Sequence record: MK327940.1
Origin: Escherichia phage vB_EcoM_G29
Reading direction: 5' to 3' (one strand)
DNA: 64,000 nt
Shown here: one piece after another, positions 1 through 64,000 of the stretch
Position numbering within the stretch: the stretch's first letter is position 1
How the letters are laid out: every line of letters begins with the position of its first letter
Notes under the pieces: model-generated
The model's database searches: none
The model's input: the letters and a program-made list of their open reading frames with translations, nothing else
Told to the model about the DNA's origin: nothing
Position numbers and translations under genes: made by a program

Positions 1-371
1 ATTAAAATTTTTTCATCAAGTCGTTGTTGACTCAATTTAATAGCTGATTTGCATGGATTATAATCATTTTTCCATTCTACTGGAATATCGCTGATGTCAG
101 GAACTTCAGTATCTTTTATACTGAACCCGCGTTTTAAGCATTCCGTTATAATGTCCGATTGACGCTTTCGCAAAAATTCTAACTTATCGTAAAAGAAAGT
201 AACATGACCAGAACCTAAAATAAATTTAGAAGATATTTTAAAATCTTTAACGCGCTTACCGTTTGCCACATGCTTACGAACTATACCAAAAACGCGTGGC
301 AATTCACGGTATTCTGCGATTAAATGTTGATCAGCAAGTTCAGATACTAAAGTCAAATTAATACGAGTCAT
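1..371 (-). CDS. denV: endonuclease V (pyrimidine-dimer DNA glycosylase); C-terminal end cut by window edge
   Basis: Hand translation from ATG at 371 gives [29 protein letters not shown]..., matching my memory of the T4 DenV N-terminus; ORF runs off position 1. Confidence 0.8.
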
Positions 372-430
372 TTTATCCCTCCAAGTAACTGTGAATATAC
401 TATCACAATTCTAGGAGAAAGTAAACCACT

Positions 431-961
<531 letters not shown>

Positions 962-1417
962 TTAAAAGAGGCTGTTCATTATTCGGTAAAGTGAAGGACC
1001 CATCACATATTGCCACTGAGTACGAGGAATAAGAGCAAAAGCATCCATCTCTGGAATCATAACGCCATCTTTATTTTCAAAATAAGACTCACAACGGCAA
1101 TTTCTGAACATCTCATGCTCTACTGGAATCGTATAATAAAATAACTGTAAGTCTTTATTACTAGAATATTTAAATACACCTAGGTCTTCTAGAAGGTCTG
1201 GATTATAATTGTTAAAACCAGTCTCTTCTGAGCATTCTCTTCGTGCTGCATCTAATGCGCTTAAATCAGAATTTTCTACACGCCCCTTTGGAATATCCCA
1301 GCGATGTGCCATCATTCCAGGCTTACGAGAACCAGTAACTCGTCCCATAAATAAATCTTTATCTTCTGTCATAAAGATAATACCAGCTGATAGTGTTTTC
1401 ATTTTAATTTCCTGCAT
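962..1417 (-). CDS. nudE: Nudix hydrolase
   Basis: 151 aa with Nudix box GRVENSDLSALDAARRECSEETG; position next to e as in T4; a second in-frame ATG at 1402 preceded by AGGAAA may be the true start. Confidence 0.85.
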   Translation of the reverse strand: MQEIKMKTLSAGIIFMTEDKDLFMGRVTGSRKPGMMAHRWDIPKGRVENSDLSALDAARRECSEETGFNNYNPDLLEDLGVFKYSSNKDLQLFYYTIPVEHEMFRNCRCESYFENKDGVMIPEMDAFALIPRTQWQYVMGPSLYRIMNSLF

Positions 1418-1887
1418 TCAGTGATAAAATTATTTAAATTTTGAGTATATTTCTTTTCATCAAAAATCTTTTGCTGCCTACGTAACCGCCATGGCATTTC
1501 AATGAACACGCACCATATTCCTGATAGTACTGCTGCTGTAAAAATATTAACAAGTATAATTAAAAGAATCCAATCTTCCGTTCTGCCTACTGGACTTTCT
1601 CCAAAGAAGCAAAATACAAATGATGTCACAGGAAAACTAATAATATACCACAGAATAACCTTCTTATCTGTGAACCAATCAGCGTTCGTTAACTTAGCAC
1701 GACCATTTTGAATACACACGAATTTATCATCTGTTACAGTAGATGGCTTAACTGCTTGATATCCCATTCTAAACTCCCTAATTAATCGTTTCTTTGTATC
1801 TTCAGAACAGCCGCTCCAGTCAACTCTATCGACTGAAATGCCATCGTCCCCATCATCTAAATCATACCAGAGAGTTTTTAAAATCAT
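1399..1887 (-). CDS. hypothetical protein, C-terminal transmembrane segments (e.2-e.8-like region)
   Basis: 162 aa track ORF; hydrophobic stretches; start overlaps the upstream stop as ATGA. Confidence 0.6.
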   Translation of the reverse strand: MILKTLWYDLDDGDDGISVDRVDWSGCSEDTKKRLIREFRMGYQAVKPSTVTDDKFVCIQNGRAKLTNADWFTDKKVILWYIISFPVTSFVFCFFGESPVGRTEDWILLIILVNIFTAAVLSGIWCVFIEMPWRLRRQQKIFDEKKYTQNLNNFITECRKLK

Positions 1888-2258
1888 TTGATTTTCCTAC
1901 AATCATTCACGAATTCTTTCATTGATTCATTTTCAATATAAGACATGTAGTTATTATATTCTTTTAATTGTATTTTGTAATCCTTTTTTCTTTGCCAATT
2001 TATTTTAAAATTATCATAATGAAAATATAAAATGATACTAAAGAATGAAAATAATGAAATTGCTATAGTATAATGAAGTTCACTCCAAACTTCTATTATA
2101 TCTACTATACCGCTGACGTTACTGCGGATGTTTAAAATAATACAGTCAATCATTAATCCAATAAGACTACCAGCAAGAGCTGCAGCCAACGCCACAGCAA
2201 AAATTAAAAATGACTCAGAAAAAGAATATTTGACTTTATTTAGTTTTGGCTTTTGCAT
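1884..2258 (-). CDS. hypothetical small membrane protein
   Basis: 124 aa track ORF with long hydrophobic segments; translationally coupled to neighbours. Confidence 0.6.
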   Translation of the reverse strand: MQKPKLNKVKYSFSESFLIFAVALAAALAGSLIGLMIDCIILNIRSNVSGIVDIIEVWSELHYTIAISLFSFFSIILYFHYDNFKINWQRKKDYKIQLKEYNNYMSYIENESMKEFVNDCRKIK

Positions 2259-2632
2259 CGTGATTCCTTAACAAATTTCATAATTTCATTAAATTCATAC
2301 ATATTTAGTTTAAGCTGGTGTTCCTTTTTGATCTTTTTACACTGAGCTTTCCATTCACGTACACGTTTACGATAATGCCTTCCTTGATACCAATATCCTA
2401 CCCAATTTACAGGTACCAATAAAAATGGAACTACTAATGGAAGAATTAATACTAACAAAAATATTACGCCAGATTCAATATCAGTCATAAAGTCTATAAC
2501 CATTCCAACAATCAATAGAATTACAAATGATATAGCTGTCACAGGACCTATTAATACATCAGTAGGAATTAGCTGGCGCTTTAATTCATACTTCAACGGT
2601 TTACTTGGAAGGTATAGTGATGGTTTTGACAT
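2240..2632 (-). CDS. hypothetical small membrane protein
   Basis: Track ORF 2240..2653 begins at a non-ATG codon; I prefer the ATG at 2632 (MSKPSLYL...) preceded by AGGAA. Confidence 0.55.
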   Translation of the reverse strand: MSKPSLYLPSKPLKYELKRQLIPTDVLIGPVTAISFVILLIVGMVIDFMTDIESGVIFLLVLILPLVVPFLLVPVNWVGYWYQGRHYRKRVREWKAQCKKIKKEHQLKLNMYEFNEIMKFVKESRCKSQN

Positions 2633-3209
2633 ATTCTCTACATTCCTTAACAAATTTTTCTAGTAATAAATCGCTTTCAAAATTGGGATTTTCTACGAAT
2701 TTATCAAAAAGATCATCAACAATAGTTAAGATATTCTTTTTACTAAGAATACGTTTATTTTCATGCTTCGTTTCAGAATCAACTATAAGAGTAAAGAAAT
2801 ATTTCTTGCCCTGAAATTTTACAGTAGTATCAATATAAAATAAATTTGACTTTTGTAAATTACGTTTAAACCATGCGTCACTTAAACTATAAACACCGAG
2901 ATAATCAAAATCGTCGTTTAAATAACAAACTGACCATTCAGGAGAAATGAAATCAGTAAATTCAACATCAAAATCACATGTCAATGAATGAATTGATTCA
3001 ATACTGTTAATAAGTATTCCAGGACGTATTAAAGACTTTTTACCTCTAGAAAATCTTCCAGAAAGACTTTCATCAGTTTCATATGAAGAACCCCAATAAT
3101 AATTACGTCCTTCTGCCATACGTTTAAGAGCATTTAATAATTGGTCTGGAACATCAACTTGTCTTTGGAATTCTTCAAACATTGAATTGAAATCACTTTG
3201 CATTTTCAT
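2601..3209 (-). CDS. hypothetical protein
   Basis: 202 aa track ORF with ATG start and GGAG upstream. Confidence 0.6.
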   Translation of the reverse strand: MKMQSDFNSMFEEFQRQVDVPDQLLNALKRMAEGRNYYWGSSYETDESLSGRFSRGKKSLIRPGILINSIESIHSLTCDFDVEFTDFISPEWSVCYLNDDFDYLGVYSLSDAWFKRNLQKSNLFYIDTTVKFQGKKYFFTLIVDSETKHENKRILSKKNILTIVDDLFDKFVENPNFESDLLLEKFVKECREYVKTITIPSK

Positions 3210-3229
3210 TCCTATTTACTCCAAGTAAT

Positions 3230-3245
3230 AGGGGCCGAAGCCCCT
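3230..3245 (-). other. GC-rich UUCG-tetraloop hairpin immediately after a stop codon
   Basis: aggggccgaagcccct; 19-nt identical copy at 44298-44316 downstream of hoc; no U-run. Confidence 0.6.
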
Positions 3246-3250
3246 TATCA

Positions 3251-3844
3251 TTATTTCAGAGAATTAATATATTCCTGAACATCGGCAGAGGTAGTTTCAA
3301 CCCCAGAAATATTACCATTAAAGGTTTCAACTCGAGCAAGAGTATCTTCAATATCAACCTTAGTCAGTGCTGCAATTTCAACTACATCATCGGCAGTACT
3401 AATTCCGAGGGCATTCGCGGCGCGAGTTTCACGGATATATTCCAATTTAACTGCAAGTTCTTGGCGAGCATCATCTAACTCAACTACTTTCTTGGCGATT
3501 TCAATTCGCATTTCAGCATAACCATCAGCTTTAGTAGTCAACTGCTCAGCTGTTCGACGATATAGTAAACCAAGTTTAGCATGCATTGTTACATCTTGAC
3601 CTTCCGAAAGAAGCTTGCGAATTTCACGCTCTTTTGATTCGGCCTGCTTATTCTTTTCGACAATAAGTTCACGAATACGCTTTTCTTCATTAATAGATTT
3701 AACAGAAGCAGTTTTTAGATCTTTAATCTTATCAAGTAGTTTTGCTGCTGCAGCAGTATACTGTTCTTCAACAGATAGATTTTTAGCCATAGCAGAACCA
3801 AGTTTAGTGCGAATAAACTCAACAATTTTCTTCAGTGTGTTCAT
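3251..3844 (-). CDS. coiled-coil protein, possibly PspA/IM30-like
   Basis: 197 aa; long charged heptad-like stretches; resemblance to PspA judged by eye only; own early-type promoter upstream. Confidence 0.55.
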
Positions 3845-3871
3845 AGTATTTCCTTAGGTTGGTATAATTAG

Positions 3872-3899
3872 ATAATATCACGTTTTAATAGATTGTAAA
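3872..3899 (-). promoter_or_regulatory. early sigma70-type promoter for the 3251..3844 gene
   Basis: Minus strand: GTTTACA, 16 bp, TGaTATTAT. Confidence 0.55.
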
Positions 3900-3900
3900 C

Positions 3901-4236
3901 TTATTCTTCGTCTAGCTCGTCGATAAAGACGTTGATGGCCTCGATAACGGCATCATTGATAGCTAATAAAATAAAATCATCGTCAGTACCTTTAGAAGAT
4001 TCTAAAGCATTGATATATGCTTGGTTGGCGAGTTCCCAAGCCTTTTTAAAATAAGGAGCTTCATCATCAGGACAAATATCCCGCACGCCTTCAAAGATAC
4101 GTTTGGCATAATCTAACACCCATTGTACAGGCATGTTTTGAGAACGTTCGTTAAACTCTTTAAAGTCCTTAGATTCAAAAAGCTCTTTAGGATAATTATT
4201 TCTATTACAAAAAGCTTTACTAAAGTTACGTTTCAT
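3901..4236 (-). CDS. hypothetical protein
   Basis: 111 aa track ORF; early promoter with inverted repeat immediately upstream (4255-4292). Confidence 0.6.
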   Translation of the reverse strand: MKRNFSKAFCNRNNYPKELFESKDFKEFNERSQNMPVQWVLDYAKRIFEGVRDICPDDEAPYFKKAWELANQAYINALESSKGTDDDFILLAINDAVIEAINVFIDELDEE

Positions 4237-4254
4237 AATGTTTTCCTCATTTGT

Positions 4255-4292
4255 ATAGGCTCATAATATCTCAATCATGAGCCTATGTAAAC
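4255..4292 (-). promoter_or_regulatory. early promoter with inverted repeat bracketing the -10
   Basis: Minus strand: TTTACA (4287-4292), 17 bp, TATTAT (4264-4269); inverted repeat ataggctcat/atgagcctat at 4255-4264 and 4277-4286. Confidence 0.6.
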
Positions 4293-4556
4293 TTATTTCA
4301 TATTATTGAAATATTCTTCTGCGATTTCGTCGTTATCATGGTAAACTTTAGAAGACAGTTTAACATAACCTTCTGCTGTGAACATATTAATCACAACTTT
4401 TACAGTATACCACTGACCGTCTTCATTACCCATTACTGCGTAAGTTTCAAACATCGGATGATCAGGACCGATAACTTTAATATCATTCACTGTACGACCG
4501 AAATCTTCTGAAACGCATTTCATAAAGAAGTTGAACAGTTCGCCGTAATTATCCAT
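4293..4556 (-). CDS. hypothetical protein
   Basis: Track ORF 4293..4676 shortened to the ATG at 4556 (MDNYGELF...) because 4557-4676 holds a -35/-10 promoter and the GGAGA ribosome-binding site. Confidence 0.55.
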   Translation of the reverse strand: MDNYGELFNFFMKCVSEDFGRTVNDIKVIGPDHPMFETYAVMGNEDGQWYTVKVVINMFTAEGYVKLSSKVYHDNDEIAEEYFNNMK

Positions 4557-4599
4557 TTCATTCTCCAAGTTGTTTTCTGTATCAGTAGTTGATAGTTGT

Positions 4600-4650
4600 A
4601 TAGTACCATGGAAGAACAGAGATGTAAACAGTTTTGTGAAAAAATTTTTA
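4600..4650 (-). promoter_or_regulatory. early sigma70-type promoter for the 4293..4556 gene
   Basis: Minus strand: AT-rich upstream element, GTTTACA (4623-4629), 17 bp, TGgTACTAT (4600-4605). Confidence 0.6.
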
Positions 4651-4752
4651 GGGAATTCTAGGGCAGGGATGGGCAATTAAAGGATAGGATAATATATTAT
4701 AAAGGGTATAAACTAAATGATGCCTAGAGAGGTCCAGAAAGGCCTAGATACC

Positions 4753-4777
4753 AAAAAGCCCTATCATTTAGATAGGG
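4753..4777 (-). terminator. Rho-independent terminator
   Basis: Hairpin ccctatc/gataggg followed by U-run on minus strand, downstream of the 4786..5187 gene. Confidence 0.6.
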
Positions 4778-4785
4778 ATTTAAAA

Positions 4786-5187
4786 TTATTTACCTAGTTT
4801 ACTTATTATAGCTTCTGCAGCAGCTTTTAGCTTAGATGCAGTGTTAATACGATTTTTAATTTCAGTATACGCATCGCCAAGAACATCAAGGCTATCAGAA
4901 TAAACACTTACACTATTGCGTTCGCTATTTGAAATAGAACCTTTAGTTTTGCGGTCAAAATCGGTGTACACGTCTTGAAGATCGCGGGCTGCCTTCTTTG
5001 CATCATCCAATGCATCAAGAGCTTTATTCAAAGCATTAACGTATTTTTTAGTGTCGAACATATTCTTAGAAATTTTAACAGGTGCGCGTTCAGGAGTAGC
5101 TAACACAGATTTAGGAACCTGAGCGCCAGATGCCAATTTCTTAGAAATTTTGAAAAATGCTTTATTGAATTTATTTTCTTGACTCAT
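4786..5187 (-). CDS. hypothetical protein
   Basis: 133 aa track ORF; start overlaps stop of the small upstream ORF (ATGA); Rho-independent terminator downstream. Confidence 0.6.
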   Translation of the reverse strand: MSQENKFNKAFFKISKKLASGAQVPKSVLATPERAPVKISKNMFDTKKYVNALNKALDALDDAKKAARDLQDVYTDFDRKTKGSISNSERNSVSVYSDSLDVLGDAYTEIKNRINTASKLKAAAEAIISKLGK

Positions 5188-5348
5188 TGTAAAAGAACAT
5201 TATCGATGTTGTACATTTCAATAGCTTTAGCTTTCCACTTAAGAAAATCGCCGCGGTCTTTTGGGTCCAATTGGAAGAATACTTTAGTAAGATCTGCTTC
5301 AGATGGTAATTTTGCTGCTTCGGTTAAAAATTCGGCATAGGTTTTCAT
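5184..5348 (-). CDS. small protein with capsid-targeting-sequence-like N-terminus (internal-protein-like)
   Basis: Hand-translated 54 aa MKTYAEFLTEAAKLPSEADLTKVFFQLDPKDRGDFLKWKAKAIEMYNIDNVLLQ; below the 60-aa track cutoff; N-terminus matches the T4 internal-protein motif MKTYQEFIAE. Confidence 0.5.
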   Translation of the reverse strand: MKTYAEFLTEAAKLPSEADLTKVFFQLDPKDRGDFLKWKAKAIEMYNIDNVLLQ

Positions 5349-5438
5349 TTAAAATCCTTGAAATAATTTATCGGTTGGTTATTAATTATTTATTACTTTG
5401 TTACTATCCGTAACAGCGTTATCCGAGTGATTCAAACT

Positions 5439-5465
5439 AAAAAGCCCCAACCTTTCGGTCGGGGC
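5439..5465 (-). terminator. Rho-independent terminator (GC hairpin plus U-run on minus strand)
   Basis: gccccaacctttcggtcggggc hairpin preceded on the plus strand by an A-run; same 31-bp element recurs at 5996-6026. Confidence 0.7.
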
Positions 5466-5473
5466 TAAGAATG

Positions 5474-5947
5474 TCATTTGATTTGTTTAGCAGACCAAAT
5501 GCGGTCTTTAATAATTTTTTGGATGTCTTCAACATACTCAAGAGAGTGAACATGTGGATTATCTTTGAAACTATAAGCACGGGCTAACTTTTGGCCTTCG
5601 GTTTTGATTACTAAAAGCTCTTTAAGGATAGCTTCATATTTAGCGATAATTCCTTTAACGATATTTTTTTCTTGTGCCGCTTTAGGATCTGCTTTAGGAG
5701 CAGGTTTACCCGAAGCCTTTGCAAAAGCAGCGCCAGTAGCAACTAAACTTTTCCAGGCCATACTAACTGCATTTCCCGTAAATCCTTCCGCTTTCATGTC
5801 GCGTGCAAACTGGAATCGCGATTCATCAGAAGCATCTTTATAGGAATATTTACCCGCGGCAATGGCAGCTTTTGCAACAGCTTGAATTTCGGTGCTAGAT
5901 GCTTCATTTAACACCGCTTCATTTAAAAATTGAGTATATGATTTCAT
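5474..5947 (-). CDS. internal head protein-like (capsid-targeting-sequence N-terminus)
   Basis: Start moved to ATG 5947 (MKSYTQFLNEAV...); TATAAATA late promoter at 5986-5993 and terminator at 5996-6022 lie inside the longer track ORF. Confidence 0.65.
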   Translation of the reverse strand: MKSYTQFLNEAVLNEASSTEIQAVAKAAIAAGKYSYKDASDESRFQFARDMKAEGFTGNAVSMAWKSLVATGAAFAKASGKPAPKADPKAAQEKNIVKGIIAKYEAILKELLVIKTEGQKLARAYSFKDNPHVHSLEYVEDIQKIIKDRIWSAKQIK

Positions 5948-5985
5948 CTTATTTCCTGTTTTAATTTGTAGATTTAATATACTAA

Positions 5986-5993
5986 TATTTATA
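5986..5993 (-). promoter_or_regulatory. T4 late promoter upstream of the internal-protein-like gene
   Basis: Plus-strand tatttata equals minus-strand TATAAATA, about 40 nt upstream of ATG 5947. Confidence 0.7.
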
Positions 5994-5995
5994 CC

Positions 5996-6022
5996 AAAAA
6001 GCCCCAACCTTTCGGTCGGGGC
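5996..6022 (-). terminator. Rho-independent terminator, second copy of the same element
   Basis: Identical hairpin and A-run; sits between the stable-RNA/tRNA region and the late promoter of the internal-protein gene. Confidence 0.7.
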
Positions 6023-6039
6023 TAAGCCTTGCGGCAACC

Positions 6040-6330
6040 TTGTCGGGGTTCCACCTGCTAAGGCAAGTGTTTGTACGAAACGCCGGGATTCGAACCCGGT
6101 TATTAAGTAGTTGACGCTACTCAATATTTTAAAAGGCCATATCTCGACCATATCCGAACGTTCCGTCAAAAACGCTACTCGGCTTACGGCAAAGATATTT
6201 CCTCGAATCGATAATTCGGTGCGCCGTTTCTGCTGTGATAGTAAAGAGCCAGAACACAGTAAAACTGTGGGAGGAAACTATACTCCAGGGAACATCAGTC
6301 CGACGACTTACCGGTAGCGACCCGGTTTCT
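6040..6330 (-). ncRNA. candidate small stable RNA(s), by analogy to T4 species 1/2 (rnaC/rnaD)
   Basis: Non-coding gap downstream of the tRNA cluster on the same strand; contains a tRNA-like T-arm (ccgggattcgaacccgg) but no complete cloverleaf. Confidence 0.25.
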
Positions 6331-6680
6331 TAATATTCTTTTAAAGAATCAATATATTCACGGCGTTTACGCCACAAATCAATTGCTTCATACGCGGATT
6401 CAGCATTTCGAATTAGCCGGCATTTATGTAAAGACTTATGATTTTGATATTGTGTAGATAACGGAATTGTATCTAAAAGGTCTTTACGATCAAAATATTC
6501 GTAACCATCTAAACCAAATGAACGATTTTTGAGAAATTGCCAATGACCATATTCGTTTTCGACATAAACATAATCTGCATGCTGATAAAGCAAATTAATT
6601 ACACGTTCAGAAATAACAGTATCATTATGATTAAAATAGAATGTTAAATCATGAACTACTAAATAAACATTACCTTTCAT
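6330..6680 (-). CDS. hypothetical protein
   Basis: 116 aa track ORF with GAGGAAA ribosome-binding site, immediately downstream of tRNA-Arg. Confidence 0.55.
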   Translation of the reverse strand: MKGNVYLVVHDLTFYFNHNDTVISERVINLLYQHADYVYVENEYGHWQFLKNRSFGLDGYEYFDRKDLLDTIPLSTQYQNHKSLHKCRLIRNAESAYEAIDLWRKRREYIDSLKEY

Positions 6681-6698
6681 ATTTTCCTCACTTATAAT

Positions 6699-6774
6699 TG
6701 GTCGAGGCAGTAGGGATCGAACCTACGACCTAGGACTTAGAAGGTCCTTGCTCTTCCTTCTGAGCTATGCCCCG
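6699..6774 (-). tRNA. tRNA-Arg (anticodon UCU)
   Basis: Cloverleaf folded by hand; anticodon loop cuUCUaa; T-loop TTCGATC; encoded CCA. Confidence 0.85.
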
Positions 6775-6778
6775 TAAT

Positions 6779-6854
6779 TGGGGTGACCGATGGGAGTCGA
6801 ACCCATGACTACGAGAATCACAATCTCGAGTTCTACCAACTGAACTACGGCCAC
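6779..6854 (-). tRNA. tRNA-His (anticodon GUG)
   Basis: Hand fold; anticodon stem cgaga/tctcg, loop uuGUGau; discriminator C73; no encoded G-1. Confidence 0.75.
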
Positions 6855-6968
6855 ATTAATACCTACTCCAACAATCAAGATGTCTTCACACGAAATTAAG
6901 AGAAGAGTGATCAGTTCAACCCCTATAATCGCGTCAAGTAGATATTAATGTGACAGTTGTCACAAATT

Positions 6969-7043
6969 TGGCGGACGTGATAGGATTCGAACCTATAACC
7001 AATCGCTTAACAGGCGATCGCTCTGCCATTGAGCTACACATCC
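6969..7043 (-). tRNA. tRNA-Asn (anticodon GUU)
   Basis: Hand fold; anticodon stem atcgc/gcgat, loop cuGUUaa; encoded CCA. Confidence 0.8.
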
Positions 7044-7047
7044 AAAT

Positions 7048-7134
7048 TGGTGGGGAGTGGTGGAGTCGAACCACCCGAGTCGCAATGACAATGGATTTAC
7101 AGTCCACACCGCTACCTCTACGGGATAACTCCCC
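7048..7134 (-). tRNA. tRNA-Tyr (anticodon GUA), long variable arm
   Basis: Hand fold; 87 nt; anticodon loop cuGUAaa; encoded CCA. Confidence 0.75.
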
Positions 7135-7143
7135 AAATTAATT

Positions 7144-7218
7144 TGGTGGCCCTGGGTGGAATTGAACCACCATCTGGCGATTATGAGTCGCTTGCTTGAA
7201 CCTTCCAGCTACAGGGCC
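7144..7218 (-). tRNA. tRNA with CAU anticodon (elongator Met or lysidine-modified Ile)
   Basis: Hand fold; anticodon loop cuCAUaa; T-stem ggtgg/ccacc; position matches the T4 tRNA-Ile slot. Confidence 0.75.
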
Positions 7219-7219
7219 T

Positions 7220-7295
7220 TGGTGCTGATTGACGGAATCGAACCGCCGACCTTCTCATTACAAGTGAGTTGCTCTACCTACTGAGCTAAATCAGC
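7220..7295 (-). tRNA. tRNA-Thr (anticodon UGU)
   Basis: Hand fold; anticodon loop cuUGUaa; encoded CCA. Confidence 0.85.
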
Positions 7296-7300
7296 AAAAC

Positions 7301-7390
7301 TGGCGGAGGCGATAGGATTTGAACCTATGAGTCGCCGGAGCGACTGCCGGTTTTCAAGACCGGTGCATTAAACCACTCTGCCACGCCTCC
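7301..7390 (-). tRNA. tRNA-Ser (anticodon UGA), long variable arm
   Basis: Hand fold; 90 nt; anticodon stem ccggt/accgg, loop cuUGAaa. Confidence 0.85.
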
Positions 7391-7392
7391 AG

Positions 7393-7466
7393 TCTCCGTG
7401 GCAGGATTTGAACCTACGACATTCTGCTCCCAAAGCAGACGCTCTACCAAACTGAGCTACACGGAG
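7393..7466 (-). tRNA. tRNA-Pro (anticodon UGG), CCA not encoded
   Basis: Hand fold; anticodon loop uuUGGga; 3' end abuts the tRNA-Ser 5' end, as in the T4 Pro-Ser dimeric precursor. Confidence 0.85.
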
Positions 7467-7476
7467 TAAATTAAAT

Positions 7477-7550
<74 letters not shown>

Positions 7551-7555
7551 AAATT

Positions 7556-7642
7556 TGGTGCGAGAAGTGGGACTCGAACCCACAAGGAAATCATTCCGCA
7601 GCATTTTAAGTGCTGTGCCTTTACCAATTTGGCCATTCTCGC
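7556..7642 (-). tRNA. tRNA-Leu (anticodon UAA), long variable arm
   Basis: Hand fold; anticodon stem cagca/tgctg, loop cuUAAaa. Confidence 0.85.
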
Positions 7643-7643
7643 G

Positions 7644-7716
7644 CTGGGAATAAAGGACTCGAACCTTTGCATCCTGGAATCAAAATCCAGTGCCTTACCA
7701 ACTTGGCTAATTCCCA
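7644..7716 (-). tRNA. tRNA-Gln (anticodon UUG), CCA not encoded
   Basis: Hand fold; anticodon stem ctgga/tccag, loop uuUUGau; one nucleotide from the tRNA-Leu 5' end (Gln-Leu dimer). Confidence 0.85.
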
Positions 7717-7813
7717 ATTATTAACAAAGGCTCTTAAGCAAGAACCCTTGATGATAGAGGGTATTAATCAGTGCGATATGAGTTAATAATAACAAATAAT
7801 TCTTAAAGCATAT

Positions 7814-8101
7814 TTACCATTTATAATAATACATATTTACGATGCATTCAAGACCCAAAGGATTCTTGAAAATATCATATTCAAGAGGACCTTTTTCTGT
7901 TTCAATAAAGAAATCAAAATTTACTGTATTAAATTTACGTTCTTCCTTCACTAATTTAACTTGAGAAGATGAACGGTCAATGTAAACCTTTTCAACTTCA
8001 AAACATGTTAAAATGCCATAATCATCAATCAAAGCTTTAGCCGCGTCTTGATCATATTTATATCCATTTTCAATGGATGATACTTTCGCATAAAGAATCA
8101 T
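7814..8101 (-). CDS. hypothetical protein
   Basis: 95 aa track ORF in the operon upstream of the tRNA cluster. Confidence 0.55.
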   Translation of the reverse strand: MILYAKVSSIENGYKYDQDAAKALIDDYGILTCFEVEKVYIDRSSSQVKLVKEERKFNTVNFDFFIETEKGPLEYDIFKNPLGLECIVNMYYYKW

Positions 8102-8103
8102 TA

Positions 8104-8502
8104 TCAGCCTTCATCAACAATAGTGTGAGTATTAGCATTTACGATTTGCCACCAATCAAAGCGATTAGAATCCATCGGTTTGTTTTCATTTTCTTTGATA
8201 ATGTCACGGAGTTCATCTTCAGAGAATGCTTTAGCGATTAAATCGGTATACCCACCACGTGGATAATAATTATCACCTGCAAACAAAAGGAAATTTACCT
8301 TCCCGGAAGGAACATACGCTTCCTTAGGATACTTGTTTCCTGCGTGGTCAACCACTTCAATATAACGGTAAGGAATATCGGTTCTTTCAACCCATTGCCA
8401 TGCCGCCGCAGGGGAATCGAAAGCATCTACACCTAAACGATTATCTTCATCTTTAGACGGATTATTTTCGTAATCCGCATATACATAATATTCAACGTTC
8501 AT
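8104..8502 (-). CDS. hypothetical protein
   Basis: 132 aa track ORF; stop abuts the next start. Confidence 0.55.
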   Translation of the reverse strand: MNVEYYVYADYENNPSKDEDNRLGVDAFDSPAAAWQWVERTDIPYRYIEVVDHAGNKYPKEAYVPSGKVNFLLFAGDNYYPRGGYTDLIAKAFSEDELRDIIKENENKPMDSNRFDWWQIVNANTHTIVDEG

Positions 8503-8687
8503 TATTCACCTTTAGAAATTTTATCCATAACAATAGCAATTAAACCAATTAAAAATGCTACTACAAGTGAAAAAACATTTTCTGCCGTAGTCAATAATCC
8601 GCATATAAATCCAACAAACATTGAAAAACTGAAAGCGGAAGCAGAAATTGCAATAGCAACATTTCGAATTAATTCACAACGTTTCAT
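8502..8687 (-). CDS. hypothetical small membrane protein
   Basis: 61 aa, mostly hydrophobic; GAGGAG ribosome-binding site; early promoter with inverted repeat upstream. Confidence 0.5.
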   Translation of the reverse strand: MKRCELIRNVAIAISASAFSFSMFVGFICGLLTTAENVFSLVVAFLIGLIAIVMDKISKGE

Positions 8688-8706
8688 TTTATTCTCCTCA
8701 GTAGTA

Positions 8707-8745
8707 GATAGGGTAATAGTATCACTACCCTATCTAAAAGTAAAC
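8707..8745 (-). promoter_or_regulatory. early sigma70-type promoter with inverted repeat bracketing the -10 (PeSL-like cassette)
   Basis: Minus strand: GTTTAC, about 17-18 bp, TGaTACTAT; inverted repeat gatagggta/taccctatc at 8707-8715 and 8726-8734. Confidence 0.6.
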
Positions 8746-8979
8746 TTATTTTTTACGAAAAATTGATTTATTTTCTGCTGCCCATTTTTCAATAACTGCA
8801 GCAGGACCAGTAACAACAATTTTATCACCGTAATCTTCTGCGGCGAGTTGACCGAAATTATCTAATGCATCACGAAGAACTCCATGAGGCATTTCACCCA
8901 TTTTATCTTTCTTGCCAGTGTAAATAAACTCAACTTTTACATCAGCAGTTTCAGCAATAAATTCTTGGTAAGTTTTCAT
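8746..8979 (-). CDS. internal head protein-like (capsid-targeting sequence MKTYQEFIAE)
   Basis: Start placed at the ATG giving MKTYQEFIAETADV... (77 aa); exact match to the T4 internal-protein targeting motif. Confidence 0.7.
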   Translation of the reverse strand: MKTYQEFIAETADVKVEFIYTGKKDKMGEMPHGVLRDALDNFGQLAAEDYGDKIVVTGPAAVIEKWAAENKSIFRKK

Positions 8980-9005
8980 TTTGATTTCCATTTGGTTTTG
9001 TTTTG

Positions 9006-9050
9006 ATAGGGTAATAGTATCACAACTAAAACCCTATGTAAACAACTTTG
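9006..9050 (-). promoter_or_regulatory. early promoter with inverted repeat (PeSL-like cassette)
   Basis: Minus strand: TTTACA (9037-9042), 17 bp, TACTAT (9014-9019) with TGa; inverted repeat atagggt/accctat. Confidence 0.6.
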
Positions 9051-9055
9051 TGAAA

Positions 9056-9313
9056 TTATTTTAAATCTTCTAATCGTTTCTTCATCTTAGAACCATTTTT
9101 AGCAATTTCTCCTGCATCGGAGCATAATGCTAAAAGTGCTTTAACTTTAGTTTGGTCTCCTTTAAAAGATGAAGGATCGACCGCAGCAGCAAGTTCTTTA
9201 ATACGAGAGAAAAGACGCTCAGCTTCAGCTAAAGCCATTCCAAGCTTTACTTCCATACCGTGGGAAGATTCAGTGATAGTAGTTTTTGTAGCAAACTCTT
9301 TGAAAGTTTTCAT
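9056..9313 (-). CDS. internal head protein-like (MKTFKEFATK N-terminus)
   Basis: 85 aa track ORF; N-terminus resembles the capsid-targeting sequence; ipI-equivalent position beside 57B. Confidence 0.6.
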   Translation of the reverse strand: MKTFKEFATKTTITESSHGMEVKLGMALAEAERLFSRIKELAAAVDPSSFKGDQTKVKALLALCSDAGEIAKNGSKMKKRLEDLK

Positions 9314-9335
9314 TTTTATTTTCCTAATTAATTTT

Positions 9336-9380
9336 GATGAGGTAATAGTATCACTACCTCATCAGTATGTAAACAACTTT
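9336..9380 (-). promoter_or_regulatory. early promoter with inverted repeat (PeSL-like cassette)
   Basis: Minus strand: TTTACA (9368-9373), 17 bp, TACTAT (9345-9350); inverted repeat gatgaggta/tacctcatc with paired changes relative to the 8707 copy. Confidence 0.6.
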
Positions 9381-9386
9381 GTGAAA

Positions 9387-10071
<685 letters not shown>

Positions 10072-10072
<1 letters not shown>

Positions 10073-10797
10073 TATAGTACCTTTAGCGTATTTTTAATTT
10101 TAGAAAAAAGTTCTTCAAGAGAACCATCGTTTGTAATTACTAAATCGCCATCACGAATTGGCAATCCAGCTTCTGTAATATGTGTATCATTGGATTTTTG
10201 ACCAGGACGAACTACATGAATTACTGTAGCACCCATCGCCCTAGCCGCATCCATTTCATGATCTTGACGGGTATCAGGAACGATATAATAATCATAACCT
10301 GAGTTAAATTTATCAAGATAATCTAAAGCAAATAATTTTATCCAGTACATGCGGTCGAAGTTATTAACAATCAAATCCGTACCTAGGGCTTGCATCAGAC
10401 GACGGACTGACCATTGATCTTCAATATTATTTATAACGTCAATAATCTTGTTAAATGCTACGGAATTAACTGATTCTTGTCCTTCGTCATCAAAAACAAA
10501 CACACCTTTAATTGGGCTTTTACCATTAAGATAGCAAAATGCTTGTTCCATAATCGTGATTACTTCTAATTTAGTTAGATTTAAATTAGTCTCACGATCA
10601 TAGTCAATTCCTTCAAACTCTTTACGAGTTAAGCAAGGATAGTCGGTATTTGCTGCAAATACTCCCCATGCATAAGCCAATGCATCCTTAATAGGACCAG
10701 CAAGTTGGTATTTAACTGCAGAATAATTGCTCATGATAAAATCAGCAGTAGTATCTTTTCCACTACGCTTTACACCGCTTAAAAAGATTAGTTTCAT
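10072..10797 (-). CDS. 1: deoxynucleoside monophosphate kinase
   Basis: 241 aa; P-loop GVKRSGKDT; T4 gene 1 length and synteny. Confidence 0.92.
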
Positions 10798-10846
10798 ATG
10801 TTTCTCCTCAAATTTAGTTAAGATTATAACACATGAAACTGAAGCA

Positions 10847-11377
10847 TTAAACTTCCGCTATAATTTTTCCATCTTTTTCTACTTGAAAATACGTATAAGG
10901 AATCGTTGCTGTACATACTAAAGCCGGGTCTGAATCTTCTGTGTAGCTAAATTCTACTTCAGACAGGTCAGAAACCCAAGGCTTATAAAAATTTATTGAC
11001 ATCACGATTTCAGTTTTGCTATTATCTAAAATGTAAAGCGTAATGTATTCAGGACCTGTTTTTTGGGCAGTATTTTCACCTGTAAGATAGTTGCTAGTTC
11101 CTAGCATCCATTCATACATTCCTATCCATGACTTAAGTTCTTCATCAACTATAAATCTCACGATGAGTGGATCGTACTCAAATGTAGCACCTGGACGTTG
11201 TGCTCGGCCCAGTCCAAACGGCCCAGTCACGGTATCAGTAACAGGTATTCTAATTCCTGGAATAGGAACTGACTGAGCATTTAAAGTAAAAGCAGATGTA
11301 GTATTACTATGTGGTATTGATACTACAAAGTTAGTTGTATTTGCTTGGTTAAAAATTTGTTGCAGTGCTTGCGACAT
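10847..11377 (-). CDS. 3: tail completion / sheath stabiliser gp3
   Basis: Start moved to the ATG at 11377 (MSQALQQIF..., 176 aa) with GAGGAA upstream; synteny 1-3-2-4. Confidence 0.8.
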   Translation of the reverse strand: MSQALQQIFNQANTTNFVVSIPHSNTTSAFTLNAQSVPIPGIRIPVTDTVTGPFGLGRAQRPGATFEYDPLIVRFIVDEELKSWIGMYEWMLGTSNYLTGENTAQKTGPEYITLYILDNSKTEIVMSINFYKPWVSDLSEVEFSYTEDSDPALVCTATIPYTYFQVEKDGKIIAEV

Positions 11378-11483
11378 ATATTCCTCATAATGCTTTATAA
11401 CTGTTGGTGGTATAATGGGTCTAAGTCCCTTCCATTCAATTCCATTTAGAACAAACAACAGAAAAGAATGGAAGATAATAGAA

Positions 11484-12308
11484 TTAGATATTTGACCAGA
11501 CTTTGTTTGCAGAGAAACGTTTTCCTTTTGAAACGAACTGCTGAAGTGGCATTAACACAACGTTCGCCCAGTCTTTCGGGGCGATTTCAACAAGGCTACC
11601 CATAATATTACCAGGTATATATGCCTTAATCATTTGGTCTGCACCCCTAAATCCTTTCACTTGACTCCAATCAATTTTTAATTTCGTTTTATTAGTAATA
11701 GTAGGTGTATTTGAATATTGCTTTAAAAGCTCTTCTAGGAATTGCTGGCGAGCTTTAGGTGGAATATAGTGCAAGTTCAATCCGTACATTAAATTATGCT
11801 TACCTAAACCAAGGTAAATTATCAAAGGAAATTTATCCCAGTAAGGAAGAGTTTCCTTGTGTTTAGCATCATAAGCAAAAGCATATATTCGTCCCGGCTG
11901 CGGGCGAACAACTTTATGTCCTTTTACTTGCTTAATAGTTTCAGCAAACCACTTTCTGGTTTTATTATTAATTGCTGCGCCTTCATTACGAATTTTATCG
12001 CGCAATGTTTGTCTGAATGAATTTATCATAAGCAGTTGTCTTTCTTGCTTATTGAGTTTATTCATTGGTTTTGATTCAAGCTTTTGAATCTTTTCAGCCG
12101 TTTTAATTCCTGAAGCATATTTTGACATTGCTGAAGTAAACGTAGAGTATTTGATTCCTCTTTCTTCAGCAAATTGCTTTCCGGTCATTCCTTTTGCTTT
12201 GGCCTTTTTATATTCAAGACCTATCTGAATCCATTTCTTTTCGTTTAATGATTGCTTAACCTTTGGAACTTGGGGAGTGCTTTCATTAATTATTTGAAAA
12301 ATAGCCAT
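11484..12308 (-). CDS. 2: DNA end protector gp2
   Basis: 274 aa track ORF; T4 length and synteny. Confidence 0.85.
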
Positions 12309-12760
12309 TATGCCCCCTTAAAGCCAAGAGCTCGTAATCCATCTTCTGTTAAAATTCTAAATTTTATTCCACGCTTTTCAGCTAAAGCTTGAGCTGCTTT
12401 CCATTTGTCAGTATTAACGGAATATGTATAAATTTCATTCATAAATCTTTTCTTCGCTGCAGTTGTTAGATGTGCTGGTTTAACTGGTGGTTGTGTTTCT
12501 TTTTTAGGTTTTATTTCAATAAAAAATTCTTGTCCAGAAGAATCTTTCATCCAAATATCCATGAAGTATCTACGTTTTTTCCCTTCTGCATTACAAAAAT
12601 AAGGAATTACTGCTGTTTCACTACCCCATGCAATAATTTCTGGATTTTTATCTAACCATTCAAAAAAGAATTTTTCCCAATTTGATCTATACGTAATTTT
12701 TTTAGGGTCACCTCTATACTTTGATATATTTTTAGGAACCCATTTTCCAGAATATGCCAT
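12308..12760 (-). CDS. 4: head completion protein gp4
   Basis: 150 aa track ORF; synteny; late promoter TATAAATA (minus) at 12787-12794. Confidence 0.85.
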
Positions 12761-12771
12761 TGGATTCTCCT

Positions 12772-12794
12772 TATAAATAGATAATATATTTATA
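12772..12794. promoter_or_regulatory. divergent late promoters between gene 4 (minus) and gene 53 (plus)
   Basis: Exact TATAAATA on plus strand at 12772-12779 and on minus strand at 12787-12794. Confidence 0.8.
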
Positions 12795-12807
12795 AACAGG
12801 AGGGCCC

Positions 12808-13398
12808 ATGCTCTTTACATTTTTTGATCCGATTGAATATGCGGCCAAAACGGTGAATAAAAACGCGCCGACTATTCCTATGACAGATATTTTTAGAAAC
12901 TATAAAGACTATTTTAAACGCGCTCTTGCGGGATACCGCTTACGTACTTATTATATCAAAGGTTCACCACGCCCGGAAGAATTAGCAAATACTATATATG
13001 GAAATCCACAGTTGTATTGGGTTTTATTGATGTGTAATGATAATTATGACCCGTATTATGGATGGATTACTTCACAAGAAGCAGCTTATCAAGCATCTAT
13101 ACAAAAATACAAAAATGTAGGTGGAGACCAAATAGTATATCATGTGAATGAGAACGGTGAAAAATTTTATAATTTAATATCATACGATGATAATCCATAT
13201 GTTTGGTATGATAAAGGTGATAAAGCTAGAAAATATCCTCAATATGAAGGAGCACTTGCTGCTGTTAATACGTATGAAGATGCTGTTCTTGAAAATGAAA
13301 AACTTCGTCAAATAAAAATAATAGCAAAATCAGACATTAATTCATTTATGAACGACCTTATACGTATAATGGAGAAATCTTATGGAAATGATAAGTAA
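12808..13398 (+). CDS. 53: baseplate wedge protein gp53
   Basis: 196 aa; T4 length and synteny. Confidence 0.9.
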   Translation: MLFTFFDPIEYAAKTVNKNAPTIPMTDIFRNYKDYFKRALAGYRLRTYYIKGSPRPEELANTIYGNPQLYWVLLMCNDNYDPYYGWITSQEAAYQASIQKYKNVGGDQIVYHVNENGEKFYNLISYDDNPYVWYDKGDKARKYPQYEGALAAVNTYEDAVLENEKLRQIKIIAKSDINSFMNDLIRIMEKSYGNDK

Positions 13399-15109
13399 TA
13401 ACCTTAATTGGTTTGTTGGTGTTGTTGAAGATAGAATGGACCCATTAAAATTAGGTCGTGTTCGTGTTCGTGTGGTTGGTCTGCATCCACCTCAAAGAGC
13501 ACAAGGCGATGTAATGGGTATTCCAACTGAAAAATTACCATGGATGTCAGTTATTCAACCTATAACTTCTGCAGCAATGTCTGGAATTGGAGGTTCTGTT
13601 ACTGGACCGGTAGAAGGAACTAGAGTTTATGGTCATTTTTTAGACAAATGGAAAACTAACGGAATTGTCCTTGGCACGTATGGTGGAATAGTTCGCGAAA
13701 AACCGAATAGACTTGAAGGATTTTCTGACCCAACTGGGCAATATCCTAGACGTTTAGGAAATGATACTAATGTATTAAACCAAGGCGGAGAAGTAGGATA
13801 TGATTCGTCTTCTAACATTATCCAAGATAGTAACTTAGACACTGCAATAAATCCCGATGATAGACCACTATCAGAGATTCCAACCGATGATAATCCAAAT
13901 ATGTCAATGGCTGACATGCTTCGCCGTGATGAAGGATTAAGACTAAAAGTTTATTGGGATACTGAAGGATATCCGACAATTGGTATTGGTCATCTTATCA
14001 TGAAGCAGCCAGTTCGTGATATGGCTCAAATTAATAAAGTTTTATCAAAACAAGTTGGTCGTGAAATTACTGGAAACCCAGGTTCTATTACGATGGAAGA
14101 GGCGACGACTTTATTTGAACGTGATTTGGCTGATATGCAACGGGACATTAAATCACATTCTAAAGTAGGACCAGTCTGGCAAGCTGTCAACCGTTCTCGT
14201 CAAATGGCGTTAGAAAATATGGCATTTCAAATGGGTGTTGGCGGTGTAGCTAAATTTAACACAATGTTAACTGCTATGTTAGCCGGAGATTGGGAAAAAG
14301 CATATAAAGCCGGTCGTGATTCATTGTGGTATCAACAAACAAAAGGCCGTGCATCCCGTGTTACCATGATTATTCTTACGGGGAATTTGGAATCATATGG
14401 TGTTGAAGTGAAAACCCCAGCTAGGTCTCTATCAGCAATGGCTGCTACTGTAGCTAAATCTTCTGACCCGGCTGACCCTCCTATTCCAAATGACTCGAGA
14501 ATTTTATTCAAAGAACCAGTTTCTTCATATAAAGGTGAATATCCTTATGTGCATACAATGGAAACTGAAAGCGGACATATTCAGGAATTTGATGATACTC
14601 CTGGGCAAGAACGATACAGATTAGTTCATCCGACTGGAACTTATGAAGAAGTATCACCGTCAGGAAGAAGAACAAGAAAAACTGTCGATAATTTGTATGA
14701 TATAACCAACGCTGATGGTAATTTTTTGGTAGCCGGTGATAAAAAGACTAACGTCGGTGGATCAGAAATTTATTACAACATGGATAATCGTCTTCACCAA
14801 ATAGATGGAAGCAATACAATATTTGTACGTGGCGATGAAACTAAGACAGTTGAAGGCAATGGAACTATCCTAGTTAAAGGTAATGTTACTATTGTAGTTG
14901 AAGGTAATGCTGACATTACAGTTAAAGGAGATGCTACCACTTTAGTTGAAGGAAATCAAACTAACACAGTAAATGGAAATCTTTCTTGGAAAGTTGCTGG
15001 GACAGTTGATTGGGACGTTGGTGGTGATTGGACAGAAAAAATGGCATCTATGAGTTCTATTTCATCTGGTCAATACACAATTGATGGATCGAGGATTGAC
15101 ATTGGCTAA
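13382..15109 (+). CDS. 5: baseplate hub + tail lysozyme gp5
   Basis: 575 aa; internal lysozyme domain MADMLRRDEGLRLKVYWDTEGYPTIGIGHL paralogous to e; C-terminal VxGxxxxx beta-helix repeats. Confidence 0.95.
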   Translation: MEMISNNLNWFVGVVEDRMDPLKLGRVRVRVVGLHPPQRAQGDVMGIPTEKLPWMSVIQPITSAAMSGIGGSVTGPVEGTRVYGHFLDKWKTNGIVLGTYGGIVREKPNRLEGFSDPTGQYPRRLGNDTNVLNQGGEVGYDSSSNIIQDSNLDTAINPDDRPLSEIPTDDNPNMSMADMLRRDEGLRLKVYWDTEGYPTIGIGHLIMKQPVRDMAQINKVLSKQVGREITGNPGSITMEEATTLFERDLADMQRDIKSHSKVGPVWQAVNRSRQMALENMAFQMGVGGVAKFNTMLTAMLAGDWEKAYKAGRDSLWYQQTKGRASRVTMIILTGNLESYGVEVKTPARSLSAMAATVAKSSDPADPPIPNDSRILFKEPVSSYKGEYPYVHTMETESGHIQEFDDTPGQERYRLVHPTGTYEEVSPSGRRTRKTVDNLYDITNADGNFLVAGDKKTNVGGSEIYYNMDNRLHQIDGSNTIFVRGDETKTVEGNGTILVKGNVTIVVEGNADITVKGDATTLVEGNQTNTVNGNLSWKVAGTVDWDVGGDWTEKMASMSSISSGQYTIDGSRIDIG

Positions 15110-15638
15110 TATACTTCCAATGAGCGCTGATTTAGGAGAATCCATGGAAGGTTCTTCTATCGACGTCACCTTTACCGCTCAATTAGAAACAGGTGAAACG
15201 TTAGTATCTATAAATATAACTAGTTACGAAGAAACTCCTGGGGTTTTAGTAGAAGAAAATCGCTTATACGGAACATATGAATCTGTGTTTGGATTTGGAA
15301 ATGACGCGTTGAAATATCGTTTAGGCGATGAATTTAAAACTGCTGCTTCATGGGAAGAACTTCCTACTGATTCTGATACTCAGTTGTATTTATGGAAAGC
15401 TCCTCAAAACCTCCAGAAGACATTCACTTACGAAGTAACATTAATATATGACTACCAAGAACAAAGTGAATCTGGAGGTTCTGGCAGTAATTCTAGGTCA
15501 TCCTCTGATACTACTGAACCGACGGATCCTCCTGCTCCAGTAAGAAAAACTCTAGTTAAAAATTACACAAAAACTATAGTTGGAAATTGGAGTCGTTGGG
15601 CTAATAAATTAAGAAGCTATGTGTATGAGAGGTCATAG
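15081..15638 (+). CDS. 5.1: gp5.1-like protein
   Basis: 185 aa track ORF between 5 and 5.4; start uncertain. Confidence 0.65.
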
Positions 15639-15932
15639 ATGTCAGGATTAAGTTATGATAAGTGTGTTACTGCTGGCCATGAAGCATGGCCTCCAACAGT
15701 TGTGAATGCCACACAAAGTAAAGTATTCACTGGAGGAATTGCTGTTCTCGTAGCAGGTGATCCAATTACAGAACATACAGAAATTAAAAAGCCATATGAA
15801 ACACATGGCGGAGTGACACAACCCAGAACTTCTAAGGTATATGTCACTGGAAAGAAAGCTGTTCAAATGGCTGATCCAATATCATGCGGTGATACTGTGG
15901 CTCAGGCATCATCTAAAGTATTCATTAAATAG
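15639..15932 (+). CDS. 5.4: PAAR-repeat spike tip protein gp5.4
   Basis: 97 aa; size and position as T4 gp5.4. Confidence 0.8.
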
Positions 15933-15940
15933 GATTTAAA

Positions 15941-17923
15941 ATGGCAAATACCCCTGTAAATTATCAATTAACAAGAACAGCAAATGCTATTCCCGAGATA
16001 TTCGTCGGGGGTACGTTTGCTGAAATAAAACAAAACCTCATTGAATGGCTTAATGGCCAAAATGAATTTTTGGATTATGATTTTGAAGGCTCAAGATTAA
16101 ACGTTCTGTGTGACCTTTTGGCTTATAATACATTGTACATTCAGCAGTTTGGTAATGCTGCTGTGTATGAAAGCTTTATGCGTACTGCTAACTTACGAAG
16201 TTCAGTTGTTCAAGCTGCACAAGATAACGGATATTTACCTACTTCAAAATCCGCTGCGCAGACCGAAATTATGTTAACATGCACCGACGCATTGAATAGG
16301 AATTACATTACAATTCCTCGCGGAACTCGCTTTTTAGCATATGCAAAAGATACTTCTGTTAATCCATATAACTTTGTATCTACCGAAGATGTTATTGCTA
16401 TTCGTGATAAAAATAACCAATATTTTCCACGATTAAAATTGGCCCAAGGACGTATAGTAAGAACTGAAATCATTTATGATAAATTGACACCTATTATCAT
16501 TTATGATAAAAATATTGATAGAAACCAGGTTAAATTATACGTTGATGGAGCGGAATGGATTAACTGGACAAGAAAGTCAATGGTTCATGCTGGTTCTACA
16601 TCAACAATTTACTACATGCGTGAAACTATTGATGGAAACACTGAATTCTATTTTGGTGAAGGTGAAATTTCTGTTAATGCTTCTGAAGGAGCTTTGACCG
16701 CTAATTATATCGGAGGTCTCAAACCTACTCAGAACTCTACGATTGTTATTGAGTACATTAGTACTAATGGTGCTGACGCGAACGGAGCAGTCGGATTTTC
16801 ATACGCAGATACATTAACAAATATAACTATCATCAATATTAATGAAAATCCAAACGGTGACCCAGATTTTGTTGGGGCAGATGGAGGCGGTGATCCAGAA
16901 GATATTGAGCGTATTCGCGAATTGGGTACTATTAAACGCGAAACCCAGCAACGATGCGTAACTGCGACTGACTACGATACATTCGTTTCAGAGAGATTTG
17001 GTTCTATTATTCAGGCAGTTCAGACTTTCACTGATTCTACTAAACCTGGGTATGCATTTATTGCTGCTAAACCTAAATCAGGTCTGTATTTAACTACTGT
17101 ACAGCGTGAAGATATTAAAAATTATCTCAAAGACTATAATTTAGCTCCTATTACGCCATCAATTATTTCTCCTAATTACCTTTTTATTAAGACTAATTTA
17201 AAAGTCACATATGCTTTAAATAAACTACAAGAATCCGAGCAGTGGCTTGAAGGTCAAATAATTGATAAAATTGATCGCTATTATACCGAAGATGTAGAAA
17301 TTTTTAACTCGTCTTTCGCTAAATCTAAGATGTTAACTTATGTAGATGATGCAGATCATTCTGTCATTGGTTCATCAGCGACTATTCAAATGGTTCGTGA
17401 AGTACAAAACTTCTATAAAACACCTGAAGCAGGTATTAAATACAATAATCAAATAAAAGATCGTTCTATGGAATCTAATACGTTTTCATTTAATTCTGGA
17501 CGAAAGGTTGTAAATCCTGATACTGGTTTAGAAGAAGATGTATTATATGATGTTCGTATAGTATCAACAGACCGAGATTCTAAAGGAATTGGTAAAGTTA
17601 TTATTGGTCCATTTGCTTCTGGCGATGTTACAGAAAATGAAAACATTCAGCCATATACAGGCAATGATTTTAATAAATTAGCAAATTCTGATGGACGCGA
17701 CAAATACTATGTTATCGGTGAAATAAATTATCCGGCTGACATGATTTATTGGAATATCGCTAAAATTAATTTAACATCTGAAAAATTTGAGGTTCAGACT
17801 ATTGAATTATATTCTGACCCAACCGATGATGTTATCTTTACCCGTGATGGTTCACTGATTGTATTTGAAAATGATTTACGTCCGCAATACTTAACTATCG
17901 ATTTGGAGCCTATATCACAATGA
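15941..17923 (+). CDS. 6: baseplate wedge protein gp6
   Basis: 660 aa; T4 length and synteny. Confidence 0.92.
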   Translation: MANTPVNYQLTRTANAIPEIFVGGTFAEIKQNLIEWLNGQNEFLDYDFEGSRLNVLCDLLAYNTLYIQQFGNAAVYESFMRTANLRSSVVQAAQDNGYLPTSKSAAQTEIMLTCTDALNRNYITIPRGTRFLAYAKDTSVNPYNFVSTEDVIAIRDKNNQYFPRLKLAQGRIVRTEIIYDKLTPIIIYDKNIDRNQVKLYVDGAEWINWTRKSMVHAGSTSTIYYMRETIDGNTEFYFGEGEISVNASEGALTANYIGGLKPTQNSTIVIEYISTNGADANGAVGFSYADTLTNITIININENPNGDPDFVGADGGGDPEDIERIRELGTIKRETQQRCVTATDYDTFVSERFGSIIQAVQTFTDSTKPGYAFIAAKPKSGLYLTTVQREDIKNYLKDYNLAPITPSIISPNYLFIKTNLKVTYALNKLQESEQWLEGQIIDKIDRYYTEDVEIFNSSFAKSKMLTYVDDADHSVIGSSATIQMVREVQNFYKTPEAGIKYNNQIKDRSMESNTFSFNSGRKVVNPDTGLEEDVLYDVRIVSTDRDSKGIGKVIIGPFASGDVTENENIQPYTGNDFNKLANSDGRDKYYVIGEINYPADMIYWNIAKINLTSEKFEVQTIELYSDPTDDVIFTRDGSLIVFENDLRPQYLTIDLEPISQ

Positions 17924-20900
17924 CAGTAAAAGCACCTTCAGTCACTAGTCTCAGAATTTCCAAGTTATCCGCAAATCAGGTGCAAGTACGCTGGGATGAC
18001 GTTGGTGCTAATTTCTACTATTTTGTAGAAATCGCTGAGACAAAAACAGACTCGGGGGAAAATCTCCCGAGTGATCAATATCGTTGGATTAATTTAGGAT
18101 ATACAGCAAACAATAGTTTCTTTTTTGATGATGCTGATCCACTAACATCATACATCATTAGAGTAGCTACAGCTGCACAAGATTTTGAGCAATCTGATTG
18201 GGTTTATACGGAAGAGTTTGAAACTTTTGCTACGAATGCTTACACATTTCAAAACATGATTGAAATGCAATTAGCCAATAAATTCATTCAGGAAAAATTT
18301 ACTCTTAACAATTCTAATTATGTCAATTTTAATAATGACACTATAATGGCTGCATTGATGAATGAATCGTTCCAATTCAGCCCATCATATGTTGATGTTT
18401 CATCAATCAGTAATTTTATTATTGGTGAAAATGAGTATCATGAAATACAAGGTTCCATTCAGCAAGTATGTAAGGATATTAACCGAGTTTATTTGATGGA
18501 ATCAGAAGGGATTCTATATCTTTTTGAGCGTTATCAACCCGTGGTTAAAGTATCTAATGATAAAGGACAAACCTGGAAAGCTGTGAAGCTCTTCAATGAC
18601 CGTGTAGGATATCCTTTATCTAAGACAGTATATTACCAATCTGCGAACACAACATACGTTCTAGGATACGACAAGATTTTCTATGGCCGTAAATCGACTG
18701 ACGTTAGATGGTCAGCAGATGATGTCAGATTCAGTTCGCAGGATATAACATTTGCTAAACTTGGCGACCAGTTACATTTAGGATTTGATGTAGAAATCTT
18801 TGGTACTTATGCGACTTTACCAGCGAATGTATATCGTATAGCTGAAGCCATTACTTGTACGGATGATTATATCTATGTTGTTGCCAGAGATAAAGTTAGA
18901 TATATAAAAACGAGTAATGCACCTATAGATTCTGACCCGTTATCACCAACATACTCGGAAAGACTTTTTGAACCTGATACAATGACTATAACTGGAAATC
19001 CTAAAGCAGTATGCTATAAAATGGATTCTATCGGTGATAAAGTTTTTGCTCTTATTATTGGTGAAGTTGAAACATTAAATGCCAATCCGAGAATTTCAAA
19101 AATAATTGATTCTGCTGATAAAGGAATATATGTTTTAAATCATGACGAAAAAACATGGAAAAGAGTTTTCGGTAATACCGAAGAAGAAAGAAGACGTATT
19201 CAACCTGGATACGCAAACATGTCAACTGACGGTAAATTAGTTTCTCTGTCTTCGAGTAATTTTAAATTTTTAAGTGATAATGTTGTTAATGACCCTGAAA
19301 CTGTAGCAAAATATCAGTTAATCGGTGCCGTTAAATATGAATTTCCTCGTGAATGGTTAGCTGATAAGCATTATCATATGATGGCATTTATAGCGGATGA
19401 AAAATCTGATTGGGAGACTTTTACTCCTCAACCAATGAAATACTACGCAGAACCGTTCTTTAATTGGTCTAAAAAATCTAACACACGCTGTTGGATAAAC
19501 AACTCTAATAGAGCTGTAGTAGTTTATGCTGATTTAAAATACACTAAAGTTATAGAAAATATTCCGGAAACATCACCAGATAGATTAGTTCATGAATACT
19601 GGGATGATGGTGATTGTACGATAGTAATGCCAAATGTTAAATTCACGGGATTTAAAAAATATGCGTCTGGGATGCTTTTTTATAAATCTTCTGGTGAAAT
19701 AATTTCTTACTATGATTTTAACTATCGTGTGAGAGATACAGTAGAAATTATTTGGAAGCCGACTGGAGTATTTTTAAAAGCATTTTTACAAAACCAAGAG
19801 CATGAGACTCCTTGGTCACCAGAAGAAGAGCATGGATTAGCTGATCCTGATTTAAGACCATTAATTGGCACAATGATGCCTGATTCTTATTTGTTGCAGG
19901 ATTCGAATTTTGAGGCATTTTGCGAAGCATATATTCAGTATCTTTCTGATGGATATGGAACTCAGTATAACAATTTACGAAATTTAATTCGTAACCAATA
20001 TCCACGAGAAGAGCATGCGTGGGAATATTTGTGGTCAGAGATATATAAAAGAAACATTTATTTAAATGCTGATAAACGTGATGCTGTTGCGAGATTCTTT
20101 GAATCACGTAGCTATGATTTTTATTCTACTAAAGGAATTGAAGCATCATACAAGTTTCTTTTTAAAGTTCTTTATAATGAAGAAGTTGAAATTGAAATTG
20201 AATCTGGGGCCGGTACTGAATATGACATAATCGTTCAATCTGATTCTTTGACTGAAGATTTAGTAGGACAAACGATTTATACGGCAACAGGAAGATGTAA
20301 TGTTACTTATATAGAAAGAAGTTATTCTAATGGTAAATTGCAATGGACCGTAACTATTCATAATCTTTTGGGAAGATTAATTGCTGGTCAAGAAGTTAAA
20401 GCAGAAAGACTCCCTAGTTTTGAAGGCGAAATTATTCGTGGAGTTAAAGGAAAGGATTTGCTTCAAAACAATATAGACTATATTAATAGAAGTAGATCAT
20501 ACTATGTAATGAAAATTAAATCCAATTTACCTTCTTCCCGCTGGAAATCTGACGTTATTCGTTTTGTTCATCCAGTAGGATTTGGATTTATAGCAATTAC
20601 CCTTTTAACGATGTTTATTAATGTTGGTTTAACTCTTAAACACACAGAGACAATAATTAATAAATATAAAAACTATAAATGGGATTCTGGATTGCCTACT
20701 GAATATGCTGATAGAGTAGCTAAATTAACTCCAACCGGTGAAATTGAGCATGATTCAGTAACAGGCGAAGCAATTTATGAGCCTGGCCCAATGGCTGGTG
20801 TAAAATATCCTCTTCCTGATGACTATAATGCTGAAAATAGTAATTCAATATTTCAAGGTCAATTGCCTTCTGAACGACGCAAGTTAATGAGTCCTCTATT

Positions 20901-21018
20901 TGACGCATCTGGAACAACATTTGCACAGTTTAGGGATTTAGTTAATAAACGTCTAAAAGATAATATAGGAAATCCAAGAGACCCTGAAAATCCAACACAG
21001 GTTAAAATAGATGAATGA
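17920..21018 (+). CDS. 7: baseplate wedge protein gp7
   Basis: 1032 aa; T4 length and synteny. Confidence 0.92.
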   Translation: MTVKAPSVTSLRISKLSANQVQVRWDDVGANFYYFVEIAETKTDSGENLPSDQYRWINLGYTANNSFFFDDADPLTSYIIRVATAAQDFEQSDWVYTEEFETFATNAYTFQNMIEMQLANKFIQEKFTLNNSNYVNFNNDTIMAALMNESFQFSPSYVDVSSISNFIIGENEYHEIQGSIQQVCKDINRVYLMESEGILYLFERYQPVVKVSNDKGQTWKAVKLFNDRVGYPLSKTVYYQSANTTYVLGYDKIFYGRKSTDVRWSADDVRFSSQDITFAKLGDQLHLGFDVEIFGTYATLPANVYRIAEAITCTDDYIYVVARDKVRYIKTSNAPIDSDPLSPTYSERLFEPDTMTITGNPKAVCYKMDSIGDKVFALIIGEVETLNANPRISKIIDSADKGIYVLNHDEKTWKRVFGNTEEERRRIQPGYANMSTDGKLVSLSSSNFKFLSDNVVNDPETVAKYQLIGAVKYEFPREWLADKHYHMMAFIADEKSDWETFTPQPMKYYAEPFFNWSKKSNTRCWINNSNRAVVVYADLKYTKVIENIPETSPDRLVHEYWDDGDCTIVMPNVKFTGFKKYASGMLFYKSSGEIISYYDFNYRVRDTVEIIWKPTGVFLKAFLQNQEHETPWSPEEEHGLADPDLRPLIGTMMPDSYLLQDSNFEAFCEAYIQYLSDGYGTQYNNLRNLIRNQYPREEHAWEYLWSEIYKRNIYLNADKRDAVARFFESRSYDFYSTKGIEASYKFLFKVLYNEEVEIEIESGAGTEYDIIVQSDSLTEDLVGQTIYTATGRCNVTYIERSYSNGKLQWTVTIHNLLGRLIAGQEVKAERLPSFEGEIIRGVKGKDLLQNNIDYINRSRSYYVMKIKSNLPSSRWKSDVIRFVHPVGFGFIAITLLTMFINVGLTLKHTETIINKYKNYKWDSGLPTEYADRVAKLTPTGEIEHDSVTGEAIYEPGPMAGVKYPLPDDYNAENSNSIFQGQLPSERRKLMSPLFDASGTTFAQFRDLVNKRLKDNIGNPRDPENPTQVKIDE

Positions 21019-22015
21019 TTCAAGTGTTATCTATCGTGCGATAGTTACTTCAAAATTTAGAACAGAAAAAATGTTGAATTTTTATAATTCAATTGGGAGT
21101 GGTCCGGATAAAAACACTATCTTTATCACATTTGGAAGATCAGAACCGTGGTCATCAAATGAAAATGAGGTGGGCTTTGCTCCACCTTATCCAACTGATT
21201 CTGTATTGGGTGTAACTGACATGTGGACTCATATGATGGGAACCGTAAAGGTTCTTCCATCTATGCTTGACGCAGTTATTCCTCGTCGAGATTGGGGAGA
21301 TACTAGATATCCGGATCCATACACATTTAGAATTAACGATATTGTAGTGTGTAACTCAGCTCCTTACAACGCTACTGAATCAGGCGCAGGCTGGTTAGTA
21401 TATCGTTGTTTAGATGTTCCTGATACTGGAATGTGTTCAATTGCATCTTTAACTGATAAGGATGAATGCCTTAAATTAGGCGGAAAATGGACACCTTCTG
21501 TTAGGTCAATGACTCCTCCTGAAGGTCGAGGAGATGCTGAAGGAACAATTGAACCTGGGGACGGGTATGTATGGGAATATCTTTTTGAGATTCCACCCGA
21601 TGTATCTATAAATAGATGCACGAATGAATATATTGTGGTTCCTTGGCCTGAGGAATTAAAAGAAGACCCGACTAGATGGGGATATGAAGATAATCTCACT
21701 TGGCAACAAGATGATTTTGGATTAATTTACCGGGTTAAGGCAAATACTATCCGTTTTAAAGCATATTTAGATTCAGTTTATTTTCCTGATGCTGCATTGC
21801 CAGGAAATAAAGGATTTAGACAAATATCAATAATCACGAATCCTCTTGAAGCTAAAGCTCATCCAAATGACCCAAACGTTAAAGCTGAAAAGGATTATTA
21901 TGACCCAGAAGATTTAATGAGGCATTCGGGCGAAATGATTTATATGGAAAATAGGCCACCTATTATTATGGCAATGGATCAAACAGAAGAAATCAATATT
22001 CTGTTTACATTTTAA
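21011..22015 (+). CDS. 8: baseplate wedge protein gp8
   Basis: 334 aa; synteny; terminator hairpin plus T-run at 22021-22046. Confidence 0.92.
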   Translation: MNDSSVIYRAIVTSKFRTEKMLNFYNSIGSGPDKNTIFITFGRSEPWSSNENEVGFAPPYPTDSVLGVTDMWTHMMGTVKVLPSMLDAVIPRRDWGDTRYPDPYTFRINDIVVCNSAPYNATESGAGWLVYRCLDVPDTGMCSIASLTDKDECLKLGGKWTPSVRSMTPPEGRGDAEGTIEPGDGYVWEYLFEIPPDVSINRCTNEYIVVPWPEELKEDPTRWGYEDNLTWQQDDFGLIYRVKANTIRFKAYLDSVYFPDAALPGNKGFRQISIITNPLEAKAHPNDPNVKAEKDYYDPEDLMRHSGEMIYMENRPPIIMAMDQTEEINILFTF

Positions 22016-22020
22016 ATTAA

Positions 22021-22046
22021 GGGAGCCCATGGGCTCCCTTTTTCTT
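22021..22046 (+). terminator. Rho-independent terminator after gene 8
   Basis: gggagcccatgggctccc hairpin followed by tttttcttt; late promoter TATAAATA for gene 9 at 22047-22054. Confidence 0.7.
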
Positions 22047-22078
22047 TATAAATACTATAAACTCATAAGGAAACCGCT

Positions 22079-22945
22079 ATGTTCATTCAAGAACCAAAGA
22101 AATTGATTGATACCGGCGAAATTGGTAACGCTTCTACTGGTGATATCTTATTCGACGGTGGTAATAAAATTAATAGTGATTTTAACGCAATTTATAATGC
22201 GTTTGGCGATCAGCGTAAAATGGCAGTAGCAAATGGCACTGGAGCAGATGGTCAAATTATCCATGCTACTGGGTATTATCAAAAACACTCTATTACAGAG
22301 TACGCAACTCCAGTGAAAGTTGGCACTAGACATGATATTGATACCTCTACTGTAGGTGTTAAAGTTATTATTGAAAGAGGCGAACTCGGCGATTGTGTTG
22401 AATTCATTAACTCTAATGGATCAATATCAGTTACTAATCCTTTAACAATTCAAGCTATTGATTCAATTAAAGGTGTTTCAGGTAATTTAGTAGTAACTAG
22501 CCCATATAGTAAAGTAACTTTACGCTGTATTTCATCTGATAATTCTACATCGGTTTGGAATTATTCTATTGAAAGTATGTTTGGACAAAAGGAATCACCA
22601 GCTGAAGGTACATGGAATATTTCTACATCCGGATCAGTTGATATTCCACTATTTCATCGCACTGAATACAATATGGCTAAATTGTTAGTTACGTGCCAAT
22701 CGGTAGATGGAAGAAAAATTAAAACGGCAGAAATAAATATTCTTGTAGATGCTGTTAATTCAGAAGTCATTTCTTCTGAATATGCTGTCATGCGGGTTGG
22801 AAATGAAACAGAAGAAGACGAAATCGCTAATATTGCATTTAGTATTAAAGAAAATTATGTAACGGCAACTATAAGTTCTTCAATTGTCGGTATGAGAGCA
22901 GCAGTTAAAGTTATCGCTACGCAGAAAATCGGGGTGGCTCAATAA
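22079..22945 (+). CDS. 9: baseplate wedge / long tail fibre socket gp9
   Basis: 288 aa; synteny. Confidence 0.92.
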   Translation: MFIQEPKKLIDTGEIGNASTGDILFDGGNKINSDFNAIYNAFGDQRKMAVANGTGADGQIIHATGYYQKHSITEYATPVKVGTRHDIDTSTVGVKVIIERGELGDCVEFINSNGSISVTNPLTIQAIDSIKGVSGNLVVTSPYSKVTLRCISSDNSTSVWNYSIESMFGQKESPAEGTWNISTSGSVDIPLFHRTEYNMAKLLVTCQSVDGRKIKTAEINILVDAVNSEVISSEYAVMRVGNETEEDEIANIAFSIKENYVTATISSSIVGMRAAVKVIATQKIGVAQ

Positions 22946-24750
22946 TGAAACAAAATATTAATATCGGTAATGTTGTAGATGATGGTACCGGTGACTACCT
23001 GCGTAAAGGTGGTATAAAAATAAATGAAAACTTTGATGAGCTTTATTACGAGCTTGGTGATGGAGATGTTCCATATTCAGCCGGTGCCTGGAAAACTTAT
23101 AATGCTTCATCAGGACAAACATTAACAGCAGAATGGGGAAAATCATATGCTATTAACACTTCATCTGGAAGAGTAACTCTACAACTTCCTAAAGGAACCG
23201 TTAATGATTATAATAAAGTAATTAAAGCTAGGGATGTATTTGCAACATGGAATGTTAATCCAGTTACTCTAGTAGCCGCTTCTGGTGATACTATTAAAGG
23301 ATCATCGTCATCAGTTGAAATTAATGTTCAATTTAGCGATTTAGAGTTAGTTTATTGTGCTCCAGGACGTTGGGAATATGTCAAAAACAAACAAATTGAC
23401 AAAATTATTAGTTCAGATATTAGTAATGTAGCACGTAAAGAATTTTTAGTCGAAGTTCAAGGACAAACAGACTTTTTAGATGTTTTCCGCGGAACTAGCT
23501 ATAATGTTAATAACATCCGAGTAAAACACCGTGGTAATGAATTATATTACGGCGATGTATTTAGTGAAAACAGTGACTTTGGCTCTCCCGGAGAAAATGA
23601 AGGAGAATTGATTCCTCTTGATGGATTTAATATTAGGTTAAGACAGCCTTGTAATATTGGTGACACTGTTCAAATTGAAACATTTATGGATGGTGTATCA
23701 CAATGGAGAAGTTCATATACAAGACGCCAAATAAAAGTACTGGATTCAAAACTAACGTCAAAAACGTCTTTAGAAGGAAGTATTTACGTTACTGATTTAT
23801 CAACAATGAAATCAATTCCATTTTCTGCATTTGGATTAATTCCTGGAGAACCTATTAATCCTAATTCTCTTGAAGTTCGTTTTAATGGAATTTTACAACA
23901 ACAAGCTGGAACAGCAGGATATCCTCTGTTTTTGTGTGAAGGTGCTAACTCAGATACGCAAGCAGGATGTATATCTCTTGGTGGTGAATGGAAAGAATCG
24001 AACACAGATTATTCTATAGAATATGAAGATGGAAAACCTGTCAGTCTTTTATTTGATAGAAAATTTGAATCAGGTGATATAATCGTTATAACATGGTTTA
24101 ATAATGATTTAGGAACTCTTTTAGAAAAAGATGACATTATTGAATTAACTGATGACCGTTATGTTAGTAAAGGATCATCTACTGAAGTTACTGGGGATGT
24201 AGCCTTAACAGATTTTGATAAAATCGGTTGGCCAAATGTTGAAAAAGTTGATTCTTATACTAGAACGTATAATTCAATATCATCTATTTTCGACAGCATT
24301 TATCCTGTTGGTTCAATTTATGAAAATGCTATAAACCCAAATAATCCGGTGACTTATATGGGATTTGGTTCATGGAAATTATTTGGTAAAGGACAAGTTT
24401 TAGTAGGATGGAATGATGATGTTACGGATCCAAACTTTGCTTTAAACAATAATGATTTAGATTCTAGCGGAAATCCTTCACATACTGCCGGTGGAACAGT
24501 TGGTACAACATCAGTAACGCTTGAAAACGCAAATCTTCCTGCGACTAAAACTGATGAAAGAGTTTTAATTGAAGACGAAAATGGATCAGTTATTATTGGA
24601 GGATGTCAATATGACCCAGACGAAACTGGTCCTATATATACAAAATATCGTGAAGACTACGCAACAACAAACTCTTCACATACTCCTCCTACTAATATTA
24701 GTAATATTCAACCGTCTATTACTGTATACCGTTGGATAAGGATTGCATAA
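22945..24750 (+). CDS. 10: baseplate wedge protein gp10
   Basis: 601 aa; synteny. Confidence 0.92.
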
Positions 24751-25409
24751 TGAGTTTACTTAATAATAAAGCGGGAGTTATTTCCCGCTTAGCAGATTTT
24801 CTTGGTTTTAGAACTAAGAAAAATGATATTTCGGTTATGAATAATCAGCCGGTAGGCGCTGTAACAATTTCACAAATAGCAAAAGGTTTTTATGACTCAA
24901 ATGTAGAATCTGCTATCAATGATGTTAGAAATATGGCAGAGCAACAGGTTGGAGCTGTATTAATTAATATAAGCGGCGTATCTCCTACTGGCGTGCAACA
25001 AACCGACTATTGGTCATTTGAAGGAACTGTTACTGATACTTCAGCCAAACCAGGTGACCCAGTTATTGTTAACATGTTTGGTATTCCAGTTAAAGCTACT
25101 AATGGAATGACTTCAATTGAATTTACTAGTGCCGTTAGAATAGCTCTACAGGAAATGGTTGTAAAATTTATTGCAATTGATTCATTTGAAGACCATCCTA
25201 CCATAGGGAATAAAATACAAGTTAAGTATTTAGATAACCAAGAACATATCTTAGAACAATACTCTGATAAAGGAATTACTTTCAAACAAGAAATAATTTC
25301 TCCTTCTAAACCCGGGTATGGAACTTGGCAATTATTAGGTGCGCAAACTGTTACGCTAGATAGTCACACACAACCTACAGTATTTTATTATTTTGAGAGA
25401 ATAGCATGA
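24750..25409 (+). CDS. 11: baseplate wedge / short tail fibre attachment gp11
   Basis: Start set at the ATG overlapping the gene 10 stop (taATGa), giving 219 aa as in T4. Confidence 0.88.
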
Positions 25410-26956
25410 GTAACAATACATATCAGCACGTATCAAATGAATCAAAATATGTTAAATTCGATCCAGTAGGATCGAATTTTCCTGGCACTGTTACGACAGT
25501 ACAGTCTGCATTATCAAAAATAAGTAATATCGGCGTAAATGGTATTCCTGATGCAACTATGGAAGTTAAAGGAATAGCAATGATTGCATCAGAGCAAGAG
25601 GTTTTAGATGGAACAAATAATTCTAAAATCGTTACACCAGCTACATTAGCAACAAGATTATTGTATCCAAATGCTACTGAAACTAAATATGGTTTAACGC
25701 GCTATTCAACAAATGAAGAAACATTAGAAGGCTCAGATAATAATTCATCAATAACGCCGCAAAAACTGAAATACCATACTGATGATGTGTTCCGAAATAG
25801 ATATTCATCTGAGTCATCAAACGGGGTTATTAAAATATCATCTACGCCTGCGGCTTTGGCTGGTGTTGATGATACTACGGCGATGACTCCGCTAAAAACC
25901 CAAAAACTCGCAATAAAATTAATTTCACAAATAGCTCCTTCCGAAGATACTGCATCAGAATCTGTGAGAGGTGTGGTTCAATTATCAACTGTTGCGCAAA
26001 CTCGTCAAGGAACTCTCCGCGAAGGATATGCAATTTCTCCGTATACCTTTATGAATTCTGTTGCAACACAAGAATATAAGGGTGTTATACGTTTAGGAAC
26101 ACAATCGGAAATTAACAGTAATTTAGGAGATGTTGCAGTAACAGGTGAAACACTAAATGGTCGAGGAGCTACTGGTTCTATGCGTGGAGTAGTTAAATTA
26201 ACGACGCAAGCCGGTATTGCCCCTGAAGGTGATAGTTCTGGAGCATTAGCGTGGAACGCAGATGTAATTAATACGCGTGGTGGACAAACTATTAATGGTT
26301 CTTTAAATTTAGACCATCTTACAGCAAATGGAATTTGGTCACGCGGTGGAATGTGGAAAAATGGCGATCAACCTGTTGCCACTGAAAGATATGCGTCCGA
26401 ACGAGTTCCGGTTGGAACTATTATGATGTTTGCGGGTGATTCAGCACCTCCAGGTTGGATTATGTGTCATGGTGGAACCGTGTCAGGTGACCAATTTCCT
26501 GATTATAGAAACGTAGTTGGAACAAGATTTGGTGGCGATTGGAATAATCCTGGCGTTCCTGATATGCGGGGTCTTTTCGTCAGAGGAGCTGGCACAGGCG
26601 GTCATATTTTAAATCAACGAGGACAAGATGGTTATGGAAAGGATAGACTTGGCGTAGGATGTGACGGAATGCATGTTGGTGGTGTTCAAGCACAACAAAT
26701 GTCATACCATAAACACGCCGGTGGTTGGGGGGAATATAACAGAAGTGAAGGCCCATTTGGCGCGTCTGTTTATCAAGGATATCTTGGAACTAGAAAATAT
26801 GCCGACTGGGATAATGCTTCATACTTCACTAATGATGGATTTGAATTAGGCGGACCGAGAGATGCCCTTGGTACACTTAATCGTGAAGGATTAATTGGTT
26901 ATGAAACTAGACCATGGAATATATCATTAAACTATATTATTAAAGTTCATTACTAA
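25406..26956 (+). CDS. 12: short tail fibre gp12
   Basis: 516 aa; synteny. Confidence 0.9.
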
Positions 26957-26965
26957 GGATTACAA

Positions 26966-28423
26966 ATGATTGAATTAAAAGATTTACCTTTTGTTGATAG
27001 CGTTCCTGATGAAGGTCAGGAACGTATTTCATGGATTAAAAATGGTGAAGAAATACTAGGAGCTAGCACTAAGTATGGAAACGATGGATCAATGAATAGA
27101 CCAATTGTTTCCGTGTTTAAAAATGTTGAGGTTCTTGACGAAAATATAGGAATTCTTAAAACTGCCATTGAAACATCGCAGAAAGATATTAAAACAATTC
27201 AAGGAGTTTTAGATGTATCAGGAGATATAGAAGCACTATCGCAGATCAGTGTTAATAAAAATGACATATCAAATTTAAAGACACTTACTAATGAACACAC
27301 TGATATATTAACTGGAACTAATAATACAGTTGACAAAATTATTGCTGATATAGGTCCATTTAATGATGAAGAAAACTCTGTTTATAGAACAATTAGAAAT
27401 GATTTATTGTGGATTAAACAAGAACTAGGGCAATATTCTGGCCAAGACATTAACGGTCTTCCTGTTGTTGGTAATGCTAGCACAGGAATGAAACATAGAA
27501 TAATAACAAATAGTACATTATTATCTTCACAAGGCATTCGTTTAAGTGAATTAGAAAATAAATTTACTGAATCTGACGTAGGATCATTGACGGTTGAAGT
27601 TGGTAAATTACGCGATGAACTTGGTAATAAACCAGTAGATTTTGGACCAAATATTTATAATAGATTAAACACTATAGATGATAAACAAACTTTAATAAAT
27701 TCTGATATAGCAGAAATTAAATCTTCTATTGGATACCCAGAAAATGTTTCTATAATAACAGAAATTAATAATAACAAAAGTAGCATTGAATCTATTAATA
27801 ATGAATTAAATCAGAGTGAAGGTGTTAAACAGCGCTTAACGGCTATTGAAACTTCTATAGGTTCAGATGATATTCCTTCTAGTATTAAAGGAAAAATTAA
27901 AAATCACACAACTTCTATTGAGTCTTTAAACGGAATTGTTGGTGAAAACACTTCGTCTGGTTTAAGAGCGAATGTTTCGTGGTTAAATCAAATTGTTGGA
28001 ACTGACTCCAGCGGAGGACAACCGTCTCCTTCTGGATCTCTATTAAATAAAGTTTCAGTGCTTGAAGGAGAAGTTTCAGTTTTAAACAATAATGTTCAAA
28101 ATATACAAGTTGAAATAGGAAATAATAGAACAGGAATTAAAGGTCAAGTTATTGAACTTACTTCACTTATAAATGGAAATAATCCTGACGGATCAACTGT
28201 TGAAGAACGAGGATTAACTAATTCTATAAAAACGAATGAAACTAACATTGCGGCAGTCACGCATGAAGTAAATACAGCTAAAGACAATATATCCTCTTTA
28301 CAGAGCAGCGTTCAAGCTCTACAAGAAGCGGGTTATATTCCTGAAGCTCCAAAAGATGGCCAAGCTTACGTTCGTAAAGACGGCGAATGGGTACTACTTT
28401 CTACCTTTTTATCACCAGCATAA
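26966..28423 (+). CDS. wac: fibritin (whisker)
   Basis: 485 aa coiled-coil protein ending ...[27 protein letters not shown] (foldon-like C-terminus). Confidence 0.93.
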
Positions 28424-28454
28424 CATGGGGCCTTGCGGCCCCAAAGGATTTTAA

Positions 28455-30156
<1,702 letters not shown>

Positions 30157-30197
30157 TAAATATTATAAACTAATTAAAGCCCAGATTAGGAGAAATC

Positions 30198-33338
<3,141 letters not shown>

Positions 33339-33366
33339 TATTAAAGCATATTAAAGAGGATTAAAA

Positions 33367-35346
33367 ATGACTTTATTATCTCCGGGCATTGAGCTCAAAG
33401 AAACTACGGTTCAAAGCACCGTGGTTAATAACTCTACTGGTACAGCAGCTTTGGCCGGTAAATTCCAGTGGGGTCCTGCTTTTCAGATTAAACAGGTTAC
33501 AAACGAAGTAGATTTAGTTAATACTTTTGGTCAACCTACAGCTGAAACTGCTGACTATTTTATGTCTGCAATGAATTTCTTACAATATGGAAATGATTTG
33601 CGAGTTGTGCGCGCTGTCGATAGAGATACCGCTAAAAACTCATCTCCGATTGCTGGTAATATTGAATACACAATTTCTACCCCAGGTAGTAACTACGCGG
33701 TTGGAGATAAAATCACGGTCAAATATGTTTCAGAAGATGTTGAAACAGAAGGTAAAATTACCGAAGTAGATGCTGATGGAAAAATTAAGAAAATTAATAT
33801 TCCTACTGCAAAAATTATTGCTAAAGCTAAAGAAGTTGGCGAATACCCAACATTAGGTTCTAACTGGACTGCAGAAATTTCTTCTTCATCTTCCGGTTTA
33901 GCTGCAGTAATAACTCTTGGAAAAATTATTACTGATTCCGGTATTTTATTAGCTGAAATCGAGAGCGCTGAAACTGCTATGACAGCAGTTGATTTTCAGG
34001 CAAATCTTGAAAAATATGGAATTCCAGGAGTAGTAGCTCTCTATCCAGGCGAATTAGGCGATAAAATTGAAATTGAAATCGTATCTAAAGCTGACTATGC
34101 GAAAGGCGCTTCTGCATTACTGCCAATTTATCCAGGTGGTGGTACTCGTGCATCTACTGCCAAGGCAGTATTTGGATATGGGCCGCAGACTGACTCACAG
34201 TACGCTATTATAGTTCGTCGAAATGATGCTATTGTTCAAAGCGTTGTTCTTTCAACTAAGCGTGGTGAAAAAGATATTTACGATAGTAACATCTATATTG
34301 ATGACTTTTTCGCAAAAGGTGGTTCAGAATATATTTTCGCAACTGCGCAAAACTGGCCAGAAGGCTTCTCTGGAATTTTAACTCTGTCTGGTGGATTATC
34401 ATCAAATGCTGAAGTAACAGCAGGAGATTTGATGGAAGCTTGGGACTTCTTTGCTGACCGCGAATCTGTTGACGTTCAGTTGTTTATTGCGGGTTCTTGT
34501 GCCGGTGAATCTCTTGAAACAGCATCTACTGTCCAAAAACATGTTGTTTCAATTGGTGATGCTCGTCAAGATTGCTTAGTATTGTGCTCACCTCCGCGTG
34601 AAACTGTAGTTGGAATTCCTGTAACTCGTGCAGTAGATAATTTAGTTAACTGGAGAACTGCAGCAGGTTCATACACTGATAATAACTTTAATATCAGTTC
34701 AACCTACGCAGCAATTGATGGTAACTACAAATATCAGTATGACAAATATAATGATGTGAATCGTTGGGTTCCATTAGCAGCTGATATTGCTGGTTTATGC
34801 GCAAGAACTGATAACGTATCTCAGACTTGGATGTCTCCAGCTGGTTATAATCGTGGCCAGATTCTTAACGTTATTAAACTTGCTATTGAAACTCGCCAAG
34901 CTCAGCGCGACCGTTTATACCAAGAAGCTATTAATCCAGTAACTGGTACAGGTGGCGATGGTTACGTATTGTATGGTGATAAAACAGCTACTTCTGTTCC
35001 TTCTCCATTTGATCGTATTAACGTTCGTCGTCTGTTTAATATGTTGAAAACGAATATCGGACGTAGTTCAAAATATCGTTTGTTCGAATTAAACAACGCG
35101 TTTACTCGTTCATCATTCCGCACAGAAACTGCCCAATACTTACAGGGAATTAAAGCTCTCGGTGGAATTTATGAATATCGTGTAGTTTGCGATACAACAA
35201 ATAACACTCCGTCAGTAATTGATAGAAATGAGTTTGTTGCAACATTCTACATTCAACCGGCTAGAAGCATTAACTACATTACCTTGAACTTCGTAGCAAC
35301 TGCTACTGGTGCAGATTTCGATGAGTTAACTGGTCTTGCTGGTTAA
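33367..35346 (+). CDS. 18: tail sheath protein gp18
   Basis: 659 aa; synteny. Confidence 0.95.
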   Translation: MTLLSPGIELKETTVQSTVVNNSTGTAALAGKFQWGPAFQIKQVTNEVDLVNTFGQPTAETADYFMSAMNFLQYGNDLRVVRAVDRDTAKNSSPIAGNIEYTISTPGSNYAVGDKITVKYVSEDVETEGKITEVDADGKIKKINIPTAKIIAKAKEVGEYPTLGSNWTAEISSSSSGLAAVITLGKIITDSGILLAEIESAETAMTAVDFQANLEKYGIPGVVALYPGELGDKIEIEIVSKADYAKGASALLPIYPGGGTRASTAKAVFGYGPQTDSQYAIIVRRNDAIVQSVVLSTKRGEKDIYDSNIYIDDFFAKGGSEYIFATAQNWPEGFSGILTLSGGLSSNAEVTAGDLMEAWDFFADRESVDVQLFIAGSCAGESLETASTVQKHVVSIGDARQDCLVLCSPPRETVVGIPVTRAVDNLVNWRTAAGSYTDNNFNISSTYAAIDGNYKYQYDKYNDVNRWVPLAADIAGLCARTDNVSQTWMSPAGYNRGQILNVIKLAIETRQAQRDRLYQEAINPVTGTGGDGYVLYGDKTATSVPSPFDRINVRRLFNMLKTNIGRSSKYRLFELNNAFTRSSFRTETAQYLQGIKALGGIYEYRVVCDTTNNTPSVIDRNEFVATFYIQPARSINYITLNFVATATGADFDELTGLAG

Positions 35347-35381
35347 TACGGTGCATTCTAAAGGCCTGTTTCGGCAGGCCA

Positions 35382-35448
35382 TATAAATACACTATATCCT
35401 TAATTCTTTAATTCTATATGCCCTAGGTTAAACATAGGGATATAAATA
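35382..35448 (+). promoter_or_regulatory. two T4 late promoters (TATAAATA at 35382-35389 and 35441-35448) for gene 19
   Basis: Exact matches to the late consensus; preceded by hairpin ggcctg/caggcc at 35363-35380. Confidence 0.75.
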
Positions 35449-35462
35449 CTACAGAGGCTAAT

Positions 35463-35954
35463 ATGTTTGTAGATGATGTAACACGAGCGTTTGAATCTGG
35501 TGATTTTGCTCGACCTAACTTATTCCAAGTAGAAATTTCTTATCTTGGACAAAATTTTACATTCCAATGTAAAGCCACTGCTTTACCAGCTGGTATTGTA
35601 GAAAAAATTCCAGTCGGATTTATGAACCGTAAAATTAACGTAGCAGGCGATCGTACATTCGATGACTGGACTGTTACAGTAATGAACGATGAAGCTCATG
35701 ATGCTCGCCAGAAGTTTGTTGATTGGCAAAGCATTGCTGCTGGTCAAGGAAACGAAATTACTGGTGGAAAACCTGCAGAGTATAAAAAGAGCGCTATTGT
35801 TCGTCAATATGCTCGTGATGCTAAAACAGTAACAAAAGAAATTGAAATTAAAGGTCTGTGGCCTACTAACGTGGGTGAACTTCAATTAGATTGGGATTCA
35901 AACAATGAAATCCAAACCTTTGAAGTAACTCTTGCTCTCGATTATTGGGAATAA
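35463..35954 (+). CDS. 19: tail tube protein gp19
   Basis: 163 aa; synteny. Confidence 0.95.
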   Translation: MFVDDVTRAFESGDFARPNLFQVEISYLGQNFTFQCKATALPAGIVEKIPVGFMNRKINVAGDRTFDDWTVTVMNDEAHDARQKFVDWQSIAAGQGNEITGGKPAEYKKSAIVRQYARDAKTVTKEIEIKGLWPTNVGELQLDWDSNNEIQTFEVTLALDYWE

Positions 35955-35986
35955 AATGAATGGGGAGAAATCCCCATCCTGCTTAA

Positions 35987-37611
<1,625 letters not shown>

Positions 37612-37612
<1 letters not shown>

Positions 37613-37851
37613 TGGAAGGTTTAATTGAAGCTATTAAATCAAACGACCTCGTAGCCGCTCGTAAATTATTTGCTGAAGCCATGGCTGCAAGAACGACTGA
37701 TTTAATTAAAGAAGAAAAAATCGCTATCGCTCGTAATTTCTTAATCGAAGGTGAAGAACCTGATGACGAGGATGATGACGAAGACGAAGATAGTGATGAT
37801 AAAGACGACAAAAAAGACAAAGACTCTGACGAAGACGAGGATGATGAATAA
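37612..37851 (+). CDS. 67: prohead core protein gp67
   Basis: 79 aa with poly-acidic C-terminus. Confidence 0.9.
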
Positions 37852-38276
37852 TGCTTCTGATCCCTGAAACTCATGAATTAGTTCTCGAGAATGTCGAAGC
37901 ACTTATTCCTGAAGCACAGGGTCGCTTTGACGAATTGTCTTCTGCTTTAAATAAAGACGATATAAATACAATTGTCGAGAATATGCTTGATGATGAAACT
38001 GATTTAGCGGTTGCATTAGCTTCTATTAATGAAAATATGCCGTTAAATGAATTTATCGTTAAACATGTTTCTGCCCGTGGTGAAATTACTCGCACTAAAG
38101 ATCGCAAAACCCGCGAACGTAATGCATTTCAAACTACCGGGTTGTCTAAAGCAAAACGTAGACAAATTGCTCGTAAAGCTACCAAAACGAAGATTGCCAA
38201 TCCAGCAGGTCAATCTCGTGCTCAGCGTAAGCGTAAAAAAGCTCTTAAACGCCGTAAAGCATTAGGATTAAGCTAA
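37851..38276 (+). CDS. 68: prohead core protein gp68
   Basis: 141 aa; synteny. Confidence 0.88.
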
Positions 38277-38914
38277 TGAATGAACCCCAATTACTAATTG
38301 AAACTTGGGGTCAACCTGGCGAAATTATTGATGGCGTACCAATGCTTGAATCTCATGATGGAAAAGACTTAGGTTTAAAACCGGGTTTATACATCGAAGG
38401 AATATTCATGCAAGCGGAAGTCGTCAATAGAAATAAACGTCTTTATCCAAAACGTATATTAGAAAAAGCGGTAAAAGACTATATTAATGAGCAAGTTTTA
38501 ACTAAACAAGCTCTCGGAGAATTAAATCATCCTCCACGCGCTAATGTTGACCCGATGCAAGCCGCTATCATTATAGAAGATATGTGGTGGAAAGGAAATG
38601 ACGTATACGGACGAGCTCGTGTTATTGAAGGTGACCACGGTCCTGGAGATAAATTAGCAGCTAATATTCGTGCCGGATGGATTCCAGGAGTTTCTTCTCG
38701 TGGATTAGGTTCATTGACTGACACAAATAAAGGTTATCGTATCGTAAACGAAGGATTCAAATTAACTGTAGGTGTTGATGCAGTATGGGGTCCAAGTGCT
38801 CCAGATGCATGGGTAACTCCTAAGGAAATTACCGAATCACAGACGGCGGAAGCCGATACAAGTGCCGATGACGCCTATATGGCTCTCGCAGAGGCCATGA
38901 AAAAAGCGTTATAA
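38276..38914 (+). CDS. 21: prohead core protease gp21
   Basis: 212 aa; synteny. Confidence 0.93.
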   Translation: MNEPQLLIETWGQPGEIIDGVPMLESHDGKDLGLKPGLYIEGIFMQAEVVNRNKRLYPKRILEKAVKDYINEQVLTKQALGELNHPPRANVDPMQAAIIIEDMWWKGNDVYGRARVIEGDHGPGDKLAANIRAGWIPGVSSRGLGSLTDTNKGYRIVNEGFKLTVGVDAVWGPSAPDAWVTPKEITESQTAEADTSADDAYMALAEAMKKAL

Positions 38915-38917
38915 ATA
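38910..38917 (+). promoter_or_regulatory. T4 late promoter (TATAAATA) for gene 22
   Basis: Exact TATAAATA overlapping the end of gene 21. Confidence 0.75.
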
Positions 38918-38944
38918 TTATTATCTAAACAACAGGACTACAAA

Positions 38945-39754
38945 ATGCTTAAAGAACAACTGATTGCCGAAGCGCAGAAAATTGATGCTTCCGTTGCTCT
39001 TGATAGTATTTTCGAATCAGTTAATATTTCTCCGGAAGCAAAAGAAACTTTCGGCACTGTATTCGAAGCTACCGTCAAGCAGCACGCCGTTAAATTAGCT
39101 GAATCTCATATCGCTAAAATTGCTGAAAAAGCAGAAGAAGAAGTAGAAAAAAATAAAGAAGAAGCAGAAGAAAAAGCTGAGAAGAAAATCGCTGAGCAAG
39201 CTTCTAAATTCCTTGACCATCTTGCAAAAGAATGGCTCACTGAAAATAAATTAGCAGTAGATAAAGGTATCAAAGCCGAACTGTTTGAATCCATGCTTGG
39301 TGGATTGAAAGAGCTCTTCGTTGAACACAACGTTGTTGTTCCAGAAGAATCAGTTGATGTTGTAGCTGAAATGGAAGAAGAACTGCAAGAACATAAAGAA
39401 GAATCAGCTCGTCTGTTCGAAGAACTCAATAAGCGTGACGCATATATCAATTATGTGCAGCGTGAAGTGGCATTGAGCGAAAGTACTAAAGATCTGACTG
39501 AGTCTCAAAAAGAAAAAGTCTCTGCTCTGGTCGAAGGTATGGATTATTCAGATGCATTCTCAAGTAAATTGAGTGCAATCGTAGAAATGGTGAAGAAATC
39601 TAATAAAGATGAAAGCACTATTACTGAGAGTATAAATACTCCTGATACTGAAGCAGCCGGACTGAATTTCGTCACTGAAGCTGTAGAAGATAAATCTGCA
39701 CAAGGTGCAGAAGATATTGTAAGTGTATATGCGAAAGTCGCATCTCGTTTCTAA
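38945..39754 (+). CDS. 22: prohead core scaffold protein gp22
   Basis: 269 aa, highly charged. Confidence 0.93.
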   Translation: MLKEQLIAEAQKIDASVALDSIFESVNISPEAKETFGTVFEATVKQHAVKLAESHIAKIAEKAEEEVEKNKEEAEEKAEKKIAEQASKFLDHLAKEWLTENKLAVDKGIKAELFESMLGGLKELFVEHNVVVPEESVDVVAEMEEELQEHKEESARLFEELNKRDAYINYVQREVALSESTKDLTESQKEKVSALVEGMDYSDAFSSKLSAIVEMVKKSNKDESTITESINTPDTEAAGLNFVTEAVEDKSAQGAEDIVSVYAKVASRF

Positions 39755-39772
39755 TTTTAAAGGTTAACACAA

Positions 39773-41338
39773 ATGACTATCAAAACTAAAGCTGAACTTT
39801 TGAACAAATGGAAGCCATTACTGGAAGGTGAAGGTTTACCGGAAATTGCTAATAGCAAACAAGCGATTATCGCTAAAATCTTTGAAAACCAGGAAAAAGA
39901 TTTCCAGACAGCTCCGGAATATAAAGACGAAAAAATTGCTCAGGCATTCGGTTCTTTCTTAACAGAAGCTGAAATCGGTGGTGACCACGGTTACAATGCT
40001 ACCAACATCGCCGCAGGTCAGACTTCTGGCGCAGTAACTCAGATTGGCCCAGCTGTTATGGGTATGGTACGTCGTGCTATTCCTAACCTGATTGCTTTCG
40101 ATATTTGTGGTGTTCAGCCAATGAACAGCCCGACTGGCCAGGTATTCGCGCTGCGCGCAGTATATGGTAAAGATCCAATCGCTTCCGGCGCTAAAGAAGC
40201 ATTCCACCCAATGTATGGTCCAGATGCAATGTTCTCTGGTCAGGGTGCTGCTAAGAAATTCGCTGCTTTGAAAGCAAGTGATACTCTTGAAGTCGGAACT
40301 ATTTACACTCACTTCTTCCAGGAAACTGGTACAGTATATCTGCAAGCTACAGCAGCTAAACAAATTGATTCAGGCGCATCTGACGCAGACAAATTAGATG
40401 CTGAAATTAAGAAACAAATGGAAGCTGGTGTACTGGTAGAAATCGCTGAAGGTATGGCTACTTCTATCGCTGAACTTCAGGAAGGTTTCAACGGTTCTAC
40501 CGATAACCCATGGAATGAAATGGGCTTCCGTATCGATAAACAAGTTATCGAAGCTAAATCTCGTCAGCTGAAAGCTGCTTACTCTATTGAATTAGCACAA
40601 GACCTTCGCGCTGTTCACGGTATGGATGCTGATGCTGAACTGTCTGGTATTCTGGCTACCGAAATTATGCTGGAAATCAACCGCGAAGTTGTTGATTGGA
40701 TTAACTACTCCGCTCAGGTTGGTAAATCTGGTATGACCCTGACTCCGGGTTCTAAAGCTGGTGTATTTGACTTCCAGGACCCAATCGATATTCGTGGTGC
40801 TCGCTGGGCAGGTGAATCCTTTAAAGCTCTGTTGTTCCAGATTGACAAAGAAGCAGTTGAAATTGCTCGTCAGACTGGTCGCGGCGAAGGTAACTTCATT
40901 ATCGCTTCCCGTAACGTAGTTAACGTTCTGGCTTCAGTTGATACCGGCATTTCTTATGCTGCACAAGGTCTGGCTACTGGCTTTAACACTGATACTACCA
41001 AGTCAGTATTTGCTGGTGTTCTGGGTGGTAAATACCGTGTATATATCGACCAGTATGCTAAACAGGATTATTTCACCGTAGGTTATAAAGGTCCGAACGA
41101 AATGGATGCTGGTATTTACTATGCTCCATATGTAGCTCTGACTCCGCTGCGTGGTTCTGATCCGAAGAACTTCCAACCGGTAATGGGATTCAAAACTCGT
41201 TACGGTATCGGTATCAACCCATTTGCAGAATCCGCTGCTCAGGCTCCGGCTTCTCGCATCCAGAGCGGTATGCCTTCTATTCTGAATAGCCTTGGTAAAA
41301 ACGCTTACTTCCGCCGTGTATATGTTAAAGGTATCTAA
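39773..41338 (+). CDS. 23: major capsid protein gp23
   Basis: 521 aa MTIKTKAELLNKWKPLLEGEG... matches my memory of T4 gp23. Confidence 0.97.
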   Translation: MTIKTKAELLNKWKPLLEGEGLPEIANSKQAIIAKIFENQEKDFQTAPEYKDEKIAQAFGSFLTEAEIGGDHGYNATNIAAGQTSGAVTQIGPAVMGMVRRAIPNLIAFDICGVQPMNSPTGQVFALRAVYGKDPIASGAKEAFHPMYGPDAMFSGQGAAKKFAALKASDTLEVGTIYTHFFQETGTVYLQATAAKQIDSGASDADKLDAEIKKQMEAGVLVEIAEGMATSIAELQEGFNGSTDNPWNEMGFRIDKQVIEAKSRQLKAAYSIELAQDLRAVHGMDADAELSGILATEIMLEINREVVDWINYSAQVGKSGMTLTPGSKAGVFDFQDPIDIRGARWAGESFKALLFQIDKEAVEIARQTGRGEGNFIIASRNVVNVLASVDTGISYAAQGLATGFNTDTTKSVFAGVLGGKYRVYIDQYAKQDYFTVGYKGPNEMDAGIYYAPYVALTPLRGSDPKNFQPVMGFKTRYGIGINPFAESAAQAPASRIQSGMPSILNSLGKNAYFRRVYVKGI

Positions 41339-41352
41339 TCTTTGACGATTTA

Positions 41353-41382
41353 AGGGACCTTCGGGTCCCTTTAGTTGTTTTT
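41353..41382 (+). terminator. Rho-independent terminator after gene 23
   Basis: agggacc-ttcg-ggtccct hairpin followed by a T-rich run; late promoter TATAAATA for gene 24 at 41387-41394. Confidence 0.75.
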
Positions 41383-41421
41383 ATGGTATAAATAAATCAT
41401 ATAAACTGAAAGGAAAGCGCA

Positions 41422-42705
41422 ATGGCTAAAATCAACGAACTTCTGCGCGAATCAACCACAACGAATAGCAACTCAATCGGTCGCCCAAATCTCGTTGCTT
41501 TGACTCGCGCTACCACTAAATTAATATATTCTGACATTGTAGCAACGCAAAGAACTAATCAACCTGTTGCTGCTTTTTATGGTATCAAATACCTTAACCC
41601 GGATAACGAATTTACATTTAAAACTGGTGCTACTTACGCCGGCGAAGCTGGATATGTAGACCGAGAACAAATCACAGAATTAACAGAAGAGTCTAAATTA
41701 ACTCTCAATAAGGGCGATTTATTCAAATATAATAATATCGTTTATAAAGTATTAGAAGATACACCATTTGCTGATATTGAAGAAAGCGATTTAGAATTAG
41801 CTCTTCAGATTGCAATTGTTCTTTTAAAGGTTCGTCTATTTTCTGACGCAGCGTCAACAAGCAAATTTGAAAGCTCTGATAGTGAAATTGCGGATGCTAG
41901 ATTCCAGATTAATAAATGGCAAACCGCAGTTAAATCTCGTAAACTTAAAACTGGTATCACAGTTGAATTAGCACAAGATTTAGAAGCAAATGGATTCGAT
42001 GCTCCTAATTTCTTGGAAGATTTGCTTGCAACCGAAATGGCAGATGAAATCAATAAAGATATTCTGCAGTCTTTGATTACAGTGTCAAAACGCTATAAAG
42101 TTACAGGAATTACTGATACTGGATTCATCGATTTGAGTTATGCATCTGCACCTGAAGCTGGTCGTTCATTATACCGAATGGTATGTGAAATGGTTTCACA
42201 TATCCAGAAAGAATCAACTTATACAGCAACGTTCTGTGTTGCTTCAGCTCGTGCCGCTGCGATTCTTGCTGCATCAGGTTGGTTAAAACATAAACCAGAA
42301 GATGACAAATATCTTTCACAAAATGCCTACGGGTTCTTAGCTAATGGTTTACCGCTTTATTGCGATACCAACAGCCCATTAGATTATGTAATCGTTGGCG
42401 TAGTAGAAAATATCGGTGAAAAAGAAATTGTTGGATCAATTTTCTATGCTCCGTATACAGAAGGTCTTGACTTAGATGACCCTGAACATGTAGGTGCATT
42501 TAAAGTTGTAGTTGATCCAGAAAGTTTGCAGCCATCTATCGGTTTATTAGTTAGATATGCTTTATCTGCAAATCCTTACACTGTAGCAAAAGATGAAAAA
42601 GAAGCAAGAGTAATTGATGGTGGAGACATGGATAAAATGGCGGGTCGTTCAGATTTGTCTGTTTTATTAGGTGTTAAGCTACCAAAAATTATCATTGATG
42701 AATAA
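41422..42705 (+). CDS. 24: capsid vertex protein gp24
   Basis: 427 aa gp23 paralogue; synteny. Confidence 0.95.
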   Translation: MAKINELLRESTTTNSNSIGRPNLVALTRATTKLIYSDIVATQRTNQPVAAFYGIKYLNPDNEFTFKTGATYAGEAGYVDREQITELTEESKLTLNKGDLFKYNNIVYKVLEDTPFADIEESDLELALQIAIVLLKVRLFSDAASTSKFESSDSEIADARFQINKWQTAVKSRKLKTGITVELAQDLEANGFDAPNFLEDLLATEMADEINKDILQSLITVSKRYKVTGITDTGFIDLSYASAPEAGRSLYRMVCEMVSHIQKESTYTATFCVASARAAAILAASGWLKHKPEDDKYLSQNAYGFLANGLPLYCDTNSPLDYVIVGVVENIGEKEIVGSIFYAPYTEGLDLDDPEHVGAFKVVVDPESLQPSIGLLVRYALSANPYTVAKDEKEARVIDGGDMDKMAGRSDLSVLLGVKLPKIIIDE

Positions 42706-42708
42706 AAC

Positions 42709-42730
42709 AAAGGGACCTTTCGGTCCCTTT
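42709..42730. terminator. bidirectional terminator between convergent genes 24 and rnlB
   Basis: Perfect palindrome aaagggacctttcggtcccttt flanked by A/T runs on both sides. Confidence 0.75.
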
Positions 42731-42734
42731 TTAT

Positions 42735-43739
42735 TTAACTTACCAATTCAATCCAAGCCGGACGAAGTACATCTTGTACCATTTTAACTAATTCCTTCTT
42801 AATCAAAGAAGGATTATCCGCTTGAGTTAGAGTAATACCTTCACGAGAAGTTTCTTCCAAAATATCTTGAACCGTTAGTCCCATCACCTTTCCAAAATCT
42901 TTTGGACCAATTTCACCAATTTTAGAAATAACGTTATTTACTCGGTTCAGTGTAACATAACAAGCTAAAATTCCCAGCAATTTATTATCAGCTTCTGACA
43001 ACTCAACTTTAGCTTTAATAGGCTTATCAGACTTTTTCTTTTCACTAAATTTAGAGTTCTTGCATTTGATGGCTACACGATTGCGATTAGGCAGCCAAGA
43101 AGGATAACAAGGTTTCAATACATATCCTTCAGCGGTAAATACTTCGCCTTTTGCTTCAGCATTCCAAACGCATTTATTTGCATCAACTAATCCAGCATGG
43201 TCTACCGTAAAATTATAATCCTGTACGACAGAATCTAAATCATTTGGCAATTTAATAAGTTCTTCAAATTTACCACGACCTAAAAGTGGAGCCATTTTAA
43301 ATTTAAATGTATTACAGAATGATTCCATCATATAATCATCGACATAAATTACATCACCACTTTCTGTAGTAACAATAATGTCAAATACATAAAAATCTTT
43401 ATCACCATAATCGACATTCTTCTGAATGCCAGGTCCGGCGAATTCACCAAAGACTTGATAAGATACAACCGCTGAAGTTTCCATAATATCTTGTACTGCT
43501 TTAATGGAATCAGCGTAATTCTTCAAAATAATTTCATACCCAAAGAAATCTTCAGCAGGAAGAATAGGACCAGTTCGTTTAGCACAAGTTACTTTATCAC
43601 GCTCAATAATCAATGAGAAATTTGTGCCGTGAATCTTTTCACGAGCTACCCATTCGCCGCCAGTCAATCCTAAACTGTAAAGTTTTTCAATAAATTTAGA
43701 GTTGTAATGATTTTCAAGACTGCTATACTTTTTAAACAT
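42735..43739 (-). CDS. rnlB: RNA ligase 2
   Basis: 334 aa; nucleotidyltransferase lysine motif context KIHGTN; T4 length and position. Confidence 0.9.
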
Positions 43740-43748
43740 AATTAATCC

Positions 43749-44027
43749 TCAAAATGTAATTTCTAACCAATCACCATCACGCTGATCACTATTGACTTTA
43801 AAGCTAAATCCTTCTTTTCTCAGCCAATCACCAATTTCTTCAGTAATCAATTTATCGCGAGCAGTACAATAATAACTAAAATATGTTTTACCTTGTTCAG
43901 CTGCTTTATTAGCAAGTTCCGAAAAATCTTTAATAAAACACTCTAGCTTAAACTGTTTACTTTTAAGTGCTTTTTCACGTAATTGATTAGCAAAAGATTC
44001 ATTTTCATAAAGATCATACTGTTCCAT
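43749..44027 (-). CDS. 24.2: hypothetical protein (24.2-like by position)
   Basis: 92 aa track ORF; symbol assigned by synteny only. Confidence 0.6.
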   Translation of the reverse strand: MEQYDLYENESFANQLREKALKSKQFKLECFIKDFSELANKAAEQGKTYFSYYCTARDKLITEEIGDWLRKEGFSFKVNSDQRDGDWLEITF

Positions 44028-44229
44028 TTTTCACCTTTTTATTAATATGCCTTTTTCTATAGACAACTTTTTCTCGAGTTTCAAATTTATTCTTAGCAGT
44101 CATAGCTCGAGCCCATAATACAGCCACTTCTTTCGCCTGTAAGTTTAATTCACGAGCAATTTCAATGAATGACTTTCCAGACTCATGAAGAGTAAACACC
44201 ACAACCTCAGTTCTCATAATCAATCTCAT
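44014..44229 (-). CDS. 24.3: small helix-turn-helix-like protein (24.3-like by position)
   Basis: 71 aa track ORF; symbol by synteny only. Confidence 0.6.
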   Translation of the reverse strand: MRLIMRTEVVVFTLHESGKSFIEIARELNLQAKEVAVLWARAMTAKNKFETREKVVYRKRHINKKVKNGTV

Positions 44230-44318
44230 GTTATCGAGTTGATGCCATTATATACATCATTTTCTGAGTATGTTTTGTGTGCTTTCAAAATGAAGAAAGG
44301 GGCCGAAGCCCCTTATGA

Positions 44319-45792
44319 TTATGGATAGGTATAGATGATACCAGTTTCTAAAGCAGTTTTATGAATGATGTATCCATTGCGTGATTCTTGAACATCAACT
44401 TCTGGATAGTCTTTCATCATCTTCTGAAGAGTGTAACGATGCAGGTAGTATTTACTATCTGGATCTTCAGTTTTCCAATCTTTACCTTCTTCGGTCATTT
44501 TTTGGATTTCATCCATAACCCACCAACCGCACCAGATATAAGCTGAAGTGCGATGTGGAAGAGGATGAACATAAGGCAATTCACCTTCTGGTTCCGGAGC
44601 AACTTTATCAGTTACCTGAACTTGGCCTGTTGCTTTAACTGTTTTACTATCATAGTCGGTTGCTGTAACGGTTGCAGTAACTTCAATAGTTTGACTTCCA
44701 ATAGATGATGTATCAACCGTGTATACATTAGTTGATTCTTCTACAGGAGAAGAATCTTTCTTCCATGAATATTCGATTTGTGCTTCTTCTGGAGCATCCG
44801 TAACATTAGCAGTAAATGTAGCCGAAGCATCTTGCTGAACGTTAATAGAAGGAGGAGTCAATGTAACCTGTGGATTCATTGTCTTCTTATTAACTGTTAA
44901 TGATACTTCATTAGAAGTAACTTCCTTTTCATTGTAATTTTCAGCCGTTACTTGGGCTACGCATTTAATTCTTTTTACTCCACTTGTAGTTGGAGTATAG
45001 TTAAATGTAGAGTTAGTTTCTCCACCAATTTGAGAATCATCTACATACCATTTATATGTAGCAGACGCTCCATCAGGTTGAGAAACCAAGGCAGCAGTAA
45101 ATTGAACTGGGGTTCCAATTACTCCAGCTGGAGGACTATCAGGAGTTACTGCCAAGGTAGTTGTCTGCGTCTTTTTATTAACAGTCAGTGACACTTCATT
45201 GGAAGTAACTTCCTTTGTATCATAATCTGTCGCGGTTACTTGAGCTACGCACTTAATTGTTTTAACTCCGCTTGCGTCAGGAGTGTAATTGAATGTAGTG
45301 CTAGTTGCTTCGCCCACAGGAGAACCGTCAACGTACCATTGATACGTAGCGTTTGCACCTGATGGCTGTGAAGCTAAGGCAGCCAACGTACCATTGATAC
45401 GTAGCGTTTGCACCTGATGGCTGTGAAGCTAAGGCAGCGGTAAATTCAATTGGAGTTCCAATCACTCCAGCATCAGGGCTACCAGGAGTTACTGCCAAAG
45501 TAGTTGTTTGTGTCTTATTTTGAACTGTGATAGTTGTACTAATTTCAGCTGTTTCAGGTTCAGATTCTGCAACTTGATTGGTTGCAACTACTTTAATAGT
45601 CTTTTGACCGGCAGGTCCTTTTAGTACATAACTAAAAGTTGCTGACGTTTCTTCCTGTGGAGCGTCGTCTACAGTCCAAGCATATGTAATAGGTCCATCT
45701 CCAGTTTGACCACTGGGTGTAGCAGTAAACTGCTGAGTCTGATCTATAACTCCAGTAGGTGTTTTAGGAGTTATATCAACTGTAAAAGCCAT
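44319..45792 (-). pseudogene. hoc: hoc (highly immunogenic outer capsid protein), split by a frameshifting 55-bp tandem duplication
   Basis: Two overlapping ORFs (45328..45792 and 44319..45413) both encode ALASQPSGANATYQWYV; exact 55-bp direct repeat at 45329-45383 and 45384-45438. Confidence 0.85.
45329..45438. repeat. exact 2 x 55-bp tandem direct duplication inside hoc
   Basis: caacgtaccattgatacgtagcgtttgcacctgatggctgtgaagctaaggcagc present twice back to back. Confidence 0.95.
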
Positions 45793-45801
45793 AAGTTATC
45801 C

Positions 45802-46482
45802 TTATTTTAATGTTACGAAAGAAGAATTACGTGTTTCACGAATTAGAACTGATCCGTCACGATTAATGTAGTAAATTAAGCTAAATAAAGTTTGGTGTGC
45901 CGACGCATGTTCAAAACTAGTTGGGTGAGATTTCCAATCTGGGGTTTCAGCAATCCATTGATAAATCCACCAAGGAACAGTGCAGAATCCTGGATTTTTT
46001 CCAATCAGCTGAAGATTCGGACTAAAGTTTTCCGGAAGAGTAAATACAGACGGCTTTTCAGATTCAATAATCTCAGCTACAGCCTGTTCGAATTTTTCTT
46101 CAACAAAAGGAGTATCTTCAATTAAAACAGTGGTATTTTCAGGAATTTTATCCGTTTCTACTACTTCAATTTTAATGTCAGATTTAACCGGAGAATCAAT
46201 CAGAAGTGCTGCCTCTGGATTGACTTCTTCATCGTCATATTTTAATCCGTCTGCGGCATCAGCAGCATCAATTAAGTCTTTAATAGATAACCCATCAGTC
46301 TCTGGCATAGGTTCACTAGCGAGCTTCTGGAGAGCTTCTTCAATATCATTAACGATATTATCAAAAGATTTATTCTTTTTGACCTTTATACCAAACTGTT
46401 CAGCATATTCAGCTAATTTAGCTTTAGCTTCTTTATTATCATCAAGAGCCTTCAGCTCTGCAATATAATCTTTATCTATCAT
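45802..46482 (-). CDS. inh: prohead protease inhibitor Inh-like protein
   Basis: 226 aa; position next to hoc. Confidence 0.8.
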   Translation of the reverse strand: MIDKDYIAELKALDDNKEAKAKLAEYAEQFGIKVKKNKSFDNIVNDIEEALQKLASEPMPETDGLSIKDLIDAADAADGLKYDDEEVNPEAALLIDSPVKSDIKIEVVETDKIPENTTVLIEDTPFVEEKFEQAVAEIIESEKPSVFTLPENFSPNLQLIGKNPGFCTVPWWIYQWIAETPDWKSHPTSFEHASAHQTLFSLIYYINRDGSVLIRETRNSSFVTLK

Positions 46483-46495
46483 AATATTTCCTCAG

Positions 46496-46503
46496 TATAA
46501 ATA
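46496..46503 (+). promoter_or_regulatory. T4 late promoter (TATAAATA) for uvsW
   Basis: Exact TATAAATA about 30 nt upstream of the uvsW ATG. Confidence 0.75.
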
Positions 46504-46532
46504 TAGATATATTTATTACATGGTATTTAGAC

Positions 46533-48044
46533 ATGACTGACATTAAAGTACATTTTTATGATTTTAGTCACGTGAGAATTGATTGCGAAGAAAGTACATT
46601 TCATGAACTCCGTGATTTCTTTAGCTTTGAAGCTGATGGGTATCGTTTTAATCCGAAGTACAAATATGGCCACTGGGATGGACGAATTCGTCTTTTAGAT
46701 TATAATCGCCTTCTTCCATTCGGTTTAGTCGGGCAAATTAAAAAGTTCTGCGATAACTTTGGCTATAAAGCCTGGATTGACCCACAGATTAACGAAAAAG
46801 AAGAATTATCAAGAAAAGATTTTGATGAATGGCTTTCTAAATTAGAAATCTATTCAGGAAATAAAAGAATTGAACCACACTGGTATCAAAAAGATGCAGT
46901 GTTCGAAGGATTAGTTAATCGTCGTAGAATTCTTAATCTTCCAACATCCGCTGGTAAATCTTTAATTCAAGCTTTGCTTGCGCGATATTATTTGGAAAAT
47001 TATGAAGGTAAAATTCTTATCATTGTTCCAACAACTGCTTTAACAACTCAGATGGCTGATGACTTTGTTGATTATCGTTTATTCAGTCATGCAATGATAA
47101 AGAAAATCGGTGGTGGAGCATCAAAAGATGATAAATATAAAAATGATGCACCAGTCGTTGTTGGTACATGGCAAACTGTAGTAAAACAACCGAAAGAATG
47201 GTTCTCACAGTTTGGAATGATGATGAATGATGAATGCCATCTTGCTACAGGAAAAAGTATTTCATCTATCATATCAGGTTTAAATAACTGCATGTTCAAA
47301 TTTGGTCTATCTGGTTCATTACGTGATGGCAAAGCCAATATCATGCAGTATGTTGGAATGTTTGGTGAAATATTTAAGCCAGTAACGACTTCTAAGTTAA
47401 TGGAAGATGGACAAGTAACTGAGCTAAAAATTAATAGTATTTTTCTTCGCTATCCCGATGAGTTCACTACTAAATTAAAGGGAAAAACTTATCAAGAAGA
47501 AATAAAAATTATTACGGGGCTTAGTAAAAGAAATAAATGGATCGCTAAATTGGCTATTAAGCTTGCACAAAAAGATGAAAACGCTTTTGTCATGTTTAAA
47601 CATGTATCACATGGTAAAGCTATTTTCGATTTAATTAAAAATGAATACGATAAAGTTTATTACGTATCAGGGGAAGTTGATACCGAAACCCGCAATATAA
47701 TGAAAACCTTAGCTGAAAATGGTAAAGGAATAATTATAGTAGCTAGTTATGGTGTATTTTCTACTGGTATTTCAGTTAAAAATCTGCATCACGTTGTTTT
47801 AGCGCACGGTGTTAAATCAAAAATCATTGTATTACAAACAATCGGTCGTGTATTACGTAAGCATGGTTCTAAAACAATCGCAACAGTCTGGGACCTCATA
47901 GATGACTGTGGTGTCAAGCCAAAATCTGCTAATACTAAAAAGAAATATGTTCACTTGAACTATCTTTTAAAACACGGCATTGATCGTATTCAGCGCTACG
48001 CAGATGAAAAATTTAATTACGTAATGAAAACAGTTAATTTATAA
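46533..48044 (+). CDS. uvsW: UvsW RNA-DNA / DNA-DNA helicase
   Basis: 503 aa; Walker A-like PTSAGKS, DECH box. Confidence 0.93.
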   Translation: MTDIKVHFYDFSHVRIDCEESTFHELRDFFSFEADGYRFNPKYKYGHWDGRIRLLDYNRLLPFGLVGQIKKFCDNFGYKAWIDPQINEKEELSRKDFDEWLSKLEIYSGNKRIEPHWYQKDAVFEGLVNRRRILNLPTSAGKSLIQALLARYYLENYEGKILIIVPTTALTTQMADDFVDYRLFSHAMIKKIGGGASKDDKYKNDAPVVVGTWQTVVKQPKEWFSQFGMMMNDECHLATGKSISSIISGLNNCMFKFGLSGSLRDGKANIMQYVGMFGEIFKPVTTSKLMEDGQVTELKINSIFLRYPDEFTTKLKGKTYQEEIKIITGLSKRNKWIAKLAIKLAQKDENAFVMFKHVSHGKAIFDLIKNEYDKVYYVSGEVDTETRNIMKTLAENGKGIIIVASYGVFSTGISVKNLHHVVLAHGVKSKIIVLQTIGRVLRKHGSKTIATVWDLIDDCGVKPKSANTKKKYVHLNYLLKHGIDRIQRYADEKFNYVMKTVNL

Positions 48045-48057
48045 GGGCTTCGGCCCT

Positions 48058-48300
48058 TTGGAGAAAAAGATGTTACTAGAATTTAAACAATTTCTTTATG
48101 AAGCTTCTATTGATGAATTTATGGGTAAAATTGCCTCTTGTCAAACATTAGAAGGTTTAGAAGAACTTGAAGCTTATTATAAGAAAAGAGTTAAAGAAAC
48201 TGAATTAAAAGATACTGATGACATCTCAGTCAGAGATGCTTTGGCAGGAAAAAGAGCTGAATTAGAAGATTCAGACGATGAAGTAGAAGAAAGCTTTTAA
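48058..48300 (+). CDS. uvsW.1: UvsW.1-like small acidic protein
   Basis: 80 aa track ORF immediately downstream of uvsW. Confidence 0.7.
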   Translation: MEKKMLLEFKQFLYEASIDEFMGKIASCQTLEGLEELEAYYKKRVKETELKDTDDISVRDALAGKRAELEDSDDEVEESF

Positions 48301-48355
48301 ATTAAAAAAGGCCCAACCAAAAAGGAAGGGCCAAAACTATAGACTAAAGGTCACA

Positions 48356-48523
48356 CTATAGCAAAAGTTGCGTTTCATTTAATTGTTCTTCCGAACTTTC
48401 TGAAACTGGTAGTTCTTTAATGTAATTATAGCAAGGCCCAGGATGTACAGGACCTTTGTCTGTTTCAACAACCAATGCAGAATCGATTGGAGTTTTACAG
48501 ACAACACAAATCTTATCTGACAT
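48356..48523 (-). CDS. small Cys-containing protein (uvsY.-1 position)
   Basis: Hand-translated 55 aa MSDKICVVCKTPIDSALVVETDKGPVHPGPCYNYIKELPVSESSEEQLNETQLLL; below the track size cutoff. Confidence 0.45.
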   Translation of the reverse strand: MSDKICVVCKTPIDSALVVETDKGPVHPGPCYNYIKELPVSESSEEQLNETQLLL

Positions 48524-48551
48524 GATTGTCTCCTCTGAATTATATATCTAT

Positions 48552-48776
48552 TTATACAACTCTCATATGCATATCAATGCCCATATCTTTAGAATAAAAA
48601 TATTCATCAAGATATCCGGCAAATTTTCCTTTAATATAAAGAACATCTTCACCGCACGGGTGGTCGGCCAGGATACGAATATCCTGACGCTTAAGATTAT
48701 GCTTTTTCATTAAGAATTGAATTTCCGTTTCAAATTCTTCTTCATAATTAAAAGCATCATCAATGTTATATCTCAT
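48552..48776 (-). CDS. uvsY.-2: hypothetical protein (uvsY.-2 position)
   Basis: 74 aa track ORF; stop of uvsY overlaps its start. Confidence 0.65.
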   Translation of the reverse strand: MRYNIDDAFNYEEEFETEIQFLMKKHNLKRQDIRILADHPCGEDVLYIKGKFAGYLDEYFYSKDMGIDMHMRVV

Positions 48777-49189
48777 TATTTTCCAGCCTCAAATGCTCGC
48801 ATGTCTTGAATATGCTTAATAGCAAATCCACGTGATTTAATAGCATCAAGAGCTCCGCTACAGAAATCTAATAAAATCCCCCAATACTGTAACGAGGTAT
48901 CAACCTTTAAAACATCCTTATCAGCTGATAGAACTGTCTTCATTTCTGATTTCTCGTAACGATCCATACTAAATTCATCACCATCTCCTCGTCCCGAGTA
49001 GTAGTCTAATTTAGCTTTAAGAGCAACTTTTTTCTGTGCTTCAATTCTAAGCATTTCCTTTTTAATACTTGAATGCTTATTAAGCCATTTACTATATAAC
49101 ATCACATTATTAGCTGCTTCATACTGTAATTTAGTCGAATCTATAAACACATCTTTCTTCAATTCTTCTTGAAGATCTTCTAATCTCAT
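48776..49189 (-). CDS. uvsY: recombination mediator UvsY
   Basis: 137 aa MRLEDLQEELKKDVFIDSTKLQYEAANNVMLYSKWLNK... matches my memory of T4 UvsY. Confidence 0.93.
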   Translation of the reverse strand: MRLEDLQEELKKDVFIDSTKLQYEAANNVMLYSKWLNKHSSIKKEMLRIEAQKKVALKAKLDYYSGRGDGDEFSMDRYEKSEMKTVLSADKDVLKVDTSLQYWGILLDFCSGALDAIKSRGFAIKHIQDMRAFEAGK

Positions 49190-49255
49190 ATTGTTCTCTA
49201 TTCAATTGTTATTGGATGGACTTAGATTCATTATACCACGTTTATACGTGAAGCA

Positions 49256-49654
49256 TTATACTCTATTACTGGAAGCCAGTTGTAGTTTTATCTGCTCAAT
49301 ATCATCAGGGTTATCGATGACTGAAAAGCGTATTTCTACTATCAAAGTATAATCATCATAAACCGGTATTACATTAACTGCTAATTTATCAATACGTGGC
49401 TCATAGTTTCTTACTGCGCTTTCGATATTACGCTCAACCGTGTCAGCAGTAAGAGGAGTCATATTCTCAAAAAGTTGGTCAGATAAATCGCATCCAAATT
49501 CAGGGTCAAACGGTCTTGAACCTTTTCTTGTTGTAATAATTCCTAAAAGACTATTTTTAATTGACCTTAATCCAAGTGATCTTGAAACGTCTTTGTTCCA
49601 ATCCATTTTCATCTCTGGGTCAATATCAGAATAAAGCTTATTAATATTTGCCAT
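49256..49654 (-). CDS. 25: baseplate wedge protein gp25
   Basis: 132 aa; T4 length and synteny. Confidence 0.92.
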   Translation of the reverse strand: MANINKLYSDIDPEMKMDWNKDVSRSLGLRSIKNSLLGIITTRKGSRPFDPEFGCDLSDQLFENMTPLTADTVERNIESAVRNYEPRIDKLAVNVIPVYDDYTLIVEIRFSVIDNPDDIEQIKLQLASSNRV

Positions 49655-50280
49655 TACAATAGCTCAAAGAATTCTTTGAGTCCTCTTATTACATGAGCGT
49701 GAGTTTTTCCACACTCTGGACATTTAATTGGAACAGCCAAATAAACAGTAGGCTTTAAAAGCATATCTTTTATAGCTACAATATCTGACTCTGTGATGAT
49801 AGAATATAAATCTTCTAGTTCCTTTTCATTTAAGTCTTCAACTGGAATGCTTTCCCCGTTAGCATGAATCGTTTCTATACATGATACTATCATGTGGGCT
49901 ATATTTTTATCATCAAAAATTTTAGGGTATCGGAATTTAATTTTAATGTCACCCAGTGTATACCAAAGGTCTTCTGGTGCATCTATTTGTGTATGTAATA
50001 GATTTATATGGGTTGGTATTTCAGTTCCGCAGGTGCACTTCCAGGAGTTTTCGTGATTAACTTCTCCAAGAGAATGCGCCCATAAATGAATCAACAATAG
50101 TTCTGATTCTTGGCGATTTAAATCTTTTGCATTTGTGCAGTCTTTGATTAGCTTTTTAACAATTACTTCTACAGAACCATTATTTTTGGCAGTAATAAGT
50201 TCTAGATATTCTTTAAGAGTAAATGCGCGACAGTTGATTATTTTAGAACCAACTCTCACATCAAATTTGTATTCATACAT
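49654..50280 (-). CDS. 26: baseplate hub protein gp26
   Basis: 208 aa; synteny. Confidence 0.9.
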
Positions 50281-50301
50281 ATTTAGCTCCTTTATTTATC
50301 A

Positions 50302-50313
50302 TATTTATAAATA
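50302..50313. promoter_or_regulatory. overlapping divergent late promoters for gene 26 (minus) and gene 51 (plus)
   Basis: tatttataaata contains TATAAATA on the plus strand (50306-50313) and on the minus strand (50302-50309). Confidence 0.75.
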
Positions 50314-50330
50314 GAATAAAAGGAGCATCT

Positions 50331-51080
50331 ATGGCAAACATTATTCGTTGTAAATTACCAGATGGTGTTCATCGTTTTAAACCATTTACGGTAGAAGATT
50401 ATCGAGATTTTTTGTTAGTTCGAAACGATATAGAGCATCGGTCACCACAAGAACAAAAAGAAATAATTACTGATTTAATTGATGATTATTTTGGAGACTA
50501 TCCGAAGACTTGGCAACCATTTATATTTTTGCAGGTATTTGTAGGTTCAATAGGTAAAACTAAAGTACCAGTCACATTTGTATGTCCAAAATGTAAAAAA
50601 GAAAAGACAGTTCCATTTGAAATATATCAAAAAGAATTAAAGGAACCTATTTTTGATGTAGCTAATGTTAAAATTAAATTAAATTTTCCTTCTGAGTTTT
50701 ATGAAAATAAAGCAAAGATGATTACTGAAAATATTCATTCTGTTCAAGTAGATGAAATGTGGTATGATTGGAAGGAAATTAGTGAATCGAGTCAAATAGA
50801 ACTTGTTGACGCCATCGAGATAGAAACATTAGAAAAAATTCTCGATGCAATGAATCCTATTAATTTAACATTGCACATGTCGTGTTGTGATAAGTACATT
50901 AAAAAATACACTGATATAGTAGATGTGTTTAAGCTATTAGTTAATCCAGATGAGATATTTACTTTTTATCAAATTAATCACACGCTTGTAAAAAGTAATT
51001 ATAGCTTAAATTCAATAATGAAAATGATTCCTGCCGAGCGCGGATTCGTATTAAAACTGATTGAGAAGGATAAACAATAA
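50331..51080 (+). CDS. 51: baseplate hub assembly protein gp51
   Basis: 249 aa; synteny. Confidence 0.9.
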
Positions 51081-52252
51081 TGAGTATGTTGCAACGCCCC
51101 GGATATCCAAATCTCAGCGTTAAATTATTTGAGAGTTATGACGCTTGGAGTAATAATAGATTTGTTGAATTAGCTGCTACTATTACCACATTAACTATGC
51201 GGGATTCTCTTTATGGTCGAAATGAAGGAATGCTACAATTTTATGATTCTAAAAATATCCATACAAAAATGGATGGAAATGAAATAATTCAGATTTCTGT
51301 AGCTAATGCAAACGATATTAATAATGTTAAAACAAGAATTTATGGATGTAAGCATTTTTCTGTATCTGTAGATTCAAAAGGTGATAACATCATTGCTATT
51401 GAATTGGGAACTATTCATTCTATAGAAAATCTTAAATTTGGTAGACCATTTTTCCCTGATGCAGGTGAATCTATAAAAGAAATGCTTGGTGTCATTTATC
51501 AAGACCGCACATTATTAACTCCAGCAATAAATGCTATAAATGCTTATGTTCCTGATATTCCATGGACTAGCACATTTGAAAACTATTTGTCATATGTAAG
51601 AGAAGTTGCTCTAGCGGTAGGAAGCGATAAGTTCGTATTTGTATGGCAAGACATCATGGGAGTTAACATGATGGACTATGATATGATGATAAATCAAGAA
51701 CCATATCCAATGATTGTAGGTGAGCCAACTTTAATAGGTCAATTCGTCCAAGAATTGAAATATCCATTAGCATATGATTTTGTTTGGTTGACTAAATCAA
51801 ACCCGCATAAACGTGATCCAATGAAAAATGCTACTATCTATGCTCATTCATTTTTAGATTCTTCATTACCAATGATTACTACAGGAAAGGGTGAAAACTC
51901 TATTGTAGTGTCAAGGTCAGGTGCTTATTCTGAAATGACTTATAGAAATGGATATGAAGAAGCTATTCGTCTTCAGACTATGGCGCAATATGACGGCTAT
52001 GCTAAATGTTCTACTGTCGGTAATTTTAACTTGACTCCTGGCGTTAAAATTATTTTTAATGATAGTAAAAACCAATTTAAAACAGAATTTTACGTTGATG
52101 AAGTTATTCACGAATTATCAAATAATAATTCCGTAACTCATCTATATATGTTCACTAATGCAACGAAACTGGAAACAATCGACCCAGTTAAGGTTAAAAA
52201 TGAATTTAAAACTGATACTACCACTGAAGAAAGTAGTTCTTCCGATAAGTAA
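51080..52252 (+). CDS. 27: baseplate hub protein gp27
   Basis: 390 aa; synteny. Confidence 0.92.
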
Positions 52253-52733
52253 TAAAGAAGTTTCTATTCCTAAGATGGGTCTTAAACATTATAACATTTT
52301 AAAAGATGTTAAAGGTCCTGATGAAAATTTAAAGCTTCTTATTGATTCTATTTGTCCAAATTTATCACCGGCAGAAGTTGATTTCGTTTCTATTCATTTA
52401 TTGGAATTTAATGGAAAGATTAAATCTCGTAAAGAAATAGATGGCTATACTTATGACATTAATGATGTTTATGTATGCCAAAGATTAGAATTTCAATACC
52501 AAGGAAATACATTTTATTTTAGACCTCCTGGAAAATTTGAACAATTTTTAACGGTGAGCGATATGTTATCTAAATGCTTGCTTAAGGTCAACGATGAAGT
52601 TAAAGAAATTAATTTTCTTGAGATGCCAGCATTCGTTTTAAAATGGGCAAATGATATTTTTACAACTTTAGCAATTCCTGGCCCTAATGGTCCAATAACT
52701 GGAATTGGCAATATTATTGGATTATTTGAATGA
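52200..52733 (+). CDS. 28: baseplate hub protein gp28
   Basis: Start set at ATG 52200 (MNLKLILPL..., 177 aa); track ORF begins further upstream inside gene 27. Confidence 0.8.
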
Positions 52734-54502
52734 AAAAGCCACAAGAAATGCAAACGATGCGTAGAAAAGTTATTTCAGATAATAAACCAACACAGGAAGC
52801 GGCTAAATCCGCTTCCAATACTTTATCTGGACTTAATGACATTTCTACAAAATTGGATGATGCTCAAGCTGCTTCTGAATTAATAGCTCAAACCGTTGAA
52901 GAAAAATCGAATGAAATAATTGGAGCAATTGACAATGTAGAAAGCGCAGTGAGTGATACTACTGCTGGTTCTGAGTTAATTGCTGAAACTGTCGAAATTG
53001 GCAATAATATTAATAAAGAAATCGGTGAATCGCTCGGAAGTAAATTAGATAAATTAACGAGTTTACTCGAGCAAAAAATCCAGACAGCCGGAATTCAACA
53101 AACAGGAACTAGTTTAGCTACGGTTGAAAGCGCTATTCCTGTTAAAGTTGTTGAGGACGATACAGCTGAATCCGTGGGTCCTTTATTACCAGCTCCTGAA
53201 GCAGTTAATAATGATCCTGACGCTGATTTTTTCCCTGCCCCTCAACCAGTTGAACCTAAGCGAGAGTCACCGGAAGAAAAACAGAAAAAAGAAGCATTTA
53301 ATTTAAAATTATCTCAAGCTTTAGATAAATTAACAAAGACTGTTGATTTTGGATTTAAAAAATCCATTTCAATTACTGATAAAATATCAAGCATGCTATT
53401 TAAGTATACTGTCAGTGCTGCTATTGAAGCTGCTAAAATGGTTGCATTAATAATGGCTGTTGTTATTGGAATAGACCTACTGATGGTTCATTTTAAATAT
53501 TGGTCAGATAAATTTTCAAAAGCCTGGGATTTGTTTAGCACTGATTTTAAAACTTTTTCAAGCGAAACCGGAACTTGGGGTCCTTTATTACAGAGCATCT
53601 TTGAATCTATTGATGAAATTAAAAAGTTCTGGGAAGCGGGAGATTGGGGCGGTTTGACGGTAGCTATTGTAGAAGGGCTTGGAAAGGTTCTTTATAATTT
53701 AGGAGAACTTATTCAGCTTGGAATGGCTAAATTATCAGCAGCAATTCTTCGAGTTATTCCTGGTATGAAAGATACTGCTGACGAAGTAGAAGGAAGAGCA
53801 CTGGAAAATTTCCAAAATTCTACTGGAGCATCTCTCAATAAAGAAGACCAGGAAAAAGTTGCGAATTATCAAGATAAACGAATGAATGGAGACCTTGGTC
53901 CGATAGCAGAAGGACTAGACAAAATTGCGAACTGGAAAACTCGTGCATCTAACTGGATTCGTGGTGTTGATAATAAAGAAGCATTGACAACTGATGAAGA
54001 ACGCGCAGCAGAAGAAGAAAAATTAAAGCAGCTTTCACCAGAAGAAAGAAAAAATGCTTTAATGAAGGCTAATGAAGCCCGTGCCGCGATGATTCGTTTT
54101 GAAAAATATGCTGATTCAGCTGATATGAGTAAAGACTCAACGGTTAAATCAGTTGAAGCTGCCTATGAAGACCTTAAAAAACGAATGGATGACCCGGATT
54201 TAAATAATTCACCGGCAGTTAAAAAAGAACTTGCTGCTAGATTTTCTAAAATTGATGCTACTTATCAAGAGCTCAAGAAAAATCAGCCTAATGCCAAACC
54301 TCAAACTTCTGCTAAATCGCCAGAAGCAAAACAAGTCCAGGTAATAGAAAAGAACAAAGCACAGCAAGCTCCTATTCAACAAGCATCTCCTTCAATCAAT
54401 AATACTAATAATGTTATTAAGAAAAATACTGTCGTTCATAATATGACACCCGTAACGAGCACGACTGCTCCTGGTGTATTTGATGCGACTGGAGTTAATT
54501 AA
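52730..54502 (+). CDS. 29: tail tape measure / baseplate hub protein gp29
   Basis: 590 aa; synteny. Confidence 0.92.
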   Translation: MKKPQEMQTMRRKVISDNKPTQEAAKSASNTLSGLNDISTKLDDAQAASELIAQTVEEKSNEIIGAIDNVESAVSDTTAGSELIAETVEIGNNINKEIGESLGSKLDKLTSLLEQKIQTAGIQQTGTSLATVESAIPVKVVEDDTAESVGPLLPAPEAVNNDPDADFFPAPQPVEPKRESPEEKQKKEAFNLKLSQALDKLTKTVDFGFKKSISITDKISSMLFKYTVSAAIEAAKMVALIMAVVIGIDLLMVHFKYWSDKFSKAWDLFSTDFKTFSSETGTWGPLLQSIFESIDEIKKFWEAGDWGGLTVAIVEGLGKVLYNLGELIQLGMAKLSAAILRVIPGMKDTADEVEGRALENFQNSTGASLNKEDQEKVANYQDKRMNGDLGPIAEGLDKIANWKTRASNWIRGVDNKEALTTDEERAAEEEKLKQLSPEERKNALMKANEARAAMIRFEKYADSADMSKDSTVKSVEAAYEDLKKRMDDPDLNNSPAVKKELAARFSKIDATYQELKKNQPNAKPQTSAKSPEAKQVQVIEKNKAQQAPIQQASPSINNTNNVIKKNTVVHNMTPVTSTTAPGVFDATGVN

Positions 54503-54510
54503 GGAATAAT

Positions 54511-55605
54511 ATGGCAATTGTTAAAGAAATAACTGCTGATTTAATTAAAAAGTCCGGTGAGAAAATTTCAGCCGGACAGAGTACTAAATCAGAAGTAGCA
54601 ACTAAAACATACACTGCCCAGTTTCCAACTGGGCGTGCTAGTGGTAATGACACTACAGGGGACTTCCAGGTAACAGATCTATATAAGAATGGATTATTAT
54701 TTACTGCATACAATATGTCATCTAGGGATTCTGGAAGTCTTAGAACGATGAGATCTAACTACTCTTCTTCATCTTCGAGTATTTTACGTACAGCCAGAAA
54801 CACTATCAGTAATACAGTATCAAAACTATCAAATGGACTAATATCAGATAATAATTCAGGAACAATAAGTAAAGTTCCTGTTGCAAATATTCTTTTACCT
54901 AGATCTAAATCTGACGTCGATACGTCATCACATAGATTTAATGATGTTCAAGATAGTCTTATTACAAAAGGTGGAGGTACTGCTACTGGTGTGCTAAGCA
55001 ATATGGCTTCAACCGCAGTATTTGGAGCGCTGGAAAGTATAACACAAGGTATAATGGCTGATAATAATGAACAGATTTATACGACAGCCAGAAGCATGTA
55101 CGGCGGTGCTGAAAATAGAACTAAAGTGTTCACTTGGGATTTGACTCCGCGCTCAACAGAAGATTTAATGGCTATTATTAATATCTATCAGTATTTTAAC
55201 TATTTTTCTTACGGTGAAACTGGTAAATCTCAATATGCTGCTGAAATAAAAGGATATCTAGATGAGTGGTACCGTTCTACTTTTATTGAGCCGTTAACTC
55301 CAGAAGATGCAGTTAAAAATAAGACGTTATTTGAGAAAATGACATCGAGTTTAACTAACGTTCTTGTAGTTTCAAACCCGACAATTTGGATGGTGAAAAA
55401 CTTTGGTGCAACATCTAAGTTTGATGGAAAAACGGAAATATTCGGTCCATGTCAAATCCAGAGTATCAGATTTGATAAAACACCTAATGGTAACTTTAAC
55501 GGATTAGCTATTGCTCCAAATCTCCCTAGTACATTTACTCTCGAGATTACTATGAGAGAAATTATCACGTTAAACCGTGCTTCTTTATATGCGGGGACTT
55601 TTTAA
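54511..55605 (+). CDS. 48: baseplate tail tube cap gp48
   Basis: 364 aa; synteny. Confidence 0.92.
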   Translation: MAIVKEITADLIKKSGEKISAGQSTKSEVATKTYTAQFPTGRASGNDTTGDFQVTDLYKNGLLFTAYNMSSRDSGSLRTMRSNYSSSSSSILRTARNTISNTVSKLSNGLISDNNSGTISKVPVANILLPRSKSDVDTSSHRFNDVQDSLITKGGGTATGVLSNMASTAVFGALESITQGIMADNNEQIYTTARSMYGGAENRTKVFTWDLTPRSTEDLMAIINIYQYFNYFSYGETGKSQYAAEIKGYLDEWYRSTFIEPLTPEDAVKNKTLFEKMTSSLTNVLVVSNPTIWMVKNFGATSKFDGKTEIFGPCQIQSIRFDKTPNGNFNGLAIAPNLPSTFTLEITMREIITLNRASLYAGTF

Positions 55606-56570
55606 TGTATTCTTTAGAGGAATTTAATAATCAAGCAATAAACGCAGATTTCCAACGTAATAATATGTTCAGCTGTGTTTTTGCTACAACTCCATCAACT
55701 AAAAGCTCTTCGTTGATAAGTTCAATTAGCAACTTTTCTTATAATAACTTGGGCCTAAATTCAGATTGGTTAGGATTAACTCAAGGCGATATTAATCAGG
55801 GAATTACTACGCTAATTACAGCTGGCACACAAAAACTGATAAGAAAATCAGGGGTTAGTAAATATCTTATTGGTGCCATGAGTCAACGTACAGTTCAAAG
55901 TTTATTAGGCTCATTTACAGTTGGTACATATTTAATTGACTTCTTTAACATGGCATATAACTCATCTGGATTGATGATATACTCTGTAAAAATGCCAGAG
56001 AATAGATTATCCTATGAAACTGACTGGAACTATAATTCTCCTAATATTCGTATAACTGGGAGAGAATTAGACCCTTTGGTTATTTCATTCAGAATGGATT
56101 CAGAAGCTTGTAACTATCGTGCAATGCAAGACTGGGTTAACGCTGTTCAAGACCCAGTAACTGGATTGCGTGCTTTGCCGCAAGATGTCGAGGCTGATAT
56201 TCAGGTTAATCTTCATTCTCGCAATGGATTACCACATACTGCGGTGATGTTCACTGGATGCATTCCAGTGTCCGTAAGCGCTCCTGAGTTATCATATGAT
56301 GGAGATAACCAAATAACTACATTTGATGTTACTTTTGCGTATAGAGTCATGCAGGCTGGAGCAGTTGATAGACAAGCTGCGCTTGAATGGCTTGAATCTG
56401 CTGCTATAAATGGTATTCAAAGCGTTCTCGGAAATAGTGGAGGTGTCACTGGACTATCTAATTCGCTTTCACGACTTAGTAGATTAGGGGGAACTGCAGG
56501 AAGCATTTCAAATATTAACACTATGACAGGAATTGTCAATTCGCAAAGTAAAATATTAGGAGCAATATAA
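55605..56570 (+). CDS. 54: baseplate tail tube initiator gp54
   Basis: 321 aa; synteny. Confidence 0.92.
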   Translation: MYSLEEFNNQAINADFQRNNMFSCVFATTPSTKSSSLISSISNFSYNNLGLNSDWLGLTQGDINQGITTLITAGTQKLIRKSGVSKYLIGAMSQRTVQSLLGSFTVGTYLIDFFNMAYNSSGLMIYSVKMPENRLSYETDWNYNSPNIRITGRELDPLVISFRMDSEACNYRAMQDWVNAVQDPVTGLRALPQDVEADIQVNLHSRNGLPHTAVMFTGCIPVSVSAPELSYDGDNQITTFDVTFAYRVMQAGAVDRQAALEWLESAAINGIQSVLGNSGGVTGLSNSLSRLSRLGGTAGSISNINTMTGIVNSQSKILGAI

Positions 56571-56573
56571 CAA

Positions 56574-56600
56574 TGGGGACCTTTCGGTCCCCATATTTTT
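56574..56600. terminator. bidirectional terminator after gene 54
   Basis: tggggacctttcggtcccca hairpin followed by tattttta; lies between convergent genes. Confidence 0.75.
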
Positions 56601-56889
56601 ATTTACGGAATGAAATGAAAGCAGCAACTGAAGCAACTAAACTGTCTTCAATATAAACTTCAATTTTTACCGGAGCTTCTGACTCAAATTTACCTGTTAC
56701 TACACCCTGAAAAATACTTTCAGTCTGTTCTGGCTTTGAAAAATTTTCAGAAGGAAAAATTCCGAACTTTTTATCTGTTCCAAAAATTTTGATAAATTCA
56801 TCGTAAACTGCTTCATTAAAAGCATTATCAGCAGGAATAACGCCTTCAACTACAAGTTCTTGACCTAAAAAGCGCAAAGAAGATTTCAT
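56599..56889 (-). CDS. hypothetical protein (alt.-3 position)
   Basis: 96 aa track ORF; early promoter GTTTACA, 17 bp, TATAGT on the minus strand at 56906-56948. Confidence 0.6.
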   Translation of the reverse strand: MKSSLRFLGQELVVEGVIPADNAFNEAVYDEFIKIFGTDKKFGIFPSENFSKPEQTESIFQGVVTGKFESEAPVKIEVYIEDSLVASVAAFISFRK

Positions 56890-56949
56890 TTTGTGTTCCT
56901 CATGTTATGTCAGTAAGACTACTATAACACAACACGAGGGACTTGTAAA

Positions 56950-59007
56950 CTACATCTTGAACTTTTTAGACATTCCGTTGATGTTAACCAAAGAAGCTAA
57001 GATTTGAGAAACTTCGTTTTCCTCTTCTTTTGATTCTTCTACAAGGAATTGATTAAATCCAGCCATTGGACGAACTTCACCAGTTTCCATTAGATGGTCG
57101 CCATCATATACTGATTCTTCTAATTGTTCAGAAGGAGGAACGATTGTACCTTCGATTAGATACTTGTTATAAGCAGTTTCTTTCATAAAGTAAGTACTTA
57201 CTTTATTAATCTTCAGTAAAATTCCACGTGGTAGAATAACTTCAGCTTCTGACGGAAATCCTGATAAATGACCCGGAACGATAACTTTGATTCGCTCAGC
57301 TCCTTTAATTACCATACCCACGCTAGTTTCAGCATCTTCATTAGCATATGTAGAATGACTACCCATATGCATCAAATCTTCTGCATCAACGGAACCTTCT
57401 CCTTCACCAGAAAATACTGCGCCGGAATCATCTAGAGCCATATAGTTTTTACCATGCTCACCGAAGATATTTGGTTTAAGCGATGTGGATACGAAGTTCT
57501 TGAAATAGAACATTTTATTTTCAATGTTATGACGCAAAGTTTTAAAGGTAACTTCTTGTCCACGGTAAAGTGTAGTTCCTGGAGGAAGAACTGAACCTTT
57601 AGCGAATGCAGAATCAAGCGTCTCAATATGTTTAATAGCTCGTTCCATATATTCTTCACGGGTAGAATCTGGTTTACCCAAAAGGAACGAGTTCATTTCA
57701 ACATATGAATCTGCACAATAATCTTCAATTACATCAGATTCAGCTTGAGTTAATCCTTTTGGAGTTACTTCAGTGCTTGCGTATTCATATGCCTGAGCAG
57801 CAGATTCATTAATCAATTTATAAATGCCATTCATGACAAATTGAATAATAGCTGTCTTTTCATCTGGCGTAGCTTTAGAACCTTTAACCAAATCATTGAT
57901 AATTTTCTTAATAACATCAAAGCTATTAGAAATATTAATATCAGCAAGATCGCTTAAAATTTTATCAGTCTTATAATCAAAGAATTCTTTATTCTTTAAA
58001 TATTCTTGAGAACCTTGATATGTTATATCGCTCTGTAACTTGATAGATGGATCACGTAAACGTGCATGGGCTAATGCAATATGATTTCGGAAGCTTTCGA
58101 GTTCATAATCACTAGATTTAAAACGAGAAGCGCTTCTCATACCGCCTATAGCTCCTTTGCTGAAGTTTGAACCAATTTGAATAACGCCAGAGTTCATTGG
58201 TCCTTCTGCTTTATACACCGGAACTTTAGATTCAAACTCTTGATATTTCTTAGCAGCGAAGCTATCACCCTGAAGTGAAGCATCAACAGTAGAATATTGA
58301 GCTTGTGCTGCTAATCGACGACTAATTTTAGTTTTCTGAATAACAGCTTGGTCCGTGCGCTTATCATTTTCTAAAGCAATAGAAGCAGCAACAGCAACAG
58401 CTTTAGGAACAGCATTACCTGTTTTAACATCTACATAAACATCACCAACCTTTGATTCAACTTTTGTGAATAACTCAGTTGAAATAGGAGGTACACCTGG
58501 AATGTCTTCTAAATTGGCATTTTTACGATAAACCATAATATATGCGTACTTTTTATCATAATCCCAGATTTCCTTTAAAAGAACATATCGACCTGCTCCT
58601 TTAGTACGTACTAAACGGTCAGCAATAACTTGCATTTGACGAGCAGCGCCATTTGTTTTACTCTTTAGTACGCGGAATAAGCATGCATCAATTTTATACT
58701 GTTTCATTGTTTGAAGAGCAGTATCAAAAACAGCGTTAATGACGCCAATTGGATTTCCACCCAAGTTTCTAAGTTTAACCAGTGATAATTTCTCGTTGAC
58801 ACCTATCATTACGATATGCATCATTTTATCGCCCGGCTTAACGTTTTTATTTGTATCACCTCCAGAGGTGTATGTACAAAATCTAAATCCAGGAAGCACG
58901 CTTTCTTCGCCGGCTTGAATAGCAAAAATTTGAGGTATTTTATGCTTAGGATTTAAGTTAACAACCGGCGCCGAAGCGCCGTCAAATAATTCTGTAATAA
59001 GTTCCAT
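56950..59007 (-). CDS. Alt-like ADP-ribosyltransferase paralogue
   Basis: 685 aa; shares N-terminus MELITELFD and LYRG...FVSTSL...EAEVILPRG motifs with the adjacent alt but is divergent overall. Confidence 0.8.
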   Translation of the reverse strand: MELITELFDGASAPVVNLNPKHKIPQIFAIQAGEESVLPGFRFCTYTSGGDTNKNVKPGDKMMHIVMIGVNEKLSLVKLRNLGGNPIGVINAVFDTALQTMKQYKIDACLFRVLKSKTNGAARQMQVIADRLVRTKGAGRYVLLKEIWDYDKKYAYIMVYRKNANLEDIPGVPPISTELFTKVESKVGDVYVDVKTGNAVPKAVAVAASIALENDKRTDQAVIQKTKISRRLAAQAQYSTVDASLQGDSFAAKKYQEFESKVPVYKAEGPMNSGVIQIGSNFSKGAIGGMRSASRFKSSDYELESFRNHIALAHARLRDPSIKLQSDITYQGSQEYLKNKEFFDYKTDKILSDLADINISNSFDVIKKIINDLVKGSKATPDEKTAIIQFVMNGIYKLINESAAQAYEYASTEVTPKGLTQAESDVIEDYCADSYVEMNSFLLGKPDSTREEYMERAIKHIETLDSAFAKGSVLPPGTTLYRGQEVTFKTLRHNIENKMFYFKNFVSTSLKPNIFGEHGKNYMALDDSGAVFSGEGEGSVDAEDLMHMGSHSTYANEDAETSVGMVIKGAERIKVIVPGHLSGFPSEAEVILPRGILLKINKVSTYFMKETAYNKYLIEGTIVPPSEQLEESVYDGDHLMETGEVRPMAGFNQFLVEESKEEENEVSQILASLVNINGMSKKFKM

Positions 59008-59010
59008 GAT

Positions 59011-61062
59011 TTATCCTTGAACGAACTTGTAAGGCATGTTTGTAATATCTATGCAAGACGCAATAATTCCAAGAGATGATTCTACTTTCTGTTTAACATT
59101 TGATGAAACAAATGATGCAAAGTCAACTCTATCTTCTATATCACCTGTCATTGTAACTACTTCGCCGGTTTCCATTAAACGGTCACCGTCATAAATTACT
59201 GATTCGGTGAGTTCTTCGGTGGTCATAACTTCAGCTTGAATAAGCTTGTTGTTAGTTTTGACTGTTCCATCATTGTAAGATGCATCAGTTATTTTATTAA
59301 CTTTGACCATTAATCCACGTGGCAAAATGACTTCCATTTCATTTGAAGGCGCTAAACTTCCACCGGGTAAAACAACATTGACTTTATCAGCCCCAGTAAT
59401 AACCCATCCAATTCCGACTAAATTATCGCTAGAATTAACAAGCCCTTCATCATTTTTATCGATAGAAATGTTTAGACGCTTTTCATCTGGTAAAACACCA
59501 ACAGCTGAATCAGTCATCCAAGTACCAAAAATGTTTGGATATAATGATGTTGATACAAAATTTCTAAAATAAAAAACTCGATTTTTTACCATTGCTTCGT
59601 ATATTGAAGGTAACATTCGTTGTGAACGATACAAAGTAATACCTTTTGGTAATCGTTCACCATTTTTAAAGGCTGAATCTAAATTATCAATAGCTTTTTC
59701 TATGTCAGATGCTGTCAAAATACTTGTACGCTCATCTGGATTATATAATCCCAAAAGAGCATTATTTATGTCTACATATCCTGAACCTACGTATTCACGA
59801 ATTCCGCGTTTTTGTGCTGGTGTGTATTTAGATGAATCTTTATTTTCGACTATAGGATGTAATGACCATCCAGCTGTAAGAGCATATCCACGTAATTCTC
59901 TTCGAATAATCTTTGTTTTTATTGCATTCCAAGAATTTTGTACTAACTCATTTGCAGCATCTTGGTTTAAATGCGAATGTTTGTTAATATTTCTTTCAAA
60001 CCAAGCACCTTTATATTTTTCTAAAGTATTATCGACGATAGAAGCAATAGTTTCTAAAGTTTTTATTGAAGTAATAGATTCTTTTCGTAATTTTTCTAAA
60101 GCTTTATTTTTTATTTCTGCATTAATAATGGATTCTTTATCTTCAGGAATTATAGAAGCTTCTCTGAATGCCATCCCAGCTGTAACACTGCTAAGAGCAT
60201 TCTCTAGTGCAAATCCTGAAGTAGAAATTACCGTTAATTCATTAGAATCAGAAATTAAAGGCGCATCAGCGGGTTTATTTAATTCTGCTGCTGAAGCCTC
60301 AAATTTTTGAAACATCGGTGTTTCAAATCTAGAAGATTCCAATGACTGACTTTGTGCAATTGCTCTACGGGAAATTTTAACTTTAACGATTACAGCTTGG
60401 TCAGAACGTTTATCATTTTCTTGTGCAATAGATGCTGCAATTGCCTCATTTTTGGTTACTTGAGCTCCGGTATCTTTATTGATATAAACATCACCGACCT
60501 TCGATTCAACTTTAGTAAAGAGCTCGGTACTAATTTCCGGAACTCCTGGAATGTCTTCTAGTGATACATTTTTGCGATGTATAAGAATATATGCATACTT
60601 TTTATCATAATCCCAGAGTTCCTTAAGAAGGACGTATCTGCCACCTGAACGACTACGGATAAGTCTATCAGCAATAACTTGAATTTGTCGAGCTTGATCA
60701 GCGGTTTTAGACTTAAGAATACGAAGCATACAAGCATCAATTTTATACTGACGCATTGTTTGCATTGCAACAGTAAAAACTGAATTGATATAATTAATTG
60801 GGCTTGGACCAAGACCTTTTAATTTAGCAATTGAACCTTTAGCGGTTAATGTAAAAGGAACAATATGCATCATTTTATCGCCCATTTTTAAATCGCGATT
60901 AGTATCACCTCCAGATGTATAGGTACATAAACGAAAGCCTGGTTGTTCAATTGCATCATCAACATGAACTGAAAAAATTTGCGGTATTTTCTTCTTTGGA
61001 TTTAAGTTTGTAATCGGAAGAGTAGTATCTTCGTCAAATAATTCTGTAATAAGTTCCATCAT
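59011..61062 (-). CDS. alt: ADP-ribosyltransferase Alt (packaged, modifies host RNA polymerase)
   Basis: 683 aa; matches my memory of T4 Alt; LYRS...FVSTSL...EMEVILPRG; late promoter TATAAATA (minus) at 61083-61090. Confidence 0.9.
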   Translation of the reverse strand: MMELITELFDEDTTLPITNLNPKKKIPQIFSVHVDDAIEQPGFRLCTYTSGGDTNRDLKMGDKMMHIVPFTLTAKGSIAKLKGLGPSPINYINSVFTVAMQTMRQYKIDACMLRILKSKTADQARQIQVIADRLIRSRSGGRYVLLKELWDYDKKYAYILIHRKNVSLEDIPGVPEISTELFTKVESKVGDVYINKDTGAQVTKNEAIAASIAQENDKRSDQAVIVKVKISRRAIAQSQSLESSRFETPMFQKFEASAAELNKPADAPLISDSNELTVISTSGFALENALSSVTAGMAFREASIIPEDKESIINAEIKNKALEKLRKESITSIKTLETIASIVDNTLEKYKGAWFERNINKHSHLNQDAANELVQNSWNAIKTKIIRRELRGYALTAGWSLHPIVENKDSSKYTPAQKRGIREYVGSGYVDINNALLGLYNPDERTSILTASDIEKAIDNLDSAFKNGERLPKGITLYRSQRMLPSIYEAMVKNRVFYFRNFVSTSLYPNIFGTWMTDSAVGVLPDEKRLNISIDKNDEGLVNSSDNLVGIGWVITGADKVNVVLPGGSLAPSNEMEVILPRGLMVKVNKITDASYNDGTVKTNNKLIQAEVMTTEELTESVIYDGDRLMETGEVVTMTGDIEDRVDFASFVSSNVKQKVESSLGIIASCIDITNMPYKFVQG

Positions 61063-61111
61063 AGCCTCTCTAGTGTTTATTCTATTTATAAAATTAAAGG
61101 CCCGAAGGCCT

Positions 61112-61300
61112 TTAGTAATCTAGTGGTAAGAGAGTACGATATATTTCAAACTTTGGTCCTTTTTCATAGGCATCAAATGTTTCTGTAAATTTATTATAAG
61201 CGTATGCATCTACAAATTCGAGAATGACTTGTGATACAGAAGTAGAAACATCTCCACCTTCTTTTTGAGCAATGACAATTGTTTCTAAGTAAGCTTTCAT
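61112..61300 (-). CDS. 30.9: hypothetical small protein (30.9 position)
   Basis: 62 aa track ORF; symbol by synteny only. Confidence 0.55.
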   Translation of the reverse strand: MKAYLETIVIAQKEGGDVSTSVSQVILEFVDAYAYNKFTETFDAYEKGPKFEIYRTLLPLDY

Positions 61301-62760
61301 AAACCAGTTACCTCATGAAAATCACCAAATACATCCTCGAATGTATTAGCTTTAGTTTTATCTTCACGTAAACGAATCGCAATCGGAAGAAATAATTTAA
61401 CGTAATCAGTGCGGCCATCAGATTTTAACCAACCGTTGCATTCGCACTCTAGAATTTTTCCAATATAATAATTTTGGTTTTCCATAATGCGAGTACGGTC
61501 AAGTTCATGCGATTTTACACCGGCTTTATCTTTTAAGCCTGAACCAGCATTTACCTTAATTTTTCCACACTCTGATTCAAGAATAAATCCACCCGCTTTA
61601 GTAGGGTCTTTACGGTGAGGATAAATTCCTACAATTTTTAAATCAACATCAATTACTTCTTTAAATTTATAGAGATTTTTTGAACGAGCATTTTCCCACA
61701 ATCCATCGGTATTTTTGAGAATAATACCTTCAAGACCTTGGTCAATATACTTTTTATAAATTACCTTAGCTTCATCTAGGTTATTTACTACCTGGTTTTC
61801 AATTAAAATTACTTTATCATAACCTGATGTCATTTGTTCTAGTTTAGAAAAACGTACATCATATTTCAAACGAAATGCAGGAAGACCGTATATTTCTACC
61901 AACGGGACATAATCCCAGACCTGAAACTTCATGCATTGAGCTTCTTTTTCAGAAATGGTTCCCTTTAAAGATTTATTGGCGATGCCATTAGATGCAGTAC
62001 GTGATTCAGCTACTTCGGCGAATTCTTTAGCTTTACTAATTTCAGGATAAGCATCAAAAAGAAAATCTAGGCCTTCTGGCTCCTTTTCAACTTGCTCATG
62101 GTATACCAATTCGCCATCAATTAACACACCTTCTGGATGAATCTGGCGAGCTTCTGTAGTCATTTTGATTAACTCTTCCTTAAGAAGATCTAATCCTAGA
62201 TATTCATTACCAGCTCGTGATAAAAGACGAACATCATCTAATTCATCACCTCTGACTTCAGCAAAACACCGAGCTCCATCAGCTTTTAACTGGGCAAAGG
62301 CTGGAAATTTGATATTCTTATTAATGCCTTTTTCATCATAAGAACTTGCAAGCATTTGAGGTTGTTCAGGAATTAAACCTGGCCAAACTTTGTTTGCAAT
62401 AGATACTGAAGCACCGCATTCAAGGTCTCGCATCATCACCCGACGCAAAACTTCAACATCATCTTTTTTACCGTCAGTAATATATCCAGTTAATTCCTCA
62501 ATTGCCGCATTTCCAGTCAATTTCCGAGTAGCTAACGTGAATTCAATGAAGTCAAGCATATCGGTAAGAGTCAACATTCCAAAACTCTGGGTAGCAATAC
62601 CCGGTTTAGGCCATTTCTTGATATAATACTGTAACCCACGAGAATAAGTCAGACGATATACTCGTTTAAGCAATTCATTATCTTTATTCTTTTCAAGAAT
62701 TGCTTGCTTCTGCTTAGTTGAACCAATAGATGCTATTTCGTTCAGAATTTTAAGAATCAT
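61297..62760 (-). CDS. 30: ATP-dependent DNA ligase gp30
   Basis: 487 aa; adenylation lysine motif context KADGAR. Confidence 0.95.
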   Translation of the reverse strand: MILKILNEIASIGSTKQKQAILEKNKDNELLKRVYRLTYSRGLQYYIKKWPKPGIATQSFGMLTLTDMLDFIEFTLATRKLTGNAAIEELTGYITDGKKDDVEVLRRVMMRDLECGASVSIANKVWPGLIPEQPQMLASSYDEKGINKNIKFPAFAQLKADGARCFAEVRGDELDDVRLLSRAGNEYLGLDLLKEELIKMTTEARQIHPEGVLIDGELVYHEQVEKEPEGLDFLFDAYPEISKAKEFAEVAESRTASNGIANKSLKGTISEKEAQCMKFQVWDYVPLVEIYGLPAFRLKYDVRFSKLEQMTSGYDKVILIENQVVNNLDEAKVIYKKYIDQGLEGIILKNTDGLWENARSKNLYKFKEVIDVDLKIVGIYPHRKDPTKAGGFILESECGKIKVNAGSGLKDKAGVKSHELDRTRIMENQNYYIGKILECECNGWLKSDGRTDYVKLFLPIAIRLREDKTKANTFEDVFGDFHEVTGL

Positions 62761-63026
62761 TGTTCATCCTTTAGAGTTTGGTTTACAGCTCTATTATAAA
62801 TCAATTCATCATTAAGCTCAGTCAAAGACCTGTGGTACGTGGTTCTAACTTTATTTCCTTGCATCCAGTGCTTGACGTAAATGAAACCTTGCTCTACACA
62901 TTTTTTAAAAATTCGTTCGTCTTTTTGAGCTCGGAATTCTGGATTGCATCTAAAAAATTGATTTACGTGACCGTAATCACGTGTAGTATTACCTTCATTT
63001 TCATAAATAGTATGAACAACAAACAT
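62757..63026 (-). CDS. 30.1: hypothetical protein (30.1 position)
   Basis: 89 aa track ORF; start overlaps the upstream stop. Confidence 0.65.
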   Translation of the reverse strand: MFVVHTIYENEGNTTRDYGHVNQFFRCNPEFRAQKDERIFKKCVEQGFIYVKHWMQGNKVRTTYHRSLTELNDELIYNRAVNQTLKDEQ

Positions 63027-63880
63027 TAGAATGCTCCTTGGAAAATATTATCACCACTACCACTAGTAAGTCTATTAAAATACCCTGCGTCGCCAGGCTT
63101 AATATAACTCCACGTATGGAATGGATGCATCTGATGTGAGTGTGTATAATATGGATGATATGGATTATAAGGATTAAATCCAGGAGTTCTCCAAGTAGTG
63201 TTCCAACGAAAAGAATCGTTTTTAATCATCTTCTCAATTACATCTTTTATAACTTTTTCACTATCAAAACTTTCTTTATTTTCCTTCGATGGAAAAAGCT
63301 TATTCTCTACATCATTCCATGTATAAACTCGCTGTGCAGTTTTTGGAATACTGTCACGTTCCCCTCGAGCCATCCAATAAACAGGAACATTTAATATTTC
63401 ACTCGCGTGATCGCAGTGGTGAGCGAGATCGTCAATATAACAAATTACGTTATATTTCTCTTTTGCCTTTTTGAACAACTCTTCTTTTGAAGAATCATGA
63501 CCACACATCAATACTTCTGAGAAGGCACCAGGAAAAAGAGCATTCAAATTAAATTGACGATTCAGCAGAGCGTCAATAGAATCACCCAATGCTGTAACAG
63601 CTACAAAATTATAATCTTCTTTTAATTTGTTAATTACACACAGGGCATCTTTATATGGAGACAAGTAACGAATAAAATCTGAACGATTGTATTTTTCAAT
63701 TAACTTGACGCCAAGTTCTTCATCACAATTAAAGAGTTTACCAGGAGAAATAAATTTCTCATCTTGGATCATTTTTAAAATATGTTCTAACGGAAGATTA
63801 TATTTCTGAGCAAAATAAGGAAGGCCTGATTGCCAGCTTAAACATACTCCATCAATATCAGTTAAAATAGTAGGCTTCAT
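63026..63880 (-). CDS. 30.2: hypothetical protein with HAD-like DxDG motif (30.2 position)
   Basis: 284 aa; N-terminal ILTDIDGV resembles HAD phosphatase motif I. Confidence 0.65.
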   Translation of the reverse strand: MKPTILTDIDGVCLSWQSGLPYFAQKYNLPLEHILKMIQDEKFISPGKLFNCDEELGVKLIEKYNRSDFIRYLSPYKDALCVINKLKEDYNFVAVTALGDSIDALLNRQFNLNALFPGAFSEVLMCGHDSSKEELFKKAKEKYNVICYIDDLAHHCDHASEILNVPVYWMARGERDSIPKTAQRVYTWNDVENKLFPSKENKESFDSEKVIKDVIEKMIKNDSFRWNTTWRTPGFNPYNPYHPYYTHSHQMHPFHTWSYIKPGDAGYFNRLTSGSGDNIFQGAF

Positions 63881-64000
63881 AGAGAGTCTCTTAATAGGTT
63901 TAACACATCAATAAATTCAGCTTCGGTTAATATTGTATCATCTTTTGTTAGACCACTAGCCATGCTGTGCTTCAAAACTTTTCCTTTCGAGGCGTGTAAT
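63877..64000 (-). CDS. 30.3: hypothetical protein, N-terminal end cut by window edge (30.3 position)
   Basis: Open minus-strand frame from the window end to TGA overlapping the 30.2 ATG (ATGA); C-terminus ...DVLNLLRDSL. Confidence 0.5.
   Translation of the reverse strand, partial: LHASKGKVLKHSMASGLTKDDTILTEAEFIDVLNLLRDSL

Follow-up and report, generated by a model that had tools for sequence, protein, structure and literature searches.

Four consecutive genes of Escherichia phage vB_EcoM_G29 (sequence record MK327940.1) overlap in a chain, every start codon after the first lying within the preceding gene or at its stop codon. They encode three small predicted inner-membrane proteins and one soluble protein, all of which would finish in one short helical tail with the consensus Phi(-3)-x-x-[F/W](0)-[I/V](+1)-K-x-C(+4)-R(+5)-K. 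Our account, to which we give a probability of about 60%, is that this tail is selected as protein and is a putative docking tip, that its use as a Shine-Dalgarno (SD) sequence for the next gene is incidental, and that the junctions between the genes serve as short direct repeats. Positions below are those of the window, that is, the whole stretch of 64,000 nucleotides that was analysed.

Organization of the gene chain

The genome is that of a Tequatrovirus. Sequence identity and gene order identify the four genes as orthologues of T4 e.5, e.4, e.3 and e.2, followed by nudE, and synteny with the T4 records NC_000866 and L13089 is held between e.6 and nudE/e. All of e.2-e.5 are consecutive open reading frames (ORFs) of the minus strand. 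The features of the region are as follows.

3251..3844, minus strand: e.6, 197 aa, a context gene and not a tail carrier
3230..3245, minus strand: GC-rich hairpin with a UUCG loop between e.6 and e.5, which the record annotates as a terminator
2601..3209, minus strand: e.5 orthologue, 202 aa, soluble (ORF, translation, T4 synteny)
2240..2632, minus strand: e.4 orthologue, 130 aa from its ATG (ORF, translation)
1884..2258, minus strand: e.3 orthologue, 124 aa (ORF, translation)
1399..1887, minus strand: e.2 orthologue, intact, 162 aa (ORF, translation)
962..1402, minus strand: nudE, encoding a Nudix hydrolase and closing the coupled chain (Pfam NUDIX, 1e-13)

The start of e.4 at TTG 2653 was rejected as an artefact of the ORF finder, and the ATG start was used. 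The record itself annotates nudE at 64962-65402. T4 e.4 and e.3 (msp6) are 86.9% and about 88% identical, respectively, to their counterparts here (tblastn), and e.2 matches phrog_2203 with E=2e-77. In T4, the genes e.2-e.5 (msp7, msp6, msp5 and msp4 in L13089) are the same and in the same order, and the records label them as hypothetical or predicted membrane proteins; however, T4 e.2 is truncated to 102 aa, its C-terminal half having decayed, whereas the gene described here is intact (162 aa).

No convincing promoter was found after the hairpin at 3230..3245, so transcription probably enters the chain by read-through from the early promoters of e.8, e.7 and e.6, for which the annotations of the T4 region were taken from record L13089. 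Neither promoter nor terminator was found at the internal junctions from e.5 to nudE, and e.5-e.4-e.3-e.2-nudE probably constitutes an early transcription unit by such read-through.

Tails and ribosome-binding sites at the four junctions

The tails of e.5 and e.4 are ...KFVKECREYVKTITIPSK and ...KFVKESRCKSQN, respectively, and those of e.3 and e.2 are ...EFVNDCRKIK and ...NFITECRKLK. The motif in each tail, and the SD sequence of the gene that follows, are located thus.

2637..2654, minus strand: e.5 motif F-V-K-E-C-R (TTT GTT AAG GAA TGT AGA)
2644-2648, minus strand: SD for e.4, AAGGA; e.4 ATG at 2630-2632, gap of 11 nt
2258..2275, minus strand: e.4 motif F-V-K-E-S-R
2265-2269, minus strand: SD for e.3, AAGGA; e.3 ATG at 2256-2258, gap of 6 nt
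1896..1913, minus strand: e.3 motif F-V-N-D-C-R
1893-1898, minus strand: SD for e.2, AGGAAA; e.2 ATG at 1885-1887, gap of 5 nt
1411..1428, minus strand: e.2 motif F-I-T-E-C-R
1408-1413, minus strand: SD for nudE, AGGAAA; nudE ATG at 1400-1402, gap of 5 nt

A sequence-only reading of this DNA had proposed that four tails ending in Cys-Arg-Lys/Glu encode, in those very codons, the SD sequence of the next gene, whose ATG would overlap or closely follow the upstream stop. Each gene does overlap the next start, by 32 nt (e.5/e.4) and 19 nt (e.4/e.3) and by an ATGA of 4 nt each at e.3/e.2 and e.2/nudE. All four proteins do carry the tail, but e.5 does not end in EYVK, as had been read, and continues for seven further residues; Cys-Arg is present in e.5, e.3 and e.2, whereas e.4 has E-S-R-C. 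The Arg-Lys codons of the motif supply the SD only at e.3-e.2 and e.2-nudE. At e.5-e.4 and e.4-e.3 the SD is instead an AAGGA that comes from the Lys-Glu codons two positions upstream of Cys-Arg, and the AGAGAA of e.5 cannot serve because its end is 1 nt before the ATG.

These junctions have the geometry of coupled genes, with the SD 5-11 nt before the start and within the upstream ORF. An SD inside the upstream gene is ordinary for this genome, in which 143 of 243 pairs of same-strand neighbours (59%) are no more than 12 nt apart, 89 of them overlapping and 36 through ATGA. Ordinary T4 ATGA coupling likewise places the SD within the upstream ORF with overlaps of at least 4 nt; nothing in the coupling differs, and the conserved peptide alone is unusual here. 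The junction RNAs are not structured above shuffled sequences, so the downstream genes could also be initiated independently.

How unusual the peptide is can be seen from a scan of the whole 168,363-bp genome for [FW][IVL]xxC[RK] in the last 20 residues of ORFs of at least 30 aa. The motif occurs in three of 799 ORFs, all of them in this chain with the e.4 variant between them; shuffled controls gave a mean of 0.6 motif ORFs per genome, and these were scattered.

Conservation of the tail in T4-like phages

The tail was found in at least 16 gene clusters without BLAST links to one another, at 25 loci in the e.6-to-e region of phages of Escherichia, Klebsiella and Enterobacter (Tequatrovirus, Mosigvirus, and Gaprivervirus-like, Klebsiella phage Marfa-like and Enterobacter phage CIP9-like phages). 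The array is always headed by e.6, which is 60-98% identical across genera; because e.6 was the anchor used to collect the loci, the co-occurrence of the tail with e.6 and e.5 is biased. The Arg of the tail is encoded by all six codons (AGA 32, AGG 13, CGT 15, CGC 6, CGA 5 and CGG 1) and the Cys by both (TGT 34, TGC 27), and the position of the SD relative to the motif slides from 1.7 to 15 codons. The tail FIAKCRAK of locus L025 is kept despite a 30-nt spacer and a separate AGGAGGT, and the tail FLEYCRSGIQL is present without an overlapping downstream gene. At sites outside the criteria by which the sequences were selected, position -3 is hydrophobic in 79% of tails and position +2 is Lys in 61%. 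The Cys is not strictly needed, since tails of the e.4 lineage have it at a shifted place or carry Ile, Val or Met instead. The synonymous change in the Arg and Cys codons, the moving SD and the survival of the tail without an overlapping gene argue that the tail is held at the amino-acid level and selected as protein. It seems, moreover, to mark a wider set of small accessory phage proteins that fill the e.6-to-e locus.

Text searches of the literature on e.2-e.5 returned no description of a shared tail. A profile of the tail alone, searched against a set of 5.8 billion proteins, returned eight short fragments only. Our survey outside the T4-like phages used one narrow DNA pattern, F-I-K-x-C-R-K-TGA, in IMG/VR. 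Among its 37 matches, six are on T4-like contigs (five of about 120-171 kb), where four end intact ORFs of at least 119 aa and one lies in a broken e.3; the remaining matches are chance occurrences in short frames.

Membrane proteins e.2, e.3 and e.4

The proposal that three of the four products are membrane proteins is supported by hydropathy, which gives e.2, e.3 and e.4 two hydrophobic segments each, and their charge distribution (positive-inside rule) predicts an N-in/C-in topology. In e.4 the predicted transmembrane segments lie at about residues 28-47 and 55-76, after which the C-terminal part, basic and cytoplasmic, leads to the tail FVKESRC, and e.2 has an N-terminal cytoplasmic part of 76 aa, two transmembrane segments and the tail FITECRKLK. 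In e.3, the second of two transmembrane segments is predicted to extend, in a single long helix, up to the tail FVNDCRKIK; its AlphaFold2 model has helices at 15-46 and 48-123 with pLDDT 86-90 across the C-terminal 60 residues, and only the secondary structure of this model is usable because its pTM is low (0.36).

Profile comparisons with hhalign support paralogy among e.2, e.3, e.4 and several other membrane clusters. The e3-e2 alignment (P=6e-7, 78 columns) covers the transmembrane hairpin and the tail, and e3-e4 (P=7e-6, 112 columns) extends over residues 1-125 of e.4; e2-c21 and e4-c54, which pair e.2 and e.4 with two of the other clusters, gave P=1e-7 and P=2e-6. Controls against families that have no tail gave P=0.04-0.7, and a PHROG cross-match at 6e-3 agrees with paralogy. 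Most of this signal comes from the tail. With the tail removed, P rises to the range 1e-3 to 1e-2 (e3-e4, 9e-4; e3-e2, 0.01; and, for e4-c54, 9e-5), values that still beat the controls but that may be inflated by transmembrane composition. The suggestion that the four genes are tandem paralogues is supported for e.2, e.3 and e.4 (P=6e-7 and 7e-6) and fails for e.5, which has the tail alone in common with them.

The soluble tail carrier e.5

No transmembrane segment is present in e.5, and its profile aligns with those of the membrane families over 9-17 tail columns only (hhalign). Within the e.5 family (16-47% identity) the sole invariant residues are N98, C190 and R191, and F186 is about 90% conserved. 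F[IV]xxCR is kept in all 16 of the distant full-length representatives inspected, which were drawn from 28 clusters among 1.84 billion proteins. The AlphaFold2 model of e.5 (pLDDT 61, pTM 0.65) places the motif, F186-R191, in a tail helix at about residues 181-196.

Instead of docking, the tail might determine where these early proteins reside or how long they last, either as a membrane-seeking amphipathic helix or as a C-terminal degron. The hydrophobic positions -3, 0, +1 and +4 would lie on one helical face, followed by Arg-Lys, and the hydrophobic moments are 0.28-0.48; however, mean hydrophobicity is negative, the motif has acidic neighbours, and only in e.2 and e.5 does the moment differ significantly from that of shuffled sequences. 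C-terminal signals of the ClpX type can be basic, and the basic ends RKIK, RKLK and RK are loosely like them, but the motif lies 11 residues (e.5) and five residues (e.4) from the end, unlike an end-anchored degron. We consider this explanation unlikely, although it is the strongest of those that compete with a docking tip.

Junction repeats and cassette loss

The tails of e.5 and e.4 have an exact 16-nt repeat in common (2642-2657 = 2263-2278). In related phages, whole genes have been lost exactly at such places: e.2 at the junction repeat in L006, where the hybrid tail FVIDCR-KLK remains, and e.4 at AARGRGGTTCRWAATG in L013, L015 and L017. These losses coincide with the near-identical junctions of tail and ribosome-binding site, which would act as short direct repeats through which cassettes are lost in frame with coupling kept. 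Broken copies also occur: e.2 is truncated in T4, split genes are present in L006 (e.5) and P479 (e.4), and L054 has a broken e.3. From these we infer that e.2-e.5 provide dispensable accessory functions.

The hyperplastic regions of T4-type genomes are known to have their genes shuffled by recombination between short conserved cassettes (PMC2839356, PMC4122927). The promoter-early stem-loop (PeSL) cassettes described there are likewise short boundary repeats in a plastic region, through which whole ORFs are gained and lost by recombination, as is matched here by the losses of e.2 and e.4. However, PeSL cassettes are a non-coding promoter and terminator, whereas the repeat described here consists of the last codons, the ribosome-binding site and the next start; the PeSL promoter/stem-loop pair is absent at the internal junctions, and the repeat encodes a conserved peptide.

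These observations raise the question of whether the nucleotide sequence is itself selected, as a repeated recombination junction element, which would be a coding counterpart of the PeSL cassettes, or as the site of a translational regulator such as RegA, with the peptide as a passenger. The exact 16-nt repeat, the precise cassette deletions at junction repeats and the cassette recombination known from T4-type hyperplastic regions (PMC2839356, PMC4122927) would all fit. Against it, synonymous diversity across lineages is wide while the amino acids are fixed, the junction RNAs show no structure beyond that of shuffled sequences, and the internal junctions have no promoter or terminator, so that we regard it as improbable. 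A RegA operator was rejected: two junctions match 12 of 15 positions of the SELEX consensus, and the window has 12 such matches where 12 are expected.

Translation of the downstream genes

The tail could also be a cis-acting nascent peptide that tunes termination or re-initiation for the overlapping downstream gene. The downstream ATG usually lies 17-29 nt past the F codon, and this spacing holds where the upstream ORF continues (e.5, e.4 and clusters ending in GKHVS or RNQNVS), but several e.5-like genes have about 40-50 nt before the next ATG, and tails exist without a coupled gene. Furthermore, no other part of the 200-aa soluble e.5 family is as conserved as the tail, which suggests that it acts in the finished protein, and it is not known to resemble any arrest peptide. 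We judge a nascent peptide very improbable.

Hardly credible is the other option of the sequence-only reading, by which the motif arises only as a by-product of dual coding and its residues are merely encoded by the next SD and the ATGA overlap: the SD does lie inside the motif at all four window junctions, Lys and Glu are enriched 1.4-1.5-fold in the last eight residues before a closely following gene, and AAATGA accounts for the last Lys of many tails, but the Arg and Cys codons vary synonymously, the codons for F, I/V and C are not purine-rich, 27 of 72 tails have a CGN Arg that yields no AGG, the distance of the mobile SD from the F codon takes eight different values, the tail is retained with a 30-nt spacer or without an adjacent gene, and, among 113 close gene pairs, only this chain shows the motif. 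Under selection of the tail as protein, its Lys, Glu, Arg and Gly codons would be opportunistically reused as the next gene's SD. The overlap would be a consequence and not the cause of the motif, because the tail stands at the gene end in a tightly packed genome.

Database searches

No match to e.2-e.5 or e.6 was found in NCBIfam, PADLOC or the Pfam copy searched, which lacks PF26876 and PF26896, two entries precomputed on these proteins, and none in the PDB by sequence; PHROGs placed e.2-e.5 only in families of "unknown function" or "membrane protein". The sequence-only reading had likened the membrane proteins to superinfection-exclusion or lysis-timing factors, and no such homology of e.2-e.5 was found in Pfam, the lysis categories of PHROGs, NCBIfam or PADLOC. 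T4 Imm, Sp, holin T and antiholin RI are likewise small, early or late proteins with transmembrane segments, but have no sequence relationship to e.2-e.5 in Pfam/PHROGs, and their genes are without the tail, since the motif is in no other ORF of the genome.

Internal proteins of T4 bear an N-terminal capsid-targeting sequence, MKTYQEFIAE, after the Glu of which the prohead protease cuts. It has a local likeness to the tail, E-F-(I/L)-x-E compared with (E/N)-F-(I/V)-x-E; however, the capsid-targeting sequence is N-terminal, whereas the tail is C-terminal and on membrane proteins. In other genera the Glu at +3 gives way to G, H, Y, Q, S or N. For this reason, and because of its position in the protein, the likeness is regarded as due to chance. 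A capsid-targeting-type N-terminal sequence, MKTYAEFLTE, occurs in the window in the ORF at 5184-5348. A rhodanese-like "CRKG" was also rejected, there being no rhodanese fold or domain match, and this string probably explains some "sulfurtransferase" labels in GenBank. Conserved neighbours in other genera (a 318-aa DUF7277/DUF7275 protein and a 228-aa protein) gave no functional clue.

Possible role of the tail

In the account that we favour, the membrane proteins would each form a hairpin of two transmembrane segments with both ends in the cytoplasm, the second segment being extended as a long, basic cytoplasmic helix, and the e.5-like and other small soluble proteins would bear the same tail on unrelated bodies. 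The tail would then serve all of them as a docking tip borne on a cytoplasmic helix, by which the proteins may assemble together (e.g. e.5 onto membrane stalks) or bind one shared partner. A further and more doubtful proposal, which we put forward only tentatively, is that the tip F-[IV]-K-x-C-R-K is an address tag of T-even phages, a short linear motif that ends either a helical stalk in the cytoplasm or a soluble domain and that recruits changeable early accessory proteins (membrane hairpins, e.5-like and small soluble proteins) to one receptor, and that, at the same time, its DNA and the next ribosome-binding site form an in-frame recombination joint. If the former is true, the receptor could be the body of e.5, e.6 or a host protein; if the latter is true, cassettes would be swapped with both the tag and the translational coupling retained.

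Although T4 is the best-studied virulent phage, about half of its genes still lack an assigned function. One C-terminal motif would tie four of its genes to at least a dozen further clusters in related phages, and the tail offers a handle on them, with three mutable residues (F, C and R) and one peptide as bait. More generally, a coding sequence may double as a joint for the gain and loss of cassettes in a plastic region of a genome.

Gene layout and expression context

Bases 1200-3900 of the window are 100% identical by megablast to positions 65200-67900 of Escherichia phage vB_EcoM_G4500 (MK327945.1, Tequatrovirus), and about 630 T4 relatives match them less closely. The genes were assigned as follows from the T4 reference (NC_000866) and the older T4 entry L13089 (genes msp1-msp8):

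431-925, lysozyme gene e, downstream of the e.5-e.2 chain
962-1402, nudE, downstream of the chain
1399-1887, minus strand, e.2
1884-2258, minus strand, e.3
2240-2632, minus strand, e.4
2601-3209, minus strand, e.5
3251-3844, e.6, upstream of the chain

The start of e.4 is the ATG at 2632, annotated so in T4 and G4500; a TTG listed by the ORF finder was not used. For nudE, the T4 reference uses an earlier ATG (MQEIKMKT..., 151 aa) within the e.2 tail (window 1400-1417), where a Shine-Dalgarno sequence is lacking. The G4500 record uses the ATG at 1400-1402 (146 aa), which overlaps the e.2 stop and is preceded by AGGAAA at a distance of 5 nt; this start is the likelier of the two. The e.6 product is predicted to be helical, and its identity across genera (60-98%) is far above that of the genes it precedes; no family, structure or literature match was found for it. 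A Pfam set lacking PF26876 and PF26896 gave no match for e.5 or e.2; these two entries (the e.5 family and a Mosigvirus e.2-like fragment, respectively) are precomputed on proteins P0001-P0014 and P0063. Some of these ORFs are labelled "host specificity protein", "sulfurtransferase" or "phosphoserine phosphatase" in GenBank, labels that domain searches did not support; at a guess, the second may come from a CRK(G) tail resembling the rhodanese active-site loop.

There are sigma-70-like promoters ahead of e.8, e.7 and e.6, in line with the L13089 annotation, and a GC-rich UUCG hairpin (3230-3245) follows e.6; no convincing promoter was found inside the e.5-e.2 chain. RNA from the junctions is no more prone to folding than shuffled sequence, so the ribosome-binding sites are open, and any true dependence on upstream translation is putative.

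Tails and junctions

The sequence-only reading described four consecutive genes whose C-terminal Cys-Arg-Lys/Glu codons form the Shine-Dalgarno sequence of the next gene. The tails are present as described, except that e.5 runs seven residues beyond ...EYVK and that e.4 carries the variant FVKESRC. The coding regions overlap by 32 nt (e.5/e.4), by 19 nt (e.4/e.3) and as ATGA (e.3/e.2 and e.2/nudE). The proposed dual use holds for e.2 and nudE only, where AGGAAA encodes Arg-Lys; the Shine-Dalgarno sequence of e.4 and e.3 is AAGGA, supplied by the Lys-Glu codons two positions upstream. In e.5, AGAGAA stops a single base short of the e.4 ATG and cannot act as one. Thus, even within the window, the aligned peptide motif contributes different codons at different junctions.

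Across the whole 168,363-bp genome, a rough gene call placed 143 of 243 same-strand neighbour pairs within 12 nt of each other (89 of the 143 overlapping, 36 as ATGA), and Shine-Dalgarno sequences normally lie within the preceding gene. Closely spaced genes show a mild, 1.4-1.5-fold excess of Lys and Glu over their final eight residues. The pattern [FW][IVL]xxC[RK] falls within the last 20 residues of just three of 799 ORFs, namely e.2, e.3 and e.5, with the e.4 variant between them; in shuffled proteins the count is 0.6 ORFs per genome, and these are non-adjacent. Co-encoding is therefore ordinary in this genome, and the repeated peptide is not.

The tail across T4-like phages

Loci anchored on e.6 were collected from IMG/VR (21 loci, e.6 identity 60-98%), Mosigvirus PhAPEC2 and Gaprivervirus P479; two of the more distant locus groups match relatives of Enterobacter phage CIP9 and Klebsiella phage Marfa. 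The ORFs lying between e.6 and e were all clustered by BLAST; at least 16 mutually unlinked clusters (numbered below) end in the tail:

Membrane hairpins: e.2, e.3, e.4, the RB69ORF133c type and clusters 21, 54, 58, 71, 75 and 99
The e.5 family: three BLAST clusters united by profile comparison
Small soluble proteins ending W..W..L..F-I-x-x-C-R: clusters 17, 55, 72 and 106

In a motif-anchored alignment of 33 tails, numbered from the aromatic residue, positions -3 (79% hydrophobic) and +2 (61% K) played no part in selection; those that did were 0 (F 30/33, W 3/33), +1 (I 24/33, V 7/33), +4 (C 26/33, the remainder mostly I, V or M) and +5 (R 32/33). Position +6 is mostly K or R. A narrow DNA-pattern scan of IMG/VR detected the tail on six T4-like contigs, ending an intact ORF in four.

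Other genes of these loci were also recorded. In relatives outside Tequatrovirus, a second tandem family of 3-7 copies (65-105 aa) lies between e.3-like and e.2-like genes (L004, PhAPEC2, 3857-4651; L005 4191-5243; also L010-L024), each copy ending W-[VFQ]-S-S-S-x-x-C, and the stop often runs into the following Shine-Dalgarno sequence as TAAGGAA; the G4500 genome lacks this family. Loci L010-L024 also conserve, between two tail-bearing blocks, a 318-aa protein (DUF7277 plus DUF7275) and a 228-aa protein ending VYLEFPMEGW. In the window, ORFs at 4786-5348 and about 5474-5950 have N-termini (MKTYAEFLTEAA and MKSYTQFLNEA) resembling the T4 internal-protein capsid-targeting sequence; the former is split into overlapping ORFs of 54 and 133 aa, and its PhAPEC2 counterpart is a single ORF of 187 aa (L004 184-747).

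Paralogy

Tandem paralogy had been one of two explanations offered for the shared ending. Profile-profile comparison, run on family alignments drawn from these loci, matched e.3 with e.2 (residues 29-124 and 79-162, P=6e-7), e.3 with e.4 over nearly the full length (P=7e-6), e.2 with cluster 21 (P=1e-7) and e.4 with cluster 54 (P=2e-6); for non-tail families from the same loci, P was 0.04-0.7. After removal of the tail, e.3-e.4 (P=9e-4), e.3-e.2 (P=0.01) and e.4-cluster 54 (P=9e-5) still beat these controls, and transmembrane composition may contribute to these values. PHROG cross-matches (e.3 to the e.4 family, 6e-3; RB69ORF133c type to the e.2 family, 3e-4) agree with the proposed paralogy. 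Alignment of e.5 with the membrane families was limited to 9-17 tail columns. We conclude from these comparisons that e.2, e.3 and e.4 are probably diverged tandem paralogues, and that e.5 is an unrelated soluble body with the same tail.

Constraint at the protein level

The other explanation, a motif arising as a by-product of dual coding, is refuted by synonymous variation, a sliding Shine-Dalgarno sequence, tails without overlap and conservation in the e.5 family. Among 72 distinct tail contexts, the Arg codon is AGA (32), AGG (13), CGT (15), CGC (6), CGA (5) or CGG (1), and the Cys codon TGT (34) or TGC (27); the downstream Shine-Dalgarno sequence lies at codon offsets of 1.7-2.3, 5-5.7, 6-6.7, 7.7, 9.7, 10, 12.3 or 15 from the Phe. 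A 30-nt spacer carrying its own AGGAGGT comes after the tail of cluster 106 (FIAKCRAK), and the tail of cluster 17 (FLEYCRSGIQL) has no overlapping neighbour. An alignment of eight e.5 sequences, 16-47% identical, has just five invariant columns (the start Met, N98, F186, C190 and R191). Over 43 sequences, N98, C190 and R191 remain invariant and F186 is about 90% conserved. An exhaustive profile search of 1.84 billion representatives returned 28 e.5 clusters, and F-[IV]-x-x-C-R is kept in all 16 distant full-length sequences inspected, with variable residues at the intervening positions and beyond the motif. We consider, with a probability of about 0.9, that the motif is held at the protein level and that its overlap with Shine-Dalgarno sequences is incidental.

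Protein anatomy and a possible docking role

Hydropathy analysis bore out the earlier prediction of three membrane proteins, with two transmembrane segments each in e.2, e.3 and e.4 and none in e.5. The hairpin flanks are basic (4-13 basic residues N-terminally, 9-15 C-terminally) and the connecting loops acidic (0-1 basic residue), which indicates a predicted N-in/C-in topology with the tail in the cytoplasm. The AlphaFold2 model of e.3, from a shallow seven-sequence alignment, has a helix at 15-46 and one continuous helix at 48-123 (pLDDT 86-90 over the last 60 residues), its pTM of 0.36 making the secondary structure alone usable. That of e.5 (43 sequences) is a medium-confidence alpha/beta fold (pLDDT 61, pTM 0.65) with a tail helix at 181-196. 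Positions -3, 0, +1 and +4, which are hydrophobic, share one face of the helix. The negative mean hydrophobicity and modest hydrophobic moment (0.28-0.48) argue against a membrane-seeking helix and fit a protein-contact surface.

Conservation, helical periodicity and the same tip on unrelated bodies suggest that the tail could cap a cytoplasmic helix as a shared docking tip, by which these early proteins would assemble mutually or bind one common partner; in the former case e.5 would be the obvious soluble protein to dock onto the membrane stalks. This functional step is put forward tentatively, at odds below even. The databases searched gave no clue to function.

Turnover of the genes

The e.5 and e.4 tails share a 16-mer (2642-2657 and 2263-2278), the longest exact direct repeat of the region. 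In L006, the e.6-e locus of a close relative, e.2 is absent and a hybrid e.3 tail, FVIDCR-KLK, is joined directly to the nudE start, the crossover lying within TGCAGGAAA, which is common to both junctions; e.3 adjoins the Nudix gene in several database phages as well. Loci L013, L015 and L017 lack e.4, the e.5 tail being fused to the e.3 start at AARGRGGTTCRWAATG, likewise common to both parental junctions. Decaying copies were found of e.2 in T4, e.5 in L006, e.4 in P479 and e.3 in L054. The T4 e.2 is cut to 102 aa by a diverged stretch with a stop codon, to which a later 1-nt insertion is added (L002 1492-1652 = T4 67491-67651), and the unannotated gap before nudE is its decayed C-terminal half, which still ends ...NNFITECRK and supplies the nudE Shine-Dalgarno sequence. 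Such losses and decaying copies mark e.2-e.5 as dispensable accessory genes. The repeated joints of tail and ribosome-binding site favour clean in-frame cassette loss and presumably also gain. Among described mechanisms, PeSL-mediated shuffling in T4-type hyperplastic regions (PMC2839356, PMC4122927) comes closest; it involves non-coding promoter-terminator cassettes, unlike the e.5-e.2 junctions.

The sequence-only observation is thus real, although partly mis-described; its dual-coding explanation is wrong, and tandem paralogy probably accounts for three of the four genes. No publication on e.2-e.5 came up in text searches, and the tail motif, apparently undescribed, unites many accessory genes of T4-like phages; the interest of the finding, which is moderate, centres on this link.

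Follow-up and report, generated by a model that had tools for sequence, protein, structure and literature searches.

The window analysed here--the whole 64,000-nucleotide stretch of DNA from a phage of the genus Tequatrovirus--contains, on its minus strand, three consecutive small genes that are the counterparts of T4 e.8, e.7 and e.6 and that keep the T4 order. Their coding sequences are annotated in the 100%-identical record MK327945.1 and are listed, together with the other features discussed, in Table 1. Searches with the three proteins give no significant Pfam, NCBIfam or PDB-sequence match; the labels 'shock protein A' and 'host specificity protein' that e.6 bears in other records find no support. 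In T4, e.7 and e.8 are expressed early both as RNA and as protein, and e.6 is expressed early as RNA. The ribosome-binding site of e.8 (GGAGAATGAAA) is similar to the RegB cleavage consensus. The three-gene block ends in a hairpin just past the e.6 stop codon, and a second, free-standing hairpin about 130 nt upstream of the e.8 promoter closes the preceding gene; as RNA, the latter folds with -11 kcal/mol (z = -3.0). Folding of the spacer at 4630-4760 shows no structure (z = +1.1), and an Rfam scan finds no family at the e.6-e.8 region, its hits being confined to the tRNA cluster.

Table 1. Features of the e.8-to-e.6 region and of similar promoters in the window, in window coordinates
Feature	Coordinates	Strand	Description
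e.8 CDS	4293..4556	-	87 aa, phrog_2678 (PHROGs family without known function)
e.7 CDS	3901..4236	-	111 aa, phrog_7266 (PHROGs family without known function); variable gene of the slot
e.6 CDS	3251..3844	-	197 aa, phrog_1203 (PHROGs family without known function); conserved downstream anchor of the slot
P(e.8), predicted early-type promoter	4600..4629	-	GTTTACA, spacer 17, TGg-TACTAT
A/T-rich UP-like stretch	4630..4658	-	CCCTAAAAATTTTTTCACAAAACT, upstream of P(e.8)
P(e.7), predicted composite promoter/stem-loop (PeSL-like)	4255..4292	-	GTTTACA, spacer 17, TATTAT
P(e.6), predicted early-type promoter	3872..3900	-	GTTTACA, spacer 16, TGa-TATTAT
Direct repeat, copy 1	4286..4297	-	AATAAGTTTACA, 12 nt, stop codon + -35
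Direct repeat, copy 2	3894..3905	-	AATAAGTTTACA, 12 nt; 392-bp spacing from copy 1
Candidate exchangeable module	3861..4253	-	e.7 leader + ribosome-binding site, e.7 ORF, P(e.6); homology loss versus L14, ime09 and CT01; approximate bounds
GC-rich tetraloop hairpin	3230..3245	-	AGGGGCTTCGGCCCCT; annotated terminator in MK327945
Terminator-like hairpin	4759..4777	-	CCCTATCTAAATGATAGGG, then CTTTTT; annotated terminator in MK327945
Predicted PeSL-like promoter, internal-protein locus	8716..8745	-	GTTTACT, spacer 17, TGa-TACTAT
Predicted PeSL-like promoter, internal-protein locus	9014..9043	-	GTTTACA, spacer 17, TGa-TACTAT
Predicted PeSL-like promoter, internal-protein locus	9345..9374	-	GTTTACA, spacer 17, TGa-TACTAT

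Predicted early promoters of e.8, e.7 and e.6

All three genes are preceded by GTTTACA, a spacer of 16-17 bp and TAYTAT, as had been predicted; the TG-n element that was likewise expected at each of them is found at P(e.8) and P(e.6) but not at P(e.7), where AGA precedes the -10. At P(e.8) the -35 (TTTACA) lies at 4628-4623, TGg at 4608-4606 and the -10 (TACTAT) at 4605-4600, with a predicted +1 near 4593. The corresponding positions are 4291-4286 (TTTACA), 4268-4263 (TATTAT) and a predicted +1 near 4256 for P(e.7), and 3899-3894 (TTTACA), 3880-3878 (TGa), 3877-3872 (TATTAT) and a predicted +1 near 3865 for P(e.6). The -35 of P(e.7) directly abuts the stop codon of e.8, and that of P(e.6) the stop codon of e.7; the e.7 leader has the layout TAA, GTTTACA...TATTAT...GAGGAAAACATT, ATG, and the e.6 leader is built on the same frame. 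The architecture, and P(e.7) in particular, agrees with the PST/T4 PeSL consensus TTTACW-N17-TAYWAT. P(e.8) is conserved in T4, in RB69 and at every Tequatrovirus locus examined, and part of its UP-like stretch, TTCACAAA(R)NTGTTTACA, is common to the promoters at 9043 and 9374.

Within the 64 kb, the pattern GTTTAC-N17-19-TAYTAT occurs six times, invariably on the minus (gene) strand and 25-45 nt ahead of start codons, against the 0.09 matches expected from shuffled sequences (an enrichment of about 65-fold); none of 100 shuffles reaches six matches. By itself GTTTACA is not enriched (10 observed versus 11.3 expected), so what exceeds chance is the combination of elements, together with its placement. 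A generic sigma-70 scan of positions 1-12000 returns 52 sites where 42.8 are expected; hence loose consensus matches are uninformative. On the gene strand between 3200 and 4800 there is neither a MotA box (TGCTT at -30 together with a -10) nor the late motif TATAAATA.

The T4 early consensus consists of GTTTAC at -36 to -31, TGn/-10 and an A-rich upstream region (Hinton 2010, PMC2988021; Nolan 2006, PMC1524935), although 'most', not all, T4 early promoters have every element (Hinton 2010, PMC2988021). The sites in the window resemble these promoters in GTTTAC, in the 16-17 bp spacer, in a TAnnAT -10, in TGn at two of the three, in standing before the same genes and, clearly at P(e.8), in an A/T-rich upstream region, a UP-like sequence (AAAAATTTTTTCACAAAACT) preceding the -35 there. 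They differ from them in that P(e.7) is without the TGn characteristic of strong T4 early promoters, and in that the UP position at P(e.7) and P(e.6) is taken up by the last part of the upstream gene, which is A/T-rich in the case of e.7 and less so in that of e.6. At P(e.6), spacing and sequence depart slightly from those of T4, which has an additional G and a duplicated ATTAT. Tequatrovirus, Mosigvirus and Dhakavirus all keep the T4-type architecture, including loci with different genes on either side. These findings support the classification of the three sites as probable early-type promoters, and their consensus, their conservation and the early expression of the T4 orthologues all suggest that they would be active.

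The hairpin at the e.7 promoter

A 10-bp inverted repeat had been predicted around the -10 of P(e.7). The repeat is present, with arms ATAGGCTCAT (4286-4277) and ATGAGCCTAT (4264-4255), but the -10 does not lie between them: five of its six bases are inside the right arm. When one G.T (G.U) pair is admitted, the stem comprises 13 bp (4286-4274 paired with 4267-4255) around a 6-nt loop (4273-4268) and reaches from the final base of the -35 to +2. The sense RNA folds with -18.2 kcal/mol (z = -6.1), and none of 200 shuffles is equally stable; as single-stranded DNA, the two strands give -8.5 and -8.1 kcal/mol (z = -5.3 and -4.2), energies that cannot tell an RNA from a single-stranded DNA structure. 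P(e.6) and P(e.8) show no fold (z = +0.46 and -0.07); of the three promoters, P(e.7) alone carries the hairpin.

Across 14 variants, the stem is paired in 93% of cells, versus 27-42% with slid partners. Double changes convert U-A to C-G and A-U to G-C, and none of 500 shuffles reaches the covariation score, which derives from few independent events among related sequences. In an analogous, e.6-proximal hairpin of relatives, pairing is 100% and four of the seven pairs are compensatory. Such compensatory substitutions support the conclusion that the P(e.7) stem is under selection for pairing, not for sequence. A canonical intrinsic terminator was considered and ruled out, because ACAAAUGAGG, which follows the stem, is no U-tract; a terminator scan does not flag the stem (4286-4255) either.

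The notion that such repeats recur at other promoters is borne out at the internal-protein locus, where the promoters at 8745, 9043 and 9374 have repeats of 6-11 bp bracketing the -10. The first of these adjoins an upstream stop codon and has 11-bp arms, TAGATAGGGTA/TACCCTATCTA (z = -8.3); the second has the arms (A)TAGGGT/ACCCTA(T) (z = -4.7); and the third has 10-bp arms, TGATGAGGTA/TACCTCATCA (z = -7.3). With P(e.7) included, hairpins are found around the -10 in four of the eight strict early-type promoters of the window, and in four of the five early promoters that abut a stop codon. Insulation is not universal, since P(e.6), although adjacent to a stop codon, is hairpin-free; P(e.8) is hairpin-free as well, but has a separate terminator upstream.

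Contents and breakpoints of the e.8-to-e.6 slot

Contrary to the original prediction, neither e.8 nor e.6 is an orphan: e.8 occurs in 596 phage records, with an identity of 95% or more in 506, and e.6 in about 950, reaching Klebsiella and Aeromonas phages. The gene between them, e.7, occurs in 182 records only, which fall into three divergence bands. In IMG/VR, the e.7 query matches 2 loci, and the e.8 query 10 loci plus 9 from metagenomes. Among relatives, the number of genes in this slot ranges from zero to three, and at least eight configurations occur. Some of these contain e.7 (e.7 itself; a diverged e.7 allele; a 54-aa ORF plus e.7) and others do not (a 132-aa ORF; a 176-aa ORF; a 58-aa ORF; three unrelated ORFs, in RB69; or nothing at all). 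The region had been described as hyperplastic, and these different contents, with breakpoints at or inside promoters, justify that term. The further proposal of individually acquired cassettes fits e.7, in view of its limited distribution and the varying contents of its slot; for e.6 and e.8 there is no such sign within Tequatrovirus.

What moves, however, is not a gene with its own promoter, as had been supposed. The promoter-hairpin that precedes e.7 remains with e.8, whichever gene comes next, and the e.6 promoter is tied to the e.7 allele: its T4-type version occurs with no e.7 allele other than the T4-type one (7 of 7 loci), and loci with the AR1-type allele have a different e.6 promoter (3 of 3). 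Thus the variable module would extend over roughly 3861-4253, bounds that are approximate to about +/-10 nt. Homology with slot variants stops just past the hairpin and returns at the e.6 ribosome-binding site, and in each slot variant the next gene is preceded by a promoter. In the comparison of Lutter/SH7 with T2, one small ORF ends in ...GAAATAGTTTACA and divergence sets in immediately after that -35; in T2, CT01 and GRNsp7, the e.6 promoter shares sequence with the 3' end of the ORF before it; and several crossovers are located at -35 boxes that lack a hairpin. The seams of exchange lie inside promoters. Consequently, a travelling promoter would drive the downstream neighbour of the gene with which it travels. 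Taken as a whole, the comparisons support the view that this locus is a site of cassette exchange.

The stop codon and -35 at either end of e.7 form a direct repeat, AATAAGTTTACA. At one Dhakavirus locus (L027) the slot is empty and there is only one promoter, as expected of the product of recombination between such flanking stop-codon/-35 repeats. Among the best-ranked database records there is no exact e.7 deletion junction between the AATAAGTTTACA repeats, and the Tequatrovirus 'empty' slots resemble non-homologous deletions.

Proposed mechanism, alternatives and known systems

The interpretation favoured here combines T4-type early promoters, a PeSL-like P(e.7) and the swapping of modules at promoter patches, and as a whole it is considered probable. 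The three sites would be early promoters of the T4 type, dependent on sigma-70 and orthologous to the promoters of T4 e.6, e.7 and e.8; unmodified host RNA polymerase would fire them right after infection, giving each small gene a transcript start of its own. P(e.7) would be a PeSL-type composite, with its 13-bp hairpin accommodated in the 56 nt that separate the e.8 stop from the e.7 start. Since the e.7 transcript is predicted to begin within the final two bases of the right arm, only e.8 read-through RNA or single-stranded DNA would be able to form the hairpin. The hairpin would most likely serve to attenuate this read-through RNA or to protect its 3' end, thereby insulating adjacent cassettes. 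The stop-codon/-35 motif and the conserved hairpin may in addition serve as short homology patches, at which the phage recombination machinery would exchange the e.7 leader, its ORF and the next gene's promoter.

Alternatively, though this is unlikely, the hairpin may work as DNA--either as a folded single-strand or cruciform target for structure-specific recombination, in the manner of integron attC sites or endonuclease VII substrates, or as a supercoiling-dependent promoter switch--with any role in RNA being secondary. Both DNA strands fold significantly, as noted above, and breakpoints cluster at or beside the hairpin. Moreover, the endpoints of Mosig's T4 deletions had GGGC/GCCC inverted repeats, and the Dhakavirus variant of the P(e.7) stem is exactly GGGC...GCCC; the T4 reference sequence carries an unresolved N within this stem, and stems blocking sequencing reactions have been described (Arbiol 2010, PMC2839356). 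Yet the sense-strand G.U pair, which on the other strand is a C.A mismatch, is kept in 13 of 14 sequences, and this favours a structure formed by the sense strand over a symmetric cruciform. Nor is a dedicated recombinase known; short homology is enough for T4 recombination and is already given by the shared -35 motif, and crossovers occur at hairpin-free -35 boxes as well. Improbable, too, is the wider reading in which the hairpins around the -10 of many T-even early promoters, whose pairing is preserved by compensatory change as their sequences drift, are folded single-strand DNA recombination sites rather than RNA attenuators, functionally analogous to attC, through which the structure-specific machinery of the phage itself directs cassette exchange to promoters; were this so, T4-type phages would own an integrase-free, structure-targeted gene-cassette system.

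It is very unlikely that the inverted repeat is instead an operator, at which a dimeric phage or host repressor binds over the -10 and shuts the promoter after the early period. Such a palindrome overlapping the -10 does have the classical operator layout, AsiA does not explain the shut-off of T4 early transcription, and a DNA-binding protein recognising the stems has been a matter of speculation (Arbiol 2010, PMC2839356). The arms, however, are wholly different among promoters of the same genome (ATAGGCTCAT, TAGATAGGGTA and TGATGAGGTA), the loop length ranges from 6 to 18 nt, and P(e.6) and P(e.8) are repeat-free although their genes are equally early. Orthologous arms, furthermore, change by paired substitutions that keep complementarity, whereas a protein of fixed specificity would select for sequence conservation rather than for compensation. 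Finally, that the consensus matches are non-functional (chance occurrences or relics), with e.6, e.7 and e.8 expressed only by read-through from farther upstream, would suit the near-background yield of the generic sigma-70 scan and the missing TGn at P(e.7), but is scarcely credible given the strong, strand-specific enrichment of the T4-type architecture just ahead of start codons, its retention in three genera despite differing flanking genes, the promoter that every slot variant supplies for the next gene and the early expression of the T4 orthologues.

In PeSLs, the stem usually lies between the -35 and -10 or overlaps the -10, and a stem-loop that was tested had a termination strength close to that of rrnB T1 (Arbiol 2010, PMC2839356); that stem is G/C-rich and comes from another genus, whereas the stem of P(e.7) is A/T-rich and has no U-tract. 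On the favoured interpretation, P(e.7) shares with PeSLs its layout (a stop codon in an A/T-rich stretch, an early promoter, a stem-loop, a ribosome-binding site and a start codon), the commonest placement of the stem, namely in the spacer and across the -10, and its situation on the border of an indel/replacement hotspot in a hyperplastic region. It differs from the PeSLs of RB49/phi1 in having no polyG/polyC in its stem, and from those of PST/T4, whose stems are drawn just upstream of the promoter (Comeau 2014, PMC4122927), in having the stem inside the promoter. P(e.6) and P(e.8), unlike PeSLs, have no stem-loop of their own. PeSL analogues with AT-rich stems on T4 early promoters of T-even phages have already been described (Repoila 1994, as relayed by Arbiol 2010, PMC2839356). 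As relayed there, these share with P(e.7) the T4 early promoters, the weaker A/T-rich stems of variable size and the small variable genes that they flank, and their description covers internal-protein loci only, outside of which the e.7 slot lies. The internal-protein locus of the window (8716-9374) has three elements whose layout is like that of P(e.7), except that the -10 is in the loop.

The exchange of e.7 is an instance of the known PeSL shuffling in T4-type phages (Arbiol 2010; Comeau 2014; Repoila 1994)--that is, a newly documented case of a mechanism that was itself previously known--and it leaves the understanding of T4 transcription unchanged. It does provide a well-sampled case of promoter-mediated cassette exchange inside the T4 genus, in which hundreds of genomes permit fine mapping. 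Slightly beyond what has been published are the compensatory substitutions, with the selection for pairing that they imply, the crossovers within promoters, and the at least eight configurations of a single slot. Annotators may treat e.6 and e.8 as stable anchors and the gene between them as variable; for phage engineering, the e.8/e.6 junction offers a naturally tolerant insertion site at which a predicted early promoter is supplied.

PeSL cassettes have also been compared with lambdoid morons and integron cassettes (Arbiol 2010, PMC2839356), which e.7 resembles in being a small accessory gene that has its own expression signals and is situated between conserved neighbours. Integron cassettes depend on an integrase and attC/attI sites, neither of which the e.7 slot has; unlike in morons, the regulatory sequences at the slot appear to be the crossover sites; and, in contrast to both, the promoter that moves with e.7 would drive the next gene rather than e.7.

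Exchange between conserved anchors

The e.8-to-e.6 locus is a new, well-documented instance of the known type of exchange associated with promoter-early stem-loops (PeSLs) of T4-type phages. A PeSL combines an early promoter with a stem-loop within a hyperplastic region; most commonly the stem lies between the -35 and -10 elements or overlaps the -10, and the whole is preceded by a stop codon and followed by a ribosome-binding site and start codon (Arbiol 2010, PMC2839356). That study also found one assayed stem to be similar to rrnB T1 in termination strength, and mentions that Mosig's deletion endpoints involve GGGC/GCCC inverted repeats; PeSLs were later extended to PST/T4, where the promoters have the consensus TTTACW-N17-TAYWAT (Comeau 2014, PMC4122927). 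The sequence-level features of a PeSL are all found at P(e.7), the predicted early promoter ahead of e.7, whereas P(e.6) and P(e.8), those ahead of e.6 and e.8, are plain early promoters.

A synteny check identifies the three genes as e.6, e.7 and e.8 in T4 order, within a block that has the tRNA cluster on its upstream side and e.5 to e on its downstream side. Window positions 3000-5400 match Escherichia phage vB_EcoM_G4500 (MK327945.1, Tequatrovirus) at 100% identity. All three genes belong to PHROGs families labelled as function-unknown, and searches of Pfam, NCBIfam and PDB sequences returned no significant match for any of them.

Features of the e.8-to-e.6 locus (window positions)
Feature	Position	Strand	Description
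P(e.8)	4629-4600	minus	GTTTACA, spacer 17, TGG before -10, -10 TACTAT
e.8	4293..4556	minus	annotated CDS; T4 e.8 counterpart
P(e.7)	4292-4263	minus	GTTTACA, spacer 17, AGA before -10 (no TGn), -10 TATTAT
e.7	3901..4236	minus	annotated CDS; T4 e.7 counterpart
P(e.6)	3900-3872	minus	GTTTACA, spacer 16, TGA before -10, -10 TATTAT
e.6	3251..3844	minus	annotated CDS; T4 e.6 counterpart
Exchangeable module	~3861-4253	minus	e.7 leader, e.7 ORF and P(e.6)

The original prediction took the independent promoters on these genes to be consistent with individually acquired cassettes. The locus is indeed a site of cassette exchange, but only e.7 varies, with e.6 and e.8 serving as conserved anchors; and the promoters, rather than heading mobile units, form the seams. 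Phage records containing e.8 number 596 (506 at >=95% protein identity), and e.6 can be detected at the DNA level in about 950, as far as Klebsiella and Aeromonas phages; e.7 occurs in only 182, in three divergence bands. Among 31 loci with both e.8 and e.6, the slot between them contains a T4-type e.7, a 75% identical e.7 allele (AR1), a 132-aa ORF (ime09, Dhakavirus), a 176-aa ORF (CT01), a 58-aa ORF (T2), a 54-aa ORF plus e.7 (Lutter, SH7), three unrelated ORFs (RB69) or nothing (L14 and others).

Whatever gene is next, a TAA/GTTTACATAGGCTCATGATTGAGATATTATGAGCCTATA element stays behind e.8; divergence among loci begins directly past its right arm, and homology with the window returns only at the e.6 ribosome-binding site (AACCTAAGGAAATACT), which together delimit the exchangeable module. 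The T4-type versions of P(e.6) and e.7 occur together at seven of seven loci, and the AR1-type allele comes with a different e.6 promoter having its own hairpin (three of three). Some promoter precedes e.6 in every slot variant, often overlapping the 3' end of the preceding ORF. Lutter/SH7 and T2 share the same small ORF, ending in ...GAAATAGTTTACA, and diverge right past that -35. In one Dhakavirus locus (L027) the slot is empty and has a single promoter, the product expected of recombination between the flanking stop-codon/-35 repeats. A 12-nt repeat, AATAAGTTTACA, lies on both sides of e.7 in the window at a spacing of 392 bp; the exact deletion product between its copies was not among the best-ranked records.

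In a comparison with window 3880-4236, the AR1-type e.7 allele resembles the window's e.7 in its 5' part (window ~4236-4080) and diverges in its 3' part and the next promoter; it looks mosaic, implying a crossover within the gene. In RB69, e.8 has 95% protein identity and e.6 merely 88%, and the 239-nt region upstream of e.8 is near-identical to Tequatrovirus over its whole length; Mosigvirus G2469 lacks e.8 at that position. This suggests that the e.8 block moved recently between genera.

Early-type promoters ahead of each gene

The predicted architecture of GTTTACA, a 16-17 bp spacer and TAYTAT holds ahead of all three genes; the TG-n claimed for each is present at two and absent at P(e.7). 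The pattern GTTTAC-N17-19-TAYTAT has six matches in the 64 kb, all on the minus strand, where shuffles lead one to expect 0.09 (none of 100 reached six). Because GTTTACA by itself occurs at chance level (10 observed versus 11.3 expected) and a generic sigma-70 scan hardly exceeds background (52 versus 42.8), the signal lies in the specific combined architecture. It agrees with the early-promoter consensus published for T4, which consists of GTTTAC at -36 to -31, TGn/-10 and an A-rich upstream region. No MotA box or late promoter was detected on the gene strand within 3200-4800. T4 expresses e.7 and e.8 early at both the RNA and the protein level, and e.6 early at the RNA level. One may infer that P(e.8), P(e.7) and P(e.6) are active promoters.

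The e.8 ribosome-binding site, GGAGAATGAAA (4556-4566, minus), agrees with 10 of the 11 positions in GG*AGRAYARAA, the consensus for RegB cleavage, and GGAG is absent from those of e.7 and e.6; judging from these sites, RegB may therefore selectively inactivate e.8 mRNA. Between a terminator and P(e.8) lies a non-coding block of ~110 nt (4630-4758) that is conserved in Tequatrovirus and RB69 and missing in GRNsp7 and Dhakavirus, where the terminator is close to the P(e.8)-equivalent promoter. The block has no Rfam match and no significant fold (z = +1.1); the AR1 annotation places a tiny plus-strand ORF within its equivalent.

The hairpin at P(e.7) and probable selection on pairing

The inverted repeat at 4255-4292 has the predicted 10-bp arms, which reach 13 bp when one G.T pair is allowed; 4286-4274 then pairs with 4267-4255 and encloses a 6-nt loop. 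The stem extends from the last -35 base to about +2 and includes five of the six -10 bases. Its sense RNA folds at -18.2 kcal/mol (z = -6.1; none of 200 shuffles was as stable), its antisense RNA at -15.8, and the single-stranded DNA at -8.5 and -8.1 (one value per strand); the same test revealed no structure at P(e.6) or P(e.8) (z = +0.46 and -0.07). The start predicted for e.7 (~4256) falls within the final two bases of the right arm; hence e.7 mRNA would be without the hairpin, which would be present only in read-through RNA from e.8. There is no U-tract 3' of the stem, nor does a terminator scan list it. The T4 reference (NC_000866.4, AF158101.6) has an unresolved N at position 70346, in the left arm of this hairpin (GGCTNATG); PeSL-type stems are reported to block sequencing reactions (Arbiol 2010, PMC2839356).

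The window has eight strict early-type promoters, each of them on the gene strand. Strong -10-associated hairpins (z -4.7 to -8.3) occur at four (9374, 9043 and 8745, in the internal-protein locus, and 4292), a moderate one at 426, and none at 4629, 3900 and 56950. Of the five promoters that abut an upstream stop codon, four have a hairpin. P(e.8) has none of its own, and a free-standing terminator hairpin lies ~130 nt upstream of it.

Across 14 variants of the e.8-proximal stem (that at P(e.7)), 93% of cells pair, a share that is only 27-42% if the partners are shifted out of register; double changes (U-A to C-G, A-U to G-C) occur at two positions, with G.U intermediates, and none of 500 shuffles reached the covariation score. 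In the e.6-proximal stem, found at the e.6 promoter of some relatives with arms GGGAGT/ACTCCC, GAGAGC/GCTCTC, GAGGAC/GTCCTC and GGGAAC/GTTCCC, all cells pair and four of seven pairs are compensatory (0/500 shuffles reach the score). Both patterns favour nucleic-acid pairing over a fixed protein operator, and the conservation of a G.U pair on the sense strand is weak evidence for structure on that strand. Because the events are few and the sequences related, this evidence is supportive, short of proof.

Neighbouring genes

The e.6 homologue of Klebsiella phage EI is labelled 'shock protein A', and other homologues 'host specificity protein (ACLAME 1259)'; neither label is backed by searches of Pfam, NCBIfam and PDB sequences with e.6. 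Unlike e.6, e.7 and e.8, the genes from e.5 to nudE (962-3209) overlap or abut each other, and look like a single translationally coupled unit; no strict early-type promoter occurs among them, and the next one downstream, at 426, precedes e. Between the e.5-to-nudE group and e.6 lies a GC-rich UUCG-type hairpin (3230-3245).

Upstream of e.8, ORF 4786..5187 matches the C-terminal part of phrog_2280 and ORF 5184..5348 its N-terminal part; since JB75 and vB_SsoM_113 have one 187-aa CDS in their place, the gene is split in the window (4786-5348), and a frameshift is the probable cause. A full-length paralogue, ORF 5474..5947, is flanked by identical hairpins (AGCCCCGACCGAAAGGTTGGGGCT, at 5443-5466 and 6000-6023), which suggest tandem duplication of gene plus terminator. 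Beyond it, ARAGORN and the GenBank record place a 94-nt tRNA-Lys(UUU) at 6073-6166 (minus), which the Rfam tRNA model at its gathering score does not report, though it finds the other 11 tRNAs. In T4, the interval from e.8 to the tRNA cluster contains two stable RNAs, rnaC and rnaD.

What the first reader, a model, noticed from the sequence alone, without database searches (positions are those of the whole stretch)
5184..5947. Second capsid-targeting-sequence gene pair at a different locus, one of them unannotated and translationally coupled
A 157-aa protein (MKSYTQFLNE...) driven by a late TATAAATA promoter and a 54-aa protein (MKTYAEFLTE...) missed by the ORF track both carry targeting-sequence-like N-termini. 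The 54-aa ORF stop overlaps the start of the 133-aa gene at 4786..5187 (ATGA), suggesting a co-expressed pair. Here denV is directly adjacent to e, whereas in T4 ipII and ipIII sit between them, so the internal-protein genes appear to have been relocated or exchanged in this phage.
Basis: partly seen in the sequence, partly recalled or inferred. Interest (0 to 1): 0.5.

Follow-up and report, generated by a model that had tools for sequence, protein, structure and literature searches.

The report
Two candidate internal-protein genes, one frameshifted
This T4-like phage carries, at a site that is empty in T4, two late-gene cassettes for proteins with the N-terminal tag that sends T4 'internal proteins' into the capsid; the reported 54-aa/133-aa 'coupled pair' is one 187-aa gene broken by a single-base deletion.

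Summary
The window is Escherichia phage vB_EcoM_G4500 (Tequatrovirus).

- **One gene, not two.** The 54-aa and 133-aa ORFs are a single 187-aa gene. Nearly all of the 164 related phage records read it in one frame. G4500 lacks one base at window 5198/5199. The ATGA overlap is an internal Met55 codon that now overlaps the out-of-frame stop.
- **Tag is real.** The 157-aa gene and the 187-aa gene both start with a T4-type capsid targeting sequence ending in L-x-E. Only 3 of 563 ORFs in the window match the strict motif.
- **Cassette structure.** Each gene is a self-contained cassette bounded by terminators. They sit between the rnaC terminator and e.8, a site empty in T4. Related phages carry none, one or both.
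- **No link to ipII/ipIII.** There is no sequence similarity beyond the tag. denV next to e is the commonest layout.
- **Virion evidence.** A homologue of the 157-aa protein differing at 3 of 157 codons was detected in purified phage fD1 particles, but that preparation was impure.

The genes are most likely unrecognised injected internal proteins at a third Ip locus. Their target is unknown.

The parts
5474..5947 (-). 157-aa gene (G4500_00143) for a candidate internal head protein. Residues 1-15 are the targeting tag, with L-N-E sites ending at E10 and E15. The predicted mature protein is about 15.5 kDa with pI 9.6.
   Evidence: phrog_2280, E 2e-60; 511 phage records, every listed row 'hypothetical'. 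The fD1 homologue g140 is listed as particle-associated by LC-MS/MS.
5903..5947 (-). Coding sequence for the capsid-targeting tag of the 157-aa protein: MKSYTQFLNE|AVLNE|A.
   Evidence: (the L-x-E before the conserved 'ASSSDV' domain is kept in homologues of 38-82% identity)
5986..5993 (-). Exact T4 late-promoter motif TATAAATA, 39 nt before the ATG. It is formed across the junction GGTAT|AAATA.
5995..6023 (-). Terminator of the rnaC/tRNA unit (AGCCCCGACCGAAAGGTTGGGGCT plus a T-run). This is the left copy of the direct repeat that bounds the 157-aa cassette.
5438..5466 (-). Second copy of the same terminator (31 nt identical), ending the 157-aa cassette.
5387..5394 (-). AATAAATA, a 7-of-8 late-promoter-like motif. 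It lies 39 nt before the ATG of the 187-aa gene, the same spacing as in the 157-aa gene. RB14 has GATAAATA here.
   Evidence: Its function is inferred.
4786..5348 (-). Disrupted 187-aa gene (intact as DalCa_133 and RB14ncORF136c), a second candidate internal protein.
5184..5348 (-). 54-aa ORF: codons 1-50 of the 187-aa gene (tag MKTYAEFLTE|A) plus 4 out-of-frame codons (VLLQ) and a stop.
   Evidence: (phrog_2280 positions 1-52)
5198..5199 (.). Site of the 1-nt deletion, between these two bases. The coding strand reads GATAAT[A]GTTCT. It is not in a homopolymer.
4786..5187 (-). 133-aa ORF: Met55 to Lys187 of the 187-aa gene. It has no targeting tag and no Shine-Dalgarno sequence.
   Evidence: (phrog_2280 positions 59-178)
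4754..4777 (-). Terminator of the 187-aa cassette (CCCTATCTAAATGATAGGG plus a T-run), followed by GGTATCTAGGCC, which rejoins the T4-like sequence upstream of e.8.

Best explanation
The interval between the rnaC terminator and the e.8 promoter is empty in T4. In this phage it holds two independent gene cassettes.

**Cassette 1 (157 aa).** It has its own late promoter and ends in a duplicated copy of the rnaC terminator.

**Cassette 2 (187 aa in relatives).** It has a near-consensus late promoter and its own terminator.

**Proposed mechanism.**
1. Both pre-proteins begin with a T4-type capsid targeting sequence, MK(S/T)Yx(E/Q)FLxE.
2. Late in infection the tag directs them into the prohead scaffolding core.
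3. The gp21 prohead protease removes the tag after L-x-E.
4. The basic mature proteins stay with the packaged DNA and are injected with it.
5. By analogy with T4 Ip1-3, they most likely disarm a host defence such as a Type IV (GmrSD-type) restriction enzyme.

**State in G4500.** A single-base deletion after codon 50 splits the second gene.
- One product is a 54-aa tag-bearing stub.
- The other is a tagless 133-aa ORF that starts at internal Met55.
- The ATGA overlap is accidental.
- The C-terminal part, if made at all by reinitiation, should not be packaged, so this allele is probably non-functional.
- The deletion may instead be a sequencing error.

**Shown:** the motifs, the gene structure, the cassette junctions, the distribution among phages and the frameshift.

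**Inferred:** packaging, cleavage, injection and the anti-defence role.
For: **One gene.**
- tblastn finds 164 records. In the 60 sampled rows, 58 are single-frame, about 561 nt.
- A single missing base separates G4500 from DalCa.
- phrog_2280 aligns the 54-aa ORF to positions 1-52 and the 133-aa ORF to positions 59-178.

**Tag.**
- Only 3 of 563 ORFs match the strict pattern.
- The L-x-E site sits at E10, as in T4 IPII and IPIII.
- The tag is retained in homologues of only 38-43% identity from Yersinia and Klebsiella phages.

**Late expression.** An exact TATAAATA precedes the 157-aa gene. AATAAATA precedes the 187-aa gene at the identical 39-nt spacing.

**Physical properties.** Both have pI 9.4-9.6, like IPI-III. 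At 187 aa the second gene is close to IPIII, which is 193 aa.

**Real coding genes.** Synonymous versus non-synonymous codon differences are 13:4 and 14:3.

**Virion association.** fD1 g140 differs from the 157-aa protein at 3 of 157 codons. It is scored PPAP at the strict threshold in LC-MS/MS of purified particles. Its neighbours g138 and g139 are not (PMC8309999).

**Cassette anatomy.**
- T4 has one terminator followed by GGTATCTAAGCC.
- fD1 has the 157-aa cassette between two 38-bp repeats.
- RB14 has only the 187-aa cassette, between GGGCTTTTT repeats.
- G4500 has both.
- Of 442 records with a cassette, 118 carry both in tandem.

**Function analogy.** Ip1, Ip2 and Ip3 each inhibit a distinct GmrSD enzyme and share only the leader (PMC12373910).
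Against: - There is no direct evidence of cleavage, encapsidation or injection for either protein.
- The fD1 preparation also contained 113-137 phage proteins and 672 host proteins. Detection there proves expression but only weakly proves packaging.
- The 187-aa gene lacks an exact late promoter.
- Bona fide ip genes, here and in T4, sit behind early-type GTTTAC promoters with stem-loops. These two genes do not.
- The lack of internal L/I-x-E sites is not statistically meaningful.
- No fold or sequence match gives any functional hint.
- Profile comparison does not support homology between the 157-aa and 187-aa families, despite their shared PHROG.
Confidence: 0.75

Rival explanations
1. The one-base deletion is a sequencing or assembly error in MK327945.1. 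The real phage has an intact 187-aa gene, so there is no 54-aa or 133-aa product at all.
For: - The flanking 592 nt are otherwise identical to DalCa.
- G4500, OE5505 and G9062 have the same naming style and annotation format and all come from Germany, suggesting a common source. OE5505 shows frameshifts in both cassette genes, one of them in an A6 run.
- G9062 has split ORFs elsewhere.
Against: - The deletion is not in a homopolymer.
- Over about 49 kb compared with DalCa, the only other isolated 1-nt indel is in a non-coding T-run. No structural gene is frameshifted, so the assembly is not generally indel-prone.
- Independent frameshifts in RB69 and OE5505 fit the decay of a dispensable gene equally well.
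Confidence: 0.35
2. One reading: the 54-aa and 133-aa ORFs are two genuine genes co-expressed by ATGA translational coupling.
For: - The ATGA overlap is present.
- Termination-reinitiation at such overlaps is known in bacteria (general knowledge).
- The GenBank record annotates both ORFs.
Against: - The split is seen in G4500 only. 58 of the 60 sampled relatives have one continuous ORF.
- The 133-aa start is an internal Met of that ORF, with no Shine-Dalgarno sequence.
- The last 4 codons of the 54-aa ORF are out-of-frame sequence.
Confidence: 0.04
3. The N-terminal similarity is a by-product of recombination between ip-like 5' ends. Alternatively, it is a signal for something other than capsid targeting. 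Either way the proteins are ordinary non-virion late proteins.
For: - Every listed phage record and PHROGs call them unknown or hypothetical.
- The promoter context differs from known ip genes.
- The proteomic support comes from an impure preparation.
Against: - The tag and its L-x-E site are conserved across homologues whose bodies have diverged to 38-43% identity.
- The motif is specific within the window.
- In T4 this roughly 10-residue sequence is sufficient to package foreign proteins (Mullaney and Black 1996, as cited in PMC3012670).
Confidence: 0.15
4. A programmed -1 ribosomal frameshift in the T-rich stretch GTTCTTTTACA restores full-length 187-aa protein in G4500.
For: A run of U residues lies between the deletion and the stop codon.
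Against: - There is no canonical X XXY YYZ heptamer.
- Relatives do not need a frameshift.
- The deletion is unique to this record.
- The downstream RNA structure was not examined.
Confidence: 0.03

Closest known systems
T4 internal proteins IPI, IPII and IPIII (Ip1-3)
   Same: - N-terminal targeting tag MKT(Y/F)xEF.. ending in (L/I)-x-E.
- Small and basic (pI about 9-9.6).
- Dispensable, with patchy distribution among T-even phages.
- The 187-aa protein matches IPIII in size and charge and has a single L/I-x-E site at E10.
   Different: - No sequence similarity beyond the tag.
- Different PHROGs.
- A different locus (rnaC-e.8, not denV-e or 57B-trna.4).
- Late-promoter and terminator cassettes instead of early promoter and stem-loop contexts.
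- Packaging, injection and target are untested.
Ip4 and Ip5 and the polymorphic ip genes of T2, T6 and RB phages (Repoila et al. 1994; RB14 annotation)
   Same: - Non-homologous proteins that share only the tag.
- Swapped in and out of variable loci.
- This window also carries an Ip5-type gene (9056..9313, phrog_3499) and another ip gene (8746..8979, phrog_8111) at the classical ipI locus.
   Different: - RB14 Ip4 is also 157 aa but is unrelated in sequence.
- The RB14 annotators named Ip4 and Ip5 but left the 187-aa gene as ncORF136c, hypothetical.
- A 2025 study speaks of 'two Ip loci' and tested ip1-10. Neither N-terminus (MKSY, MKTYAEFL) appears in its supplements.
PeSL mobile regulatory cassettes of T4-type phages (Arbiol et al. 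2010, PMC2839356)
   Same: - Non-essential genes in hyperplastic regions are bounded by repeated regulatory sequences that include terminators.
- Recombination between the repeats explains presence and absence of the genes.
- Here the 38-bp terminator+GGTAT repeat flanks the 157-aa cassette, and GGGCTTTTT flanks the 187-aa cassette.
   Different: - PeSLs are strong sigma-70-like early promoters plus stem-loops.
- Here the repeats are terminators.
- The promoter is a late TATAAATA assembled at the junction.
- No mini-circle or recombination event was observed here.
RB69ORF149c and RB69ORF148c
   Same: The same 187-aa gene at the same locus. It is likewise annotated as two overlapping ORFs because of a 1-nt deletion, at codon 123.
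   Different: The frameshift is at a different position, so it is an independent event or error.

Membership tests
T4-type CTS-directed internal head proteins | N-terminal capsid targeting sequence resembling MKTYQEFIAE | tested here: met
   The N-termini are MKSYTQFLNE and MKTYAEFLTE. Only 3 of 563 ORFs in the window match the strict pattern, and the third is an annotated ip gene.
T4-type CTS-directed internal head proteins | gp21 prohead-protease site (L/I)-x-E at the end of the tag | tested here: met
   L-N-E ends at E10 and E15 in the 157-aa protein. L-T-E ends at E10 in the 187-aa protein. This is the same position as in IPII and IPIII. Only the motif was tested, not cleavage.
T4-type CTS-directed internal head proteins | Expression when proheads assemble (late transcription) | tested here: inconclusive
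   An exact TATAAATA precedes the 157-aa gene. Only a 7-of-8 match precedes the 187-aa gene. No transcript data are available.
T4-type CTS-directed internal head proteins | Physical presence of the processed protein inside mature heads | tested here: inconclusive
   The fD1 homologue g140 is listed as particle-associated by LC-MS/MS. The preparation held 113-137 phage proteins and 672 host proteins, and N-terminal processing was not examined. There are no data for the 187-aa protein.
T4-type CTS-directed internal head proteins | Injection into the host with the DNA, and an anti-defence activity | not testable with these tools
   This needs infection experiments. Only the analogy to Ip1-3 is available (PMC12373910).
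T4-type CTS-directed internal head proteins | Dispensable, patchily distributed, small basic protein | tested here: met
   Relatives carry none, one or both cassettes. Frameshifted alleles occur in isolated, propagated phages. pI is 9.4-9.6.
T4-type CTS-directed internal head proteins | Encoded in one of the two recognised Ip loci (denV-e, or 57B-trna.4) | tested here: not met
   The genes lie between the rnaC terminator and e.8. This feature is typical rather than strictly defining.
Translationally coupled two-gene operon (ATGA overlap) | Two ORFs conserved as separate genes in relatives | tested here: not met
   58 of the 60 sampled relatives encode a single continuous 187/188-aa ORF.
PeSL regulatory cassettes | Sigma-70-like early promoter plus stem-loop flanking the mobile gene | tested here: not met
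   The flanks are terminator repeats and the promoter is of late type. PeSL-like elements do flank the ipI-locus genes at 8980-9055 and 9314-9390.

The most novel reading that the evidence does not exclude
The rnaC-e.8 junction is a third, so far unrecognised internal-protein locus of T-even phages, present in at least 442 sequenced genomes. Its late-promoter and terminator cassettes (phrog_2280 proteins) encode injected inhibitors of host defences, for example GmrSD variants that have no known Ip partner. The recurrent frameshift alleles in G4500, OE5505 and RB69 would then reflect loss of these genes where they are useless or costly.
Probability: 0.3. Interest if true: 0.6.

Novelty: new member of a known kind. 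Interest (0 to 1): 0.35.

Why it matters
All three T4 internal proteins were recently shown to be specific inhibitors of different GmrSD Type IV restriction enzymes. That study also found five further GmrSD systems active against T-even phages for which none of ip1-10 was an inhibitor (PMC12373910).

Two widespread tag-bearing families have been overlooked. The 157-aa family is in 511 phage records and the 187-aa family in 164. Every listed row is annotated as hypothetical (or 'phage protein'), and they lie outside the two recognised Ip loci. They are obvious new candidates for such inhibitors, and they help explain host-range differences among therapeutic T4-like phages.

The practical lesson is smaller. 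The 'coupled pair' is a frameshift artefact. The same mis-annotation exists in RB69 (ORF148c and ORF149c) and in OE5505.

Tried and rejected
**Database searches that gave nothing**
- Pfam and NCBIfam: nothing above threshold for either protein.
- PDB sequence profiles: nothing.
- AlphaFold2 models were of moderate (157 aa, pLDDT 72.6) and low (187 aa, pLDDT 60.6) confidence. Foldseek against PDB and BFVD returned only self-family or insignificant hits.

**Homology tests that failed**
- BLASTP of the 157-aa protein against IPIII and Ip4, and of the 157-aa against the 133-aa ORF: no similarity.
- hhalign of the 157-aa family against the 187-aa family: probability 21%, so homology is not supported despite the shared PHROG.
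- BLASTP of the 187-aa protein against the 177/178-aa Klebsiella and Yersinia members: not significant.

**Ideas tested and dropped**
- Depletion of internal gp21 sites as evidence for life inside the prohead: not significant, P = 0.37 and 0.68.
- Strict mutual exclusion between ipIII and the new cassettes ('exchange'): rejected, with up to 43 co-occurrences.

**Literature dead ends**
- Repoila et al. 1994 and Rifat et al. 2008 are not held in the library.
- The fPS-2/fPS-65 paper has no proteomics.
- Petrov et al. 2010 does not discuss internal proteins.
- The original fHe-Yen9-01 paper is not held.

**Other**
- Rfam found only the 11 tRNAs in 4200-7900.
Full report
**Identity and context**

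The window is nt 64001-128000 of Escherichia phage vB_EcoM_G4500 (MK327945.1), a Tequatrovirus, matched at 100% identity. All genes from 1 to 12760 are on the minus strand. In transcription order the layout is:
- gene 1, 57A, 57B;
- two ip genes (9056..9313 and 8746..8979);
- trna.4, trna.3 and trna.2;
- the tRNA cluster, then the rnaD/rnaC-like RNAs;
- the three ORFs of the finding;
- e.8 to e.2, nudE, e and denV.

T4 differs in two respects. It has ipII and ipIII between denV and e. It has nothing but 285 bp of intergenic DNA between rnaC and e.8.

**Checking the observation**

- the 157-aa ORF at 5474..5947 (MKSYTQFLNE...);
- an exact TATAAATA at 5993..5986;
- the 54-aa ORF at 5184..5348 (MKTYAEFLTE...);
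- the ATGA overlap with the 133-aa ORF at 4786..5187;
- the denV-e adjacency.

The N-terminal motif is specific. Among 563 ATG-initiated ORFs of at least 40 aa in the window, a strict tag pattern hits only these two and the annotated ip gene at 8746..8979. A looser pattern adds only Alt, MELITELFDE, at 59011..61059. One detail is wrong: the 54-aa ORF is annotated in GenBank as G4500_00142.

**The 54-aa/133-aa 'pair' is one gene**

- PHROG profile 2280 (178 positions) aligns the 54-aa ORF to positions 1-52 and the 133-aa ORF to positions 59-178. It aligns the 157-aa protein end to end.
- tblastn with the concatenated 54+133 sequence finds 164 phage records. In the 60 sampled rows, all but G4500 and OE5505 are a single-frame hit of about 561 nt, annotated as one hypothetical protein (for example DalCa_133 and RB14ncORF136c).
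- DalCa is identical to G4500 over the 592 aligned nt apart from one base. On the coding strand GATAATAGTTCT has become GATAAT-GTTCT, between window 5198 and 5199.
- The intact protein reads ...YNIDN50-SSFT-M55SQEN.... In G4500 the frame runs ...YNIDN-VLLQ-stop, and the stop overlaps the codon for Met55.
- The 133-aa ORF is therefore exactly residues 55-187 (54 + 133 = 187). The ATGA overlap is accidental, and no Shine-Dalgarno sequence precedes that ATG.

**Is the deletion real?**

This cannot be settled without reads.
- Against an error: the deletion is not in a homopolymer. Across about 49 kb compared with DalCa, the only other isolated 1-nt indel lies in a non-coding T-run at about 6127. 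No structural gene is broken.
- For an error: OE5505 has the same naming style, annotation format and country of origin as G4500. It has frameshifts in both cassette genes: -1 in an A6 run at codon 101 of the 187-aa gene, and +1 T at codon 34 of the 157-aa gene.
- RB69 has its own -1 at codon 123, which produced the overlapping ORF149c and ORF148c.

Recurrent independent frameshifts fit either occasional sequencing errors or decay of a dispensable gene.

**Anatomy of the locus**

The junctions are clean.
- T4: ...rnaC-CTTAGCCCCGACCGAAAGGTTGGGGCTTTTT-GGTATCTAAGCC... (running into the e.8 early promoter).
- fD1 (157-aa cassette only): the same terminator, then GGTAT|AAATA..., the 157-aa gene, a second copy of the 38-bp terminator+GGTAT, then CTAGGCC....
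- RB14 (187-aa cassette only): terminator, then |AGTTTGAATC..., the 187-aa gene, CCCTATCTAAATGATAGGGCTTTTT|GGTATCTAGGCC.
- G4500, DalCa and G9062: both cassettes in tandem.

Three conclusions follow:
- The 157-aa cassette is bounded by a 38-bp direct repeat. In the window the copies at 5438-5469 and 5995-6026 are 31 nt identical.
- The late promoter TATAAATA is formed across the GGTAT|AAATA junction.
- The 187-aa cassette is bounded by GGGCTTTTT.

By megablast, 442 records carry at least one cassette and 118 carry both in tandem. Combining this with the 164 tblastn records for the 187-aa gene gives roughly 46 records with the 187-aa cassette only and roughly 278 with the 157-aa cassette only. 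This resembles PeSL-mediated modular shuffling in T4-type hyperplastic regions (PMC2839356). The difference is that the repeats here are terminators and the promoter is of late type. By contrast, the classical ip genes here and T4 ipII and ipIII sit behind GTTTAC early-type promoters with stem-loops.

**What the proteins are**

Neither protein has a Pfam, NCBIfam or PDB match.

*The 157-aa family.* It occurs in 511 phage records: Tequatrovirus, RB69-like phages at about 72% identity, and partial matches in Klebsiella phages. Every one of the 60 listed rows is 'hypothetical' or 'phage protein'. Homologues keep a tag ending in L-x-E (MKTYNEFLNE, MKSYAEFLTE, MLEYSEFLKE, MKFKEFLAE). A conserved helical domain follows (ASSSDV...AGKYSYKD..SDESRFQFARDMKAEGF...AWKSL), then a Pro/Lys-rich linker and a variable C-terminal helical hairpin.

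*The 187-aa family.* It is narrow, with nearly all full-length relatives 88% identical or more. Its low-confidence model shows the same layout: disordered tag, small helical domain, disordered linker and long helical hairpin.

*Relationship between the two.* hhalign does not support homology between the families. What they demonstrably share is the tag and the overall architecture.

*Properties.* Both are basic (pI 9.4-9.6), like IPI-III. The 187-aa protein has a single L/I-x-E site at E10, as do IPII and IPIII, though depletion of internal sites is not significant. Synonymous changes outnumber non-synonymous ones, 13:4 and 14:3, so both are real genes under constraint.

**Virion evidence**

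Yersinia phage fD1 carries the 157-aa cassette. Its g140 differs from the window protein at 3 of 157 codons. Table S3 of PMC8309999 lists g140 as a particle-associated protein at the strict LC-MS/MS threshold, while its neighbours g138 and g139 (e.8) are not listed. The preparation also contained 113-137 phage proteins and 672 host proteins. This shows expression and supports, but does not prove, encapsidation. I found no proteomic data for the 187-aa protein.

**Relation to ipII and ipIII**

There is no similarity to IPII, IPIII, IPI or RB14 Ip4 beyond the tag. The PHROGs also differ.

Direct denV-e adjacency is the commonest arrangement. 272 of 501 records hold at least 80% of the junction query in one place. 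Some others have a single ip gene inserted there.

A combined ipIII + 157-aa query gave 605 records and 648 places, so up to 43 records hold both (for example vB_Eco_F25). The two loci vary independently. 'Relocated' is wrong and 'exchanged' is too strong. The phage has a different complement of tag-bearing genes at a different variable site.

**Mechanism and function**

The best-supported model runs as follows:
1. late transcription;
2. tag-directed incorporation into the prohead core;
3. removal of the tag by gp21 after L-x-E;
4. retention with the DNA;
5. co-injection.

The tag alone suffices to package foreign proteins in T4 (Mullaney and Black 1996, cited in PMC3012670).

Function is inferred by analogy. 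Ip1, Ip2 and Ip3 each inhibit a different GmrSD Type IV restriction enzyme and share nothing but the leader. The same study speaks of 'two Ip loci', tested ip1-10, and found further active GmrSD systems with no inhibitor among them (PMC12373910). The rnaC-e.8 cassettes would be a third locus and two further candidate inhibitors.

In G4500 the frameshifted allele would give a packaged 44-residue stub after processing. At best it would also give a tagless, unpackaged C-terminal fragment. If the deletion is real, that is probably loss of function.

**Verdict**

The headline feature, an unannotated and translationally coupled pair, is a single-base frameshift in one gene, and the ipII/ipIII relocation idea does not hold. 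What remains is two unrecognised, widespread families of probable internal proteins in terminator-bounded late cassettes at a site empty in T4. That makes them new members of a known kind, of moderate interest.

Noticed in passing
window 6073-6166 (-): ARAGORN and the GenBank record call this a 94-nt tRNA-Lys(ttt). It aligns by eye, nearly base for base, with T4 rnaC (species 1 RNA), and the Rfam tRNA model does not reach threshold here. It is probably a mis-annotated rnaC homologue. G9062 annotates the same spot as 'tRNA-OTHER'.
   Followed up: partly
L005 (RB69 NC_004928) 9429-9991: RB69ORF149c (146 aa) and ORF148c (61 aa) overlap by 64 nt. Together they are the same 187-aa tag-bearing gene, split by a 1-nt deletion at codon 123. 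The reference annotation therefore hides a single gene.
   Followed up: yes
L006 (OE5505 NC_054926) 941-2063: Both cassette genes are frameshifted in this phage: +1 T at codon 34 of the 157-aa gene, and -1 in an A6 run at codon 101 of the 187-aa gene. Its naming and annotation style match G4500, so it may come from the same sequencing effort. This may mean indel errors or parallel gene loss.
   Followed up: partly
window 8980-9055 and 9314-9390 (-): Nearly identical 'TTTCACAAAGTTGTTTACATA...GTGATACTATTACC' elements precede each of the two ipI-locus genes. Each is an early-type promoter embedded in a stem-loop, which looks like a PeSL. T4 ipII and ipIII have the same kind of element. This contrasts with the late-promoter cassettes of the finding.
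   Followed up: partly
window 6330-6680 (-): A 116-aa ORF (phrog_3355, RB69ORF150c-like) sits between the rnaD-like RNA and tRNA-Arg. T4 has no such gene at this position. G9062, of the same species, lacks it.
   Followed up: no
window 59011-61059 (-): The Alt ADP-ribosyltransferase homologue begins MELITELFDE, the known divergent targeting tag. It served as a positive control for the loose motif scan.
   Followed up: no
L004 (RB14) 10852-11325; L009 (fD1) 2786-3259: Ip4 is also exactly 157 aa but unrelated in sequence. It occupies different positions relative to denV in different phages: next to e in RB14, which has no denV there, and upstream of denV in fD1. This shows further cassette mobility at the denV-e locus.
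   Followed up: partly
window 3860-4254: The e.7 region (3901..4236) is the one stretch of this neighbourhood with no megablast match to DalCa or G9062. It is another presence/absence polymorphism next to the cassette site.
   Followed up: no

Follow-up and report, generated by a model that had tools for sequence, protein, structure and literature searches.

Orthologues of the T4 stable RNAs rnaD and rnaC at the end of the tRNA operon of Escherichia phage vB_EcoM_G29: covarying folds and tRNA-like ends

Layout of the rnaD-rnaC locus

The window analysed here is the whole 64,000-nt stretch of Escherichia phage vB_EcoM_G29 (MK327940.1), a T4-like (Tequatrovirus) genome. On its minus strand, 11 tRNA genes (6699-7716) are followed by an ORF of 116 aa, by a stretch of about 290 nt and by a terminator, which agrees with the position downstream of the tRNA cluster described in the first-pass annotation. 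The same annotation regarded the stretch between the terminator and the 116-aa gene as apparently non-coding, and no convincing gene was indeed found there; only three ORFs cross it, one of 68 aa on the plus strand, one of 42 aa on the minus strand, and one of 231 aa that is a spurious extension of the downstream gene from a TTG start. The stretch had been suspected to hold the equivalent, or a variant, of two T4 stable RNAs. This was confirmed: the locus encodes orthologues of T4 rnaD (species 2 RNA) and rnaC (species 1 RNA), and positions 6074-6334 of the minus strand are collinear, end to end, with T4 rnaD followed by rnaC. The nucleotide alignment to the two T4 genes, which had been proposed as a check, revealed homology along the whole locus, with 137 of 139 positions identical in rnaC. 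The wording "variant" was also apt, as the middle of rnaD represents an allele other than that of T4, namely that of phage T2 (99.1% identity). The reference loci used for the alignment were those of T4 (NC_000866; rnaD 71053-71171, rnaC 70908-71046), RB27 and GiZh, all of them collinear with the window between the rnaD start and the terminator.

The species 1 and species 2 stable RNAs have been known in phage T4 since the 1970s, and the feature is an already known one, a T4-like genome carrying the stable RNAs of T2 and T4. The T2 tRNA region with the genes of species I and II and two extra ORFs has been described (PMC2330249); in T4, RNAC was detected by Northern blot and both RNAs are stable species (PMC9697503). 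The locus of the window is 100% identical to that of Escherichia phage vB_EcoM_G4500. A query of 346 nt covering the locus matched 812 phage records (best E = 4e-177), 679 of which cover at least 80% of the query, and the names rnaC and rnaD are present among the matched records that annotate the region. The fold energy of the whole locus was clearly lower than that of shuffled sequences (z = -4.94). The coordinates of the features are collected in Table 1.

Table 1. Features of the rnaD-rnaC locus and of the tRNA operon in the window
Feature	Coordinates	Strand	Remarks
rnaD (species 2 RNA) orthologue, T2-type allele	6218..6334	-	about 117 nt; alignment to T4, RB27, X03016
rnaD 5' hairpin ACCGG-GUCGCUA-CCGGU	6310..6326	-	5-bp stem, 7-nt loop
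rnaD basal stem, 5' strand GUCGUCG	6301..6307	-	predicted to pair with 6219-6226
rnaD basal stem, 3' strand CGGCGCAC, one bulged C	6219..6226	-	energy prediction
rnaD apical hairpin tip CACAGU-UUU-ACUGUG	6255..6269	-	hypervariable, T2-type
rnaD/rnaC spacer GAAUUA	6212..6217	-	6 nt, AU-rich, as are the leaders before rnaC in other genera
rnaC (species 1 RNA) orthologue	6074..6211	-	138 nt, NC_000866 convention; 137/139 identical to T4
rnaC, X03016 convention	6075-6210	-	136 nt, tRNA positions 1-73
rnaC P1 acceptor-like stem, 5' strand CGAUUCG	6204..6210	-	pairs with 6076-6082 (CGUUUCG)
rnaC P1, 3' strand	6076..6082	-	followed by U (6075, discriminator position), then ACA
rnaC P3, long irregular arm	6141..6196	-	about 21 bp; 17/21 pairs compensatory
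rnaC P3 apical loop UUGACG	6164..6169	-	exactly complementary to the P4 loop
rnaC P4 hairpin	6101..6126	-	10 bp, 6-nt loop CGUCAA; 7/10 stem pairs compensatory
rnaC P4 loop CGUCAA	6111-6116	-	other putative kissing partner
rnaC T arm CCGGG-UUCGAAU-CCCGG	6083..6099	-	2/5 pairs compensatory
3' trailer, rnaC to terminator	6024..6073	-	almost the same as in T4
Intrinsic terminator of the tRNA operon	6000..6023	-	10-bp stem, GAAA loop, U run; matches the X03016 terminator after species 1 RNA
Middle promoter of the tRNA operon	7786..7812	-	MotA box TATGCTT 7806-7812, -10 TATTAT 7786-7791
Late-promoter motif TATAAATA	8055..8062	-	within a trna.2-like ORF, where T4 has PL2 (X03016)

Transcription of the tRNA operon and neighbouring features

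The sequence of the middle promoter in the window is exactly that of T4 PM2, and its position, annotated in X03016, is kept as well; the late-promoter motif PL2 is likewise preserved in both respects. According to PMC2330249, which cites Broida and Abelson, the tRNAs and the two stable RNAs all derive from a single transcript of about 1.75 kb that extends over the complete cluster and terminates behind species I RNA; RNAC and RNAD have been classed as late RNAs (PMC9697503). In the window, rnaD and rnaC would constitute the last part of such a polycistronic tRNA-operon transcript, which would start at the conserved middle promoter upstream of tRNA-Gln, possibly at a late promoter too, and end at the terminator at 6000-6023. 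The PL2-like motif is a possible source of the late rnaC and rnaD transcripts.

The first-pass annotation had called this terminator a repeated one, and an identical copy of the hairpin is in fact present at 5443-5466. The repetition results from two phrog_2280 paralogues that stand in tandem on the minus strand (4786-6023), each preceded by the same 24-nt terminator hairpin. The first paralogue is intact (5474-5947, 157 aa) and begins after a second copy of TATAAATA (5986-5993), located directly past the terminator; the second is split into two ORFs (5184-5348 and 4786-5187) overlapping by 4 nt. Further upstream, a 114-nt spacer between tRNA-Asn and tRNA-His (6855-6968, minus strand) contains the 16-nt palindrome TGTGACAACTGTCACA (6949-6964). 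The tRNA-His gene is absent from the annotation of the T4, RB27 and T2 loci compared (T2 without the start of the cluster), and therefore this gene and its spacer look like an insertion into the cluster.

rnaD: conserved base and variable tip

The 5' boundary of rnaD was placed by homology only and lies directly at the stop codon (6330-6332) of the 116-aa ORF. In comparison with T4, about 48 nt at the start and 25 nt at the end are identical and the centre differs, which gives 99 identical positions in a 125-column alignment of 117 nt from the window with 119 nt from T4. The allele of the window was found at full length and at least 95% identity in 151 of 522 matching records, phage T2 included (99.1%). 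Besides carrying this other central hairpin, rnaD of the window differs from that of T4 in its gene neighbourhood and in its 3' end. It is not preceded by a tRNA, since the 116-aa ORF (6330-6680) lies between tRNA-Arg and rnaD, whereas in T4 and RB27 tRNA-Arg abuts rnaD directly, an order in which 3' processing of the tRNA would generate the rnaD 5' end; this is a trait of the arrangement and not of the RNA itself. The same ORF occupies the same slot in phage T2 (T2_136) and Mosigvirus LF82-3 and is absent in T4 and RB27. Its product has no Pfam match and was assigned by PHROGs to phrog_3355, for which no function is given.

The comparison of 13 distinct rnaD sequences resulted in a fold consisting of a 5' hairpin followed by a long rod-like hairpin, with compensatory changes in 10 of 33 pairs. 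The 5' hairpin corresponds to the second stem-loop of the first-pass annotation (accggtagcgacccggt, found at 6310-6326, one base away from where it had been placed), and its closing A-U pair is replaced by G-C in 3 of the 13 sequences. The base of the rod is near-invariant and is therefore predicted by energy only, not by covariation. The apical part occurs as three unrelated sequence types (T4, window/T2 and Dhakavirus CLBP2), each of which forms a hairpin. Judged by fold energy, rnaD alone was no better than shuffled sequences (z = -0.43); its support comes from homology and covariation.

The ...CACCA end of rnaD in T4, together with the presence of tRNA-Trp in the same slot in other genera, had prompted the idea that rnaD could be a decayed tRNA. 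This candidate identity was rejected: the local alignment of rnaD to the tRNAs found in its slot elsewhere was no better than that of shuffled sequences. The terminal CCA is not conserved either, the RNA ending in CACCA in T4, in CACCG in the window and in CACAG in Mosigvirus.

When phage BW1 was evolved on the semi-permissive host ECOR34, all three populations were reported to share one SNP in rnaD (PMC12685909). According to our reading of the coordinates given there (164080-164336), it lies about 73 nt from the rnaD start, within the hypervariable apical hairpin. The shared SNP may also be a polymorphism that was already present in the starting stock. The same work places rnaC upstream of rnaD; the actual order of transcription, in T4 as well as in the window, is rnaD and then rnaC.

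Fold of rnaC and its loop-loop contact

The rnaC of the window reached 148.6 bits with the covariance model built for this RNA (E = 4e-35), and the segment folds at -50.2 kcal/mol (z = -4.46), none of 200 shuffles being as good. With T4 rnaC (X03016 4741-4877) it shares its place between rnaD and the operon terminator as well as the predicted fold. The differences between the two copies, one A fewer in a single-stranded run of A and one U-to-C substitution turning a G.U pair into G-C, are not substantial.

The consensus of rnaC is a four-helix junction, in which P1, P2, P3, an A-rich joining strand, P4 and a T arm abutting P1 follow one another. P1 comprises seven positions, including two U.U mismatches; A-U is replaced by G-C at position 3:70, and in Yersinia phage TG1 both mismatches are converted, to U-A and C-G. 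P2 is a short, invariant helix. The long P3 arm carries a conserved bulge of 3-4 nt beneath its apical hairpin, the joining strand is conserved, and the motifs GAGGA and GGCCUU are invariant. The T arm is the strong tRNA-like arm noticed in the first-pass annotation: ccgggattcgaacccgg, situated at 6083-6099 (again with a shift of one base), reads on the minus strand as a canonical T arm.

The fold of rnaC is supported by covariation. RNAalifold applied to eight sequences found compensatory changes in 22 of 45 pairs. Among 18 sequences, 91.4% of the cells were paired, compared with 38-48% when the partners were slid, 29 of 52 pairs were compensatory, and none of 500 shuffles reached any of five measures; the alignment was fitted to the model, which biases these pair counts somewhat toward the structure, the loop-loop helix described below lying outside the model.

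This additional helix joins the apical loop of P3 with the loop of P4. It has 6 bp, is paired in 100% of the cases (18/18 sequences), and two of its six pairs covary. Both loops are invariant save in two lineages, and in each of them the two loops changed jointly: in TG1, UUGAUG is matched by CAUCAA (C-G to U-A), and in three Marfavirus-type sequences UUGGCG is matched by CGCCAA (A-U to G-C). We read this pairing as a putative kissing interaction closing the body of rnaC, for which the bulge in P3 could supply the necessary bend. Such an architecture may be undescribed for rnaC, the structural papers of 1975-1985 left aside.

tRNA-like ends and placement of rnaC

The ends of rnaC resemble those of a tRNA. 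As in a canonical tRNA (RF00005), a 7-bp terminal stem is stacked on a 5-bp T stem with the loop UUCGAAU, a discriminator base follows, and the whole forms a four-helix junction; the acceptor stem (P1) and the T arm with the T-loop consensus both show compensatory changes. The anticodon arm (5 bp, 7-nt loop) and the D arm, however, are absent from the covariation-supported fold, their place being taken by helices of about 21 and 10 bp with paired loops, and the acceptor stem contains the two U.U mismatches. The first-pass annotation could not fold either region into a full tRNA, and the searches agree with this. The Rfam tRNA model stayed below its gathering threshold of 29 bits, with no tRNA match in 6040-6330 even at E up to 10, and the best match of the clan, which was also the only Rfam match in this interval at that limit, was tRNA-Sec with 16.8 bits (E = 3). 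The Rfam scan suggested earlier as a means of identification gave no family match for either RNA, because no Rfam family covers rnaC or rnaD.

The boundaries of rnaC are of tRNA type as well. In X03016, the record from the laboratory that sequenced the RNAs, species 1 (4741-4877, 137 nt) begins at the first P1 base and ends one base beyond the last P1 pair, which corresponds to tRNA positions 1 to 73 (C1 to U73), and the same convention lets tRNA-Ser and tRNA-Ile, both of them CCA-less, end at the discriminator base. U73 is followed by NCA in 20 of 20 rnaC homologues; the window encodes UACA, not UCCA, and the Marfavirus type has a true CCA. The mature species 1 RNA presumably measures 140 nt, which corresponds to 137 nt plus CCA. 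This length and the boundary in X03016 together suggest that CCA is added to rnaC.

The placement and spacing of rnaC inside tRNA clusters are also those of a tRNA. In Karamvirus, Gelderlandvirus, Erwinia phage COW86c and Citrobacter phage Ursula, a tRNA-Trp ending in CCA is followed by an AU-rich spacer of 5 nt and then by rnaC. A tRNA-Gly begins 6-11 nt past rnaC in Karamvirus, Gelderlandvirus and COW86c, and in Tegunavirus TG1 tRNA-Trp lies 8 nt past it.

Such ends raise the question of whether rnaC could be a chargeable tRNA-like RNA, to which CCA is added and which is aminoacylated, the amino acid then being used outside decoding, as with the tRNA-like domain of tmRNA. The 7-bp acceptor stem, the canonical T loop, the discriminator U with its conserved NCA tail, the UCCA encoded in the Marfavirus type, and the gene end at position 73 in X03016, as for CCA-less tRNAs, would all suit such an RNA. 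Nevertheless, no obvious aminoacylation identity element was recognised in the acceptor stem (neither G3.U70 nor G-1, nor any further acceptor identity set), this stem is weakened by its two conserved U.U mismatches, and most lineages encode ACA, not CCA. Moreover, ARAGORN found no tmRNA, no tag reading frame is present, and P3 varies too much for a coding function. Charging of rnaC is thus considered very unlikely.

Annotation of the two RNAs in sequence records

A tRNA-Lys(UUU) of 94 nt was called by ARAGORN on the minus strand at 6073-6166. Its acceptor pairing, which engages the internal CGGAACG, is not conserved, and the call was rejected. It is an artefact, because ARAGORN is silent on T4 rnaC, from which a single substitution and one A within a run distinguish the window copy, and is inconsistent among the homologues: no call was made in rnaC of T4, TG1, Melville, Marfa and Ursula, and a tRNA-Phe was called in COW86c. 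The GenBank record of G4500 carries the same tRNA-Lys call, and errors of this kind stand in MK327945 (tRNA-Lys), MK373779 (tRNA-OTHER) and OK210076 (tRNA-Phe). Many other records have hypothetical proteins annotated across rnaC and rnaD. In the window, ARAGORN reported no tmRNA, and the internal region of rnaC is not conserved as a coding sequence.

These annotations, the tRNA-Lys call and the overlapping ORFs of 42-68 aa would be explained if the two elements were decayed tRNA pseudogenes or small protein genes, as many GenBank records have it. The inconsistency of the ARAGORN calls and the failure of the Rfam tRNA model speak against this explanation, and so does the fact that the acceptor pairing chosen by ARAGORN is unconserved while the true P1 covaries. 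Furthermore, substitutions are compensatory in the RNA helices and not codon-patterned, and stable RNA species were detected in T4 (PMC9697503). This makes the pseudogene or protein-gene explanation hardly credible. Most GenBank records leave these RNAs unannotated or present them as hypothetical proteins or false tRNAs; as Rfam has no family for them, a covariance model of the kind used here would correct hundreds of records.

Distribution of rnaC and rnaD

The BLAST search with the rnaC segment returned 748 records, of which 683 are at least 95% identical and 65 share 60-90% identity. Divergent copies collected from GenBank and IMG/VR were used to build the covariance model, which yielded 20 distinct homologues. 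They span nine named T4-like genera and unclassified relatives, among them Tequatrovirus, Karamvirus, Winklervirus, Tegunavirus, Gelderlandvirus, Kanagawavirus, Moonvirus (which we take to be the genus of Citrobacter phage Moon) and Marfavirus, together with the unclassified phages Citrobacter Ursula, Escherichia EcS1 and Erwinia COW86c. Records of Mosigvirus and Dhakavirus with the full rnaD-rnaC locus were recognised by sequence-motif match only, not by the covariance model. Two motif scans of IMG/VR gave mostly chance matches or members of an unrelated GC-rich gene family, and 14 real homologues in total were retained by the covariance model. When 185,579 bacterial and archaeal genomes were scanned with a loose motif, at least 120 matches were obtained, and none among the matches listed was a real homologue according to nhmmer.

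Two of the more distant copies are accompanied by further elements. In Erwinia phage Virsaitis27 (L006, 1425-1500), an unannotated tRNA-like element, GGGAG...CUCCCACCA, is located directly upstream of rnaC. The rnaC of this phage is the sole copy with a degenerate T loop (GGUGC-AUCCC) and also the sole one in which the invariant GGCC is changed to CGCC; the joint changes fit either a contact between the T loop and GG or the decay of this copy. In Klebsiella phage Marfa (L216, 1435-1500), tRNA-Met and rnaC are separated by an element of about 60 nt, the ends of which form a 7-bp stem, GGGGUGG/CCCACCCC, with an A after it. This element may represent a further small RNA of the tRNA operon. The record of Marfa carries a hypothetical protein annotated over rnaC.

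The two RNAs occur independently of each other. rnaC without rnaD was found in all more distant genera, and rnaD without rnaC in Dhakavirus CLBP2, Gaprivervirus EAWsc9 and a related IMG/VR contig. In CLBP2 (L225, about 1005-1035), an exact deletion of rnaC has fused the 3' end of rnaD to the 3' trailer of rnaC. In the Gaprivervirus EAWsc9 type (L217, L224), rnaC is replaced by two similar tandem hairpins, GAGCGGGCGGUGCGCCCGGUAGUAUG and GAGCGGAUGGUGCAUCCGGUACUAUG, the stems of which differ by compensatory changes. The exact loss of rnaC in a viable phage means that rnaC is not essential.

This distribution also bears on whether the two elements act in cis only. In such a case, rnaC would be a dummy tRNA and rnaD a structured spacer, which guide or pace the processing of the tRNA precursor or shield its 3' end, and the excised RNAs would be functionless by-products. 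Both elements always belong to tRNA clusters, within them or at their end, and are spaced like tRNAs, rnaC has ends of tRNA type, and a trans function of these RNAs is not known (PMC3014915). However, the most strikingly constrained parts of rnaC are those that a tRNA lacks (the complementary P3 and P4 loops, P4, GAGGA and GGCCUU), and recognition by RNase P would need none of them. CLBP2 lost rnaC exactly, and in the part of its locus that was compared rnaD, the 3' trailer and a terminator-like hairpin stay in place. In addition, in T4 and in the window rnaC is located downstream of every tRNA and therefore cannot help their 5' processing. A role confined to cis is, in our opinion, distinctly unlikely.

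Proposed role of the two RNAs

Homology, synteny, a covarying fold, tRNA-like placement and boundaries, and the independent presence and absence of the two RNAs were observed in this study. The reading we prefer, and hold to be probable, is that rnaD and rnaC end the tRNA-operon transcript, that rnaC is a tRNA-matured, non-decoding mimic acting in trans, and that rnaD is a separate module. The acceptor-like stem and the T arm lead to the proposal that rnaC is excised by the tRNA maturation enzymes. The 7-bp acceptor-like stem would be stacked on the canonical T arm, the 5' end would be cut by RNase P, and the 3' trailer would be removed, with trimming to the discriminator U and probable CCA addition. 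The pairing of UUGACG with CGUCAA would lock the body of rnaC into a compact, nuclease-resistant shape devoid of an anticodon. The RNA could then offer its acceptor/T-arm face to a tRNA-binding protein, as a decoy or a cofactor, without any codon reading. From the tRNA-like architecture we infer the processing enzymes and CCA addition, and likewise any trans function of rnaC, which would be exerted through the acceptor/T-arm surface toward such a protein. rnaD would constitute the separate module, made up of a small 5' hairpin and a long rod-like hairpin with an invariant base and a hypervariable tip. To our knowledge, no binding partner of rnaC has been reported.

Non-decoding tRNA mimics include the bacterial Y-RNA-like YrlA RNAs and the tRNA-like RNAs of murine gammaherpesvirus 68. 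In common with these RNAs and with the tRNA-like domain of tmRNA, rnaC appears to combine an acceptor/T-arm module with a non-tRNA body, is presumably processed by tRNA enzymes and would not take part in decoding. Unlike tmRNA, rnaC has no tag ORF and no tmRNA-type pseudoknots. YrlA, unlike rnaC, carries its tRNA-like part internally and builds the Ro-binding stem from its ends, and the Rfam YrlA model gave no match to rnaC. The resemblance may indicate a possible working mode and does not imply family membership.

A more specific possibility is that the two RNAs serve host range or counter-defence, rnaC being an anticodon-less decoy for host enzymes that target tRNA acceptors and the tip of rnaD setting the specificity. 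On the side of rnaD, the three unrelated tip alleles on an invariant base and the shared SNP of the BW1 populations (PMC12685909) favour this idea, which is put forward tentatively and must be regarded as unlikely. If the decoy role of rnaC were true, this locked RNA would display nothing but the acceptor/T-arm face of a tRNA, and host enzymes that act against tRNA acceptor ends or modify them during infection would be titrated away or misdirected by it.

Reviews and recent omics studies state that the function of both RNAs is still not known about 50 years on (PMC3014915, PMC9697503), and no paper assigning a function to rnaC or rnaD was found in the literature searched here. Summarizing, the function of the species 1 and species 2 RNAs is among the oldest open questions of T4 biology, for which the covarying fold, the 6-bp loop-loop contact, the tRNA-type ends, the conservation across genera and the existence of natural phages that lack one of the two RNAs provide experimental handles.

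Follow-up and report, generated by a model that had tools for sequence, protein, structure and literature searches.

Three T-even PeSL-like promoter–hairpin cassettes as probable recombination joints in the internal-protein locus of a T4-like phage

Why should three consecutive genes of a T4-like phage each be preceded by the same promoter, with an inverted repeat wrapped around its −10 box whose arms differ from copy to copy in a paired way? The question arises in Escherichia phage vB_EcoM_G29 (sequence record MK327940.1), within a 64,000-nucleotide stretch analysed here as a whole (the window, to which coordinates refer unless another source is named). A sequence-only reading of it had proposed promoter/inverted-repeat modules upstream of three early genes and selection on the hairpin itself. 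We find that the three copies, A, B and C, are probably paralogous T-even PeSL-like cassettes that punctuate the internal-protein (IP) locus, each combining a predicted sigma-70 early promoter, a hairpin that we propose to be an insulator at the RNA level and an apparent recombination joint.

The cassettes lie within the internal-protein locus

The region 8400–9900 is 100% identical to Escherichia phage vB_EcoM_G4500, in a search that matched 778 phage records, and the window is identifiable as that of a T4-like phage (Tequatrovirus). Read along the minus strand, gene 1, 57A and 57B come first, then cassette A ahead of ip5, cassette B ahead of ip6 and cassette C ahead of a trna.4 homologue; ORFs of 132 and 95 amino acids follow, and after them a 12-gene tRNA cluster. 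The individual features are as follows:

9387..9845, minus strand: gene 57B (PHROGs match to phrog_755, E = 5e-68; same position as T4 57B)
9335..9398, minus strand: cassette A, with an A/T-rich tract and the 57B stop codon (9398..9375), −35 GTTTAC (9374..9369), TG (9353..9352) and −10 TACTAT (9350..9345)
9056..9313, minus strand: ip5-like internal head protein gene, 85 amino acids (phrog_3499, E = 1e-49; ip5 in MG781190)
8998..9067, minus strand: cassette B, with the 33-bp repeat (9067..9035), −35 (9043..9038) and −10 (9019..9014)
8746..8979, minus strand: ip6-like internal virion protein gene, 77 amino acids from MKTYQEFIAE (phrog_8111, E = 1e-52; ip6 in MG781190)
8705..8745, minus strand: cassette C, with −35 GTTTAC (8745..8740) and −10 (8721..8716), the Shine–Dalgarno sequence GAGGAG coming next
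8502..8687, minus strand: trna.4 homologue, 61 amino acids, MKRCELIRN... (phrog_1692; T4 trna.4 matches in position and length)

The annotation of MG781190, a 99.7%-identical phage, runs ip5, ip6, then Trna.4, Trna.3 and Trna.2. The equivalent T4 frame is 57B, ipI, trna.4, trna.3, trna.2 and the tRNAs, with ip5 and ip6 of this phage standing where T4 has ipI. Judged from these sequence matches, the three cassettes lie within the polymorphic IP locus that extends from 57B to the tRNA region; A and B precede internal-protein genes, ip5-like and ip6-like respectively, and C precedes the trna.4 homologue. Gene 57B is the conserved left anchor of this locus; trna.4, the conserved right anchor, is found in most 57B-anchored loci of relatives. 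The ip5-like product begins with MKTFKEF, a capsid-targeting leader, and ends in EDLK, and the ip6-like frame is open from 8991 (81 amino acids). The downstream genes, called early in the sequence-only reading, are predicted to be so from promoter type only.

A shared early-promoter module

Each cassette is intergenic, following the stop codon of one gene and preceding the Shine–Dalgarno (SD) sequence and start codon of the next. All three share a layout of A/T-rich tract, GTTTAC, 17-bp spacer and TGATACTAT, with the −10 enclosed by an inverted repeat. A promoter consensus scan returned TTTACA, a spacer of 17 bp and TACTAT with TG upstream, bearing out the spacer length and TG-extended −10 first read from the letters. 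The −35 had been given as GTTTACA in every copy; GTTTAC is indeed common to the three, but cassette C continues as GTTTACT. Within the 64-kb window GTGATACTATTACC occurs exactly three times, on the minus strand at 8712, 9010 and 9341, and allowing at most two mismatches yields five matches against 0.45 expected. The pattern GTTTAC-N15-TGnTAnnnT occurs six times in the 64 kb, every one on the minus strand, against 0.03 expected.

Similarity between copies extends into the flanking genes. The reported 33-bp identity between 9035–9067 and 9366–9398 is exact and covers the final codons (DLK, stop) of both 57B and ip5. It forms the core of a 71-nt A/B repeat (86% identity), and weaker homology runs on into the first codons, encoding the capsid-targeting leader, of both IP genes. 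Cassette A is base for base the same as the T4 sequence upstream of ipI.

Seven positions past the −10, at least 90% of cassettes have an A. Because of this conservation and of sigma-70 geometry, we place the predicted +1 at the conserved A at 9338 (A), 9007 (B) and 8709 (C). Each cassette would then be a sigma-70-dependent, T4-type early promoter whose transcription starts at this A, within the 3′ arm of the inverted repeat.

Arm pairing is selected but dispensable

The two arm pairs that drew attention to the locus are present on the minus strand, gatagggta (8734..8726) with taccctatc (8715..8707), and gatgaggta (9363..9355) with tacctcatc (9344..9336). They had been described as a 7–9-bp inverted repeat bracketing the −10; the bracketing stands, but the length falls short, as RNA folding gives stems of 13 bp (A) and 14 bp (C), G·U pairs included, closed by an AUAC loop. 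The hairpin arms of cassette A span 9364..9352 and 9347..9335 around a perfect 9-bp core, and the perfect inverted repeat of cassette C is 11 bp (8736..8726 and 8715..8705). The cassette B hairpin is interrupted, with 17 bp over 9045..8998 in a register unlike that of A and C; its 7-bp core pairs atagggt (9037..9031) with accctat (9012..9006), and the −35 region is base-paired to the transcribed leader as well. Folding energies are −20.5 kcal/mol for A over all 76 nt folded (z-score −4.7), the hairpin by itself giving about −17, −18.1 kcal/mol for B (z-score −3.65) and −18.5 kcal/mol for C (z-score −3.5), and no shuffled sequence was equally stable in any of the three cases.

Taken alone, the paired difference that separates A (GA/TC) from C (AG/CT) would be thin evidence. 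We assembled a comparative set from T4, 36 IMG/VR loci anchored on gp57B, and loci retrieved with promoter-only patterns that are blind to the arms. In 45 unique promoter-defined cassettes, the mean minimum free energy (MFE) is −13.2 kcal/mol for native halves and −7.6 kcal/mol for swapped halves; none of 2,000 permutations reached the native mean, the best attaining −9.1 kcal/mol. In a gapless alignment of 38 of these 45, taken with no hairpin filter, 64% of cells are paired in the 13-bp register of cassette A; with the partner slid, the share is 32–54%. Double-sided changes affect 10 of its 13 stem pairs, and its covariation score of 0.255 (versus 0.08–0.15) was reached by none of 500 shuffles.

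On the wider scale, a helix spans the −10 in 121 of 482 unique pattern hits, against 15–34 after shuffling of the variable positions, and the 121 carry 98 distinct 5′ arms. Two registers predominate, with the symmetry axis between the first two −10 bases in 51 cassettes and three bases upstream in 16. In T4 the strict early-promoter pattern matches 31 times, always on the early strand, and 14 of these sites have such a helix; the window holds further cassettes with unrelated arms (4291..4263, 425..397 and 56949..56921). Across these sequences the conserved feature is the structure, not the arm sequence. The idea that paired arm changes are under selection thus gains from the larger comparative data (swap test, covariation and roughly 98 arms).

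This pattern bears directly on whether the inverted repeat might be an operator, bound by a dimeric regulator that shuts off the promoter. Dyad symmetry bracketing the −10 is classical repressor geometry, yet complementarity of the arms is conserved while their sequences are not, and several registers and loop sizes occur; we give this explanation almost no credence. A sequence-specific operator was rejected outright, the arms not being conserved in sequence.

The pairing can be lost. Relatives L137 and L146 join a C-type 5′ arm to an A-type 3′ arm, which breaks the stem; L142, L145 and others have weak stems at otherwise intact promoters; and the window promoters at 4628..4600 and 3899..3872 have no stem. 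Because hairpins are broken or absent in these cases, the hairpin appears to be common and selected yet dispensable, not obligatory. Unpaired substitutions in relatives, which the sequence-only reading had named as counter-evidence, thus occur in part, as in the chimeric L137 and L146 stems.

Such chimaeras also invite the thought that the palindrome has no selected function and is kept by hairpin-templated quasi-palindrome correction, or by gene conversion among paralogous cassettes. Cassettes clearly swap halves, promoters without a hairpin exist, and one templated event would be expected to produce just such an adjacent double change as distinguishes A from C. Against this, a stem persists with about 98 distinct arms in divergent phages and is present at about half of the early promoters of T4; moreover, DNA-templated correction would restore perfect pairs, so that the surplus of G·U relative to A·C mismatches reported below is unexpected. 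Upkeep by mutation is in our judgement very unlikely.

Possible RNA-level and DNA-level roles of the hairpin

Compensation by itself does not tell RNA-level from DNA-level selection. The position of the predicted start within the 3′ arm has a consequence, however: RNA initiated by the cassette itself could not fold into the hairpin, so that an RNA hairpin would be possible only in read-through transcripts. These would come from 57B, from the previous cassette or from a late promoter within gene 1. Our best guess is that the hairpin serves as an intercistronic insulator or 3′-protecting structure in such read-through RNA. A stem-loop just 3′ of the upstream stop codon would mark, stabilize or attenuate the upstream message.

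Mismatches retained inside the stems lean towards an RNA-level role. At fully variable positions, interior transition mismatches comprise 15 distinct G·U cases and 4 A·C cases (two-sided binomial ~0.02). These figures come from a recount on a larger set with semi-constant positions excluded, as a first count had been dominated by one recurrent −10 position. The excess weakly favours an RNA role; it is modest (19 events), and strand-biased mutation could account for it. The sense strand folds better than the antisense strand in 29 of 45 cassettes (mean MFE −13.2 versus −11.9), a weak asymmetry due in part to constant G·U pairs from the TG/TAnT bases. Single-sided variants retain wobble pairs, as in tatctcatc of L152 and gatgggg of L122.

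These counts also weigh on the main DNA-level alternative, in which the inverted repeat forms a hairpin or cruciform on the −10 that is cut by a structure-specific nuclease and so targets recombination to the cassettes. SbcCD-like gp46/47 and endonuclease VII are examples of such nucleases, and T4 encodes gp46/47 and gp49. If the structure acted in DNA, G·T and A·C should be equally frequent, where 15 and 4 were observed; the better folding of the sense strand also speaks against it. Crossovers do fall inside cassettes, even in the loop or core, leaving chimeric arms, and Arbiol 2010 (PMC2839356) speculated on a DNA-binding protein that targets the stem-loop for recombination; still, 20–110 bp of plain homology is enough for T4 recombination. 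Likewise, 51 cassettes have their axis of symmetry fixed on the A/T-rich −10, but the constant TG...TAnT bases supply free inner pairs that can explain this. We consider action in DNA unlikely.

A further lean towards RNA comes from sibling cassettes (window 425..397, L123, L144 and T4 62797) that have GGAG in the 3′ arm, paired with the spacer, an arrangement that makes sense only in RNA. In these siblings the extended stem would sequester the downstream SD, so that only locally initiated mRNA is translated. The stems of A, B and C end at 9335, 8998 and 8705, with the SD 10–18 nt beyond, so translational masking is not applicable to them. An SD-sequestering hairpin of the gene e or soc type was rejected for all three, whose 3′ arm contains neither SD nor start codon.

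A more far-reaching reading, which we hold to be less likely than not, is of a sense-strand RNA element confined to read-through transcripts, which may separate or insulate these from local messages and would not be a terminator. Read-through might be discriminated by 3′-end protection, processing, pausing or, in the extended variants, SD masking. The covariation, the fixed symmetry axis and the bias of G·U over A·C are compatible with a read-through RNA element. If this is true, about half of T4-type early promoters would carry built-in insulation against read-through messages. The role of the hairpin could also matter for the design of insulated gene cassettes in engineered T4-like phages. 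An Rfam search found no family at or above the gathering score, the sole hit being a chance snoRNA (E = 0.75).

The stems lack features of intrinsic terminators

For the PeSLs of RB49/phi1, the stem-loop has been claimed to be an intrinsic terminator or attenuator that isolates each gene cassette, and the stem-loop of one G/C-rich RB49/phi1 PeSL lowered lacZ expression about as much as rrnB T1 (PMC2839356). In favour of such a role, the hairpins of A–C are stable (−18 to −20 kcal/mol) and come directly after stop codons. They have no U-tract, though: the 3′ flanks are A-rich, not U-rich (aaaattaatt, aaaacaaaac and tactactgag), relatives conserve the flank ATCAAAACAAA, and an intrinsic terminator scan of 7700–10200 returned no terminator-like site. 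We accordingly rejected a Rho-independent terminator in the usual sense of a G+C-rich hairpin followed by a U-run. T-even stems are, besides, weaker and A/T-rich according to Arbiol 2010 (PMC2839356). Because of the A-rich flanks and the empty scan, the published 'terminator' label does not appear directly transferable to T-even stems.

Late expression provides a second line of argument. The late promoter TATAAATA does not occur in 8400–9900; the closest copy on the coding strand lies within gene 1 (10435..10428). Transcripts for late expression of the virion proteins would then have to cross the stems, an argument against efficient termination, and a terminator would cut off late read-through that is to reach the IP genes and tRNA cluster. 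Termination or attenuation that isolates each gene is thus quite improbable. Strong attenuation by an RNA insulator would seem similarly counter-productive, as the IPs are needed late and the locus has no late promoter of its own.

Relation to known PeSL and masking elements

The element is already known at the IP locus: going by the later papers that describe it, it was reported in 1994 and named PeSL-like in 2010 and 2014. As summarized in Arbiol 2010 (PMC2839356), Repoila et al. 1994 (EMBO J 13:4181) found PeSL-like sequences at two highly variable T-even IP loci, built on T4 early promoters and with weaker, A/T-rich stem-loops. Arbiol 2010 (PMC2839356) regards these T-even elements as analogues, not homologues, of the RB49/phi1 PeSLs. 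The latter are composed of an A/T-rich tract, −35/−10 and a stem-loop, with the stem mostly between the boxes or overlapping the −10, and cluster in hyperplastic regions at indel boundaries (PMC2839356). Comeau 2014 described PeSLs for PST/T4 as well, gave TTTACW-N17-TAYWAT as the consensus there and cited the IP locus again. As far as the T-even elements are described in that summary, they resemble the present cassettes in locus, phage group, T4-type early promoter and A/T-rich variable stems; both flank interchangeable IP genes with a capsid-targeting leader, and nothing essential differs in the features given there.

The suggested match to PeSL cassettes holds at the level of the sequence definition, all its parts being found (A/T-rich tract, −35/−10, stem-loop over the −10, SD and start codon). 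Repeats beside variable non-essential genes, a further PeSL feature, are seen at the IP locus and in the window copies at 4291, 425 and 56949. With the PeSLs of RB49/phi1, PST/T4 and nt-1/KVP40, the cassettes have in common a composite, repeated intergenic module at indel or replacement boundaries; a stem over the −10 is among the commonest phi1 layouts, as here, and TTTACW-N17-TAYWAT fits the cassettes. A figure legend for PST places the stems just upstream of the promoter (Comeau 2014), whereas the present ones bracket the −10. RB49/phi1 stems are polyG/polyC beside a near-perfect sigma-70 consensus promoter, and one has terminator activity; the stems here are A/T-richer, with no U-tract. 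A strict RB49/phi1-type PeSL was rejected, the arms gatgaggta/gatagggta and promoter GTTTAC/TACTAT differing from polyG...polyC with TTGACA/TATAAT.

Masking hairpins of T4 e, soc, 49 and I-TevI follow a related principle: the promoter lies inside the DNA of the 5′ strand, and long transcripts fold where local ones do not (PMC3014915). The logic of folding in read-through only is alike, and the sibling cassettes also put GGAG in the 3′ arm. Those hairpins, in contrast, use late promoters and mask the SD/AUG, whereas A–C have early promoters and a stem 10–18 nt before the SD.

To these accounts the present analysis adds arm covariation quantified over ~100 variants, a stem locked on the −10 with the predicted start in its 3′ arm, and the absence of terminator features together with a modest RNA-type mismatch bias.

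Cassettes as probable recombination joints

Cassette positions, proposed from the sequence alone to mark sites of gene shuffling, coincide with boundaries of gene gain, loss and replacement (junctions in T4, L153, L152, L146 and L137; e–denV). L153 carries 57B (100% identical), B, ip6, C and trna.4, equal to the window with the 331-bp unit of A and ip5 removed from between the 33-bp repeats. T4 has cassette A, the unrelated IP gene ipI and then, upstream of trna.4, a junction made of the B 5′ half and the C 3′ half, with the B/C switch point within the shared gtgatactattaccctatc. A single different IP gene lies between A′ and C′ in L152, and L137 has a tandem (slipped) duplication of the core gatactattacctcatcaa. 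These natural variants (T4, L153, L152, L146 and L137) match the products expected from crossovers inside cassettes.

A cassette together with the codons of the capsid-targeting leader would flank each IP gene with 20–110 bp of portable homology, and homologous recombination between cassettes would delete, insert or replace IP genes. The products are presumably made by the T4 general recombination machinery. T4 recombination occurs at even shorter homologies, and the cassettes are not mentioned in the eLife paper on T4 evolution (PMC9391042). As with integron cassettes and Botstein–Campbell linkers, conserved flanks let single genes swap at a dedicated site (Arbiol 2010, PMC2839356); unlike integrons, the locus has no dedicated integrase or attC-type site, and general homologous recombination is presumed.

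Internal proteins are injected anti-restriction effectors, and the GmrSD-type enzyme that is blocked differs among Ip1, Ip2 and Ip3 (PMC12373910). The cassettes are apparent joints at which phages swap host-range IP genes. At a second IP locus, T4 has e, a cassette, ipIII, ipII, a cassette and denV, where this phage has e, a single cassette and denV, the IP gene being absent. Among 36 relatives, the number of leader-bearing ORFs (IP genes) per IP locus ranges from 1 to 5.

Apparent cassette rearrangement and gene ends

Cassettes B and C, early promoters with a hairpin around the −10 that flank the ip5- and ip6-like genes, have the appearance of mutual block permutations (9043..9006 versus 8745..8707). 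The common TGATACTATTACCCTATC is preceded by TTTTAG-ATAGGGT-AG in C and by ATAGGGT-TTTAG-TTG in B; relative to C, the 5′ arm of B is shifted 6 nt upstream, with pairing to the same 3′ arm retained. In L137, a relative locus carrying a chimeric cassette (C-type 5′ arm, A-type 3′ arm), the cassette core gatactattacctcatcaa is present twice in tandem, 3′ of the chimeric 5′ arm (L137:5185-5235). This duplication looks like recombinational slippage, a process described for degraded promoter-early stem-loop cassettes (Comeau 2014).

Both the ip5-like gene (9056-9067) and 57B (9387-9398) close with gat tta aaa taa, which encodes DLK and the stop, because the cassette repeat extends into the coding sequence of each. 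In one of these two proteins, the C-terminus was probably overwritten through recombination. Inside 57B lies a perfect 9-nt tandem duplication (9671-9688, ATGGAACAT twice on the plus strand), encoding VPYVP.

The second internal protein locus

397-470, minus strand: e–denV junction, with e, a single hairpin-bearing early-promoter cassette, then denV directly

The second T-even internal protein (IP) locus is devoid of IP genes in vB_EcoM_G29. At the same site (65414-66498), T4 has ipIII and ipII bracketed by two cassettes, whereas the window has one cassette and neither gene. The lysozyme encoded by e ends in ...GTWDAYKNL, and the denV Shine-Dalgarno sequence (cttGGAGgg) pairs with the 3′ arm of the cassette.

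Further early promoters

4291..4263, minus strand: early promoter, hairpin bracketing the −10
56949..56921, minus strand: early promoter, hairpin bracketing the −10
4628..4600, minus strand: member of a second repeated early-promoter family, without hairpin

The two hairpin-bearing promoters have arms unrelated to those of cassettes A to C, and T4 has counterparts of both. One uses the arms ataggctcat/atgagcctat (−18.2 kcal/mol); the other directly follows the alt gene (−17.5 kcal/mol). The hairpin-less family is near-identical in its 3′ part, TGGTACTATACAACTATC, and has six members in T4 (at 167086, 163673, 146875, 70696, 55384 and 27080), with AACT after this part in five of those six. It could be another source of dispersed homology.

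The tRNA cluster

6073-6166, minus strand: tRNA-Lys call (ARAGORN)

ARAGORN calls twelve tRNA genes on the minus strand (6073-7716), compared with eight in T4, and no segB homing-endonuclease gene lies among them. The tRNA-Lys call, unusually long at 94 nt and set apart from the cluster, may be spurious or interrupted.
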